Below are positions 1 to 64,000 of a DNA stretch of 64,000 bases, one piece after another. The stretch's first letter is position 1. Every line of letters begins with the position of its first letter. Source of the DNA: Perkinsus chesapeaki ATCC PRA-425 (taxonomy: Eukaryota > Protista > Perkinsozoa); NCBI GenBank assembly GCA_013115145.1, contig JAAPAO010000100.1:1-64000 (forward strand). Direction: 5' to 3'. The position numbers and the translations under genes are program-made. Below the pieces are notes generated by a model that searched no databases, was not told where the DNA came from, and was given only the letters and a program-made list of their open reading frames with translations.

Positions 1-6
1 CTACAG

Positions 7-1145
7 CGAGATGGAGTCATATTCAGCTCATGACCTTCGACACTTGGTCGAGTACGCCAGAAGAAAAGGCATTCGGGTCATCCCCGAGATCGACCTACCA
101 GGCCACTCTAGGGCATGGTCGACCATTTTCCCCGACTTGTTCTTGAAAGACCACGATTGCCCCCTGAAGTCAGCAATAGACCCTCGTAGCCTCCTCGAAG
201 ACGATGGTGTTCGCTTCAAGGCAACTATAGGAGAAGTCCTGCGGGTTATTGGAGATATATTCCCTGATCATCACATGCATATTGGTGCAGATGAAGTTGA
301 TATTCCCGAGACAAAATGTTGGTCAGTCAGCGCAGAGCTTATGAATTGGACAGAAAAGAAGTAGTATACTTATGAAGAGACTTGTCTTACATCACATCAG
401 GTATGGTGAGCGATCCACCAAGAGGCTTCTCAAAGAATTCATCACAGCTCTGACTTCTTTTATTACTGAAGTCCTCGGGAAGGAGGAGGTCTCTGCTTGG
501 GATGAGTCCTATGAGCTAGGAGTTCCACCAAGTTCTAAGATTATGTTCCAATTCTGGCGCACTTGGGGCAGCATGCGTTATGGGCTCTCTGACATCGCAA
601 AGTCTGGAAGGCGAGTGATAGGCAGTCCCGTTTCACATATGTATTTGGATAGTCCGAATCTTCCATGGTCCAAGACTTATCTCTATTCATTCTGTGCGGG
701 CTTCGAGGAGGACTCGGCGAAATGTGACATGGTTATTGGTGGTGAAGTTTGTGCTTGGAGTGAACTTATGGACGACACAAACTTGGACAAGATACTCTGG
801 CCCAGAGCCGCTGGACTCGCTGAGAATCTCTGGACCCGCACTAGACAGGTAGGCCTTTCGGATGAACAACTCCACATGTTATTTCAGAACCACATGTCCT
901 CAAGCGCGAGTAATGATGATATTTCACCAACTGTGAAGTCTCGACTCGCCTGGCTGCGATGCTATCTGATGCTTCGAATTGGAGTTGGAGTCTCTAACTT
1001 TAACTCAAGCTCCGATCTGAAGGGCCCTGGCAGTTGCGGGAGCTCACTTGATCCAGTCGACAAAGATGAGCCTTTTAAAGTCCGCAGCATTTATGGTGAC
1101 AGTATTCACACTCGAGCTTTTCTTAACGGTCTTGCTTATGTTTGA
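7..1145 (+). CDS. Beta-hexosaminidase (GH20), 5' part outside window
   Basis: GIRVIPEIDLPGHS, catalytic HIGADEV pair and GGEVCAWSE/LWPRAAGLAE motifs. One short intron about 361-400 joins ORFs 11..364 and 372..1145. Confidence 0.9.
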
Positions 1146-3032
1146 CCAGCATCCAATTGGGCATAACTCGGGCATAACTTTGGATGATGCGCATGAACTG
1201 TAATGTTTGTAGAATCAGTCCATTCTGTGGAACTATGTCGTCAACTGTGTGGTTTAGTTTTTAGTGGTATTGATTGCGTTCTACGTCTACTCGCGTGGGA
1301 ACATATCACATCTTGTTGCCCATTCTCCTTGACGGGTGACTCACCCCTTCCACACCACCACAGTGGTATCATTGAGAACTTCGTAACACGTTCCCGTTAC
1401 GGTTACACCGGGAGTGGCACTGCCGGAGGCATCCTTGCCCAGTTGCCAGACTAACGAAACCGCCAAGGCCATAAGGAGCACTTCCAATTTGTCTAAGAGA
1501 CTTAAGCGAGCGCCTTGCCCACATCCGACAGTCCTAATTAAGGCAGGTAAGCCGACTGAGCGACTATTGCTTTGTGGGCAAGCCATCGCTTCCTCGAAGA
1601 GAGAGCAGCTCTGGAGGAGATATCAAGCAGGTGTGTTCAGTACGGCAATCGTTTCTCGGCGATGGAATAATATCGAACCGCGCATAACATCCTGCTAAAT
1701 TGCAGGACATTAGGGTCGAATATTACAACCTTGTCTAGCAGAGCTGTGTACCGGTCTAGGCTATATCGCTTCACGCGTTAATCTGAAGGGGGACCCTTCG
1801 CTGCAGACAGCCTCCATCGAATCTCCAGCGTTCTCGCCATTTGCTTTTACACTGAAGTCTGCAGCCATTTACCGGGAGATAAGTACATTTATTCTCGTAA
1901 TCTTTGAAGCTCTCATGGTTATCCGTCCATCACCTCCATCCGCACGTTTGTCTCACTAAGGAGGCATGCTCTCCCCCCAATCCATCGCGCATAGCACATC
2001 ATGTTGCAGAGCCATACACTGCTGTCACGATCCGAGCTGAAGACGAACTGAGGCTCATCATCACGAGATGCTCAGAAGTTCTCCTGCCAGATTCTGGAAG
2101 TGTGCTAAAGCTTGCGTCAACGCAAGGGTAGTCCGAAATCTTTGGAGTAGATCCTCAAGAGATACTAAGTGATGTTTGGTGTGTGATACCTTGGCACTAA
2201 CCCAGCATCGCGAGAGCGACACTGTTCTTTGACGTTGCTCCTATCATAGGAGTCCTATGGTATACCTTTGTGTCCTCTTCGTAATACGCAATACACTATA
2301 TCCGAGGAGACTAATGTTACAATCAGATTTACGGTGACATTTATAATGACAAGAAATAAACTTTGGGTTTCTCTCGACGGTCTCGCTTATGTGTAGCTAA
2401 TATCATTACTGTGTTTAGTACACATGGTGTACTAATTATGGTTTGCATGAACGGTCATTTTCCGTGGATCAGATCTCCTGATCTGGAGCTACTGGCCGAG
2501 TTCATCGCCAAACAGAGAATTGCTTGGAAATTATAACTAGAACCGAGGTTGTGTATTATGCGATTCGGAGGTCGAACACCAATTCAGGACGAACTGACTA
2601 CCTCTTTCACACGACAACACCTCCAGAACTCAGTAACCACCAGCGGACTGTTTCGCAATAAGAGTGAGTTCACCATAACAAAACTCATCCATTATCAAGT
2701 TTGCTTGTGTCATTTCGGTGGATATCCGACCTCGAGTGGCCGCTAGACGTAAAGAGGGAAGAACTTCCCAATAACTCACAGAAGGCAACAAAGGCTTGAA
2801 AAGACTTGGAGAATGGTGGCAATTTTGGAGGAAGGCTCGAAACGACTTTTCCTTAGCCACATCTCCAACATCCTTCCCCATCGAAGGCTCCCTTCGAACT
2901 AAGACTGAACACAATACCGAGATTTACACTATAAACATGGTACAACATCAACAACATTTATAACGTAGAAATGCATTTTAAAAAATCCTTTTTGAGACAT
3001 TTCATTGTATACCGATAAATAATAAGAGATGC

Positions 3033-4292
3033 TCAAAATGAGGGTTGGTTTACTGAAGAGGTAGGATGAAGGTGTATAGGCTGGAATTGAGCCGAGGGAT
3101 CCTTGGAACTCCCGGTGTATATGGACATGAACCAGAGTACCATACCATCGTTGTTACAGATATTCAGCGAATCCTTTACGACGCGCCCCTTAGCATTCGC
3201 GGCACGTTTTAGCAATGTGAGTGCTGATACGAGCTGTGCCATTTCATTAGCGTCCGATGGCAAGCGAAGATTTTCACAGCCTTGGGCCTTGCGTGACGGT
3301 AACAAGTCCATGACAGGCAAGGCAAAACCACCGCCGGATTTCAAAGTGAAGCTTATTCTGCATGTCTTCGTGATCCCATCCGGGCTCGTTATGATCACGT
3401 CAGAATCCAGGATTTCACCATACGATGAGCCGTAGTATGTGCCTGCCTGAACTCCCATGCTTGGCCGCCTGCCATTACCAGCGGTAGATGGCCCAGCCTG
3501 AGATGCTAGACCGACTTTACTAGAGGGTGCTCCCAGTTCCGAAGCTGAAACGGTGGAGGGTCTCTTATTAGTCGACAATTTCATGTCGTTGGCTTTGAGA
3601 GCACGTACGAGGTGGGACGGGGGCACCGCGACCCTGCTATTTGGACTATTCAAACCGGAAGGATAACTTTGTGTTGACCGCCCTCCTACGGTTGCCTTGG
3701 GCTCAACCTGGCTTTCTTGGGAACTTTTGCTTGGCGCGTAAGATCTGCCAGATGTCGTAGATGGATATTTAAGGTGTGCGGGAGCTGCTGAAGATGATGG
3801 GTCAGTACGCATCGTACATGTCGCCTCTACCTTGACAAAGTCGTCCGCTAGTACAACGAGCACAGTCTTTCCCGACATGATGCAGAGATTGATCCGTTCA
3901 AGAGGGTAGCTTAGAATAAGTTCAGCCTCGAGAGCCTGGAAGGTATTCGTGTCAGTGGTACCATTGAAGAATTAAATACATCTACCCAATACGCTTACAA
4001 CAGGAGGAGCCGTGCCACCAGATGAGGTCTTGTCTTGCTTGTCATTCGACATCCAGTACAGCGGGACCGCCGAGCTCATACCGAGTAGGTCAAAGTTGTC
4101 TAGAGGAGTTAAACGGGCGCCTTGGCCATATTCCAGAGTCGTTACCTCCATAGTGACCTTGCCATAATGCCCTAAAGAGCATAAGCCAGTGCTACGGTAT
4201 ATACCAGACGGGAGCTCATCAGGGGTAACGGGTATGTTGGTACCAGTAGTGTTATGTATACCCAATTTGATAAGGAGCAAGAGCAGTATCAT
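3033..4292 (-). CDS. Lineage-specific secreted hypothetical protein (spliced)
   Basis: Hydrophobic N-terminus MILLLLLIKLGIH followed by LPSGIYRST. Probable introns near 3880-4000 join it to the 281-aa Ser/Pro-rich ORF. No recognisable domain. Confidence 0.5.
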
Positions 4293-4932
4293 ACGCGATT
4301 GAATGACGAAGGAAAGTAGCCGAATAAGAGTCGCCGCTCGAGCGCCGGAAGAGACAGGATACGCTGAGGAGGTCCAAGAGGTTGAAGACGGGGAACTGTT
4401 GGAACATACCTGCGCACGAAAGTCTTCAGGTTGTTCTCTCGTGAGTTTCATTTCACTCCAACAACGGAAATCCACAATGGAATAAATGTAGCTCGCGGAC
4501 GAATAGTCAAGATTCTGTATACTTAGAATGATAAGATGCGTATTAATACCCCACAGTTTAAGGTACAGGGAACACCCGTCATGTATAATACTAACTGTGT
4601 TCGACCGTCGCCTTTCGGTAACTGTGTTGTACCACTGGCCATGGTCAGGGCAGAAGATGGCACTTTGCTGGGGCTCGCACCACGTGTGACGTAGAACAAG
4701 GCTGGCAGTAGCATCACCCTAGAGCGATGCCCTTAAATGAGTGGCCATTCGTGTCTCGTATCTAAGCGAGTATCATGACCACGAGGGCCAGCAGCCGAGC
4801 AATTTATCGGAAGCCCGGTCCTATGGCAATCGTCTGCGTCTGACAGTTTTGCCTCTGTAAGCTTCCAGCACTGTCCCACTATTAGCGCAATACACTCTGT
4901 AAGGAGATTAATGATACAAACAGATTTTACGT

Positions 4933-6190
4933 TCACAAAATATCTCCAAGTCCGCCTGTCGGTTTCTCCTCGGGAGCAGCCCGCTTCGACTGGGCTGCAC
5001 GCCTTGCCTCAGTCGAGTAGCTACTCATCAACCGATCAAGCTCGGCGACCTCTGGAAGACGTTGAGGCCTACCGGGGACATAGCGCGAGATTGAGTAAAC
5101 CGCGGATGACATGGCAGCCATACCAAGGACCAGCCAGAAAACGCGAACGTGGTGCAGTGTAGCCTGCAGACTCGGATGCAAGATATTGAGGCAGCGATCC
5201 GAGCTACCATGGCAAGGTACCACATACCGCGGGTAGGCGGCCACAGCTGGACGGAACAAGCGCTCTGGCCAGGAATGGGTAATAGGCCCCATCATGGGGG
5301 TCACCACAGTAACATACGCCACACCGCAGAGGAACGCGGTTGAATGGGCCAACGAACCAAAGTCGAGGAGGGACTTCCGAGGCTCCGAGGTTACCAAGTC
5401 CATACACAACTGGAGACCGGCGATGAACAGTCTGACGGAAACGAACGAAGGGTCGGGCGGCAGCGCTACTCCAGCTCCAGCCAGCAAAGCATAGAGGGTG
5501 ATAATTGTCCCATCAACCGCGTAGCATACGGTCGATAGGCCGCCGAAGACGAGGTTCCAATTATCTATGAGACGACCGCATGATCCGATGATAACAGAAG
5601 TCATTGTGGCGAGTAGGACGAGGACGGCAAGGTGCTTCGAGCCGATGCCGCAAAAAGGGTAGCAGAATCCAGCCGATATGGGAGATGCTCCACAACGCAG
5701 GTTAGCACCACCAGGAAGGCCGATGTCGGGGGTGGACTCAAGATCCAGGCTGAAGAGGAGGTGTATGACCGAAACCATGAGGCTGGCAAAGTCTGGATGC
5801 ACCAGAGGGTAAGTTACCAGCCGCCAAAGCTGGAAGCGGCGGAATAGTGGCGCTGGTTGGAAGGTTAATTCATCTGAACAAAAGTAGCAGTGATCCTACT
5901 GTGAACGGCTACAATGACCTACCCTTGGCAGCAGCTACTCTCCGTGGTTGAGCGATACCCCAAACCCATTGGATAGAGTAAACCACCAAAGCTGCTATGA
6001 CGAGAGTCGATATCACTGGGCACGCCTCTACAGTGGCACTAAGGGAGGCCATCGGCCACACTATCGGTAAGATAAGTAGGCTTGGAACGCTCTTCACGGT
6101 GTTGCCTAGACTCCACATCAGTGTTGGGCCACCGCAGGCGATGGCCATGGCCATGTAGAGTATTCCTGGGCGAAGCCGGCTCCTGGCCAT
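4933..6190 (-). CDS. Rhomboid-family intramembrane protease
   Basis: Exon 6190-5921 is spliced across an intron at about 5872-5920 to QLWRLVTYPLVH (rhomboid WR motif). GLS candidate catalytic serine in FGGLSTVCYA, AHSTAFLCG candidate catalytic histidine, multiple TM segments. Confidence 0.7.
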
Positions 6191-6284
6191 GCAGTAGGGT
6201 TAACCTAACTCGCAGAACTCGGCGCTGGTACAACACAAGTCAATGTAGATGAGGAACGAAGAATCTCACGGGGTACACAGTGAA

Positions 6285-7140
6285 TCAGATAAACTTTTCC
6301 ATAAATTCGCGAACTCGCTGGCGACACGAGCCAGGCACCACATGGCCGCCGTCGTGGTAGTACATCAGGGGCTCGGGGAAGACGCTCTTGAAGATGTTGA
6401 AGCGGTCCTCGGGAACGACCTGATCCTTCTTGCCGTAGATCAGCATCACCGGCATCTGACGTGCACTCAAAATGCGTCACATGGCACCGCCCTACCGATT
6501 TGATCAGAGAGGACTTCTTTATTTCCTCCACAAGGGCCGGATTCTGGGGAAGGTTGCCGCTGGCAAAGATCAGGAACTTCACCTAAATCAAGGCCGCCGA
6601 TGGAGGGGAAATAAATGACCAGGCTCACATCTGCGAATGCTTCGGGGTGCTCGGCCATGGCCACTAGGACGGCTGCGCACCCGAGAGAAAACGCCAAGAT
6701 ACCCTTGGTATCTGGGGTGATACCTTCTATTATAGGAGTAACATCCATCTGAGAGGGAGCCCTAGGGGGACGGTGTAAGGACTACACCCACTTTATCTTG
6801 CCCGCGAGGAATGCCGGGCTGACGCCACGTGAGCAGGTCCTCATCGTCCGAGTCGTGGGAGAATCTTTCATCCAGTGGCACCACAAAGGGTCCTTTCACG
6901 AAGCTGAGACATAAAATCGACATGCTGTAGAAGTGATACCAATTAGCGTGGACTTTTTCACTCGCAAAGCCGTCATGATCCATAAATAAATGTGGGAGTC
7001 CCTATAGTATTTGCATGGCCACACACCAAAGATGATATAAACCCTAAAGTGCGTTCGCGTTTGTTGGGCAAGTTGATTAAAATTGAATATTTCGCGTTAG
7101 AGTGATGAAAATTGGCTGAAACCTTCAAGGGATATAGCTA
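6285..7140 (-). CDS. FSH1/OVCA2-type serine hydrolase, paralog 1 (N-terminus uncertain)
   Basis: FVKGPF..LLTW, nucleophile elbow GILAFSLG, IYGKKDQVV (Asp) and HDGGHVVP (His). Collinear with paralog 2. Confidence 0.75.
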
Positions 7141-7598
7141 TAAGACAACGGGAATCGATTGGTATAATTTTCTGTATATTGCTGAGTCGTCGGGGGCGCC
7201 TTCGAGTAGAAGGCCGATGTTGAGGTAGCCAAGAGACTCACGGACCGATGACGAGGTCCGTATTGAACCATTGGCCAAACGAAGCCTCGCAGTACAGAGG
7301 TACGAATATGGCCCATGGCTTCCCTTTACTACTCAAATTGGACCAATGACTTGCACTTCCGTCTTATAGGCCCAATCTTGTTGCTGAATCGCTCTGGCGT
7401 CTGAGCGTGGCCATGGACACATAGTAGCCGATTGCCACCGTGGTCCACCGTGCCCTCTGATGAGGTGCTCCTAGATGATGAGGTTGCTGAAGGCATAAAT
7501 ACGCTAAGTGGCTGGCATCCCCCGGGCTCCCATCGAACTACTCAAAGCAACACTAGAGAGATATACTGTACAGCAATACTGAGGAACAGAAATCGGTA

Positions 7599-8466
7599 TT
7601 ACTCTGCCGATGGTGACAGTGCACTCTGGACAAACGCTTTCACGTCTTTACGAGCCTCGGCAGGCACCATGTGGCCCTTGGGGTGCTCGAAGATGACAGG
7701 ATCCTTGAACATCTCAGCAACCCTCAGACTGCGGTCCTCGCTCACAACTTGATCGGACTTGCCACAAATAAACATGGCACGAACCTGCTTACAGGAATGC
7801 CTTTAGGAGAGCAGCGCTGCCAATCGATAGCACTACCTTGGGCCAGAGGGGGCAGGCTCGGATCTCCGCCTCTTGCTCAGAATTGTTCTGCGGGAAGAAT
7901 GCCCCACAAAGGATGATAAACTTAACCTGAAAAGAATCTTTATACCGACACTTCCGCCAACTTGTGTACATTCTCGAAAGCTTTAGGGTACCGTGCCATA
8001 GCAAGAAGGATGGCAGGGCAGCCCATAGAGAAACCGAAGAGACCCTGTGTTTCCGGGGTCATGGCCTTCGCGATGCCTTCAACATAAAATTCACCCAAGT
8101 TTTCCTGAAAACATAAAATGGCCCGCAGGCCGGTGGCATGGGATTGCTGCTACCGGGCTCTCCTTCTTAGGGTCGACCCAGGTATAGCTCTTCTCGCTAT
8201 CGGGATCATGGCTCGCGAAGACGTCATCGGCAGGCACTTCAAACGGTCCTTGTATGAAACTGATCAAGGAACCAAATCAGCTACATTGGTGAAGTAATCA
8301 TCACGTACTCGAAGTGCACAAGCCTCTTGCACTGTCTGCGAATGCCACCAGTCTTCTGACGGAAACCTTCAGGGCTTTGAGCATGACCGTGGACACATAA
8401 GACGCGATGGGCCAAGGTGGGGTCACTCTCCTCCGAGGTCGAGCTGGCTGTCGATGCGGCTACCAT
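7599..8466 (-). CDS. FSH1/OVCA2-type serine hydrolase, paralog 2
   Basis: RVLCVHGHAQSPEGFRQKTGGIR N-terminus, GLFGFSMG elbow, GKSDQVV and HPKGHMVP, across several short introns. Confidence 0.85.
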
Positions 8467-9148
8467 GGTTCTATAAAGCTTAGAAAACTGAGACTACCAC
8501 AGGTACTATTCTGCTTGGACGTAGTTAGGTTATCTCCGAGCCCTGGAAGCCCTACGATTCACATTAAGCAATATAGAGCCTGGCTAAGCTAATGGCGACG
8601 GACTAAAAACCCCCTAAACGATAACAACAACTAATCTGTGCCGGCGCTAACGGTTAGCTATCACTACCGGCACTACCGAGGAAGCTAGCCTCAGCCAGGG
8701 TGAAGGGGTAGCGGCGGGACAGGGCACACAAAGCATTAAGATGCCTCCCTCATGAACAAGGGGACAGGAGTTGCACAATGCCGTTGATGCGCAATCTGAG
8801 CTTCGAATTGAAGAGGTTGTTCATTCAGAGGCAACTAGCGGAGCTGAACCGCTGAAGGGTCTGTTGAGAATGTACTATCAATCGATAAGGCTCTTATGCT
8901 GAATCACCACCACGACTTAGTGTTGGCGTACGAAAAACGGTGAGGAGTGGTACGTCACCAGCTCAATGCATAGGTCCGAGACGCAGAGAATCCAGAGGTC
9001 GGAGCAAACGAAGCTCTGCAACGGAGCTATCAACAACTAACGAACTACCCGAGGTGGATCATTGTTACTTCAGTAGCTTTTATCAAAACTAAACGCTTCA
9101 TTCAGACATAATGATACTTTAACACCAATAAAGCCAGAAGACCTCGTT

Positions 9149-10313
9149 TCAAACCGTCTCAGGAATCGCAGCTGCAACACCGGAATCAGTCCGTGCCAAG
9201 TCGAGGTACATGCCACTGGTGTTCCACGCTGGTGTAGACTGATAGGCCCAGTCAAAGACCAAGGGGAAGAAGGCCGCAGGCTGCACCCCAGCACCCACTG
9301 GATAGTCTTCCTCCCCAAGCAGCAGCTGTGGTGGAGCGAATGATGCCGAATACATCGTGTGGTTCACAGTAGCACCGTCTTGATATCGCGCCGGAGTCGG
9401 TATGAAGAATGTCGTATTGGCCCTACGCGGTGGTACGCTTCGCTGATCCACCACCGTCCATCCACCACGAACGAACACTTCCACCTGAAATTAAAGAGAC
9501 TAATGCTATTGAGCCGATGGACAACGAATATTCAAAATGATACAAGCTCACTGATGATGAACAACATGGTGGTAATAAAAACAATTGATACAATTCCTAG
9601 TGGCGACCTAGCCTCACATCCCCTGTAGACAGGGATATCCTTCCAGAGCCTAACTTACCCAGTTGTGGTTACCGCAAGGAGGATCGCTATCTCCATGTGG
9701 GCAGGTGGCCTGTCCTTTATTCCAGTGCGGCGTCCCAGCCACCCGTGCTGGTATACCAACAGACCGCAGAGCAGCGACCAAATACAAGGCAAGACCTGAC
9801 CTCGCACCATCTGCTGCTACGAAATCTGATGGCATCCTCACCAGTGCACGACGAAGTTTTACTTTCGATAACTTCATACAGACTGTACGGCACCGCCTCG
9901 TTGGGAGGGGCAGGCACGAATACGACAGGCGGATCCGTGAAGTCCCATGCCCTTTCGTTGAGATGTTCAACAGCACACATGGCGTCTCGACAAGTGGCCA
10001 CCAAAGCCTCCATGAACCGCATAAACTCAAGGCCGTAGCCGGTAGCATTGCAGCCTCGAAAGTCGTTGGCCTCCTCGGAGAGGGAAGTGACGGGAAGAAC
10101 GTCGTTGAGGAAGAGAATCTGCGGCAGTTGCGAACCCCAAGGAAATTTCTTGAGTGTGCGGTGGGCCTGTGTGACCTGGCATGATAGGAAGTCAGCGGAG
10201 AACTTCCCTCTATCAACGGGCCGCTCGAACGTGCGCAGATATTCTAATGGATCACGAGGAATCTTATCAGAGCTGCAGAGAAGGACGAACAAAAAATGCA
10301 GCCATGGTGGCAT
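9149..10313 (-). CDS. Secreted transglutaminase-like superfamily protein
   Basis: Spliced product reads FLNDVLP..SCTGLALYLVAALRSVGIPARVAGTPHW..GNHNWVEVFVRGGWTVVD, giving a Cys-His-Asp triad. Two introns and a hydrophobic N-terminus. Confidence 0.85.
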
Positions 10314-10477
10314 TTACGCAATGTGACATAAACAAGGGACTTGGAAGTGATGCGAACTCAACAACAGCAGAACCGCGCTAGTGTAAACCGGCAGCCGGTT
10401 AATCGCTACCGTAAGCTGCGGTCATACAACCCAACACTCGTAGTTTAGCAATTCCAACGGACTGAATTAAAGCAGCC

Positions 10478-11776
10478 TTATAGCGAACGTGACTGGAAGT
10501 AAAGCTTCAAGCAGGCAGTAGCTCCGAGCAGGGAACCCACAGCAGCGGAGAGGAACGGCGCCGCTGAAGCTAGATAGTATAATGGGCCCGCTGCGCCGGT
10601 TCCTAATAGCCTACCGATGCCTTGAGAAAATGACATATAACCCATTAGCTCCCCTCTCCTAGTCACTGGAGCCAATGCTGCCACTATACCAGGCATGGCA
10701 CTGTAGATGGATGACGTAGTCACGCCTAGTAGGACCCATTTGATACAGAGGAAGGGCCACGGATACGCAAATAAGATGGGGAGGAGGAGGCTGGTCAAAC
10801 CGTACACCGTCATGGAAGCGGCGACGATAGCACTTGGTTGACGGCCACCGTGATTGCTTAGCCAGACGAACAGATACGAACCGAGAATGATCATCGATCC
10901 ATCACCAAGGTAAGTTGCTCCGGCTACCACAGGGCTCATGCTGAAGCTGTCCTTAAGGACCAAAGGCGTAGCTACACTAACAACAGAGTTGGTGAAACCA
11001 GACATCATTGCGGTAAAGTAAAGAAAGAAGAAAGCACACCATGGAATTGCCTTTGAAGCCTGGGCAGCGCCCTCAAGCAGAGGAGACTTCTGATCCGCTG
11101 TAGTGGAATGGAATCGAATAGACTCGGGAAGGCCAACGTAGATGAGCATCGTCACAGCCGCTGCCACACCGGCAGTGAAATAAAAGGGAGCTCTCAAACC
11201 GAAGTAAGAGAGGAGCCCACCGATGCCAGGGCCTACAGCCATACACAAACCCGGTATCATGTTCATATACCCTAGATAGGCTCTTTGTCGGCTCTGAACA
11301 CTCACAGTGTCGGCCACGTAGGCCATGGCCACAGGACGACCACCGCCGGCTAGACCGTTGAGAATGCGTAATGCGACGAACCACCAGAAGCCCTGAGTGA
11401 CAGCCTGGAGCGCATAGGCAACTGTGATGATGGCCGTCGATACCAAAAGTAGTGGTCGACGACCGAACCTGTCCGACAAGCGGCCCATCATGGCTGGGGA
11501 GAAGGTCATCCCTATCGCATAGGAGAGCATGCATGTAGAGTAAGCCACACCTGGAGATAATTTACCACAGCCTTGGAGTGATGACGGTGATGAAGGGTCT
11601 ACTAGGATTGGTATTATATTAAGGGCTAATGTCATACCCAGGTGGTCAATAAGGACCACCACACACACCAAGCTTATCCTGAACCGTTCTTTATAGGATG
11701 GTGACGATACAGTCGATGGAGAAAACATCATCGATGAAAACGAACTATATAAAGGGATACACCACAACAATAACAC
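10478..11776 (-). CDS. MFS transporter, DHA1/TetA-like, intronless
   Basis: 432-aa ORF with about 12 TM segments, motif A GRLSDRFGRRPLLL and RILNGLAGG. Confidence 0.9.
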   Translation of the reverse strand: MLLLWCIPLYSSFSSMMFSPSTVSSPSYKERFRISLVCVVVLIDHLGMTLALNIIPILVDPSSPSSLQGCGKLSPGVAYSTCMLSYAIGMTFSPAMMGRLSDRFGRRPLLLVSTAIITVAYALQAVTQGFWWFVALRILNGLAGGGRPVAMAYVADTVSVQSRQRAYLGYMNMIPGLCMAVGPGIGGLLSYFGLRAPFYFTAGVAAAVTMLIYVGLPESIRFHSTTADQKSPLLEGAAQASKAIPWCAFFFLYFTAMMSGFTNSVVSVATPLVLKDSFSMSPVVAGATYLGDGSMIILGSYLFVWLSNHGGRQPSAIVAASMTVYGLTSLLLPILFAYPWPFLCIKWVLLGVTTSSIYSAMPGIVAALAPVTRRGELMGYMSFSQGIGRLLGTGAAGPLYYLASAAPFLSAAVGSLLGATACLKLYFQSRSL

Positions 11777-12138
11777 TCTCCGATTGGGAGGCTCCCGTTA
11801 GGAGTAAGGGGTTCAATGTCGAGAAGCCACAGTCACTACAGGTGGCCTCCTACGGGCTACGAATCTGACAGGGAAGAATATAAAGCTGGATAGATGTCGA
11901 TGTCGAATTATCTCGGCTCCACGAGCCTTTGAGGATACTCAACTCAAGCAGCAACATGTAGAATTGACAATTACCTTGAATAGATAGCAAATATGATACA
12001 CTTCACGGGGAAGCAGTGAGAGGCAACGAAGCCAGGGCAACGCCGCCGCCTAACATGGGCGAGTGGGCAATGACAATGCAACTCGAAAGCTGCAATGGAA
12101 ATGCGACAAGACTCCGGTGGACTCCATGGAATTATTAA

Positions 12139-13509
12139 TCATACAGGATTCACATCCGCCGCCACTTTCCTATGCATACGACAATAAAGGCACCAAGAGA
12201 GTAACGTGGAGGCAAGGCAGCCGGCAGCAGTGGCGTAGAAGGGTATCTTAAGGTCAGCATCATAAAGTGGACCGGCTAAAGACGTGCCAATTAACCTGCC
12301 AATGCCTTGAGAGAGAGTCATAAAGCCCATGAGCTCTCCCATTCTGGACTTGGGAGAAAGCTCTGCTACAATATTAGGCAGCCCAGCGTAAAACATTGAC
12401 ATGGTGGTGCTGAGTAGGACCCACTTTATGATAACATATGATACAAGCGACTTGAGTGCAAGTACCATTATACCGGTGCCAATGCCATTGATTAGTATAG
12501 AGAACGTGGTAACTATTGTGCTACTATAGTCGAGAGTGTTGCAGAGGTAGACAAAGAAGTATGTACCGAGAAGTATAAACACGCCATCCCCAAGGTAAGT
12601 GAATCCAGCGCCCATAGGGTCCAACCCGAAGACATCTCGGAATACTAGCGGGGCCACCAAGCCAAAGATCATAGTGCTGATGACGGCCAGACATGATGTC
12701 GAGTACAGTAAGGACGCGGCAACTTGGTCAACTGTGGTAGGCGCTGGCTCGTGGACCAAAGGAGCACGGAGTGTGCCACCAGGGCTTCTCGTGGAGACGT
12801 CAAAAGCCATGCATTCGTGATGTGATTCAGGCAGGTAGAGACAGAGCAGGATAAATGTGACAGCGGCCGCTGCGGCTACTATGAAAAATGGCGCAAACAG
12901 CCCGAGGGACGTGCAAAGGCCGCCAATTGCTGGCCCGGCCCCGATGCACAAACCAGGGATCATGTTGATGTAACCGAGATACGCGGTCCTCCTTTTGGGA
13001 TCGCGAACGGTATCCGTTGCATATGCCATCGCAACAGGGCGACCCCCTCCGGCTAGACCAGTGAGGAGCCGGAAAAATACAAACCACCAGAAGTGCCTGG
13101 TTAAACCCTGGAAAGTGTATGATATAGAGATGCCTAACATAGAGGCAAGAAGTAGAGGTCGACGCCCTAGCCTATCGGACATAAGGCCCATGATAGGCGG
13201 AGATATTGTCATACCAATTGCATGTGCCAATGATGTTAAAGAGTAGGCCTTGCCCAAACCAAGGGACTCGCAACCTGTAAGATGATACTCAGATTTCGGG
13301 TCCACCAGAACCGGTATAATATTCAGGGGTAGTGTCAAACCGACGAAGTCAATGAACACCACGGAGCACACCAGATAGACGCGGAACCGGAGCATGAAGC
13401 TCGATCTCGGCGGCACACCTGCCATGCTACCAGTACCGCTATAACGTTCAGGCATTTGATGATTAAATAAAACTGTGGTATGTCGAGCACAGGCACCCGA
13501 TTGAGGCAC
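12139..13509 (-). CDS. MFS transporter, DHA1/TetA-like, tandem paralog, intronless
   Basis: 456-aa ORF with GLMSDRLGRRPLLL. Shares GLAGGGRPVAMAY and GELMG..SQGIGRL with the neighbouring gene. Confidence 0.9.
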   Translation of the reverse strand: MPQSGACARHTTVLFNHQMPERYSGTGSMAGVPPRSSFMLRFRVYLVCSVVFIDFVGLTLPLNIIPVLVDPKSEYHLTGCESLGLGKAYSLTSLAHAIGMTISPPIMGLMSDRLGRRPLLLASMLGISISYTFQGLTRHFWWFVFFRLLTGLAGGGRPVAMAYATDTVRDPKRRTAYLGYINMIPGLCIGAGPAIGGLCTSLGLFAPFFIVAAAAAVTFILLCLYLPESHHECMAFDVSTRSPGGTLRAPLVHEPAPTTVDQVAASLLYSTSCLAVISTMIFGLVAPLVFRDVFGLDPMGAGFTYLGDGVFILLGTYFFVYLCNTLDYSSTIVTTFSILINGIGTGIMVLALKSLVSYVIIKWVLLSTTMSMFYAGLPNIVAELSPKSRMGELMGFMTLSQGIGRLIGTSLAGPLYDADLKIPFYATAAGCLASTLLSWCLYCRMHRKVAADVNPV

Positions 13510-14616
13510 TCACCGAAGGGAGGTGCGTTACACAATGACCCGATTGCGATCCAAAGGAAACTGGGAATGATTAATAAACTTGCGAGTCAATCACGCAGTA
13601 AATCTTGACGTCCAACGAATTAAGTCTCGGCTGTGAAACACAGGCCCGGCTTTGCCCAGGAGAGCTCCTCTTGGAGCTTCGCAGCCTCGGCCCGTGATAT
13701 GTTTTGGGTCAACCTATACCTACAAGTGCGATTCTACTACATGTCACTAACAACTACCGAGCTAACTCACCCGAACGTAACCCACACTTGCCGCGCTGTC
13801 CCCGTCTTTTCCCCACACCCAAACGCCGTATTCGGGAATCGCTCCCACAATTGGAATGCGGGGCATTCCAGCGATGTCCGAAGAGACCGAGTGTAGCGTG
13901 AGTCATAGAAGAAAGGAGAACCTGAACTGGTTAGTTGAGCACTAGTCTTCATATACGAGGAGACATTGTGCCAGGCTTGTATAGCTCACCTTGGCTGCCT
14001 TCTAGTTCATGCGGTGACACACATACAGCCCCACCTAAGCCTTGACGTTCAAAGTGTGGCAGTTGAGCATGCGCACGTATACGAGTAGCATCAACCTGAT
14101 CAGTGACCTCAATTACGGAACTGACGACGACCCACAGGATATCGCAAAGGCCTGTCACGTCTCAGCACGCATGAACAAGCTCGTGTTGACCGTTTTGCCC
14201 GCGAACTTGAAACGTAACAGGAGTCAGTATAGGTCGGCAGCATGGAGCTCGCAAACTATATTTACCCTGGCTGAGGCCTTACTGTAATATAATCCCAAAA
14301 GCGAGCAAGATGACGGGTTCCCAGCCACTCCATCACAACACGAGCTGCTTCCTTAACCTATACCAGTAAGGTGCGGTGGAGGAACCATATGCCCGTATCA
14401 GATGATGCCTACCGAATCATCCTCAACATGCCATGGTTGTTGTGCCACCTTAACTAATATCCGAAACGAGAGGGCATTGTCCGGGTCGAGCCCCATCGAG
14501 GATGCGTACTCCACTGAGAAGTCTATGATATCTTGCACTGCAGACCTACATAACAACAACAGCAGCAGTAAAACCACCTATAGGTGTACATGAATATAAT
14601 ATATCTTATACCGTTG

Positions 14617-15900
14617 TAAAAGTGCCTATTCGCGCTGTACTAGACTATTATGCCCTTCGCTATTTAAGCCGCTCCCACCCTACCGTATAGCCGGGGCAGT
14701 TGCCGGTATAAGACTCCTTATGGCCATCGGTCGAGAGAAGTCCACAACGTACTTATTACACTCCATCATTCTACCAGTTACACCTGACCGATCAGACTCC
14801 ATCTCTCCCTGCACTATACTCACGATCTACTCCTTTTAGTGTTTCTCGGCTCCTCCCTGAAGTAGAGCTCCCCCAGCTTAGGCTTGGCCCGAAGGTTAAT
14901 GTCCACACCGAACTTCCCCGAGTGTCCTGTGTCCTGCGGCAAACGTAACCCTGACAACAGACAGTTCCCTCCCAAGAACCATTTTCCCATAGAAGAGGAC
15001 GCGTCTCGGTAAAAGAGGAGCTTCCTACTCCGACCATCAAAGTAGGAACATCCCCCTTTCAGCCAAAGTCCGACTTCTTAACCTCGATTCATTGATTCTA
15101 GTCTTTATAGTGTTATTAGCATTATACTCTAATAATCCCATATGTTTATCTAACTAATAGTCTACAGTTAGATCCAATATGATCAAATCTCCCTCATCTT
15201 GAATTCTCTACCCTCACGATGTCCTCCCTCCGCCTCCTACTCATAATGCCCTCCAAAACATCCTTCTCAATATCATGCCTCGCCACGCCATCCTCCTCGG
15301 TCATATCCTCTGCAAACAAGTAGTTCCCAAGATACCTGACCATCACCACCCTAGCACATTCCCAAGCCTATTAGCAATACAGCTTGTAAGCATCCTCATC
15401 AGCAGGGCCAGGCACACTGTAAATGCACCATGGCATCGGTGGTGGGTTTCGTATATACCCCACCTTCTCCGTCTTGTTCATCCGCCTATATGCCTGCAGC
15501 GACCCCTACCTCATCGACCGCGTCCTTCCATTACCCAATCCTTCCCTTGAAAGTGTGCTCGCTCCATAGCTGAGTCAACCATCTTCTGGACGACAGGATC
15601 AGGATCAAATGTTCCGAAAAGATCAAAGACGGGCTCCCAGGTGGGCCGGTATGGACCTGCCCATCACGGTGCTGCCCTATACCCAGTAAAATCACCACGA
15701 ACCTCTCTACTTTATAATCTTTTAGACAGGCGTCTAGTACGGTTAAACTATAGGTCTACTGTATAAAAGCTCATGCCAATTCCCTTTTCCCACGATATTT
15801 CAGACTCGGGGACCCTTACCAGAGCGGAGCACAGTATCCTATGCTGCGACCCGAAGTAGGGCACCGCTGTAATAGCGCCCACGAGTAGCGGTTGGGTGTC
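14617..15900 (-). mobile_element. Degenerate 3' end of a chromodomain-bearing Ty3/gypsy-like LTR retrotransposon
   Basis: Minus strand reads a broken chromodomain-like YRAAP*WAGPYRPTWEP near 15630-15680. A purine tract GAAAGGGGGA (15051-15060) is immediately followed by TGTTCC, a candidate 3' LTR start at 15050. The distal LTR end (about 14617, TTTTACA) is tentative. Confidence 0.5.
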
Positions 15901-16250
15901 TAAATTCCTCTAGTCCAAGTAAGTTTACTACACAATACCAGACAAGCTATGCCGATTCATAAACAGTGATTATTAGCCCTTCCAACCATAGGCTACTATT
16001 CTGCTCTGCACTCCTCCAAATTAACTTAAAGTATCACGTTTTTGTGACCATTCCCTATCAGATTTGCGACTCTGTGCCCCTTTGGAGGACTGCAGCCCCT
16101 ACACAATCATGTAGCTACCCTGCCAACCAAACTAATGCAGCTTATGAAATGTGACTGGTTTTTTTCCACACAGGGGTTCCGAATGAGTTCTGATACATGC
16201 TTAGGACTGGCGAATCTCAGCAGGCCAAGATGGGGCACCCCAAGACCCTC

Positions 16251-16280
<30 letters not shown>
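16251..16280. repeat. (GAT)10 microsatellite
   Basis: Ten perfect GAT units. Confidence 0.95.
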
Positions 16281-16282
<2 letters not shown>

Positions 16283-16753
16283 GAAAGAAGACCACCGAAG
16301 CGTAGGTTCCCCATCCGGCCCCATGGTTGTATTACCGTTGGTATAAGATGGTGACCATGCCACTAGAACGTACACCGGTGCTTTAAACTCCAATATGTTG
16401 AGTACCTCATAGTAATCGGTTGGACATACTTCAATATAATCACAAGTCATAATAATAAGCAGGCCAGCGATGATGATATTGATAGGCAGTAGCAGTAGCA
16501 GCAGGAATCAACTGTAATGATGAGATACTACCCTTCCCTCCGTCAACGATTGCTCATCGTCCTCTTTTGGGCGAGCTCCCATTAACTGTCGATCCCTTCG
16601 TTAATAGCCGGCAGAATGGGACAGGGCCGCAAAGGGACAGCAGCCCACTACGGGAAATTAATAGTAATAACTCAAAGCCCACAATTGAACTATAGGAACA
16701 CCTTTAAGCATGCCGCAGACAGCAGCAGCAGAAGCCGCCGACGCCGCTAATCA

Positions 16754-18031
16754 TCATCTCCAACGACTTCCATGTTTATGTCTAACACTTCTACCAAGCT
16801 TAGCAGCCTTGCCTAACTGAGGCAGACTCTGCAACGTAGTATCCATTGTGGTCGAAGCAACGCCCTGGAAGTCGACATAATCGCTAAGAGAGCTCGTCGA
16901 GAGCATCTGACTGGCCTCCTCGCTCGTCATTGCCATAACATCCGTACTGACCTATCCAACATAGGACATCCCTCGTCTGCCTACTACCACTACCTACCTC
17001 CCGAACCCCCTCTAGGGCCGTACCCCCCTCAGAGCGAACCATCTTGATGCTGGATGGATGGGTCCCCGGCAATCGAGCCATCAACACCTACCAATCCCAT
17101 CTACAGTACTAGGGTGGCCTTCACTCCTGACCTGTTTTCCTTCCACTATTTCAACCCCGACCACCACAGAGCCGGTAGCCAAGTCCATAGCTGACTCGAG
17201 CAGGCAGAAGTTAGCCCGACCAAAAGCACTACAAGTGCCGTCAAACTCAAACGTCACATTGCGAGTCTGGCGACCAATGAAGAGATTTCCCCTCACTGAT
17301 GTGCCCGGAGGGGCCCTAAGGTACCTGCACGAGCGAGTTGACCGGCGGCCGATGGAAGCCCGAACAGGAAGCCTACAGGGAGCAATAACCAGTGGCTGCG
17401 TTGAAGTATCCTGATGGATAGAATACCAATCTAACTTGCTCGAGCCCAGCTATGGTAAACGAGCAGCTTTGCAGAGATCTTCCCTGGGCGAACGTCTACA
17501 AAGAACCATTAACAGACGGCTTGCCGAAGGACAAATTCCCCCAAGAAAATCAAACAGTATACCGATAAGGAACAATAAGCTGATATATAATACCATTGGT
17601 ATATCTATAGGTATAATACCACACCTATAGAAGCACACCGTCGCATACCCGGTACTACCGGTAACACTCCATCCAAGCCTCAAAAATGACACGTGCTACT
17701 ACTACCCGAGCCAAGACAGAGACATTCTCTATCTTCCATTCCACTCTCTTACACGACCTGTTCTTCATCTCCTCTACATACCGTCTCACCTAACATCATC
17801 AATGTTGCTGCTGCTGTTGCTATCTCTATGTAGCCTTACTTGATCAAGGACTCTATGACTGGTGTACCGCATAATATTGAGGGACTGTGGGAAGTCACCA
17901 CAAATGTTATCAAACTTGGGCAAGGGTACATTAGCGGGGTTCAAGGCAGCTAGAGGAAGAGGACTAAGATAGACACAACTCAACCGAAGGAGCATTAACC
18001 TCAAGGACCTGACGTAACTGCTTGGACCCAT
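16754..18031 (-). CDS. MATH/TRAF-like domain protein
   Basis: Spliced exons give RVEWKIENVSVLAR-TFAQGRSLQSCSFTIAGLEQVRLVFYPSGYFNAATGYCSL-YLRAPPGTSVRGNLFIG..FGRANFCLL..VGVEIVE. Confidence 0.75.
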
Positions 18032-18171
18032 CTGAGCATGCTTCTGATGGATGGATTTCTGCGAGAGTTACCAGCAGACATTTACTTTACACTTTTTATT
18101 ATAACAATCTCATCGAAAATGAATATAATGTAACTTAGGTCATTGAGTTCAGACTATTACAGATACCGGTA

Positions 18172-19963
18172 CTACACTAGCGCCATGCCCAGATACGAAG
18201 CAGGCACCCACCCCACCACTTCACCCATACCGTACTCTTCGCCCATCTCATTCGCCAACGCTTCCGCTAGCTCTTGAGGGCTCTTCAATGTCGACAATAA
18301 AGGCATATTAACTTGAATCTCGAGAATCTAAAGGATGGCCCTTCGAAAGAATAATTATAATACAGCGACTACCTCGACTCCAAGAGTGAGGGAATCCTCT
18401 ATCCAATCTGTGAACTGCTTCAATAGGAAGTCCATGCCACCGAATGCAGACATAGTGGCATTGAACGAATGCTCGTATCGGATCGATCGGTATCTAATAT
18501 CTTACCAGTCCAAGTGGCGCCTTAAGATCCTACTACCGGGCAGCAGCACTACCGCTGTGATCATCCCCATTGCTCGAGCCCCCCCATTTATCACCCACAT
18601 GCAGCTCGAAGACTATTCGAGTGCCAGCCGGGGCCCAGAGGAATAGGGAACAGTCAGAAGGCTGCTGTCGCTGATACTGAGACATGCCATCACCGCCAAC
18701 CCGGGGATCTAGAGAATCCTCTAGATTCTTCAATCGTTGAACTCTGACCTAGGAAGATTCATTCGAGGTCAACAAGTGAGCTAACGCACCTCCAACCGCA
18801 ATATGCCAGCCCCGCCCGCAGAGATAGGCGGGCTGAAGACTTGAGCGTTCCTAGGCTCCCCAAGCACTCGGCTAACTTCCTGCATTTTCCACTGCACTCG
18901 TCTCGTAGAGAGATTGTGCGCAACCTGCAGTGGATCCCTAGACGACGGACTAGCCTCTACTATTACAGTAATAGCATCACCGACTTGCTCTTCAACATTC
19001 TGCATCCTTTCTGTCAATGCCTTCTCTATACTTGCACTCCTATCGCTTACCATTTGACTAGCGGATTTAACCTGTAGTTAGACCGGATATGATACAGGGC
19101 TCTTCTGTGAAGAGGTATCTTCCCTCGATCAAGCTCTCCGCTGGCACTACAGCCCAGCTTTAAATGACTATCAGATAGGACAAAGTTCATACGTAACCTT
19201 GTACGTACGTATTTCTATTTTAGTACCGCACATCTCCGCGAACCACTTTACTCATACTATTCAGGAAGGCTCACCTCCTGCTCGAGTCTTGCCGCCGATT
19301 CCGCTGCCGCTCGCTGTATTTCCTCCGATTTCTCACGCGCCTCAGCTATCGCACCTGCTTAACAACCCACTCCCTTCCATCTCTATCGCACCATTACCTT
19401 TGATATCCGCTTCTAATGATGCCATAGTTTCCTGAGACACTCTCGCAACCTCGGCCAGGTTGTCCTTCTGCATCCTCCCCACTTTATCATCAACAATCGC
19501 CAAGAAATGATCCTGTCCCCAGGTAACCCTACCACACCTCTCTGGAGCTACCTCCTTCCCATCAAACCGTTTCTCGAGAGCTTTCATATCAGCCCGCGTT
19601 CGGTCCAGCGATTTCTGGAAGTCCGTCAGCTTGCTTGTCTGCTGCCTAATAATTTCACATACAACGCCAGTAGCCTCAACGCGTTACATTTCCTGCAACC
19701 GAATAGCCTCGGCAAGCTTCCTCTCCACTGTGAGACGGGAGTCGAGGGCTACTTTCTTAATCTGTTCGGGCAGGTCCATTTCTATACCTACAACAGCCTT
19801 TGGGATAGTACAGCCGCGTCGCTGTACTGGTTTTGAACTTTTCAATGTCCATTTTGAGAGGTCTCATCGCCGTCATAAAATCGCTCTTTTTGACCATCTC
19901 AATCATGCCTATAAGCTCGCTCCTTAATAGAGCTAAGTCTTCGTGTGTTACACCTTTAGGCAT
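18172..19963 (-). CDS. Coiled-coil protein with C-terminal MATH-like domain
   Basis: Helical N-terminal exons, then RVQWKMQEVS..VFSPPISAGGAGILRLEV, CSLFLWAPAGTRIVFELHVG and EHSF..FGGMDF..LTLGVE. Confidence 0.7.
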
Positions 19964-20343
19964 TCAACAGGGAAAAAGTCAATGTGCTTTGCAAAAAGCG
20001 CAAGATTAGTAGCGCGCGCCACAAAATCCGACCTCGTATAGGAAAATCCACTTCCGAACCGAAAACATTTACCGCGCGCTCAATAAACGAGGGCTTGGGC
20101 GATTCTGGGTTTATAGTAAACAGACAGATGCATCGAGAGATTCTATTGGTAGCCCGCTTGAGAGGATCTTTTGATGGCGTCCCAGTAGAGATAGATTAAT
20201 GCGAAGGGGAATGCTAAGATCATTCCGACTTCATGCTCGATACTCGGAAGGAAATTCCTGCCGAGCTTTGTGATGAGCTCGCATAACGAGTTCCTTCTCT
20301 CATTGATTAGTAGCTGGTTCTATTGGAAATACCCCATTCAGAA

Positions 20344-21333
20344 ATGACGTTGTCCCCAGATGATTCGCGATCGTCTTTCGAGACGTTCTCTGTCGCTGAA
20401 CTCGAGGTCATCATTCGACTTCCTTATGTATCTTCCTTTGATAACTTAGATAATCGTAACCCGACTCGATAGAAGTATTTCGGACTTGCGGCGTATGAAT
20501 AACGAGGAGGAAGCGCAACGGGAACTACTGACCGCTGAGAACAAGAAGCTCAATGAGGTACACGCCTGTATCTCCCATGAGTAACACAACGCCCCGCAGG
20601 CTTTGGCAACATTGATCGCTCGAGCCAATGAGCTTAGCATACAGTGGACACCCCTTCCAAAGGTCGAGGGTGACACAGGACTATCGGCTCTCCGACGCTC
20701 AATTGATCAGTCAGTTCGGCGCTGGATGGGGACTTACATCGGAGATAGACCAGTTGCAGTAAAAACAGCCGAAAAGCAACTGTGATTCCTCCTCAGAAAG
20801 TGAGCAAGAATATTGGAGAACTTCGGCCTCGACACCCAACTGTTGTACCTCCTCCTCCCCACGACGATAGCTCCGTGACATATTACGGAAGAGATAGGCT
20901 AGAACGGTCGGAGGCGCCGTGGGGAATCCTCCCACGATATCAAATATCCGATGCGGGCAACCCAGGACGAACGTGCATTGTAAAAAAAGAAACCGAACGC
21001 TCCACCAAGAGTAGCTCTCGATCACAGAGTGGTGGAGCGGTACAGCAGGCGATCTCTAAACAGTGTGAAGTTGAAAGTGATGACGAGGTCGAAGAAGGAG
21101 TGCTTGTCTCAATACCGCTGCGACTGAATAACGGTGGAATAGATACGCTGAGGCTATTTGCATGCGAGGCCCCTAAGGACGCGGCAAAACGTTTCTGCCA
21201 GAAGAATACTTTGGAAAATCGGCTTGTGAAACCGCTGGCAGCGAGGCTCGAAGAGTTAGAGGATAATGCAACAACTTTGCCGTTGCATCTGATAGAGCCG
21301 CAAGATCTTGCTGGATTACTAGATGATCATTGA
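20344..21333 (+). CDS. Hypothetical protein (short coiled coil plus C-terminal globular domain)
   Basis: ATG at 20344, short introns, terminal 183-aa ORF ending VSIPLRLNNGGIDTLRLFACEAPKDAAKRFCQKNTL. Function not assignable. Confidence 0.55.
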
Positions 21334-21530
21334 TTATGCTCATAGTGATATAAGTTTCATAAAGAAATATCGTGTTGCGTGGGGCGGATCAAGGTCGGAG
21401 ATTGGATCAGCCTCGTTAAGGGGTCTCGGAGACACTGTCTCCCCCATACGCAAGCAGATCCTGATGACAAGGAAGATCTAGCCTGCAAGGCTTATAGACC
21501 TCCGGTTCACGATCTCAAAGTCAATGCACT

Positions 21531-22679
21531 ATGCCTGCTACTTTACAGGAATTGCATGGTGTAATGTCAGACGTACCTCCTACTGCAAGCACACTATCGA
21601 GGAGTGTATCCGATTATACCACCCCTGACATCGAAAACTTACCACAAGTTTCACCGTCCTTATCATTGCGCGAGGGAGACAAGCAATCCACTCCTCCATC
21701 ATATCTTGGCTCGGTGCTATGCCTGATAGGAGTCCTGTTCTTCTCGTTTACACAGCTCTGCGCATACCTGGCCTCGAGCCGTTATTCTGCGTCTGAGATC
21801 ACGCTGGTGCGGTCAGCGATTCAAACGGTGGGAGCGACCCTCTTCGCCTTGGTGATTGGAGTGAATCCTATCGGCCCTTCTGGTCTTCGCTTAATGTGCT
21901 TCATCCGCGGATTCATCGGAGCTTTGGCAAACCTTCTTTTACTGTATGCAGTGGCTCACATGCCCATGGCTGATGCTAATGCCATTTTCTTTACCAACCC
22001 CATCTTCACCACAGTCTACGCTTCCCTCATACTAAAGCAGAGAGTTTCCGTACTGGAACTCTTCGCCCTTTGTATCGGTCTGGTTGGATCACTCCTAGTT
22101 GCTCGCCCTACTTTCATTTTTGCCACGGAGAATGAGACTGTAATTGGTGATCCTGATCCTGGTGTGCTGCTTATAAACATCTTTGGAGCAGCTCTAGCTG
22201 GTGCGGTCCCAGTCATTGTAAGTTTCATTGGTTCATCAGTTCACTACGTCTGCCTTGTATTCTCATTTGGTGCATGTGGTGCGCTTGAGAGTGCTGCAAC
22301 CCTTGGCCTGGGACTAGATACCAGAGACGCACCGGCAGCAGTAGGTAGCTCTACCATGGGCTATGTGTTCCTAGTAGGAACAGGGCTATTCGGCATGCTA
22401 TCCCAATTCTTCTATAACAAGTCGCTTCAATTGGAAAAGCCGCAGAACTGTGCCATACTTTTCCAGACAAATGTAGCATTAACTTTCCTGTGGCAAGCCC
22501 TCGTGAATGTTGACGAGCTCAGTTCGCTGAGTGTCGTCGGATCCCTGCTGATAGTGTGCTCGAGCTCTGCTATCCTCGGTGGGAGGGTAGTTACATCCAG
22601 AAGTGCATCGAGTGTCATGAGCGAACCGAAAGTCGAACGCATAGAGATATCTATAACGGCTTCTCAGCTGAAAGAGTGA
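21531..22679 (+). CDS. EamA/DMT-superfamily transporter (SLC35G-like), intronless
   Basis: About 10 TM segments, RGFIG..LLYAVAHMPMADANAIFFTNPIFT..LILKQRV and KSLQLEK motifs. The true start may be the ATG near 21564, after a pyrimidine-rich CAG. Confidence 0.9.
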   Translation: MPATLQELHGVMSDVPPTASTLSRSVSDYTTPDIENLPQVSPSLSLREGDKQSTPPSYLGSVLCLIGVLFFSFTQLCAYLASSRYSASEITLVRSAIQTVGATLFALVIGVNPIGPSGLRLMCFIRGFIGALANLLLLYAVAHMPMADANAIFFTNPIFTTVYASLILKQRVSVLELFALCIGLVGSLLVARPTFIFATENETVIGDPDPGVLLINIFGAALAGAVPVIVSFIGSSVHYVCLVFSFGACGALESAATLGLGLDTRDAPAAVGSSTMGYVFLVGTGLFGMLSQFFYNKSLQLEKPQNCAILFQTNVALTFLWQALVNVDELSSLSVVGSLLIVCSSSAILGGRVVTSRSASSVMSEPKVERIEISITASQLKE

Positions 22680-23190
22680 TTTGAAGCTCTAATTTGGCCA
22701 CTGTCTGACTGCGGGTAATGAAGAAGCCTATGAATACATGAACCATTTGGGCTGTAATAGTGAAAGAAGTGTAGAGTACAGTTGATACTTAATCATAATA
22801 TTTTATGACTCATATCACCAATTATCATAGTTCTTGGCCCGAAAGCAAACGCTCGCAGTGTAGATCGAACAGAGAGATTCTCGCACGCAAGTGGCATGGA
22901 ACCCAAATGCTTCAGGCTGAAACCTTCAGCGTCACACGACCTCTCGACGTCCTGAGCATGGACAGCGGTCTAGCACAAAAAGAGACTTTACGGAGTTGAG
23001 GAGCAATTCAAAGTCAGATTTTGAACAGGCTACTAACACCATTATACTTTATAGAAAATGTTATCCATTGTAATCGTATAGCTAAACCGAGCATTACAAG
23101 TTGTAATGTCTGGCTGTAATTTACAACTGCATAACGTGTACAGCTGGAAAAATGCGAGGCTTCCGGAGATGCAGGGGCATGACACTGGTC
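22300..23190. repeat. Segmental duplication block A (EamA 3' end plus downstream), copy 1
   Basis: Near-identical to about 31795-33000, except that about 22875-22955 is replaced there by an unrelated stretch of about 390 bp. Confidence 0.9.
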
Positions 23191-24499
23191 AGGGGGCATA
23201 TGCCCTCCTGGTTCTATGCCCTCCTGATTCTACTCAAGCGGTACCGACTGCATCACCAAATTGGTATCCGTGAGGTTGGTTAGCAACCCCTCAGCTCTAC
23301 CGCTTTCATCGAGATGGTCTCTAGCGAAGGAGCTCCGAAAGTTGTATTATCGGTTAGAGGATCATGCTTCACATCCTCTAGTAGAGGACATCTACCTGCA
23401 AGCAGATCCTTTCAAGATGCTGCATCTTAGATGCAACATCGTGCTATTTGCACGGTGCAGGCCTTATGTCATCCTAACGACCCAGCATAACGAGGCTGGT
23501 AAGAACGAGGTCATAAGGAGTTTGGAGCTCTACTCCGAGCATCAGCTATCGAAGACAAGGCCTCAGACCCTCGGTCGCTGAACAACGCTAAGAGATGGAT
23601 CAGTATGGCCGCCATACTATGGCGGCCTTCACTATAAATTGCCTACCGTACCCTGATGCAGATGATCCATCACAAATAACGATTCACTATACCCATAGCC
23701 TATGGAACCCATAGTATGGGCCATATGTATGCTGCAGAGCCCCTAACGGTATGGCGAAAGCCGTACCTTCGGTGATGATGCTAACGCAGTACAATAGGCG
23801 GGAGAGTGGTTAGGGAGCGGACTCCTTATTGAACACCTCCCAGCCGACTTGGCTGTCGTACGCCAAACCTTCTCTGGTGAACGGTCACTCTCACTGCGAG
23901 CACTACAAGATTTCCAAGATGAAGCCACAACCTATGGCTTCATTGAATAGCCTGTGGCCCACAGGATCCGAGATACGGCGCCGCTGATGCCTACTATGAC
24001 GCTGGACGAAGAAGAGGCAGCTGTCGGATCCAGCAGTCTAGGGGAGTGTGCCGAGTGTCGAGATTTTCGTCGAGGAAACAATGATTCTTGATAGTATCAG
24101 GCTGTTACTTTTCATTCAGATGGCAGGTCGGCCAGAGCAGAGTACATTGCAACGGCTTTAATGGCTGGTGTGGCGCAACTCAGTGCTCCCGCACTTGTAC
24201 TACTTTTTAAGGATAGGCGGCATCGAGACCTCTTCTTGAGGTGTCGCAGGAATCCTGCGGCAGGATCCATTAAACCTGGTAGACCGGTCCGCTAAGTATT
24301 GGTATACGTGACGATGGATAATAATAAGATATTCCGGAATTTGATACTTTTGTGCTGTTCTGTCGCCATTCGTGTATGCGTGCAGAATCTGCACTGCAGA
24401 TCACTGTGATACGCCACTAAGATACTTAAGCGCGCTACCGTTTTGTATTACCAGCCTTACAAAGTTAAGTTACAACTTAGTTACGAATTCATTAACCAC

Positions 24500-24580
24500 A
24501 ACCATTGTCAATGGTTAATTTTACAAATTCAATGGTCCATTGAATTTGTAAAAATTAAGAACACAACTTGTGTTCTTAAT
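24500..24580. repeat. Chain of three perfect inverted repeats, each with a 1-nt spacer
   Basis: 24500-24516 (8+1+8), 24519-24553 (17+1+17) and 24554-24580 (13+1+13), checked base by base. Confidence 0.95.
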
Positions 24581-24645
24581 CTTGGCACACTGAACCGTCA
24601 TTCGCTCACAGGATTACAATCATATCTTATATTAATCCACATTTA

Positions 24646-25092
24646 ATGATTTGCTGCTACGCACATGTAACTCATTTTCTTCTGGTGATACTAGTAGTAT
24701 CGCTCATAAATGTGATGGGTAACACAACTTATGGTGCGCTTTGGGACAATCGAGGCACTGGTCCGAGCTTCACAGTTTTGGTTCGCGATGATGGTGACGT
24801 TCATATGTTCATGTCGAATGGACCTTGTTATGTGAGGGCTCAGGGTCACTCTGGGAGCAGATTCTTTATACGTTGGAAAAGTACTCAAGACAGACTTAAT
24901 GCCATTAAGGAGTTGAACGACAGGCATATACTCGGATTTGTCATCCATCAAGATGGCTTAACTATGATCGATTTCTGCTGTGATCACTGTTGCCAGCTAG
25001 ATCTAGGCGGTAGATTTTTCCTGGAAGCCTACAGACTCTTCGACCATGCTACTGCCGCTGAAATGTACAACAATATGACGTGCAGAGAGTAG
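24646..25092 (+). CDS. Small secreted hypothetical protein (148 aa), copy 1
   Basis: Signal-peptide-like HFLLVILVVSLINVMG. The ORF is intact in both duplicates. Confidence 0.55.
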   Translation: MICCYAHVTHFLLVILVVSLINVMGNTTYGALWDNRGTGPSFTVLVRDDGDVHMFMSNGPCYVRAQGHSGSRFFIRWKSTQDRLNAIKELNDRHILGFVIHQDGLTMIDFCCDHCCQLDLGGRFFLEAYRLFDHATAAEMYNNMTCRE

Positions 25093-25700
25093 CTCTTGTG
25101 CAGAATAGTCGTGCAGGAATGCCTTGTCCATTTTTCTCGACTCCGTTAGGCAGTATTTTTCTACAATATGAAAAGCTTCTTTCACATTCACCCATAGAGG
25201 CACTGATCGAGCGTCTTGTGTTAGTCACTGTGAGCGATAGCGAGCGAAACCCACATGCTGTTTGGAAGCAGCTCAGTGGCATCCGATGACCACGGAGCAA
25301 AGCCTCACCGGCCAAGTACAAAGCGACTGGCTCATTACATAGTTTAGCTCATTTCAAAAAATCTATTCTCCTTGCACGGAGTTTTGCACTTTAGTGAGCA
25401 TGCCATAAGCCTTGTTATAGGAGGTGGAATATTGCAGCGTGAACGCGTCAGCGGACCTTCAGCACCGGAGGAGGCCGACCGCCGGGATCGAATTACGTCA
25501 CCAAAATCAAAACACAAAAGCTCGGGTTCAAAGAAGGAACATAACTGACTTTAGACAGATGGAACCACATGTGATTCATGAAGTTGAGAGCCCATCGCCG
25601 ATGAGTCGCTGCAATCGTCTTATTTCTGATAACAGGACGTTCTCGTCTAGGCTGGAAATGAGTAATCGTAGTAACCTATGTGAAGTGACCTTCTACAGCA

Positions 25701-26058
25701 CTAGCGTACTTTTAGGCAGTACTTGTCGGATACAGCTTTCAGTTGTGTAGGATCGTTGATATCCACCACTGTAGCATTGCAGAAGTCGAACATCGGCATA
25801 TCTCGGTTCGCACCGAAAGCTCCCCCAACGCTTGTTCGATAGGAAAGGCGGGGAGAAGCCCCTCGGCATGCGCTACCACTGGAGTCGGCATCCCTGAACG
25901 ATATTTCGGAAATTATATTTAACCCTCTCGTGGCTACCTACTGTGCGGCACAGCTCTACGCCATAGCCGCAGGGCACTATTGACTTCCCTGAGTTCACTT
26001 TGAGCTTCGCCTCTCCATTAGCGTTTGGTGTACCGTCGAGAGTGATGTTACGAGCACT
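25701..26058 (-). pseudogene. Duplicated last two exons of MSH4
   Basis: Matches 35525-35883. A 1-nt deletion (AGGAAAGGCG at 25841 vs AGGAAATGGCG around 35671) shifts the frame, and upstream exons are absent. Confidence 0.85.
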
Positions 26059-26638
26059 AGATATAGGCTAGTAGTTAATGCATCAAACAGTGTTGAACCA
26101 ACACTGTGGAATTGCGGAGGCGTGACGCGGGCGAGCCCGACGGTGACAAAGGCTGCCTTTGCCTTTTTGCCTGTGAAAGGCGGCGGGAAGCACATGGACT
26201 GTATTCCCGGCAGTAAATAATATGCAACCGCGCTTAGTGCGAGTATTTCGCGATGCTAACTCGGCCCTCCCTGCGCTTGGGCTACAGGGCTCTGTAAACA
26301 AAGGGCCTACCCCCTGTATACGGCTTGGAAGTTACAATTTGTCGTTCATCTGTGAGTTACAGACTGCGACCCTCGAGTGGCATTAGGAAACCTACCTACA
26401 TCTTGCTTAATCTGAGCAGGTGTTGGCATTTGAGGGACCCCTCGTTATGAAACGGGATGATCAACAGGCTCAGTCACCGTTCCTCACTTAACCTGGTTCT
26501 GCGCAGGTTTACGAGCATGTTATTGACTGCTTTGGTTCTAATGACTTTCATCCACGCTATCGTGCCCAGCTACCTTCTAATGCTAGTGATGATGCTGCCA
26601 GAACGAGTTCATAGCCTTACTTACGGTGGCCCACCGTA

Positions 26639-26766
26639 GGTGTTGAAAGTGAAAGTGGTGAAAATTATTTGTGCCGACGCATGTGTTGAAAACAATCCGC
26701 ATGTGTTAGTAAGAACCACAGATGTGTTGAAAATGTTATGTGTTGCCAGATACTGGTGTTGAAATT
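26639..26766. repeat. Degenerate dispersed (T)GTGTTGAAA motif array in an AT-rich patch
   Basis: About six GTGTTG(AAA)-like units at irregular spacing of roughly 16-42 bp. Confidence 0.6.
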
Positions 26767-27914
26767 GTTCACAAAAAACAAAAATTGGTGGAAATATTAT
26801 TGTTCACCCCACGCCGTGCAGTGCACGGCACTGTCGCCCTTTTCCAAATCAACCGAAGAGATAGCTATTTACCGGGTGGTCATTCGACTGTATCGGACGA
26901 TACCTCCGAGATATTATCCGTGAACTGGCATCCGAGGATCATACAGTAAATATGCGGCAAGAGTGAAGGGGCAGAACTGCGAGCAGCTTCCTGGGACGAA
27001 GCGGTGGTGCACTAGATGGCGTGTTATCGCTCAGCCAGAACTTGTGCCGACCAAACTACATGTTTGGCGCCTCGAGTCAGGCTCTCGACAACCTGTTCCT
27101 CCCCTTCGGAGGAGCGACAGCTGGCTCTAATCTGTGCCTGAGCACAGAAAAGTGTCTAATCTTGCCAGCTGCCAAGTATCAACTGGATATGCAAAGGTAT
27201 GTATTATGCCGGCATATATCGATGTCTCGCGTGTACCGCTGATGCAGTGAGGTGTTTGGCTGTACCTCTCCGACTCAACACGAACCACTGCCACCCTCAA
27301 ACTGCTCGGAACAGTCTGGTCCACTGTGGTTCAACTAGATGATTAGCGCATGCACCCATATTGATGTTGTGTTGATTGAGGTTGATAGGCTCGCGGAGGC
27401 GAAGATGATGTGTTCATATGCAGCCAGGTGATGACAATGTGTATCACTAAATTAGTGACACTAATACTACTAATATCACAAGCAACTTCAGCAACACAAC
27501 TCTCATAGTACAGCATCAATAAACAAAATTAATGATGGGTTTGTCGATGAGAGTTCTGGTATTAATGAAATATACGAAGAGCCATCAGAAAGCTATGCCT
27601 AGTAGTTTTCCGAATACAGGCAAACGTCCAGGATATCTGCTATTATGCGAGTACATAGCGGGAGGTCGACGGACTTGTATACCGTAGAACAGTAGGTAGA
27701 GCAAACTGCTTGAGAGCCGAATGTGCTCAACTAAGAAGTCAGAAATATGGCATCGGCCTTTCATTCATCTCTCTGTTTATGTAGAACAAATTCTAGCGTA
27801 GTGGATGGAAAGGCGACGGTGATGGTATCAGCAGTCTTGTTGTAAGTGAAAACTGCGCCTGACAGTGCATCACAACTTGAACAACAGACTTGTCCTATGT
27901 CTACTAAGTAGACT

Positions 27915-28400
27915 TTACTTACCCATCCCTGAGTTACTTGAAAAAGTGATGGTCAAGCCCTCCATTTCGTAGGGGATGTTTTCATAGCGGAAAGGCCCCA
28001 CCACCAAGTGCAAACGGGGCCTCGTGAAAGTGTAGCTCCTACGAGACGGCGATTGAAGCAGATTATGGTAAGTGCGCATTAAATTACAACTCTCGCACAA
28101 CGGTGATGCTTTCGGCAAAGCTTGCAGAGACGTCCAAAGCAGAGTTGGGGGTAAGACCGTAGCCAGCATAAACACCGATCGGGTGAACAGCACCTGAAAG
28201 TAGAGAATACAAATAATAGCTTGTCCAACGACTCTTCTCGATCTGCTTAATGGATACACATAATCGCCTCTCACCTCTGTCAGTTAGGCCCATGGCGAAG
28301 CCCTGAAAAATCACGAAGAGTGTATAGTGGCCAATCATAGGTGATTATCGAACTCGCCGGAGAAGAACTTTCGAATATCAGCGCTGTTCAACCTGGCTGA
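27915..28400 (-). pseudogene. Possible ZIP-family metal transporter remnant
   Basis: Fragments HYTLFVIFQGFAMGL and LYSLLSGAVHPIGVYAG in different frames. No coherent gene model. Confidence 0.35.
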
Positions 28401-31400
28401 GCGCCGACTGTTCCCGTGGGTATATCGTATACGAACAGCCTTTGTCGGTCGCAAACTGGAAAGAAAGTAGAATGCGCCGCTAGTGCGACGAACTTGGTGG
28501 TCTAGTTGGCAACAAAAATTTGATTGCAAGATTCTATATTAGAACCCTAACACTGCCGCTGGTTTTCTCAAGAGAAAAGGCGTGAAAACTTGACCTACTT
28601 CCGGGAGACAGACGTGAAGGTTCCACGGTGGAGATTGTTAATATACCAGAGGGTGACCCGAAGATCATCCACCACTTTTGTTATGTTCTGAGACATAGGC
28701 CCCAACAAGGAAGAGTAGCGTCTCATATGTAAAAATATCTCCGAGGTTTCGACCATACCACAGAGTTTGTCTCTGCTCTCCATTGGTGGAGCCGGAAGAC
28801 ATTCTACACCATATACAACACAGTACCATGGGCAGACTGCGAACATTTCTCCAGATGAAGGGTAAAGCTCATAAACGGTTATAGTTGTGATGGAAGTCGT
28901 ACACAGTCGGACTGATACTACGACAGTTTCAATTCGTGTCCCTCCACGTGGCACATTGTCTGCCACATACATTATAATATAAGCATACAATATGAGCATC
29001 ATCTGTCTCGGATAACATCGGAGTCTGACTAAGGCCATCACGAGCGCGTATAAGGACTTGGTAAATACGGAATTTCAGCGAGCCGAGAGATCGGAAGACC
29101 GGAATTTTCGTCATCGAATTCTCAACACGTGCCTCTGGAGCCACTCGGGAGTAGCTCCCTCAAACGAGAGTTTTATAGGAAAACACAAGCTCTCATCGGA
29201 TCTCGTGAGGTTCCGTTGCCGAAGCAACTCACCGAACCCCTAGGACATGTGCTCATAATATATATGGGAGAGGTATGTGGTCTGGAATTCATTGAGGGTT
29301 TTCGAATACAAAACATCGAAAAGCCGATGAGGCGCCATAGTTTGAAAGGATCCTAGCCCTTGTACCAGAGTGACAAGATGGAATCACTCAACGGCAAGAC
29401 TGTGTTGTTGGAATTCACTTGATTGAACAACCTGCGCAGCTACTCGTATTCGGATAGCACAAGTTTGCAGGCTCTCGCTATATAGCCGAAGTTGCAAAGT
29501 CTATACTCCCCGCGATCACTTGAATACATCCTGATGTAACTCGGTGCTGTACTCGGTTTTATAAGCATCGTGGGAAGCTGAGCCTCTAAGTCTCATATTT
29601 AGAAGTCGCTTAAGTACCCAAGAGTCTTGGGTAGGGTCTTGGGCCAAGACCCCGGCAACTTAACGCCGCTTCTACAAACCGAAAGACTTTAACAAGATGC
29701 CTGCACGAGAATTAGGACTAATCATAATGATGAATCATAACTAACGATCAACGGAACCACTCAAACGGAGCCTCCTACGGAGCTCTTGGTGAGGAATTTG
29801 CCGATAATCCCTGGCGCTCTGTCCAACTACGTCAGACCCATTTGGCGAGTCGCCAAGGGCGACCCGTTAACGTTCGACCGATGCGTACCCATAATTGACA
29901 ACACTTCACTGTTAGAGCATAGATGTTAAAATCCCGACGCTAGTAGCTTGAACTACTGCGATTGTATAGGAATATCCTCTGATGAAAAGGCTTCCACTGC
30001 AACAAAGACTTGGTTTTATCTTGGATTCACTTGGCATACCAAACGCAGTCAATGGTGAGGCTCCCATCAAGAACGCAATGCATGCCTGTTGGACATTTCT
30101 TGAAATACTGAAAAATGACATGCTTTCGAAATGATTATACTATGGGAAATCTTACCGCACAGCCTAAACGACAGTAACCATCTTTATCACAATATTGGTT
30201 GGCATTGCCGTTGGGTGGTCCCGGACAATCAGAATTGTGTGAACATGTTACACTGCAGAAGCATACGAGTCTAGTGTCCCCTGCGTCGCATACTGGATAC
30301 CAGCCGGGCTCACAACTACAACCGCTGGTGCTACAGTGACCAACTGGCTCCGCATAAGGAACTGATTAAGAAAACTGGCTTACATGGATTCGCTGAATAC
30401 AGAATTCTTGCGATTTTCGGGGACAGTTCTCCATACCTGTGGGCGGCTGAGTCGTGGCGGTCATATTGGTACCTCCGGGCCCCTCGTCGGAGTTCATCCT
30501 GATCCAGAAGATACTTCGAGTCCTTCAAACAGCCATACTACTTTTGCGTATGGATTTCTTCCAAACTACTGCCGAAGCTTCCTAGAATGCTGATGATGAG
30601 AATGATTCTCATATTATACGACATACTAGTATAGCAGCCGACATGAATGTATACGACCGAGCAAGATAATTAGATAATAGTCAATTATTGATCATTACTG
30701 ACAGCCAATCTCACTGACTAGAACGATCAAAAGGTAACAAGGTTACACACTGTCGCTGACACTGCAGCTGCCCGAATAACAGCGTGATGCTACGATGACA
30801 ATCCTAGATTGGAGATGCTGAATTTGGAATAACTTGCAAGTGAGTACACGGAAAGAATGCAGAAGGGGCTTTAGCTCACCGATCGCCTTTGTGACTTCGG
30901 AGATGTCACAGACTGAAGCGTGCACATCGTGCAGTACATTTAGTGGTGGCGTTGTCCTGGGTTCAGAGTGCCTACAAACTTACCAGGTCAGTTACAAACA
31001 ATGAAGCCTGCAAGTTTACCCAGCATGGTCATCTTAGAACATCGCCTCTGGGTGAAGTCAATGAAAGAGTTTGCACTTGGTGATACAGTATTAAGTGAGT
31101 CAGGCCGCGACTGCTGCGGTTAGAGCACCTGATACTAAGGTGGGGTTCGCAGCAGTTGGGCCAAAACTTGACCGCTAGTCAAGAACCAACTTAACAACAA
31201 TAAAACATATGATAACGCGTATATACCCAGGGTGGTCCTTGCGCTGCCCTTCCGGCAACTCCAAAGTACGATAATAGAAGTGTAGTTTTTCTTTTAACTT
31301 GGGAGAGTGACAGAGAGAGGGTCAGCTTCATAACAATGATTAATAATAGAAATGTCACTAAAGGCGCTAAAGTACACGAAGATGGCTTGCATTTCTGTGC

Positions 31401-31794
31401 ATTTACGTTTAATGATCGTTGCGGCACGGTGGATATCGGACAAGGCTGGGTCACCCAGTCTGGGTGATGGGATTGGCGCTATTAAGTCATGAAACTGCTG
31501 CTATAATGTACAGTACTACGGAATGTTAAGAGTACTGCTTCGTACGATGGCAACTCAACAATCACCATAACCGTCGAGGCTGGGCCAAGCGAGGCTTTAT
31601 TTTGTTTAGCTACAGTTGGGCAGTCGTTCACCTCGCCGCTATTGTAGAGATCCGGCGACTTCCTCATTCATAGGCTCCAGTCCACTCTCAATGTTTGGCT
31701 GAAAAGTATAGCCCAGCGGTACAAGATCTGTGCATCCTGGCACGTGAGGCACAACCGGAGTCGATCGCCAACTGAAAACAATTCCTGAATAGAA

Positions 31795-32174
31795 CGCCAT
31801 AACAGCCTTAGGCCTGGAACTAGGTATCCTCGCCGTACCCGTAGCAGTAGGTAGCTCTACCATGGGCTATGTGTTCCTAGTAGGAACAGGGCTATCCCAA
31901 TTCTTCTATAACAAGTCGCTTCAGTTGGAAAAGCCGCAGAAACTGTGCCTTACTTTTCCAGACAAATGTAGCATTAACTTTCCTGTGGCAAGCCCTCGTG
32001 AATGTTGACGAGCTCAGTTCGCTGAGTGTCGTCGGATCCCTGCTGATAGTGTGCTCGAGGTCTGCTATCCTCGGTGGGAGGGTAGCTACGTCCAGAAGTG
32101 CATCCAGTGTCATGAGCGAACCGAAAGTCGAGCGCATAGAGATATCTGTAACGGCTTCTCAGCTGAAAGAGTGA
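31795..32174 (+). pseudogene. 5'-truncated, frameshifted copy of the EamA/DMT transporter 3' end
   Basis: Matches about 22300-22679, with a 12-nt deletion in GCTATTCGGCATGCTATCCC and single-base indels near CAGAAACTGTGCCTTAC. Confidence 0.9.
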
Positions 32175-34295
32175 TTTGAAGCTCGAATTTGGCCACTGTC
32201 TGACTGCGGGTAATGAAGAAGCCTGTGAATACATGAACCATTTGGGCTGTAATAGTGAAAGAAGTGTAGAGTACATTTGATACTTAATCATAATATTTTA
32301 TGACTCATATCACCAATTATCATAGTTCTTGGCCCGAAAACAAACGCTCGCAGTGTAGATCGAACAGGGAGAGTCTCACACGCAAGCGGTAGAAGGCACC
32401 TCATAACGGGCGGTTGCACTTTAACTCAACATATGCTTGGCTGAATAAGGAGACCTCTTCTCCCATCATAACTTTTTAAAGGCACTTACAAAATATATCG
32501 CAGATCTTGCCAACCATTTCGTCGAGCATTACTATGATCTTCCTACCGTTAAGGAGTTACTCTCATGAGCTCTCGGGTGTCACATCGCCACAATTTTCAC
32601 CTTGAGATATTATTCGAGGAAGCGCATTTTTCCCGGGACACCCTGTATGATATCAACTTGCCCTATAAAAATCGTCTGGCATAATACGCGAGATGATGCA
32701 GCCTTATCAGTAGCGACTGCCTCATTGCAACATCTATATACATCCTCAAACTGAAAAAGATATAATGGGGAATGCTGAGCATGGAGAGCGGTCTAGCACA
32801 AAAAGAGATTTTACGGAGGTGAGGAGCAATTCAAAGTCAGATTTGGAACAGGCTACTATCAGCATTTTACTTTATAGAAAGTGTTCTCCATGATCGTATA
32901 GCTAAACCGGGCATTACAAGTTGTAATGTCTGGCTGTAATTTACAACTGCATAACGTGTACAGCTGGAAAAATGCGGGGCTTGCGGAGATGCAGCGGCAT
33001 GGGACGGAGCAGGGGGTGGCGCAGAGGTCTATGTACTCACACCGCTCTTACTGATTGCCTTAGACTCTGAGGCTTAGAGTGATTAAGGCAGTTGGAACTC
33101 TTCAGCGCAGCGTAGAAGTTCCCACCGGGAGATAACGAATGAAATGCGAGAGAAGGAAGAGATTGGTTCAGGCTGGAAAGCCTGGGCTGCCTTTGATCTC
33201 GTTCGCCTCGCTTAAGACGGATCTTGTTACCGTAATGTAAGCTTCGTTCAAGCAATATTTCGCACGTTATCGAGGATCAGGCTGCAACTGACATGTTTAC
33301 TACTAAAACATGTATTACGTGTGAGAAGTAGGCTTTTATGTGACCCTTGGCTGGGCCAAAGAGCCCAATAGAAGCTTAGCCATCAAGTCTCTTCCATTAC
33401 AGATTATTCTGGATATGCTCTCTGTTAGATATTCGTGGTTTCATACGAGACATTATGAGTTCAGTAGCATACTCGTGGCCCCCCCGGTGTGAGGCAGTGC
33501 TCTGATATCGTCACATTCTACGGGCTTTTGATCGCACTTCCATAACAACAAACGCCACCAATTGGAATGCCGCAGACGTATTTCATTACCATTAAATGTA
33601 AGCTGCGTTCAGGCGACATAGTCATGTTCAGTGAACATTGCTCACATATGGTACGTTGTCTTACATAACTTATGTAGCGAATAGTTGTGTTCACCCATGG
33701 TACGCTATGTTACATAACTTATGTAGCGATTCACAGTTGAGTTCCTGGTCCAGGACAGTGGAGTTCCGGCAAGCTGTGGAGCATCCTGATGAGATCAGTA
33801 TGGACTTCTAGAAGGTTTAGTTCAACCATCTGTGGGGTAACAGCTAGACTTGGGTACGGATTGGAGCAAGTCATATTAGTTTGCGGGAGCACGTCGCGAG
33901 AAGACAAGGAGCAGTGGTGCGCCATATGAGTTTCGCGTAACTCAGGTGTCGCATGGCGAATTCCATAACCAAACCCTGTAACGTCACCTGGACTGCGCTC
34001 CTCCACATAATGGTTTCTGTCTACACTATGTATATCTGTTTGGGGTTCGTACCGGAGCCACCCCAATTAGCTAAAGGTCTTTTCGTTCTCTTCCTGCAAC
34101 TATGCTTATCTCTCGAGTCGAGAGTCTCGACTATCTGAATATCCCTCAGATAGTACTGCTCTCTATGGCTTGAGTAACCAACTTCTCAACCCCCAGTTGT
34201 GTAGTTGAACTTTATTAGCTCCGTACTATAATTCCGCTAGTGAAGTGTTATTCGCTCACAGGATTACAATCATATCTTATATTGATCCACATTTA

Positions 34296-34742
34296 ATGAT
34301 TTGCTGCTACGCGCATGTAACTCATTTTCTTCTGGTGATACTAGCAGTATCTCTCATGAATGTGATGTGTAACACAACTTATGGTGCGCTTTGGGACAAT
34401 CGAGGCACTGGTCCGAGCTTCACAGTTTTGGTTCGCGATGATGGTGACGTTCATATGTTCATGTCGGATGGACCTTGTTATGTGAGGGCTCAGGGTCACT
34501 CTGGGAGCAGATTCTTTATACGTTGGAAAAGTCCTCAAGACAGACTTAATGCCATTAAGGAGTTGAACGACAGGCATATACTCGGCTTTGTCATCCATCA
34601 AGATGGCTTAACTATGATCGATTTCTACTGTGATCACTGTTGCCGGCTAGATTTAGGTGGTAGATATTTCCTGGAAGCCTACAGACTCTTCGACCATGCT
34701 ACTGCCGCTGAAATGTACAACAATATGACGTGCAGAGAGTAG
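34296..34742 (+). CDS. Small secreted hypothetical protein (148 aa), copy 2
   Basis: Same length as 24646-25092. By eye, 13 substitutions (8 non-synonymous, 5 synonymous). Confidence 0.55.
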   Translation: MICCYAHVTHFLLVILAVSLMNVMCNTTYGALWDNRGTGPSFTVLVRDDGDVHMFMSDGPCYVRAQGHSGSRFFIRWKSPQDRLNAIKELNDRHILGFVIHQDGLTMIDFYCDHCCRLDLGGRYFLEAYRLFDHATAAEMYNNMTCRE

Positions 34743-35151
34743 CTCTTGTGCAGAATAGTCGTGCAGGAATGCCTTGTCCATTTTTCTCGACTCCATTAGG
34801 CAATATTTTTCTACAATATGAAAAGCTTCTCTCACATTCACCCATAGAAGCACTGATCGAGCGTCTTGTGTTAGTCACTGTGAGCGATAGCGAGCGAAAC
34901 TCACATACTGTTTGGAAGCAGCTCAGTGGCAACCGATGACCACGGAGCAAAGCCTCACCGGCCAAGTACAAAGCGACTGGCTCATTACATAGTTTAGCTC
35001 ATTTCAAAAAATCTAATCTCCTTGCACGGAGTTTTGCACTTTAGTGAGCATGCCATAAGCCTTATTATAGGAGGTGAAATATTGCAGTGTGAACGCGTCA
35101 GCGGACCTTCAGCACCGGAGGAGGCCGACCGCCGGGATCGGATTACGTCAC

Positions 35152-35317
35152 TGTCGTGTGAATTGTGTCATCTTGTCACTTTTGTGTGCTAAGCTCTGTC
35201 TCCCTAGCTCACGCTTCTCAATATATACTGTAAAGTTGTATTGAAGCTTTTATATATTTTAAATGACTTCTGATAACCTTGCGTTAACTCAGGGAACGGC
35301 TACTAGCAGCTCTAACA
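35152..35317. mobile_element. Probable solo LTR (166 bp) with 5-bp target-site duplication
   Basis: Starts TGT and ends ACA, flanked by GTCAC at 35147-35151 and 35318-35322. The paralogous site near 25497-25501 has a single GTCAC and no insert. Confidence 0.85.
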
Positions 35318-35524
35318 GTCACCAAAATCAAAACACAAAAGCTCGGGTTCAAAGAAGGAACATAACTGACATTAGACAGATGGAACCACATGTGATTCAT
35401 GAAGTTGAGAGCCCATCGCCGATGAGTCGCTGCAATCGTCTTATTTCTGATAACAAGACGTTCTCGTCTAGGCTTGATGAAATGAGTAATCGTAGTAACC
35501 TATGTGAAGTGACCTTCTACAGCA

Positions 35525-38500
35525 CTAGCGTACTTTTAGGCAGTACTTGTCGGATACAGCTTTCAGTTGTGTAGGATCGTTAATATCCACCACTGTAGCA
35601 TTGAAGAAGTCGAACATCGGCATATCTCGGTTCGCACCGAAAGCTCCCCCAACGCTTGTTCGATAGGAAATGGCGGGGAGAAGCCCCTCGGCATGCGCTA
35701 CCACTGGAGTCGGCATCCCTAAACGATATTTCGGAAATTATATTTAACCCTCTCGTGGCTACCTACTGTGCGGCACAGCTCTACGCCATAGCCGCAGGGC
35801 ACCGTTGACTTCCCTGAGTTCACTTTGAACTTCGCCTCTCCATTAGCGTTTGGTGTACCGTCGAGAGTGATGTTACGAACACTCTCAGGGTACCTGCCGG
35901 AGGCCGTGTCTCGGTGATTGAACAGATTGCTCACATTTTATCTAGTTCGGTGAGATAGTGAAAATGTGTGGATAACAAGACTCTACAGTTGGGAACTCCG
36001 AGGAGAAATTCACAAGTAGCCCAAGAGATGGCCACGCCTAACAAATGCATCACGCAGGGCAGGAGGAACGACGTGTGGTCACCTCCGTCATGAGAGGTGC
36101 CCCTGCCAAGCTCATCCAAAAGGACGAGAGCGTTTGATGAGCTTGCTCCTGCATTCTCAAGCACATCGGACAACTCTGTCATCTCACTGCTGAAGCTCGA
36201 TTGTCCTGTTGTTAAAGATACGTGGTCTGACCATAGCAAAGTCTGATAAGACATCAAGGCTCCCAGACCTTCGCTATCATCGATTCCTCCGCTGCGTAAG
36301 AACAACATTTCGACTACTTGCAGCTTGGCTCGGCTTGCTGGAATGAGACATCCTACCTGAAGCGCAGCCTGGAAGGGAGAGTCCTCCCGAGCGAGAAGCT
36401 CGCATACTTGGGCTAGAACTATGTTGATAGCGAGGGTTGTAAGATAGGTAGATTTGCCCGCGCCGTTAGAGGCAGTGATGACCTGGAGGCGGCCGGAATC
36501 CTCGGCTAGCTTGTAATCATACGGAACAAACTGAAAGGATGGCGGAGCGTCCTTTTTCCCCTTCTGTCGTACCTCTTTTCGCTGAGAGCCAGAGCTTCCT
36601 CCCCCACTAACCGCAGCCATGGCGAAGTTATGGTTATATAAGGCGTACCTGCGGGTCACAGCAGATAGGAGTTAGCGAAACACAGCGCACTCTATAAGAG
36701 GATGTCGCGCTCCTTCGATTTCTATGGGCTGCTTCAAGCCGCTGTCAGCAGTTAGGACCGTGGGCACACAAGCTGTACCGCGCGGGATATGAGAAGCCGA
36801 TGGTGGCGCATACCTACCATTAACTTGAGATGACTGCAAATGTCGAACCCACCCTCCACAGTAGATGCTGGTAAAATTGGCAAAGGAACACATCATATCG
36901 AGGTGATTCACCAAGTGGATGCACGTGTAAAGGTATCCTATTTCTGCTCTAACTTTATCGAGAACCATCAGCTCGAGCACCTGGATAGGAACGAGAATAT
37001 GCAGTTCCTTGTGTATAGCAGTTGGATACCTCTCGGAATCGAGTGAGCAGGGCCGCCTCGATTTCCTTCAGGAGAGTGTTAACTCTGGTAAATAGAGAGC
37101 TTGTGGCGGAGCATCTATCAGTGATGGATGATATCCGTCTGTCTTCTCCAGTGTCCCCCACCTTGTCTTGTTATCCTTCACTTGAGTTAATGCCCCACAG
37201 TCATCCATTGTAGAGCTACCATTAGACCCAACATCACTGCCACGACCAGCGTCCGTGGCTGAGGAGTTGCTCTGGCCAACCCTCGATAGGGTCAATCCTC
37301 TACAGGCTTGTATTACAGCGTTCCTAATGTGGATAGAGGAAGTGACACCAGGAGCCTACCAAACCACAGTTTACTTATTCTTTTTTGGAAAGCTAATGTG
37401 ATAGCCTTTTTTCTCACTGAATTCCAGACGCACCGCTCCTTCAGGCATACCAACTTTATTCGAGACAACTTCCTGGTAGCTCCTTGCAATATGTTCAACC
37501 TTCACCGTGAGGATTTCGTTATTCTCAGCTACAAGCAGTGTCGAATACCTCCTCCATTCGTTCCCGCCAGGTTGTTCTTGTGATGTCCAGGACAGGGTCA
37601 ACACCACCTCGTATAACTCCAGCAATCTGTGCAACAGCATTGAAGACCCCTCGACTAGCGAGAACTCGGCGTGTTTTAGCTGGCTTTGCCAGAGAGCCTG
37701 TAATTGGTAAATGTGCCGTTTGTTGAGAGAACTAATGTACCATTCCATCCTAACATTTGCTCCACCGCATCTACATCCACAACGGTGTCTATCACCTAGA
37801 AATGTTCGCAAGAAAATAGTTCCGCGTACCACAGTGTACCTCGCATATGCGACCTCGAGCATCGTCGTGCAATGCATATAATGCTTGGTGCAAAGCCATG
37901 AGTTCTGGAGGCTCTTCCGCATCCCCAGAGGCATTCGAACCGGATGTACTAGAATCTAAGAGAACACTCGAAGATCTTCGATCTGGTAACATCCGACCAC
38001 ATATAGGTGTACTACTTGGAGACTTACTGATGTTAGCCGTAAGCTTCTCGGTCGCTCTGTCGATAAGCTTTTCCATCTTGTCGATGAGCTCCATGCACTG
38101 GCGGATGTAAATTGTATTGCGGATGGCAGCTTTTGACCACTCGTCCGTCTTCCTAAACCCCGCGCTTTGATTTAGGCTCTCAGTCAAATACAGTATATGG
38201 GTAATGTAGGATACCTTGCTGGGTCGGTGGCCAAACGGGTCGCAGCTATTTCTAATTCGGATACCGAGGGCAGCACTTGTTGTGTTAGTCCAAAAAATAA
38301 CTCTTCATCTTGAAGTAATATCTTGACCAAACCCTGAGGTTTGGAATACAGTCGCGTCAGAGCACCGTTACGAGTACAAGTAAGAGGCAAAGACGGATGA
38401 AAATCCAGTCATATACAATTTATGTGGCACTGTATTAGGAGGCAAGGTGATTGCGTAGAACAATACGAACGACGTAGCTAGCGTGTGTCTCCAAACGAAT

Positions 38501-40150
38501 GCATGTGCACGCACAAGTCATAACTCATCAGCCAAGTGTGAAAATGTAATAAGTCAAAAGTGCGTTCGACAAGGGAAGGGAGCTAAGACACAGAACACTA
38601 TGTCAGCTATTCCTCAGCTATCAAGCACCTCATGATAAAGATGAAGATAGCAGTTTGTAGATCACCTGACGCTCTCGAATGGCCCCGGCATCGCAGAGAG
38701 GCTGAGTTAGAGATTGTCTGAGAAGTCGTCTTCCTCCCGACGTCGAGCACGAGAAAAGCTGCTGTAAGTAGAGCAGGTTCTCATCACTCCTCCCCTTCGA
38801 GCCAGTTTGAGGGGAGTAATTAGCATATGGGACCACCTGCTCCCAAAAGACAGTGTAACCGAAAAGCAGATCACCAGCAGGGATCACCAGCATCAGCGCT
38901 CTGATAGTATGCGAATCGAGGGAGAGGACACTCTGACTTTCCATGGCTGTGATCATTAAGGAGTCCATCCTTAATCGGTAATCCGTATGGCCGTTGATGA
39001 AGGACACAAGAGCTCCCAGCGAAGCTATTGAAACGTGGTACGAGCTAAAGCAGGACAGTTAGAGAGACGACGTGGGATTCCATCTTGCCTCGGGTCTATT
39101 TTAACGCAGTGGGATACACGTTTGGCCTTCTCCATAATCTCTCGGCCTGATACTTCACAGAACGACCTTCTGGGCACGGTAACAATCTCACCAAACCCCT
39201 CCGTCTCGAGGAACGTCCGAACCTATTCCGGAGGAACAAAGCTACGATGTAGGGAGCGACCGAGGCATCATCACCTGAGCGAGAAGCGAACTGCAGATTT
39301 TGCAAGCTCGATTGTCTCCCGATTTTGCACCATCCTGTTTAGGAACGAGATCATCACACATTAGCACGATGCTTGGTGGGCAGCCTATGAGGGCTTTCTT
39401 CGTAGTGAGGTAGTTTGGGCTATCATGATACTGGTACAGGCAAACTCGAGTAGGAGAGTTCCTGACAAGTAGATTATAGAGTCCATGTAACCAATGAGGC
39501 TTGAAGGATCTAGCAGCTTGCTGCTCACCTCCCACAGATAGCCAAGCCGATCTCTCGTGGTTCGGCAGTTCTATGGAAACCGAAGGAGTCAGCCTCGAAT
39601 ATAGCTATCATGTACGACTCGGCTACGCTATGATCAGTAACGCTCATCGAGGCACTCGTCCTAGTGCCTGCTGGGCATTGAGAAAATACTAACGGTTGAT
39701 GACTTACCACGACTTCTAGTAGGTCTTGATCGCTTGCTGCACTCTGATCGCGGGGGTGCAGGTAACGAAGCGCAAAGGATGCTCCTTCCCTGAGTTCGTT
39801 GTAGTATCAGCAACAAATCTCGTCAGATTCAATACATTATTCTCCATTTTGTCGCTGGTATCGAATGATCCTACAGATTCTGCTCGTAAACCAGAACATT
39901 CGTTCCAGCAAGATGATATGCTAGAGCTTGCAGAGGAAAACGAAGTTCGATTGGACCACATCAGCGATCTGTGATCCGATGGCTTGATAGATAAGACTTG
40001 GAGTTAAAAAGGCTGAAGAGGCACAGCATGACTCAAAATCCCGGGAACTCTTCGTTAATTCTGATAATACGTGTATTCTCCCCTTGAGAATCTGAACTAG
40101 CGCAACTCGAGAGCGGTGTGGCTCGAGAATAACTCCCTCATTGCTGGAAT
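35525..40150 (-). CDS. MSH4: MutS homolog 4 (meiotic), multi-exon; start approximate
   Basis: N-terminal IAIFE..REIGLAIC and LYQYHDSPNYLTT with no mismatch-binding domain I recognised. LSLDSHTIRAL..GRRLLRQSLTQP. ATPase motifs NGAGKSTYL, GCLIPA, SSFSSEM, VLLDELGRGTS, STHFHYL. C-terminal GYGVELCRTVGMPTPVVAHA. Confidence 0.85.
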
Positions 40151-40492
40151 ACATCTCCAATTCTATACTTGTGTTTCACGGCCAGTGTTACGTCAAACAA
40201 AGCTAGTATAGCCCTATGATGGGGCGGAAATCGGCCCGCAGCGAGTAAAGGCGCGGCATGTTCACGTCGGAACGACTCAGCGGGCACCGCCCGCGTATCG
40301 GCCGCTTCTCAGAGGACGCTCACAACCTCATACCGCGGCCATTTCGTTCGTGTTCGTGCTTATTATAAGAGCTTGACTGCTTGGGGCGAAGCATCGGGCC
40401 CCTAACTCGACACGGTTCAGCACATCATGGGATTGAACCAACGCAAATGAGGAAATAGTGTGTAGGTTATCAGGAGCCATGCAACCATTGAG

Positions 40493-41900
40493 TCACATTA
40501 TCAACACCAGGCTGGAATATTCTGCCTGTAGTGTCCCAATTCCACCACAGTCCTGATACCTCCTCCATGATGGCCGTACAGACAGTCTTTGGTATCTTGT
40601 AGGAAGAAGTAGTACAATAGAACGCCGGAAAAATATGGGTGCTTTACTTTTACTAATATCACGTATGGTACTTTGAAGTGAATCATAAGCATGAAGATGC
40701 ACCCAAGCGCGAACTGCTGTAGCCAAGACATGTTCGCAAATCGATGAAGCCCTAGAAGTTGAAGTGCTGCAGCACTCTCTGAATGAACAAAGGTCACATG
40801 GGTGTCTTTGCCGCAGACTGTTCTCGGTTTCCTCTCGAAAATTCTCCATCTCCTCGACACACCTGACCACATATATTCTGGTCCACCGGTTTGAAGACTT
40901 ACTCCTGAACTCTGCGCTGGCTCATCCTATGTTGAATAGTTCGAGCACACTCTTTTGCCTACTTGAATCACTTCAGGCATCTCGGGTACCTCTACAGTAC
41001 CGCCATGTCCACCTCTTCGGTCGTACGGAGTGCCCCAGTCTCTTTTAGATAATCAAACCTTTTGAGTTCCTCGAATACCTTATGAAATACAGCTTAACGA
41101 TGATGAGCTAACGATCAGTGAGCTACAATAGGATCTGTTATATCTAAACCGAACCTTTCCTTCACCTCTTTGCAGACCGAATCATCAACCTTATCAATAT
41201 CGGATAACAGGAATGGCTGAAGTGAGCAAAACAAGAGTCAACATCCGAATCCTTGGTTTGTCGTTTGCTAGCCATGTGAGTGCAATAAAAGGCTGATGAC
41301 ATTATCGCCTCACCTTACTATCCTCTTGTGTCTCGCACGACTGCGTATATTGTTTCTCCTTCCTCCGGAGCTAAAAGCGGTGTCATACGCTCCCTCTCAG
41401 CCTCAGCTGGAATGTGAACCTTCTTGATATATTCATTCATGGACTTGGCATTCTCTATCTCGCCATTATTCTGGTAAATATCCCTTAACACAAAAGAACC
41501 CGATTATAGAACGCTCACTTTAGCCACTTACCTCAGAAGCTGCGCCTCCTTCAAACGGGCTTCAACCGCGGTATGAAGTTCTGATACTTCTGTAACCTTT
41601 ACGTGAAACAGCATCGGAAAATAGAGAAAAAGAACAGTGCAAGGGGTTCTCAATTTCAGCTATGAAAAGTTTTCATTGAAAACGCTTATAACTGCGATCA
41701 TATCAATCATATATATCGTATATGGCAACTCTCAGCGAAAGGTTTTCGGACTATCTCGGTCCAGAGAGAGCAGTTCAAGTATTGCTTACGGTCTCCAGCG
41801 GTACAGAAACACTTTCATTTATTTGTACATCCTCATCTGAAGTAAGAAGGGTTCCCCGGTCTGAAATATCTCGCTCTACCCCATTTCGAGGTCGACAGAA
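40493..41900 (-). CDS. Hypothetical multi-exon coding region, possibly the continuation of the TPR gene
   Basis: Successive short open exons bounded by GT/AG (e.g. VTEVSELHTAVEARLKEAQLL; FEELKRFDYLKETGALRTTEE). Linkage to the TPR gene is unresolved. Confidence 0.4.
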
Positions 41901-41914
41901 CTAGGCTCGGCTCT

Positions 41915-43020
41915 TACTGCACCATCCCGAGTATGTCTTCTTTTCATTTCTTCGTTGATTCAAGCGCTCGGAGCGCAGCTCCCTCAGCAGCGCCGACACC
42001 TCCTGAGAAGAGAGTGGCTCCGATCCAGCCCTTGCAGCCCACTGAGTTATCAGGTTCTATCTCTTGTGCCTTCGACAGGTCCCTGATAGCACTCTCAACC
42101 TCCTCAGCCCCACTTGAGGGTGGTAAGATTAGACACTTTGCTCGTCTGATAGAGCAGTGCTCTAATAACAGTGTACCCCTCGACGACTGCGCCACCTATA
42201 TAGAGCCTTCACGTTGCACTTGTCTAGCTCCAACACAACATCGCATGTCCGGCGGGCCTCAGGGAGCATGTCAGTGCCTACTTCAACTGCACTAGCAGGA
42301 GGTAAGCCACATTTGAACATACCCAGCTTCATCTGGCACATAGCGATGTTGCTGTAGCATTGAACTCTCAGGTCTTTAATCAGTGACTGCTCTTCTTCAC
42401 CTACTCCTACACTCTCACGGGAATCAAAGAAGCTTGTCACTCTCGCCAATATCAGATATAATTTCGATGTAGTCGTCATTCAGACCTTCACTGCGCCAGT
42501 TCGGGTTTAGTATCCGAGCATAGTAGAAGAGGCCAGCAGCCCTGGCGTATCTGAGGTACCCAGTCTAGTGTCTATCGTAGGCCTTAAGAGCTCACTGGTT
42601 CATGGCAAGGTGATAATCTCCTTTCCTGAAGTATTCCGTTCCTTCAGTCTTCATCCTGCATCACACCCACGTCAACTGCCATTTATCCACTATTGGCTCA
42701 CCTTCTGGCCACCATTAACCTTTTCTTATACGGTAGCGCCCGGAGCTCTTCAAAGATTTCTCCCTCGTTTTCAATGATACTATGTATTCTATTATCTGAT
42801 GGTCAGCGCCATTTCATTGTCTTTCACTGCTGACCCGACCTGGTTGCTCTTGCCCCATGAACGCAGTTTGTTGGAGTAGCACCGGCCAGGATTCGAACCT
42901 GTGCTCACTTCCACCCTGCTAGTGCTCGGTTTCTCCTGACCTCTTCCGCCTCGCGCTGGATTGTGCTCCCTTTATTCTGGCGGCTTCGGCCACAATCTTT
43001 CCGAACGAGGTTTCTTCCAT
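41915..43020 (-). CDS. TPR-repeat protein (immunophilin/co-chaperone-type TPR)
   Basis: MKTEGTEYFRKGDYHLAMNQ, CYSNIAMCQMKLG, CDVVLELDKCNVKALYRRAK and AIRDLSKAQEIEPDN. Confidence 0.8.
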
Positions 43021-43260
43021 CTCGAAAGATCTTCATTGAGTACTCGAATTAACACCACACCATGGTTCGCTGACAACAACGTCTGTGGCTCATGGCAAGC
43101 CTTACGATAACACAATTTCAAGGAGGGGAACGGCTTGCTCAAGGGCAAGTCAATCAACAGCAACTACCGACGGAGGAACGAAATTCGTTCCCACAACGTT
43201 CACTTGTATATTGCAGTAAAGTATATGCGGAAAGCGATGAAGGAGGGAAGGAAGACCGAG

Positions 43261-45485
43261 TCATGCCTTTGTGGGTGGTAGAATTAAAGCACCCTTCTCA
43301 TCAGACAGATCTTGCTGGTAATCCAGCCATTGAACTGCACAGGCATCCAGTGACTTATGCTTCACATCAGCTGGTAGGGGTAAGGCGACAACTGAGGAGA
43401 CGGATTCGACGCCAAGCCAAGAGGAAGATGCCTCCTACCTGTACAAACCGCGAAGAGGCTGGCCAGGAGCACTGAGAAGGGCCATGTCCGGATGTGATTC
43501 CCGGGAAGTTGCTCGTGCATCATATCGTCACTAACGCGCCCCAAGGCTTCGAATGCCAGCGGGACCTGGCAGATCACGAGTCACCTAAGGCGGAGTTCTG
43601 CCAGTGTCGTCCTACCACTGCGGCTCCGATCCTGCCCCAACTGACACAGAAACCCGAACCTGTAGTGCGGCAAAACGCAGGGTAAACCTGAAGGAGGCTT
43701 GAACAAGGCGAGCTACTGTGATGGTTTTACGTGAGGAATGTAGATGTAGACTGTACTGAGGAAGGGCTGGCTCAATAGGTTGTAGAGGAAGGCCAGCAGA
43801 AGACCGATGACGGGCGTCGCGAGGTCCAGAGTTATCATGCTGAGACTCTAAAGGACAAAGCATCTCCCAGCGCAGAGAATGGTGAGGGCTCACTAGTAGC
43901 GCCGAGACGAATGCAGAGATGACGATGACCCCTCTTAAGCCAATGGGGAAGTTATCGATGACAACGAGGCAAGACAAGGCATCACCGATGACCCCTGCTA
44001 TGGTAACGAGATATAGCGACAGGGCCGGGCTAGGGCCACCAGCAGCATCCCAACCTGAGGAGATGTAAGACAGGAACATCTCAGACAGGGGTACCTCGCT
44101 CGGCCATCTGGCGAAGGGCGATAGGCAGCATGTACGAGACGCCAACAAAGGCAAAGTTGCCAGTGAAGGTAAGGAAGCATAACGCTGCAGTGACCCAGCC
44201 GGTACCTGGCAAGGACCTTCGACAACAGGGCTACCGTAGAACTCACGGTCAGCAAATATGCCTGATAGTCGGCCACCAAAGGAACGGTTATCCTCGTCTA
44301 TAGGTATGTCAGCAAGCATTATTGCCGTCTGGAAGGAAAATGGTCTTGGCGGAGAAGCGGCGAGCCGACTCACCTCATCGAGACGGGCTAGGTTCTCTGA
44401 AGTACCATTGCCTCTGGCCATGTCCTTCAATAGGGTCACTAGATCATCCATCCGCTGATGACATAACAGGTAGTACGGTGATTCCCGCAGCAGGCAACTG
44501 CAAGAGATGGTAAGACGGCGAGGATTCCAAAGCATTCGGACATGGCAAATGGTAGACATGCTGTGGCCGGTATGATAGAAAGTCCGCTAACCCAGCGCCA
44601 GTTGTTGCCATGTAGCCTCAGGTCGGGCATCAGCCACCAGAGCAATGTCTGAAGGAGGCAGGCAATTCACAGGTATAACAGAAGACAAGGAAACTTACAG
44701 TAACGAGGAGCTGCCCCGCGGAGAACATGCTCAGGATGAACGCCACGACCAGGTTGCGCTTGGTCGAAGGGGTGCACTCTAATAGTAGAGCAAGCGTGCT
44801 GGGGGTCACCACACCTGACAAGGAGAGATGGAGCTGGTAGTAGTAGGAGGTGGGGGTTTACCATAGGCAAGCCCGACAAAGATCCTTGAGATAACCAAAG
44901 TATCGACTGAGTTGGCGAATGCTGATAATACCCCTGCCAGTACCATAACGATGTAACTAAGAGGGGGTATTGACAAGACAATTTAAGGAAGGAGTGGTAC
45001 GATATCAGTATAGCAGGCCTTCTGCCTAGACCGTCGGCCAGTTGACCAGCGATGAGGCTACCTAGCAGTACCCCTACAAAGGGCACGGATACCTGAGCAC
45101 ATACGGCCTGAGACGGCCGAGAATCGGAGGAAATGGCGGACCAAGAAGCCCCTGATCCAATTAGAGAAATGCCACTCTTCTTGAAGTGCCTGGAGGATAC
45201 TCGACATCAGCACTACTTCAGCACCGTCCTGCATTTGCCTGATGTCCGACGATGGCATAACAAAGCCCCGAGGGTATGTAGTGCTCACATTCCGCTAACT
45301 GCTATCATCATCTTCCAGTGGGACCACCCGAACCCGACTTCATCAACCCAATAGTTCAACCGTTGAGGCATCATCACTGACGGGTAGCTTTGATTCGATT
45401 TCCGAGTTGGGTACGAGCCAGTGCCGCCATCGTGGTCCGAGAGGGCAGCAGGCTCGGTGCGGTATAGGTCCCATGAGTCCGCCAT
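43261..45485 (-). CDS. MFS transporter, SV2/organic-cation-like, multi-exon
   Basis: VDEVGFGWSHW, GQLADGLGRRPAIL, LLLECTP, WRWVSGLSIIPA and ESPYYL motifs. Confidence 0.85.
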
Positions 45486-46161
45486 GGTACCAACTATGGA
45501 TGGAAGCTCATGAATTGACAGCGCAACAGTTGAGTTGGTGGATATAGTAGTGCAGAGATAGCAATAGGTTACTGTGGGGTTTATTACCGTAATCACATCT
45601 ACGACATGATTGGTACTAGAGATCGTCTGCTAAGCTTCAATTGAGATGCACACCGAATAGCTTTGGCATACCAAAGCTGCTAATATGTGTAGGTGCTTCT
45701 AAGGGCACCGCTCTACCACTGCGACGAGCCCGATAGAAAGCCAAACCTCGGACATAACAGTGCGCGAGTTTAATCAGTGTGGAATAGCTACAACCCCAAA
45801 GACGCTTGTCACTCTCTCGTGGGCCTTGATAGGTAAATGAGTCTGCGTGTACTGCCGAAAGGCAATCATGCACCGGAAGTGAACGAGACAGCGCAAGCTG
45901 CGCTGGGACCTAAAAAAATGACCATTGGCCCTTGCTAACAAATAGTGTTTGACTGGTGAGTGGCCAATCGAACACTAGTCCGTAGCGAGCTTATCATACA
46001 GTACGAAGCGTTCAACACACTGTGAAGCCACTGCGTGCCGCTCAACTAGAATGTTCATTCATCAGGCCGCAACCCGCGCTCTGATAATCGATCAGAATGG
46101 CGAGCGCTATTAACGTTTGCCGGTCCATCGGCAGAAGCAACAGTCGTCATCCATATCGAAC

Positions 46162-47358
46162 ATGACTACAATGATGACAACTGGCCGGTGGGCTGACGAG
46201 GATCCTATCTCTCCAAGTAACAGAGAGATACCTCAACCATCCGAAACGGACATCGGTAAGGCCTATTCTAAAGCTGCCGCTGCAGTGTATGTTGGATCAG
46301 ATCCTGAAACAGGGCTTAAGACTATTACCGAGTACGAAGAGAGAGATGGTGCTGTTTATAAGATAAACAGGGTTGTTAAAGTCACCACTGTTAGGGTTAC
46401 ATGTAGCAAGGCGGAGGCTGACAGGTAGTCTAGAGAGGGCATCGAACCGACCTCTAAGGTATCTTTATAGGCGAAGACGATGGACGCCTTTTGGCAAGGC
46501 AGTAGAAACCAGCAAAAACAATACATTTGCGAATCGGACTGAGGACGAGATCCTTCTAGAGCCGAGCAAGCTCACTGGTGCCAGCGCCGCCGCCGCCGAA
46601 AACGATGATGGCGATGAGCAAGAGAAGTTCTGGGCAGCCAGTGTGGACCAGGTAGTAGCAGTTTGGGGGATGAGATAGGCCATGGCTGACTGGGGACAGG
46701 TTCTCGGACTTAATAAGAAGAAGGCTAGCGTGTGGACCAAGTTCCGCGGGGATGGGGAGCCGGGCGAGGGTGAAGGAGAGGGAGATAAGGAAGCGATACC
46801 GGTAGGAATAGATTTGGCCAAGTCCACCGCTATACGTGCTAAATACAGCTACGTGTACACGCCCCTGGACGGTACGTTCCGCCGAACCAGCGTGGCATCC
46901 CTGGTGGAGCCAGACCATTTGATCAGCAGAAGGATAGGGATGAGCATACATTACGGTGAGGATGCATGCTTGCCGGTTGCCCAGTGTTACGTGTCGGCTC
47001 AGTGTATCCAATCTCTCTGAGGATGTCGGTGATGGTGATCTCCAACAACTGTTCTCTACTGCGGGTCGCGTACAGAGGATCTATCTTGGTAAGGATTTAT
47101 TGGCTTTATCCTATGTAAGGTCTGATGTGTCAGCTCGTAACCCGGAGACAGGCTTATCCAAGGGATTTGCATTCGTTACCTACTACAATAAGAGGGATGC
47201 CGAGAGAGCTCTTGAGAAGCTCAACGGTCACGGGTAGGGTATAAGCCCCCCTGCTTCGCTTGCATTGCCTGCTTAGTTACGATAATCTCATCCTCAAGCT
47301 CGATTGGGCTAAGCCAGCTCAACCTAAGGGTGACCGCCCTCCTCCTCCTCGCCGTTAG
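46162..47358 (+). CDS. EIF3G: Translation initiation factor 3 subunit g
   Basis: WADE N-terminus, GLKTITEY..RRRWTPFG, and a C-terminal RRM (VSNLSED; GLSKGFAFVTY; LNGHGYDNLILKLDWAKP). Confidence 0.93.
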
Positions 47359-47387
47359 GCAATACGTCCCTCTCTCTGGTGTACGAT

Positions 47388-47408
47388 ACCCTTCTACCAC
47401 CTTGTCAG
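47388..47408 (+). promoter_or_regulatory. Candidate spliced-leader trans-splice acceptor
   Basis: Pyrimidine-rich CCCTTCTACCACCTTGTCAG ends 2 nt before the ATG at 47411, within a 52-bp intergenic gap. Confidence 0.45.
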
Positions 47409-47410
47409 CG

Positions 47411-49849
47411 ATGAAGTCTCTATGGCGGATGAGCCTCCAGAAGACGTTGCAGCAGCATCAGTCGTTGCGTTCCTTCTCCTCCTCCACCCCCTTCTCGTTG
47501 TCTAAACCTGTGGAGTTTTATGTCGACTCAATACCTCTGGGGGATCTATCTCTACCGACAGTATTTCCTATCACGTCATGACAGCCCCTTCGCCCGATGG
47601 AGCTCCTGTGATAACCCCGGATGCCAGTAGGAATAGATACTGCGGACGACGTAGGATAACGAATAATTCTGGTCAGCACCGTCTCCACGATCAAGCCCGA
47701 TGGAAAGGGCGACAGCACCGTTGGTCTCGACGTCCCTCCATGCGCAAGCTGGTCCTCTGATGATCGGTATTGCTGGCGGCACTGCCAGCGGTAAAACCGA
47801 AACAGCGATGGAGATAGCATCACAGCTTAACCTGCATGAGGACTTGGAGGTTAGCTCTGGCGCATTTGGGAAAGGAAGATGTGCTGTATTGGTAGGTAAT
47901 ACATCAGTCCTCTTTTTATAAAGATGCGAGGGCGTATCCAGAGGTTAACGATGAAAACTACAACTTCGACCATCCAGATGCGGTAGGGACTTCGGGAAGG
48001 CTGGCGAGGTGGAGGTGTGCGGCTGTTTAGTTCGATTATGATTTAATGATCCGGACGCTGGTGGATCTGAAGAAGGGCAAGAGCGTTTACATCCCTCATT
48101 ATGATATGAGAACGAGGCTACGAAATGACAAGTCGGTGGAGGAGGGGGGATTCGAACCTCTGCGGGAAATGGTGTGCTGGGTTCAGGGCTCGCAGAGTCT
48201 CGGGCGTCCACGTTGTTATTTTCGAGGGCATCTTTGCCATTTACTGGAAGGCCGTGAGGGACCTATTGGATCTAAGGCAGGCAGCAGCAGCTTCACCCGC
48301 TCTGATGTTCTTCCCACTTCCCTCTCTATCAGATTGTTCATCCACTGTGATGATGACACTCGGCTCTCGAGGCGCCTGGTTAGGGATGTTAAGGGGATGG
48401 GGGAGAGTGTCGAGTCTGTAATATCAAAGTAAGGAGGAGCAATGAGATAACTGGCGGAGAGCTGGACGGACGCGGCGACGGCGGCGCTTAGGTATCTGAG
48501 CACGATCAAGCTGTCTCACGAGCGATACCTGAAGCCGTGTATGAAATACGCCGATCTCATCATACCTGATGGCGTCGAGAACGTGATAGCACTGCAGGCA
48601 ATAGTACAGGTTATCAGACTGCAGCTGATGGCCAGGGGGCTACTCAGCTTCCATAGGACGCTGGCCGATGTGGTAATAAGTGGGGTCGTAAAGAAGAGGA
48701 CTCTCGTGGTGGTAGGCTTGAACGAGAGCTCCTCGGCGTTACAGTGCTGCCACGGGGGAGGGTAATACGAACTACTCCTGTTAGGGACCACATGACGACG
48801 AGCCACAGCTGATGATTCACGAGTTAAAGTCAAGTGACGAGGTGGCGTATATAACTCGGGTACTGAGAAAGCCTCGAGAGCTCCGCAGGGAGTCTCTGCT
48901 CTTCTATTGTGATCGTTTGAGCTATCTTATTGTGCGGTACATCGATGGCATTATGTTTGCTGGGGAGCCCCCTGCCCCTGATCACAGTGAGTCAGTGGTT
49001 TACGCCTCCCTTATCGGGTATGGTGATGTTATGGAGTCGGGCGTAAAGCAGCATGACAGGTAATAAACGAAGGGTAGCCATTGGTAGTTCCTTAACCCCT
49101 CTGTCTCAGGCTTTGCAGCTTCGGTAAGCTAACCGTGCCCCGCTCGCAGCTCACCGCTCGTCGTCACTTCCTTGCTTCGGGCACTCTAGCTCCACAGACT
49201 ACCTCACTTGGGGCGGCATCACCAATGTCGGCTTCTGGAAGCGACTGCAATGTGACCATTGGTATCACGCCAAAGTTTGCTGGTACGAAAAAATGCAGCT
49301 CGCGAGTATCTTGCATGCTTGACCTCAGATCCGCCGGCCCCTCTGCAGCTTCCTGGAGCAGCTATGTCATCAGCTAGCCCAATGTGTTCGCCAGTGGGCC
49401 GTAGTATCACTATTGATGGTTGTAGTAGTGTTGCTTCCAGTGCTCCGCTGGTTGAGGTGGTTTATCTTCCGGCTAGGGCACAGAGCAGTGTAAGTGGTCC
49501 TTGGACTTTCTTGCCACCATGGAACTTGTTTTAGATAGTTGTCGTATTGATGGCCGTGCTAGCTGACCAGGAACTGGCCATTGCCACTGTGAAGGCTTTG
49601 CAGGCACAAGGTGTGTCCCCGTCAAGGATCATTATCGCTTGCATGTTTGCGGATGCCGAGATGTGCAAGAGCACTCTCAGGGCCACTGGAGGCGCCGTGC
49701 AGGTAGGCATCACCGATTGGGCTTCATGCCCATCATGCCGCTGTTTTCATCAGGTTGTTGTTGGCAGCCTTGACGTCACTAACAACGTAGTAGAACTCAG
49801 AGGGCTTGAACGTGACTTGTGTACTCGTTACCTTGGTATGGCAGACTGA
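47411..49849 (+). CDS. Uridine/cytidine kinase fused to a UPRT-like domain
   Basis: IGIAGGTASGKT P-loop, NYNFDHPDA, VVIFEGIF, DTRLSRRLVRDV, KYADLIIP, then FYCDRLS and GVSPSRIII UPRT-like segments. Confidence 0.88.
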
Positions 49850-50021
49850 CTGAAGTTTCATCCCCCAATACAAATCGTGTCGCCCCCCTCCACCGTTGTA
49901 CTTCTTACTACAGTTTCTACCTCTATCTGCATGGCCTTGCGTAAGTGGTGACAGTGGCAGTTTTGGAGAGTTAGTTGGTGTTGCCGCGGTCCTTGGAGAC
50001 TGTGTTAAAGCGAACAGCAAA

Positions 50022-50289
50022 ATGATGGCCGCTAATCGACCCAAGGTCACTAGGAACGTAACCGTCTGCACCATGATGCCTCTACGACGGTGCATAGAGA
50101 ACCATATGGGCGACATTTCCCAGTGTGTGAAAGAGGTAGGTTGTGGGCCCCGTGGCGGCTCTTCCCGACGGCCATGGTCAGGTACGAGACTTCGAGAGGA
50201 CGTGCAATAAGCGGAAGCATTATGTTCATGATCGTGATGGCCTTGATGACTGTCGAAGTGGCCTTTACGGGTCTAAACAGACTGTATGA
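50022..50289 (+). CDS. Small four-Cys protein, CHCH/twin-CX9C-like
   Basis: Spliced (intron about 50138-50180) MMAANRPKVTRNVTVCTMMPLRRCIENHMGDISQCVKEVRDFERTCNKRKHYV. Cys spacing is 7/10/10. Confidence 0.5.
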
Positions 50290-50397
50290 TTATATCATCT
50301 TAGCGAATCAGTTTACAGAGAGTTGAAGTTTTTGGAAGCCGCCTCAGATTTGGGTTGAAGTGTTAGGCAGGTGGTGGGTCCGTGGTAGTTCATAGAG

Positions 50398-50706
50398 GTG
50401 TGCACGATGGCGAATCTTGGCGATGTGAAAAACCGAATACCCTCCGATGGTCCTACGGTCAGCCCTCGTATTGATTTCGCAGAAATTAGAGCAAATGTAG
50501 GAGGTCGGGGTGATTCCTTACCTTCAAGGTGGTATCAGGCAACACTGTTCTGGACCCAACTTCAAGTAGAGTGTGGGCGAATAGATCCCCGCGGGAAGCT
50601 CTTCAAGGAGTATCGAGCGTCCCACCGTGACATGTTCCGCCGACTGAATCTAGAGGAGCTGGAGGAGCTTGTTCTAGAAGCCACTAAGCTCATTGCACAG
50701 TATTGA
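50398..50706 (+). CDS. Hypothetical protein
   Basis: 102-aa ORF filling the gap between co-oriented genes. No recognised domain. Confidence 0.4.
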   Translation: MCTMANLGDVKNRIPSDGPTVSPRIDFAEIRANVGGRGDSLPSRWYQATLFWTQLQVECGRIDPRGKLFKEYRASHRDMFRRLNLEELEELVLEATKLIAQY

Positions 50707-50763
50707 CAATACCAATGGAGCTTGTGTTGTAACTCTGTTAAACTGAAGTGAAGTTGTGTATAA

Positions 50764-52113
50764 ATGAAGACCCTTCCTGAAGTGCCCTCCTCCCCCTCTC
50801 CTTGTCGAAGGTACTTCATAGCCTTCACAACGTCTCTAATCGCTAGCTACCTTTATCTGTACTTCACCGGACCTGCTCTCGGCCCAGAATTGGTACCGTG
50901 GCCACGGTCGTTTATTACTGGACTTGACATGTGGAAATCTAGTACGGCAGCAGCTACCCCCTTGTGCTCTAATACTTCGGAGTTCATTCTTAGTGATGAT
51001 GAAGTGAACAAGTTTGAAGGTGCGTATGGCAGGCCCTATGTTATCGACCTTGGTTTCGCGCACGGTCTCGGCCACAAGCTGGAGCTGCAAATGCTTGCAA
51101 TGGTTGCCGGTCTTCGGGGGCAAGGCATGTTTTCCGGTGCATTATGGACCACTACGAATGGGAGCGGTGACCACAGTGATATGATGTCGGCTGCACCTCT
51201 CCTTGGCCAGCTATGGGGTGGCAATATTTCGGACGAGGCATCGCTTCGGTTGAAAGGCGCTGTAAGGATATCACCGATAGATGGAGGCTCCTGTCCCCGA
51301 AGAAATCCTGGTCAGCAAATCCAGAGTGAAGACAGCAGCATCAGGGGCATTACACTTGATGAGATGGCCGACTATTTAAAGGAAGGCCCGTTGGCCATTG
51401 TTTGCCCATGGTTCGATAAACGTGCGGGAGAATTTCCCTCCACAGCTGAGACCCTGCTGGTGCGACACTGGCTCCGCTCGCGCATTGTCAAAGTGGGCAG
51501 AGGGCTCACCTTTTTCGAATCTGCTAAGCGGGAGCTTCTCGTAGCCATTCATATAAGGCGCGGCGACCTTCTTGTTAGACAGCAGCATCGCATGACTCGG
51601 AACCGCTTCTTTGCCAACACAGCAGCGCATGTTCTCAGTGAACTAGCATCCAACAGCTCCGCACAGGTTGTGGTGGTCAGCGAGACATGGAAGGAAGGAG
51701 GTCATGAGTGCAGCCTTCAGAGGAAGCTCTGCAACCACTTGGGCCAGTCTGTAGATTTCGAGGACTCCCTCCGGAAGCAGATAGCCGCTCTTGGCAAGGA
51801 GTACGGCAACTGGCGAGTAAAGGTCAAACTGGATGCGAACACAGCACGTTCCTTCATCACTCTCGTAGCGGCTGATATAGCTGTCCTATCGAGCAGTGGC
51901 TATAGTGCATGGGCCGGCCTGCTAAGCACCGGTATCACCATTTACCCTTACAACGCCAAGTCCCAGAGTGTCATGCGCAGGATGCAGACCGATGCTATTT
52001 CTTCTATCCCAGTTAATTCCTCTGAGGCGTGGGACGGTGATGCTCTCGTGCGTGAATGGTCTTGGTATCGGAAATGCCCGGCGAGATTGCAAATTCGAGA
52101 GGCAATTATTTGA
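50764..52113 (+). CDS. Type II membrane glycosyltransferase, fucosyltransferase-like (GT11/GT23-style motif), intronless
   Basis: N-terminal TM anchor, VAIHIRRGD motif, VVVVSE, and LVAADIAVLSSSGYSAWAGLL C-terminal motif. Confidence 0.7.
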   Translation: MKTLPEVPSSPSPCRRYFIAFTTSLIASYLYLYFTGPALGPELVPWPRSFITGLDMWKSSTAAATPLCSNTSEFILSDDEVNKFEGAYGRPYVIDLGFAHGLGHKLELQMLAMVAGLRGQGMFSGALWTTTNGSGDHSDMMSAAPLLGQLWGGNISDEASLRLKGAVRISPIDGGSCPRRNPGQQIQSEDSSIRGITLDEMADYLKEGPLAIVCPWFDKRAGEFPSTAETLLVRHWLRSRIVKVGRGLTFFESAKRELLVAIHIRRGDLLVRQQHRMTRNRFFANTAAHVLSELASNSSAQVVVVSETWKEGGHECSLQRKLCNHLGQSVDFEDSLRKQIAALGKEYGNWRVKVKLDANTARSFITLVAADIAVLSSSGYSAWAGLLSTGITIYPYNAKSQSVMRRMQTDAISSIPVNSSEAWDGDALVREWSWYRKCPARLQIREAII

Positions 52114-54390
52114 TGAGACATGTATGATTTGGCATGCTCCCATCATTGACTTTCGTTGACAAATCTAAGACTTGCGTGTCGAGTGATAACGCCGCAGCAC
52201 GATGTACAATCGCGTTATGTACTTGCATGTCACATAGTGATAGTGGGTGTGTAGTAAACACTGTGTACGGTTACCATACTATTGTAAGCTTTCCCGTCTG
52301 GGCTCTACTGAATAGAGTCTACTTGGAAAGCACCCGGCTGTGTGATAGATTCTCCAGAGATACATTTCGTAGAGATAGATTCTCCTCTGGCACCATCTTA
52401 ACTCGAAGCTCAGAAGAATTGGGCATTGATTATTATATAAGTGATAATGTTAATAATATGAGCGGGAGTAAAACAGCTGATAAGATATTTGTAAATGTGT
52501 GCATCTTGTTCGCTTCTTCCGTTCCGTGTATCTACTAGATACTATCTAGGCTAGTGTATCTTGGATCATTGATTCAAGATACACTGGCCTGGATAGTTAC
52601 CAGTCTAGCCTTAGTAACTAGCCTAGTGATTCAGAATCAACCCGATCTTCTAGTTGTTACTGAACCGCACAGGCTGCTGCGGAATCTAACTTGCTTACTT
52701 GTAATTGCCCGCACTTCCCATAACAGGAATCCCATTGTAGCTATTAGCTACTAGCTGAGGGGCGCGCAACTTGCGTGACGCATGTACATATATTAGTTGG
52801 TTGAATAGGTCAATCACAAATATTTCTAGTATGACAGCAGACAATGAAAAAAGCTACTAGACGTACGGTAGTCAAGTAAAGCACACAAGAGAGATACTAG
52901 CGCACGAGATGAACAAACTGCTGAGAGCGATGAATCAATTGAGCGAGCGAGATATTTCATACGATATGTAGCGCGCATACACTACTGTACAGTATTAGTT
53001 ACTCTGTCTCACAGTCTGCTACTAACAGACTGATTTGTGACTAATTCACGGTATTATGTAATTAGGCTAGTATTATCAGCCTATAGGCTACAGCCTATCA
53101 GCCTATTTACTTAGGCTACAGTAATTACTCGCAGTATTATCACAACTAATTATTGGCTACTAGTACATATCCCTCAGTAAATTTTCAATTATGGGGAAGT
53201 CAGCAGTCTCACGAGTCGCAAGATTATAGGTAATCTTGAGTCAAGATTCTTGACCCAAAACCGCTTGGCGAAAAGGCTTATGTGCTCCTTATCGTGCGAA
53301 TATCCACGTGGCCCATTCAGAGTGTGCTTGCCAACGAGTGCAGCTATCTCATGCAGTTTGCACGACACCTCCTGTCCCTTAGACCATGATGTGTACGTAC
53401 CATTGACTGTCCGCAACCTAAAGCGGTGGTTTTTTTCTGTATGGCGTGCGGGGGAGGTCGAGTGCGAGTGCGTTTTGCCCCATGAACCCCTTCAACTGTC
53501 GCGTCCACGAGTGATAGCGGATAAGCCCGCGCGTACGTGTGCTTTCGCCATAGGCATAAATTACGAGGAGGGATGAGGTTCCATACTAAATATGGGCAAG
53601 TCTTGCCCTAGCGGTGTGCTGGCTGATACTCGCTTTCAGCTCGGTGATTGTCGCGCTCCTTGACCGTCGCGCGACAGTTGTTCATCTTGCTGGGGTTGGT
53701 GGGTGCTGCTATTCAATTGCGAGGGGGTCCGCGCACCCCACGTTGTGGGGGCCCCGCCCGGACCCTTCTGAGTTAGGATCGAACCTGCGACCTGCGCGAA
53801 AATTGCGGTATGGCGGATTGCGCCTTCCACCGAGTGTGCCCGGTTTAAACTCTGTATCCGCTTCCCTCATTGGAAAGCAATCCCAGTGAAACACCGGGAA
53901 CGCACAATATCAGTTCCCATAATGGGACCTGGTTCGTGGCGCTTTTCATGCGAATTAGCAGAGTGCGCACGCGTACGGTGCGAGTCGCAATAGAAAATTC
54001 ATTGAAATATTTTATCCGTACTGTTGGTGAGAAGTTAGCTTCACCTACGCTTTATTACTTGTCTCCGATGCCTCGAGCTATTGTACCTTGAAGCTGTATT
54101 GCCCGCCTGCTTATCGTTACTTTGTATAAAGCCTAGAGATTGTATTAGTAATACAGTATTACCAGAGTCGCCCGTTGTCTACCGGCAGTATCAATCACGA
54201 CTATGCCCACAGAATGCATCGCGCAACATTACCCCGTTATTCCAAACATCAGACTCGGACTGTGATTTATCAGTGAAGAGTTAGACTTTCGATTTCTTTC
54301 TGAATAAATAGTCTAAATTGGCGCTAAGATCAGCATTCGCATACAGCCCCTGGAGCGACCTAACGAGCATCTGAGCAGCTTAGCGCGCCC

Positions 54391-54424
54391 TTTTAGTTCT
54401 TTCTTCGTTTCCCTCGTGGCTTAG
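54391..54424 (+). promoter_or_regulatory. Candidate trans-splice acceptor of beta-galactosidase 1
   Basis: Long polypyrimidine tract TTTTAGTTCTTTCTTCGTTTCCCTCGTGGCTTAG abuts the ATG at 54425. Confidence 0.45.
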
Positions 54425-56755
54425 ATGGTTACGTCTCTTTTTTGGCCGGTTGTTTACGTAGCCTCTGTGATGGAAGCAATTGCGTGTGCGAAACTAGGGT
54501 CTGTTGGAGCTCCTCAGCAGTTGGTTCGCTACTCGCAAGTGAAGGGAAGGCCCTACGTGGTGTCTTACGATTCCCGGGCCTTCCTCATCGATGATAACCG
54601 AACCTTGCTGCTTGGAGGCTCAGTTCACTACCCTAGGCTTGCCCCAGAAGAATGGGGTCCAATATTGAAGAACATGGCTCTTGATGGGTTGAACCATGTC
54701 CAAATTTATGTTTTCTGGAACGTCCATGAGCCAAATCCTCCCAAGTACGATGCAGCCTCTAAGACTTATGCGCATTCCTACGATCTTGGTGGGAGAGCTG
54801 ATTTGGTTAAGTTCATCAAATTGGCGGGCGAGAATGATTTATTTGTTAATGTTCGTATTGGACCTTATGTCTGTGCCGAGTTTACCTTTGGTGGCATCCC
54901 TGTCTGGACCAAGGACATCCCTGGCATGTGTTACAGGTCTATTTGTGGATGGCATTCTGGAGCTCCTGAAACCTGCGAGCCTTGGAAGACTGGTACCACA
55001 GCTGGATGCGATCCCTGGAGGCAGCAGATGGCCGACTTTACTCTCTTCATTGTCGATCTTATCAATAAGAATGACCTTAGTGCTGAGCAAGGTGGCCCTG
55101 TGATTATGGCACAGATCGAAAATGAGTATCATTATCACGAACCTGTTGGAGATGCCTATATCGCGTGGTGTGGCGATTTGGCTACGAATAGCACCTTAAA
55201 TGTCCCTTGGGTTATGTGCAACGGCATGTCTGCTAAAGGCACGCTAAATGTGTGTAATGATGACGACTGCGAAGATTTCGTTGGGTGGCATGACAGCCAA
55301 TGGCCTAATGAACCTCTTGGGTGGACTGAGGACGAAGGCTGGTTCATCACTTGGGACCCCTATTACTATCTAGCAAACTACAATAGACCACCAGAAGAAA
55401 TGGCTTATGTTGTGGCGAAGTGGGTAGCTATTGGTGGTAGTCATCATAACTATTATATGTGGTATGGTGGTAATCATATTGGTCAATGGGGTGCTGCTTC
55501 TCTCACTAACGCTTATGCTCAAGGGGTCAATGTACTTCCAAGCGGTCTTCCTCATGAACCCAAGAAGTCTCATTTGGCAAAACTTCATAAAGTGCTTGGG
55601 GCACTTAACGGAGAACTCATGAGCGTTGTGGATCGTAAGACGATCAAACCTCAAAATCTGACTGGTGGCGTGAAAATCTATCAGTGGACAGATACACTTG
55701 GCTTCTTGCACCGTCCAGCTTGCCAAGGTTATCCGGAGTATATCACCTTCAAGGGGATAAAATACATGATATCATGTCAAGAGGTTCTGATCGTCAATCC
55801 CCAGTCGGGAACGGTTTATTACGCGAGTGCCCAAGTCCCCGCTGGAGGATCCATAGTAAACAATGTTATTGCGACCCTTGATACAGTGAGCTCCGCGCCA
55901 GAGAAGTTCTCAAAGGGTATGGGCATTCGTAACAGCTCCTATCCTATCGATCAGCTCAGTATCACTGGACTAGATACTGACTATGTCTTATACATGACAT
56001 CTTTTATCAGTCCATCCAAAGTTCCTCTAGAATTGGCTATAAAGTCAAGCTGGTCACAGGCTTTCTATATATCAATAGACGGAGGCAGATCCTTCCCCAC
56101 GACATTGCTCAACATCGACAAAGGCAGCTACGAATGGGTCGCGAAAGCAACATTAACAGGAATTGAGGCTGGCCAGCGCTATGCTCTACACATTCTCTCT
56201 GAAAGCCTGGGCATAGAGAATGGCAATGTCGAGTCTGGTCTAGCCTCAATGGAGCCAGCGCTGAATAAAGGTATATTCGGCGACGTAACAGTTGGTGGTA
56301 GGTCGATATATGAAGGCGAATGGACTATGGTTAAAGGTCTCGATGGTGAGGTCTCAAATGGGACCGAACCCTTTGATACAGCAGGTACGGCTGTCGGTGC
56401 CACTAGTGCCAACGTTCCCACATGGTTCTACTCCGAGTTTGACTTGCCTCCGGCTAAACCTTCTGATTGGGGCGTGAGGTCTGTATCTTTGAGGATTCCC
56501 AAGGGGCTCCCTAACAATGCCGGTGGCCATATCTGGTTGAACGGTAAGAATATTGGAAGATGGCGAGCGACCTTCCAGCCGAGGACCGGAGATTATGTCC
56601 AACCCGAGTACAGACTGCCAGCTGATGCTTTATTTATTGGTAAGAACAAGTTGGCCGTCTTTAGCGCCACTGGAGACTGGGTATCATCTGCTATACGACC
56701 AGCAGAGATAATTGAGAGCTTCTACGTTCCGGTTAGGCATGTTAAACATCATTAA
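54425..56755 (+). CDS. Beta-galactosidase (GH35), secreted, intronless, copy 1
   Basis: GSVHYPR, YVFWNVHEP, RIGPYVCAE, AQIENEY (acid/base), WTEDEGWF (nucleophile) and NYYMWYGG motifs, plus a signal-like N-terminus. Confidence 0.93.
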   Translation: MVTSLFWPVVYVASVMEAIACAKLGSVGAPQQLVRYSQVKGRPYVVSYDSRAFLIDDNRTLLLGGSVHYPRLAPEEWGPILKNMALDGLNHVQIYVFWNVHEPNPPKYDAASKTYAHSYDLGGRADLVKFIKLAGENDLFVNVRIGPYVCAEFTFGGIPVWTKDIPGMCYRSICGWHSGAPETCEPWKTGTTAGCDPWRQQMADFTLFIVDLINKNDLSAEQGGPVIMAQIENEYHYHEPVGDAYIAWCGDLATNSTLNVPWVMCNGMSAKGTLNVCNDDDCEDFVGWHDSQWPNEPLGWTEDEGWFITWDPYYYLANYNRPPEEMAYVVAKWVAIGGSHHNYYMWYGGNHIGQWGAASLTNAYAQGVNVLPSGLPHEPKKSHLAKLHKVLGALNGELMSVVDRKTIKPQNLTGGVKIYQWTDTLGFLHRPACQGYPEYITFKGIKYMISCQEVLIVNPQSGTVYYASAQVPAGGSIVNNVIATLDTVSSAPEKFSKGMGIRNSSYPIDQLSITGLDTDYVLYMTSFISPSKVPLELAIKSSWSQAFYISIDGGRSFPTTLLNIDKGSYEWVAKATLTGIEAGQRYALHILSESLGIENGNVESGLASMEPALNKGIFGDVTVGGRSIYEGEWTMVKGLDGEVSNGTEPFDTAGTAVGATSANVPTWFYSEFDLPPAKPSDWGVRSVSLRIPKGLPNNAGGHIWLNGKNIGRWRATFQPRTGDYVQPEYRLPADALFIGKNKLAVFSATGDWVSSAIRPAEIIESFYVPVRHVKHH

Positions 56756-57714
56756 GAATCTCGTCATGGTATTTATAGTCCGACCTTATTCGTCATTCTC
56801 AATTTTCGGTCTGGCCCTTACCGGGTTATAAGCCTGTATGAAATTCGTGGCGGTAATCAGTATTGTATCTGGTGGTATTCGAGCTCCGTCCTACGTTGGG
56901 TTGGATGCTCGAATCGCTGTCAATCGGCATGAGTAAACGGTTTATAACCGGCCTGGTTAAACAACTAAGCTTATTTGATCGTCGCATCTCTTTGATTAGC
57001 CCTTTCTACGGAAGTCAATGCGATGCGTTAAGTCCAGGGGATCGGAACAACGGCAGTCGTATATTGTCGACATTACGGTAGAATCGATCTGTTGTACGAG
57101 GAGACTTCCTGTCGTCCGGTTCCTCCAAACAGGAGACTTCGATATATGATCGGGGTGCTGTGTGGAGGCTTCTTGTACGATCCTATTCACGACCAATCCC
57201 TCAGCTCACAGCCCTATCTTCTCCGTGTTGTGGGCGAACAGACAAGGAAAAGGGAGCTCGAGAACATCAACAAGTCTCGCTCGGCCAACCACGCTGTATC
57301 TACAGTTCGATCTAAATATAGGGACTATATCTCCGGGATATCCAGCGACCCAAGCCGCTGCATCACTCCGAGGAATACACTGGCTTGGATTATTCTCGTC
57401 TGCACGCGAAAGTAGGATCTCCGTCATGGTTTGCTATGATCACACTTGGATCTGTAACCCTTGCCATGGCGATGCTTGCAGCCTCTGATTTAGGAGGCTT
57501 GCCAGTGGCAAGTGGCCACTGGAAGATTTTTCTTAACTGCGCAAGGCTTAAATAATCGAATTTCGAGTTTGACTGTCACAAAGTAGAGTACGCATTGCGC
57601 CTTGAGAAAGACCGAGTCCGTGGCGATTACAGCGAGTAAGAACTATACCACCTCCTGAAGGTGACCTTCATGGACATCTGGTAGATATGAACGATACTTG
57701 GTCGAGAGTGAACT

Positions 57715-57868
57715 CCGCTCTTGGCCAGGAGTACGGCGACTGGCGACAGTGCAGTGGCTGATATAGCTTTTCTATCGAGCAGTGGCTATAGTGCATGCGC
57801 CGGCCTGCTAAGCTCCGGTACCAGTGGTACCGTACCACCATTTACCCTTAAAACGTCCTAGAGTGTCA
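57715..57868 (+). pseudogene. Decayed fragment of the neighbouring glycosyltransferase gene
   Basis: Matches about 51785-51973 (GAGTACGGC.ACTGGCGA; GGCTGATATAGCT..TCGAGCAGTGGCTATAGTGCAT; CCATTTACCCTTA) with an internal deletion and a 14-nt insertion. Confidence 0.85.
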
Positions 57869-59230
57869 AGCACCTGTTTGTAGCCTACGTGCGCGCTAAC
57901 TCTCACGCATACAAATCGTACCTATCGTCTAAACAGAGGAGTAACAGAACAGACCAATCTAACAGTCTGTTAGATTAGTAGAAGAGCTCTTGAAGAGAAA
58001 AAATAATTTCAACTAGTGGAGATGTCGGTAATTCTGATATCGTCACCGCAACGTAAGAGCAATGTAATAATACGAGGCAATGAACATATAACAGTCAACA
58101 AACAGTCTTCATTCTGAGGAAGCCTTCTCACGACTCTAAAGGGTATTGATATAGCGAAAACTGCGCGCGTGCTTCCACCATGTGCGTTAACTGACATGAA
58201 GGACGAGTTTTCATATCCTTACTTAACTAACCACGTCGGATTTACCTCTGCATCGCCCCCTTAATCAAGAACACACAATGTCAGCTCCTATAATGGGACC
58301 AACGAAGACCGCAAATGGAGCGTCTTTTACAGTGCAACAGCGACCGAGGGTGCTCCTCGATAGCGACTCCGAACATCCTCACTTCATGGGGCCCCTGTCC
58401 GGACTGGACCTGGCAAATAGCTCCGGGGTGACTGAGCATCAAATCAAGCTGTCGAAAGCGCCGACTCGACACCGTAATGAGCAGCCTCAGATCTACGTTT
58501 GCGTGCCCACAACCAGCGGCTGGGGCTAGCATCATGTAACATGATACATGTTTCGGTATTCGACCACTCAAGTCCGGAGGAGACAGCATGGTTTACTCAT
58601 TTATTGCACGAAGTTCGCACAACTGACCAGGAGGTTGGAGCTCCAACAGTACGCAATGTCCCGACACTGATCAGCATATGAACGTCAGACTGGTAAACTC
58701 GCTAGTTACGGACCATACACTGCAGGTGAGACCATTCTGCTGCTAGAGCAAGAATCCACGGTCTGCTGTGGCGTGTGCGTGTTGACACTGCATGGCGCCA
58801 AAATAGTGGTATCTTGGCGCTTTTTGTGAATCGCCTCCTGGTTACCTCCGCCTGGAATAATTTTACAACGACATATGGTAGCTACTACTGTATTGCGTAA
58901 ACTCGAGGAGATTTTCACGGTGATTTCTTAAGTCGACACGTAAGTCCCCTCTTATCAGCGGTCGACGGTTCCCTACGCGTACAGAGTGGAGGCGCCCTCT
59001 CGGGCCCCCGAGCGCCCGAAGGCGCCACGGCCTAGCCTAGAGGTTTTGGCATAGCAGGAAGCCGGGCATTTAGTTCATCAGGCACACGCGTAGACGAGGA
59101 TCTTACACTCATCTGTCCTCTTCTCGATCATCTGCAGGAAAATCCATCCATGTTCCGGAGCAGCATGATTGACGACCTAGCGAGTTCCTCAGAATCCTGT
59201 TTTGCTCTCAGCTTTCTTATTATTTCATTC

Positions 59231-61561
59231 ATGACTCACTTGAAACGTATATCATGGCTAATCTTGTATGTAGCCTCGATGATAAGAGAAATCACGTGTG
59301 CGGGAGCTCCGCGCGCGGAGCTAGGATCTGTTGGAGCTACCCAGGAGTTGGTTCGCTACTCGCAAGTGAAGGGAAGGCCCTACGTGGTGTCTTACGATTC
59401 CCGGGCCTTCCTCATTGATAATAACCGAACCTTGCTTCTTGGAGGCTCAGTTCACTACCCTAGGCTTGCCCCAGAAGAATGGGGTCCAATATTGAAGAAC
59501 ATGGCTCTTGATGGGTTGAACCATGTCCAAATTTATGTATTCTGGAACGTCCATGAGCCGAATCCTCCCAAGTATGATGCAGCCTCTAAGACTTATGCTC
59601 ATTCCTATGATCTTAGTGGAAGAGCTGATTTGGTTAAGTTCATCAAATTGGCGGGCGAGAATGATTTATTTGTTAATGTTCGTATTGGACCTTATGTCTG
59701 TGCCGAGTTTACCTTTGGTGGCATCCCTGTCTGGACCAAGGACATCCCTGGCATGTGTTACAGGTCTATTTGTGGATGGCATTCTGGGTCGCCTGAAATC
59801 TGCGAGCCTTGGAAGACTGGTACCACAGCTGGATGCGATCCCTGGAGGCAGCAGATGGCCGACTTTACTCTCTTCATTGTCGATCTTATCAATAAGAATG
59901 ACCTTAGTGCTGAGCAAGGTGGCCCTGTGATTATGGCACAGATCGAAAATGAGTATAACAATCACGAGCCTGTTGGAAATGCTTATATCGCGTGGTGTGG
60001 TGATTTGGCTACGAATAGCACCTTAAATGTCCCTTGGGTTATGTGCAACGGCATGTCTGCTAAAGGCACGCTAAATGTGTGCAATGCGTACGACTGCGAG
60101 GGTTACGCCAAGCAACATGATAAGGAGTGGCCTGATCAGCCCCTTGGGTGGACCGAGGACGAAGGCTGGTTTGTCACTTGGGATCCTGCAAATACACACA
60201 TATATGACAGATCTCCGGAAGAGATGGCTTATGTTGTGGCGAAGTGGGTAGCTATTGGTGGTAGTCATCATAACTATTATATGTGGTATGGTGGTAATCA
60301 TATTGGTCAATGGGGTGCTGCTTCTCTCACTAACGCTTATGCTCAAGGGGTCAATGTACTTCCAAGCGGTCTTCCTCATGAACCCAAGAAGTCTCATTTG
60401 GCAAAACTTCATAAAGTGCTTGGGGCACTTAACGGAGAACTCATGAGCGTTGCGGATCGTAAAACAATCAAACCACAGAGTCTCGATAAGGGTATACAAC
60501 TATATCAATGGACACCAAATCTTGGATTCCTACATCGTCCTACGTGTTCTGATCAGCCGGCAGTTGTTACTCTAAATGGAACCAGCTATACGGTATCATG
60601 TCAAGAAGTGCTGATAATCAATCCCCAGTCGGGAACGGTTTATTACGCGAGTGCCCAAGTCCCCGCTGGAGGATCCATAGTAAACAATGTTATTGCGACC
60701 CTTGATAGTGTGAGCTCCGCGCCAGAGAAGTTCTCAAGGGGCATGGGAACTCGTAACAGCTCCTATCCTATCGACCAACTCAGTATCGCTGGACTCGATA
60801 CTGACTATGTCTTATACACGACATCTTTTATCAGTCCATCTGACAATTATGTGGATCTGAAGATAGGCTCAGGCGGGTCACAAGCCTTTTATATATCGTT
60901 TGATGGTGGCAAATCGTTTCCCGCGTCCACGATGAACATCATTAAGGGTACCTATCAGTGGACGGCGACAGCAAGTCTGAAAGGAGTGAAGGTTGGCCAG
61001 AGGTATGCTTTGCACATTCTCTCTGAAAGCCTTGGTATTGAGAACTATGGAAACATGAAGGCATGCCTAGATAAAGGCATAATGAGCGACGTAACGGTTG
61101 GTGGGAAGTCGATATATAAAGGTGAATGGACCATGGTTAAAGGTCTCGATGGTGAGGTCTCAAATGGGACCGAACCCTTTGATACAGCAGGTACGGCTGT
61201 CGGTGCCACTAGTGCCAACGTTCCCACATGGTTCTACTCCGAGTTTGACTTGCCTCCGGCTAAACCTTCTGATTGGGGCGTGAGGTCTGTATCTTTGAGG
61301 ATTCCTAAGGGGCTCCCTAACAATGCCGGTGGCCATATCTGGTTGAACGGTAAGAATATTGGAAGATGGCGAGCGACCTTCCAGCCGAGGACCGGAGATT
61401 ATGTCCAACCCGAGTACAGACTGCCAGCTGATGCTTTATTTATTGGTAAGAACAAGTTGGCCGTCTTTAGCGCCACTGGAGACTGGGTATCATCTGCTAT
61501 ACGACCAGCAGAGATAATTGAGAGCTTCTACGTTCCGGTTAGGCATGTTGAACATCATTAA
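59231..61561 (+). CDS. Beta-galactosidase (GH35), secreted, intronless, copy 2
   Basis: Same catalytic motifs as copy 1. The ORF is open from 59150, but the ATG at 59231 gives a signal-peptide-like start. Confidence 0.93.
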   Translation: MTHLKRISWLILYVASMIREITCAGAPRAELGSVGATQELVRYSQVKGRPYVVSYDSRAFLIDNNRTLLLGGSVHYPRLAPEEWGPILKNMALDGLNHVQIYVFWNVHEPNPPKYDAASKTYAHSYDLSGRADLVKFIKLAGENDLFVNVRIGPYVCAEFTFGGIPVWTKDIPGMCYRSICGWHSGSPEICEPWKTGTTAGCDPWRQQMADFTLFIVDLINKNDLSAEQGGPVIMAQIENEYNNHEPVGNAYIAWCGDLATNSTLNVPWVMCNGMSAKGTLNVCNAYDCEGYAKQHDKEWPDQPLGWTEDEGWFVTWDPANTHIYDRSPEEMAYVVAKWVAIGGSHHNYYMWYGGNHIGQWGAASLTNAYAQGVNVLPSGLPHEPKKSHLAKLHKVLGALNGELMSVADRKTIKPQSLDKGIQLYQWTPNLGFLHRPTCSDQPAVVTLNGTSYTVSCQEVLIINPQSGTVYYASAQVPAGGSIVNNVIATLDSVSSAPEKFSRGMGTRNSSYPIDQLSIAGLDTDYVLYTTSFISPSDNYVDLKIGSGGSQAFYISFDGGKSFPASTMNIIKGTYQWTATASLKGVKVGQRYALHILSESLGIENYGNMKACLDKGIMSDVTVGGKSIYKGEWTMVKGLDGEVSNGTEPFDTAGTAVGATSANVPTWFYSEFDLPPAKPSDWGVRSVSLRIPKGLPNNAGGHIWLNGKNIGRWRATFQPRTGDYVQPEYRLPADALFIGKNKLAVFSATGDWVSSAIRPAEIIESFYVPVRHVEHH

Positions 61562-62957
61562 GAATCTCGTCATGGTATTTATAGTCCGACCTTATTCGTC
61601 ATTCTCAATTGTAACTTACAATGTGTAAGTGTGGCCCTTACCGAGGTAATGCGCCTGAAATACAGGCTCTGTATGAAATTCTTGACAGCATTCAGTATTG
61701 TGCATGGTCGTAATCGAGCCTCGTGCGGCATCGGGTCAGACGGATCTTTTTGCTCAATTTGCCGTTAATCGGCATGAGCAAACGGTCTGTAAGCAGCCTG
61801 GTTGAACCAGAGAGACGATTTGATCGCCGCATCTGTTTGATTAGCCTTGTTTCACAGACCAGAATGCGATGCGTTAAGTCCAGTGTCAAAACAACGGTAG
61901 TCGTATAGTCAAAAAGAGGATCCCTGTTATTGCTTGCTATGAGAGTCCTGGGTACGGCTCGAGCTGAGCCAAATGAAAATGTGTCCGGGTTTCGGGTTTG
62001 TGTGTTCCTCTCGCACTGTGCGAGAGGAACATGGAAAGAGCAACAAATTTCTGATCTAGTGCTACCATTTTCATCCTCAGACTCGATCTACATCACATTC
62101 AGATCGGCGCTGGACAATTTTTTTGACCAGACTGTATGTCGAGCCTCGACTATAAATTTGGGTTGAGTAAAAAATCTTCGACAGGTGAAGGTACCTGCAG
62201 CAGCTTGTGCTGTCACAGTTCTTTGGCCTTTGAAGATAGAAGGCGAGGAGGAGGGACAAGGCACGATCTGAAAAAGATGGCATCGCTGACTAATACCGTA
62301 TTTTGACGTTCCGTGGAGAGCGTCAACCCCTCACTCACCAAGAACTTCAATGAACCCCATCCTTTTGGAGAGTGGGATCGCGCCGTCGTTTTCCTCATCA
62401 ACATAAAGAGTCATTGCGAGTACGTTTTTCGCTTTACGACCCTGAAGGATACGTCAGGTCGTGACATACGAGTTTGAGCCCAACAATCAGATTTGCAACA
62501 TATCATATCCTTGCCGTTACACAGATAGCAAACCATGCAAACCATTATACTGTATTGAAAACACTTCTCTAGCAAAGTTCCTTTTGACAAAATATCACAA
62601 AACACATGAAGAATTACTTCTTTCTCAATTACGCATACTCACTTGTTGAATGCTGTAACGGATTAGTTGCGTACCGATGCCACCTCCACGGAACTTAGGG
62701 GATACCTCAACCTGAAATCAAGCAGAAGTCATTATTCCGTAAATCACACTCGCTGAGCGACGTACTTCATCTATATAGCCAAATGTCCCGCTCTTCTTAG
62801 GATCCGACCTGACGCCAATAGTGATAGCACGTAAGATAGAAAGTCATGCGGCGAAATAGAAGTCTTTATCGCCTCGCTACATCTCCGATCTGACAGCTGC
62901 TTCTTCGATCATGGATTTCGTGTCAGGTATAGTCATCACAATGAATCCAACGACCTC

Positions 62958-63224
62958 CTAAAATGAGAAAACTCGGACCGCGAGTTGAGCTTGGACGGCT
63001 AATCTGGCGAGCCTGATGATATTTACATCATATATTACATGCGGTTTCCCTTGACTGTCGATGGCCACATAACAAGGAGTGCTCCTTTCCTTCGAGCATT
63101 TAGAGAAGGATGAGCTATCGGAGTAGTCGCCTTCTTGATAGTCACGGTAGGCTATATTCCCTGCCACGAGCACAAAGGGCAGAAGATACAGATATAGGTT
63201 CATCTTTAATGAAACAGCCGACAC
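62958..63224 (-). CDS. Possible small secreted hypothetical protein (first exon)
   Basis: MNLYLYLLPFVLVAG signal-like start. Downstream exons not resolved. Confidence 0.3.
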   Translation of the reverse strand: MSAVSLKMNLYLYLLPFVLVAGNIAYRDYQEGDYSDSSSFSKCSKERSTPCYVAIDSQGKPHVIYDVNIIRLARLAVQAQLAVRVFSF

Positions 63225-64000
63225 ACAGGCGGAGCTAACATGATATGTAACGCGTGCCAGTTATACCAGATCATGGCACGAATGTCAGTTTATGGCTACA
63301 CGGTATCACTGATTACTAATCAGGGAATTGCGGCTCAGTTGTATTTGGTTATGTGTCTGCGTGCCATGTAAGTTGTGTGGAGTATCGGTCAGAGGAGGAG
63401 AAGGCAAGCTCCACATAGACGGCAACAGAAGTTGTAGTTTGGAATAATAGGATTATTTGCCGATATAATTTTGTGTGAATCTCTGCTCTCACCCGGATGT
63501 CGGCGTAGTGCCTAACCGATTGACCTTTCGTGGTCGGCTTCCCAGTATCTTCGATTGGTCTTGTGGGAGTCTGCCTCGGGCGAAGGAAAGCCTTCGACTC
63601 TGGGGCTGAGAGTGGGCGCCACAATATAGCATCCTATCATTGACAACACTACGTTACACGATGTAACTCGACCGCCAAGACAGCCTGTATACAAGCTCGG
63701 AGCTTGAAGCTCCTTATAGGTTGTAATGATGCTCAGTTCTGATCACCTTTCTTCTCATCAACTTCTCAGATCTCGTGGATAGCACTGTTAGACTGCGCCA
63801 CACCGGAGCGTTTTCGTGTGTGTGTTTATGGTCCAACGCAAAAAATGGCATAGACTATTCTTTATATATGCATCTTCACTATGTGTTCCCTGCTGCGTTC
63901 TCCTATCCCCTTATAAACTATTTTGTCTCCCGAAGCTCGGGCCCGAAGACTTAAACATTGTTATACATAATCCGCAAAGGAGCCTGTAAGGCTGTGGTAG

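Follow-up and report, generated by a model that had tools for sequence, protein, structure and literature searches.

How does a stretch of non-coding DNA come to hold three perfect palindromes laid end to end, each folded about a single base? The question is raised by positions 24500 to 24580 of the window, the whole 64-kb stretch of Perkinsus chesapeaki DNA under analysis (contig C3 of a 41.7-Mb, 3544-contig assembly). This chain is made up of three inverted repeats, all perfect and all located exactly as the original prediction had them: P1 (24500-24516, 8+1+8, centred on the T at 24508), P2 (24519-24553, 17+1+17, centred on the T at 24536) and P3 (24554-24580, 13+1+13, centred on the C at 24567). 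Together they cover 79 of the 81 bases, only the dinucleotide AA at 24517-24518 lying outside any arm. The chain and its surroundings (121 bases) are single-copy in the assembly, barring self-matches of the arms.

The original prediction took the chain for a DNA-repair scar, grown by iterated fold-back or hairpin re-closing at one broken end beside a duplication breakpoint. The analysis presented here retains the scar, built of hairpin-derived palindromes, and replaces its proposed course. With a probability of roughly 0.78, the chain is a compound footprint, left by excision of a hAT-type transposon from a non-coding dispersed repeat, and the three palindromes are best read as the repair scars of a cut-and-paste element of this type that inserted and excised twice at nearly one position.

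The chain lies within a dispersed repeat

The window has a low density of open reading frames, and its genes are of eukaryotic type (GH35 beta-galactosidases, MFS and EamA transporters). Tandem paralogues occur among them, with GH35 beta-galactosidases at 54425-56755 and 59150-61561 (~87% DNA identity) and MFS transporters at 10478-11776 and 12139-13509 (~59%). No tRNA or Rfam matches were found in the window.

The host of the chain is a copy of a dispersed repeat of ~224 bp (24047-24589, plus strand) that starts TGTGCCGAG, ends TTGGCACA and carries short terminal inverted repeats (8 nt, TGTGCC[G/A]A); a nested repeat and scars have added to the length of this copy. The genome contains six other copies (contigs C3215, C2183, C625, C337, C3244 and C1359), all of which diverge directly past TTGGCACA. 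No target duplication can be recognised for the ~224-bp repeat, a pair of copies with 96% identity included. The nested repeat (24112-24339, plus strand) is a second, 5'-truncated dispersed repeat, from a family that matches the genome at more than 20 places, ends in GGATAATAATAAGATTTTC and has a 5' truncation point that varies among copies, as in a retroposed element.

The proximity of the chain to a duplication boundary is real: the prediction of about 12 bp between the end of the chain and duplicated block B is right, homology to the second copy of the block running from 24591. Block B (24591-26058) matches 34241-35883 at ~97% identity, and block A (22297-23196) recurs at 31803-33016. The 1.2-1.4 kb between the two blocks is non-homologous between the copies, being mostly repeat-derived in the first (23236-23913 and 24047-24589) and single-copy in the second. 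The suggested tie between chain and breakpoint does not survive this comparison. The host repeat ends where paralogy starts, at 24590/24591, homology with the second copy beginning 1-2 bases past the repeat terminus; what places the chain near this boundary is simply its position inside the last 90 bp of the host repeat. No mechanistic link between the chain and the duplication breakpoint was found; the breakpoint is the end of the host repeat.

Base-centred palindromes are over-represented

Palindromes folded about a single base are strongly enriched in the window. In the dinucleotide-shuffle control that the original prediction had proposed, 64 spacer-1 palindromes with arms of at least 7 nt were counted, against a mean of 4.5 and a maximum of 10 in 100 dinucleotide-preserving shuffles (~14-fold excess), and the three with arms of at least 13 nt compare with none in all 100 shuffles. 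Spacers of 0, 2 and 4 occur at chance level (7, 4 and 6 palindromes in the window), and even-centred palindromes are thus not over-represented. A second contig of 200 kb holds 68 spacer-1 palindromes against 11 with spacer 0 and 12 with spacer 2. The only contrast used is that of spacer 1 with spacers 0, 2 and 4; an excess at spacers 3 and 5 was discarded as a separate class, consisting mostly of spacer-1 palindromes recounted with shorter arms. Since the same pattern recurs in the second contig, the chain ranks as an extreme case within a class of base-centred palindromes that spans the genome.

Two more long perfect base-centred palindromes, for which no partner was identified, lie at 62003-62031 (14+1+14) and 57956-57976 (10+1+10). 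Elsewhere, at 33639-33729, two tandem 42-nt units (49 bp from start to start, 86% identical) each hold a 6+1+6 base-centred palindrome, ACATAA C TTATGT.

Stereotyped 22-nt scars and an 8-bp geometry

Where base-centred palindromes overlap in pairs, they consist of forward, inverted and forward copies of one site, with centres 7 apart, so that an 8-bp site becomes 22 nt at a gain of 14 nt. This spacing is close to exclusive: 13 pairs in the window (64 kb) have centres 7 apart and none was found at each other spacing from 5 to 15, and contig C2183 (200 kb) has 10 such pairs and 0-1 at each other spacing in that range. A 9-, 10- or 11-bp geometry was not found in the 264 kb sampled, beyond one pair with centres 8 apart.

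The gain of 14 nt was checked on three scars that have unscarred relatives or paralogues. The first, at 24245-24266 (site CGCAGGAT), is an exact +14-nt insertion in the nested repeat and is absent from six relatives of that repeat. The second, at 24380-24401 (site GTGCAGAT), is exactly 14 nt longer than the corresponding sequence in three host-repeat relatives (C2183, C625 and C337) and is common to the C3215 copy, one substitution apart. The third, at 57817-57838, is an exact +14 insertion relative to the paralogous copy at 51900. Other scars are present in both copies of duplicated DNA (22366 and 31872; 23092 and 32912).

The 23 rebuilt sites (13 in the window, 10 in C2183) are biased in composition, with T at position 2 in 12 of 23 (p = 0.005) and A at position 7 in 17 of 23 (p = 2e-6); only two of these canonical scars have neither. 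Hermes, a hAT transposase, targets 8 bp with the preference nTnnnnAn (PMC10368747), and the T2/A7 bias of the rebuilt sites is that same preference. The two sites reconstructed for the chain are less typical, GTTGTGTT having T2 only and ACCATTGA neither base. At least six scars lie within 23400-24600, so that two events no more than 30 bp apart are unsurprising.

A canonical 22-nt scar (centres 52535 and 52542) also occurs within 52528-52604, where it adjoins a long imperfect palindrome centred near 52570, with arms of ~16 nt (15/16 matching) and BLAST self-complementarity of 82% over 71 nt.

Ancestral state of the locus

The relatives of the host repeat reveal what the locus looked like before the chain arose. 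Five other copies read AACCA-CTATAG-TTGTGTTCTTAAT, the 6 nt CTATAG in these relatives standing against 63 nt in the window (24505-24567). From the CTATAG state it follows that the right arm of P3 (24568-24580) is ancestral flank and the left arm new, and from AACCA that the first five bases of the left arm of P1 are ancestral. All five relatives have G immediately 5' of TTGTGTT, where the window has C (24567), so that P3 folds about the complement of the ancestral base, with the same flank after it.

This is the rule described for Ac/Ds, whose footprints contain palindromic insertions centred on the complement of the transposon-adjacent base, with arms of up to 20 nt after excision in yeast (PMC5873905). 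The expectation that hAT excision yields palindromes centred on one base is thus borne out at P3. Taken with the Ac/Ds rule, the change from ancestral G to C identifies P3 as the right-hand hairpin product of an excision at GTTGTGTT. Bases N2-N8 of that site are still present at 24568-24574, inside the right arm of P3. The right copy of this target duplication alone survives, the left half of the footprint being missing.

Each palindrome ends in TTAAT/ATTAA, and a piggyBac-like TTAA target was considered on that account. It was rejected: piggyBac excises precisely and forms its hairpins on the element, and the relatives show TTAAT to be ancestral flank.

A proposed two-event excision model

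P1 and P2 share a site of their own. The 7 nt to the left of the P1 centre, followed by the complement of that centre, read ACCATTGA; the complement of the P2 centre, followed by the 7 nt to its right, reads ACCATTGA as well, an 8/8 match. In coordinates, 24501-24507 are N1-N7 of the target duplication and the T at 24508 is the complement of N8 (A), followed by an 8-nt palindromic extension (24509-24516); on the other side, a 17-nt extension (24519-24535) precedes the T at 24536, the complement of N1 (A), and 24537-24543 are N2-N8. Among 33 nearby base-centred palindrome pairs in the window, a duplication matching 8/8 is rebuilt only by P1-P2 and by the pair centred at 29624 and 29643, the rest matching at 0-5 positions. 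Pairing P2 with P3 as two sides of one footprint was also tried and rejected, the respective sites TCAATGGA and GTTGTGTT being mismatched. The second 8/8 pair, at 29615-29652, consists of two abutting 9+1+9 palindromes (29615-29633 and 29634-29652) that rebuild the perfect 8-bp site CCCAAGAC with no filler, an unmerged two-hairpin footprint of the same type as P1-P2.

Growth at a single broken end finds support in neither part of the chain, P1 and P2 being the two sides of one footprint with a common perfect 8-bp target duplication, and P3 the right side of an earlier one whose ancestral state is visible in the five relatives. Neither arm of P2 is ancestral, which implies that ACCATTGA was itself made by an earlier event, as the junction of old flank and filler.

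The order of events would then be as follows. The first event would have begun with the insertion of an element at the 8-bp site GTTGTGTT; at its later excision, the transposase would have left the flanks capped by hairpins. Opening of the right hairpin on the 3' side, ~14 nt from the tip, followed by fill-in, would give the 13-nt extension at 24554-24566 and put C at 24567 where the ancestral base was G. On the left, the end would have lost its own copy of the site together with CTATA, and would have been joined through a 14-nt filler (24540-24553, plus strand), so that the right arm of P2 (24537-24553) represents, in the model, the flank as the first event left it. In a second event, an element would have inserted at ACCATTGA, spanning the old flank/filler junction, and excised in turn. 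Its hairpins would have been opened ~9 nt and 18-22 nt from their tips and the ends joined end to end through AA, without annealing by their 8-nt complementary parts, to yield P1 and P2. Simulation of the two events on an ancestral-type sequence reproduces window positions 24470-24600 exactly (131 bases), with a net gain of 57 nt.

The inserted bases for which the hairpins leave no account amount to 16 nt, namely the 14-nt filler and the AA. The AA at 24517-24518 may be untemplated, or may belong to a right extension of 21/22 nt that overlaps the left extension by TT, one T having been lost from the T run. The filler is absent from the repeat relatives and was found nowhere else in the genome, a search that gave no donor for it, such as a transposon end. 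Eleven of its bases (24541-24551) match an inverted copy of the left flank at 24481-24491 in 10 of 11 positions (chance ~0.003), and this copy keeps the ancestral A where the flank now reads G; some templated fill-in at joining is therefore possible. The snap-back synthesis of polymerase-theta type that had been proposed for the chain could accordingly apply to at most 11-13 nt of the 14-nt filler, and not to the rest.

Transposase genes and alternative origins

The genome encodes hAT transposases. The hAT dimerisation domain (PF05699) has at least 11 matches above the Pfam cut-off, and open frames 521 and 530 aa long carry it at the C-terminus, one of them matching the Hermes transposase (PDB 6dww, E = 6.5e-5). 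The scars point to no one element: the 264 kb scanned yielded no resident elements with a target-site duplication of 7-9 bp and terminal repeats matching at least 11 of 12 bases, and no terminal inverted repeats were found around three transposase frames within the short flanks readable. As to enzymes that may have opened the hairpins and joined the ends, the genome has one match to the SNM1/Artemis-type DRMBL domain (C245) and one weak match to a Ku domain (C189).

The hairpins could in principle have come from a different transposase that also forms them on the flank, of MULE or Transib-like type, an origin we regard as unlikely. MULE transposase domains are at least as common in this genome as hAT ones (at least 25 matches, with open frames of up to 1368 aa), and the MULE element Muta1 forms flank hairpins and makes 8- or 9-bp duplications (PMC5499845). 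MULE target duplications are usually longer, at 9-11 bp (PMC5499845), yet the 264 kb holds no scar of 9-, 10- or 11-bp geometry and a single pair with centres 8 apart; more than 90% of Muta1 excisions are precise, with repair believed to proceed differently from that of hAT elements (PMC5499845), even-centred palindromes are not enriched, and the nTnnnnAn preference is a hAT trait (PMC10368747).

A course without any transposon appears slightly less probable still. Here a single double-strand break would have passed through several rounds of snap-back or template-switch synthesis (of polymerase-theta type, or by hairpin re-closing at one end). The inverted flank copy in the filler, with its ancestral A, would suit such a course, and the chain does look iterative at first sight. 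Snap-back priming by microhomology, however, needs a loop of several bases, whereas all three palindromes of the chain fold about one base, and spacers of 0, 2 and 4 show no enrichment. Nor does such synthesis predict a fixed geometry, yet only the 8-bp geometry was found in the sampled DNA; and it would leave the complement-centred P3, the perfect 8-bp duplication common to P1 and P2 and the transposase target preference of the rebuilt sites without explanation.

An assembly or sequencing artefact, for instance from fold-back chimeric reads, is very improbable. The locus is single-copy in one fragmented assembly (3544 contigs), but scars of the same type have been inherited by duplicated copies (22366/31872, 23092/32912 and 24380 with C3215), and artefacts would not obey the 8-bp geometry, the complement rule or the target-site preference.

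The nearest downstream open frame (24646-25092, plus strand, 148 aa) starts 66 bp past the end of the chain. Its translation has a hydrophobic N-terminus and is rich in cysteines, with no match in Pfam, and the frame is also open in the paralogous copy (34296-34742). The two copies differ at 8 residues, with 13 nucleotide differences spread evenly over codon positions. Least probable of all is a functional role for the chain as a palindromic promoter element of this gene, for instance a protein-binding site or a cruciform. Its position 66-146 bp upstream of an ATG would fit such a role, but the paralogous promoter and all host-repeat relatives lack the chain, which is unique in the genome and one of many such scars across non-coding DNA. 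For the gene itself, the footprint means ~57 extra bases of strongly hairpin-forming DNA, from 79 bp upstream of the start codon, that the paralogue lacks.

Comparison with known hairpin-based systems

The excision mechanism is known, and the chain is an unusually long, well-preserved example of it in a new setting. The closest likeness is to the P-nucleotide footprints of Ac/Ds (hAT) in plants, S. cerevisiae and C. albicans, which share the complement-centred palindromes and the 8-bp target duplication, and which likewise show deletions and filler at the joint and, in yeast, arms of up to 20 nt (PMC5873905). Unlike those assay products, the scars described here are natural footprints fixed in a protist genome. 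Long openings, of at least 8 nt, seem to be the rule in this genome, because its commonest product is the stereotyped +14 scar, and the chain stacks two footprints. The chemistry of Hermes, with flank hairpins and an 8-bp nTnnnnAn target (PMC10368747), is matched by the 8-bp geometry and the T2/A7 preference of the rebuilt sites. Differences from Hermes also exist, in that the two sites of the chain fit nTnnnnAn poorly and no element has been caught in place.

More distant parallels concern the handling of ends. At V(D)J coding ends, a flank hairpin is likewise opened off-centre, filled in and joined, but the P nucleotides usually span 1-4 nt and there is no single-base offset. Polymerase-theta end joining produces templated insertions, and part of the 14-nt filler may similarly be an inverted copy of flank; the single-base centres, 8-bp geometry and complement rule seen in the chain are not predicted by that pathway.

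Hairpin handling and significance for Perkinsus chesapeaki

The stereotyped scar probably comes from annealing of hairpin-derived tails. Were both hairpins opened on the 3' side at least 8 nt from the tip, the resulting 3' tails would carry complementary copies of the 8-bp duplication; annealing of these tails and trimming of the flaps would give the exact 22-nt scar wherever the nicks had fallen. Where the tails were instead filled in and joined end to end, as may have happened at P1-P2 and at 29615-29652, long palindromes would result. A bolder reading, put at slightly less than an even chance, is that the organism handles transposase hairpins in an unusual way, opening them at least 8 nt from the tip and letting the 3' tails anneal by the 8 nt of the target duplication to form the fixed +14 scar, with long palindromes arising when annealing fails.

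Excision footprints normally span only a few bases and are quickly blurred beyond reading; in Perkinsus chesapeaki they are long, stereotyped and frequent, so that past cut-and-paste activity could be counted and dated directly in the genome of a protist that parasitises clams. For each hairpin, the opening distance and the mode of joining may be read from the sequence. The chain adds to this a complement rule that is verified by repeat relatives and not assumed, since the ancestral state is known from them, together with a target-site logo and a reading as two stacked events from which the exact sequence is recovered. Should the proposed handling of hairpins prove true, the genome would hold a countable, datable record of past hAT excisions, of repeat visits to one spot, and of how hairpins were opened and ends joined.
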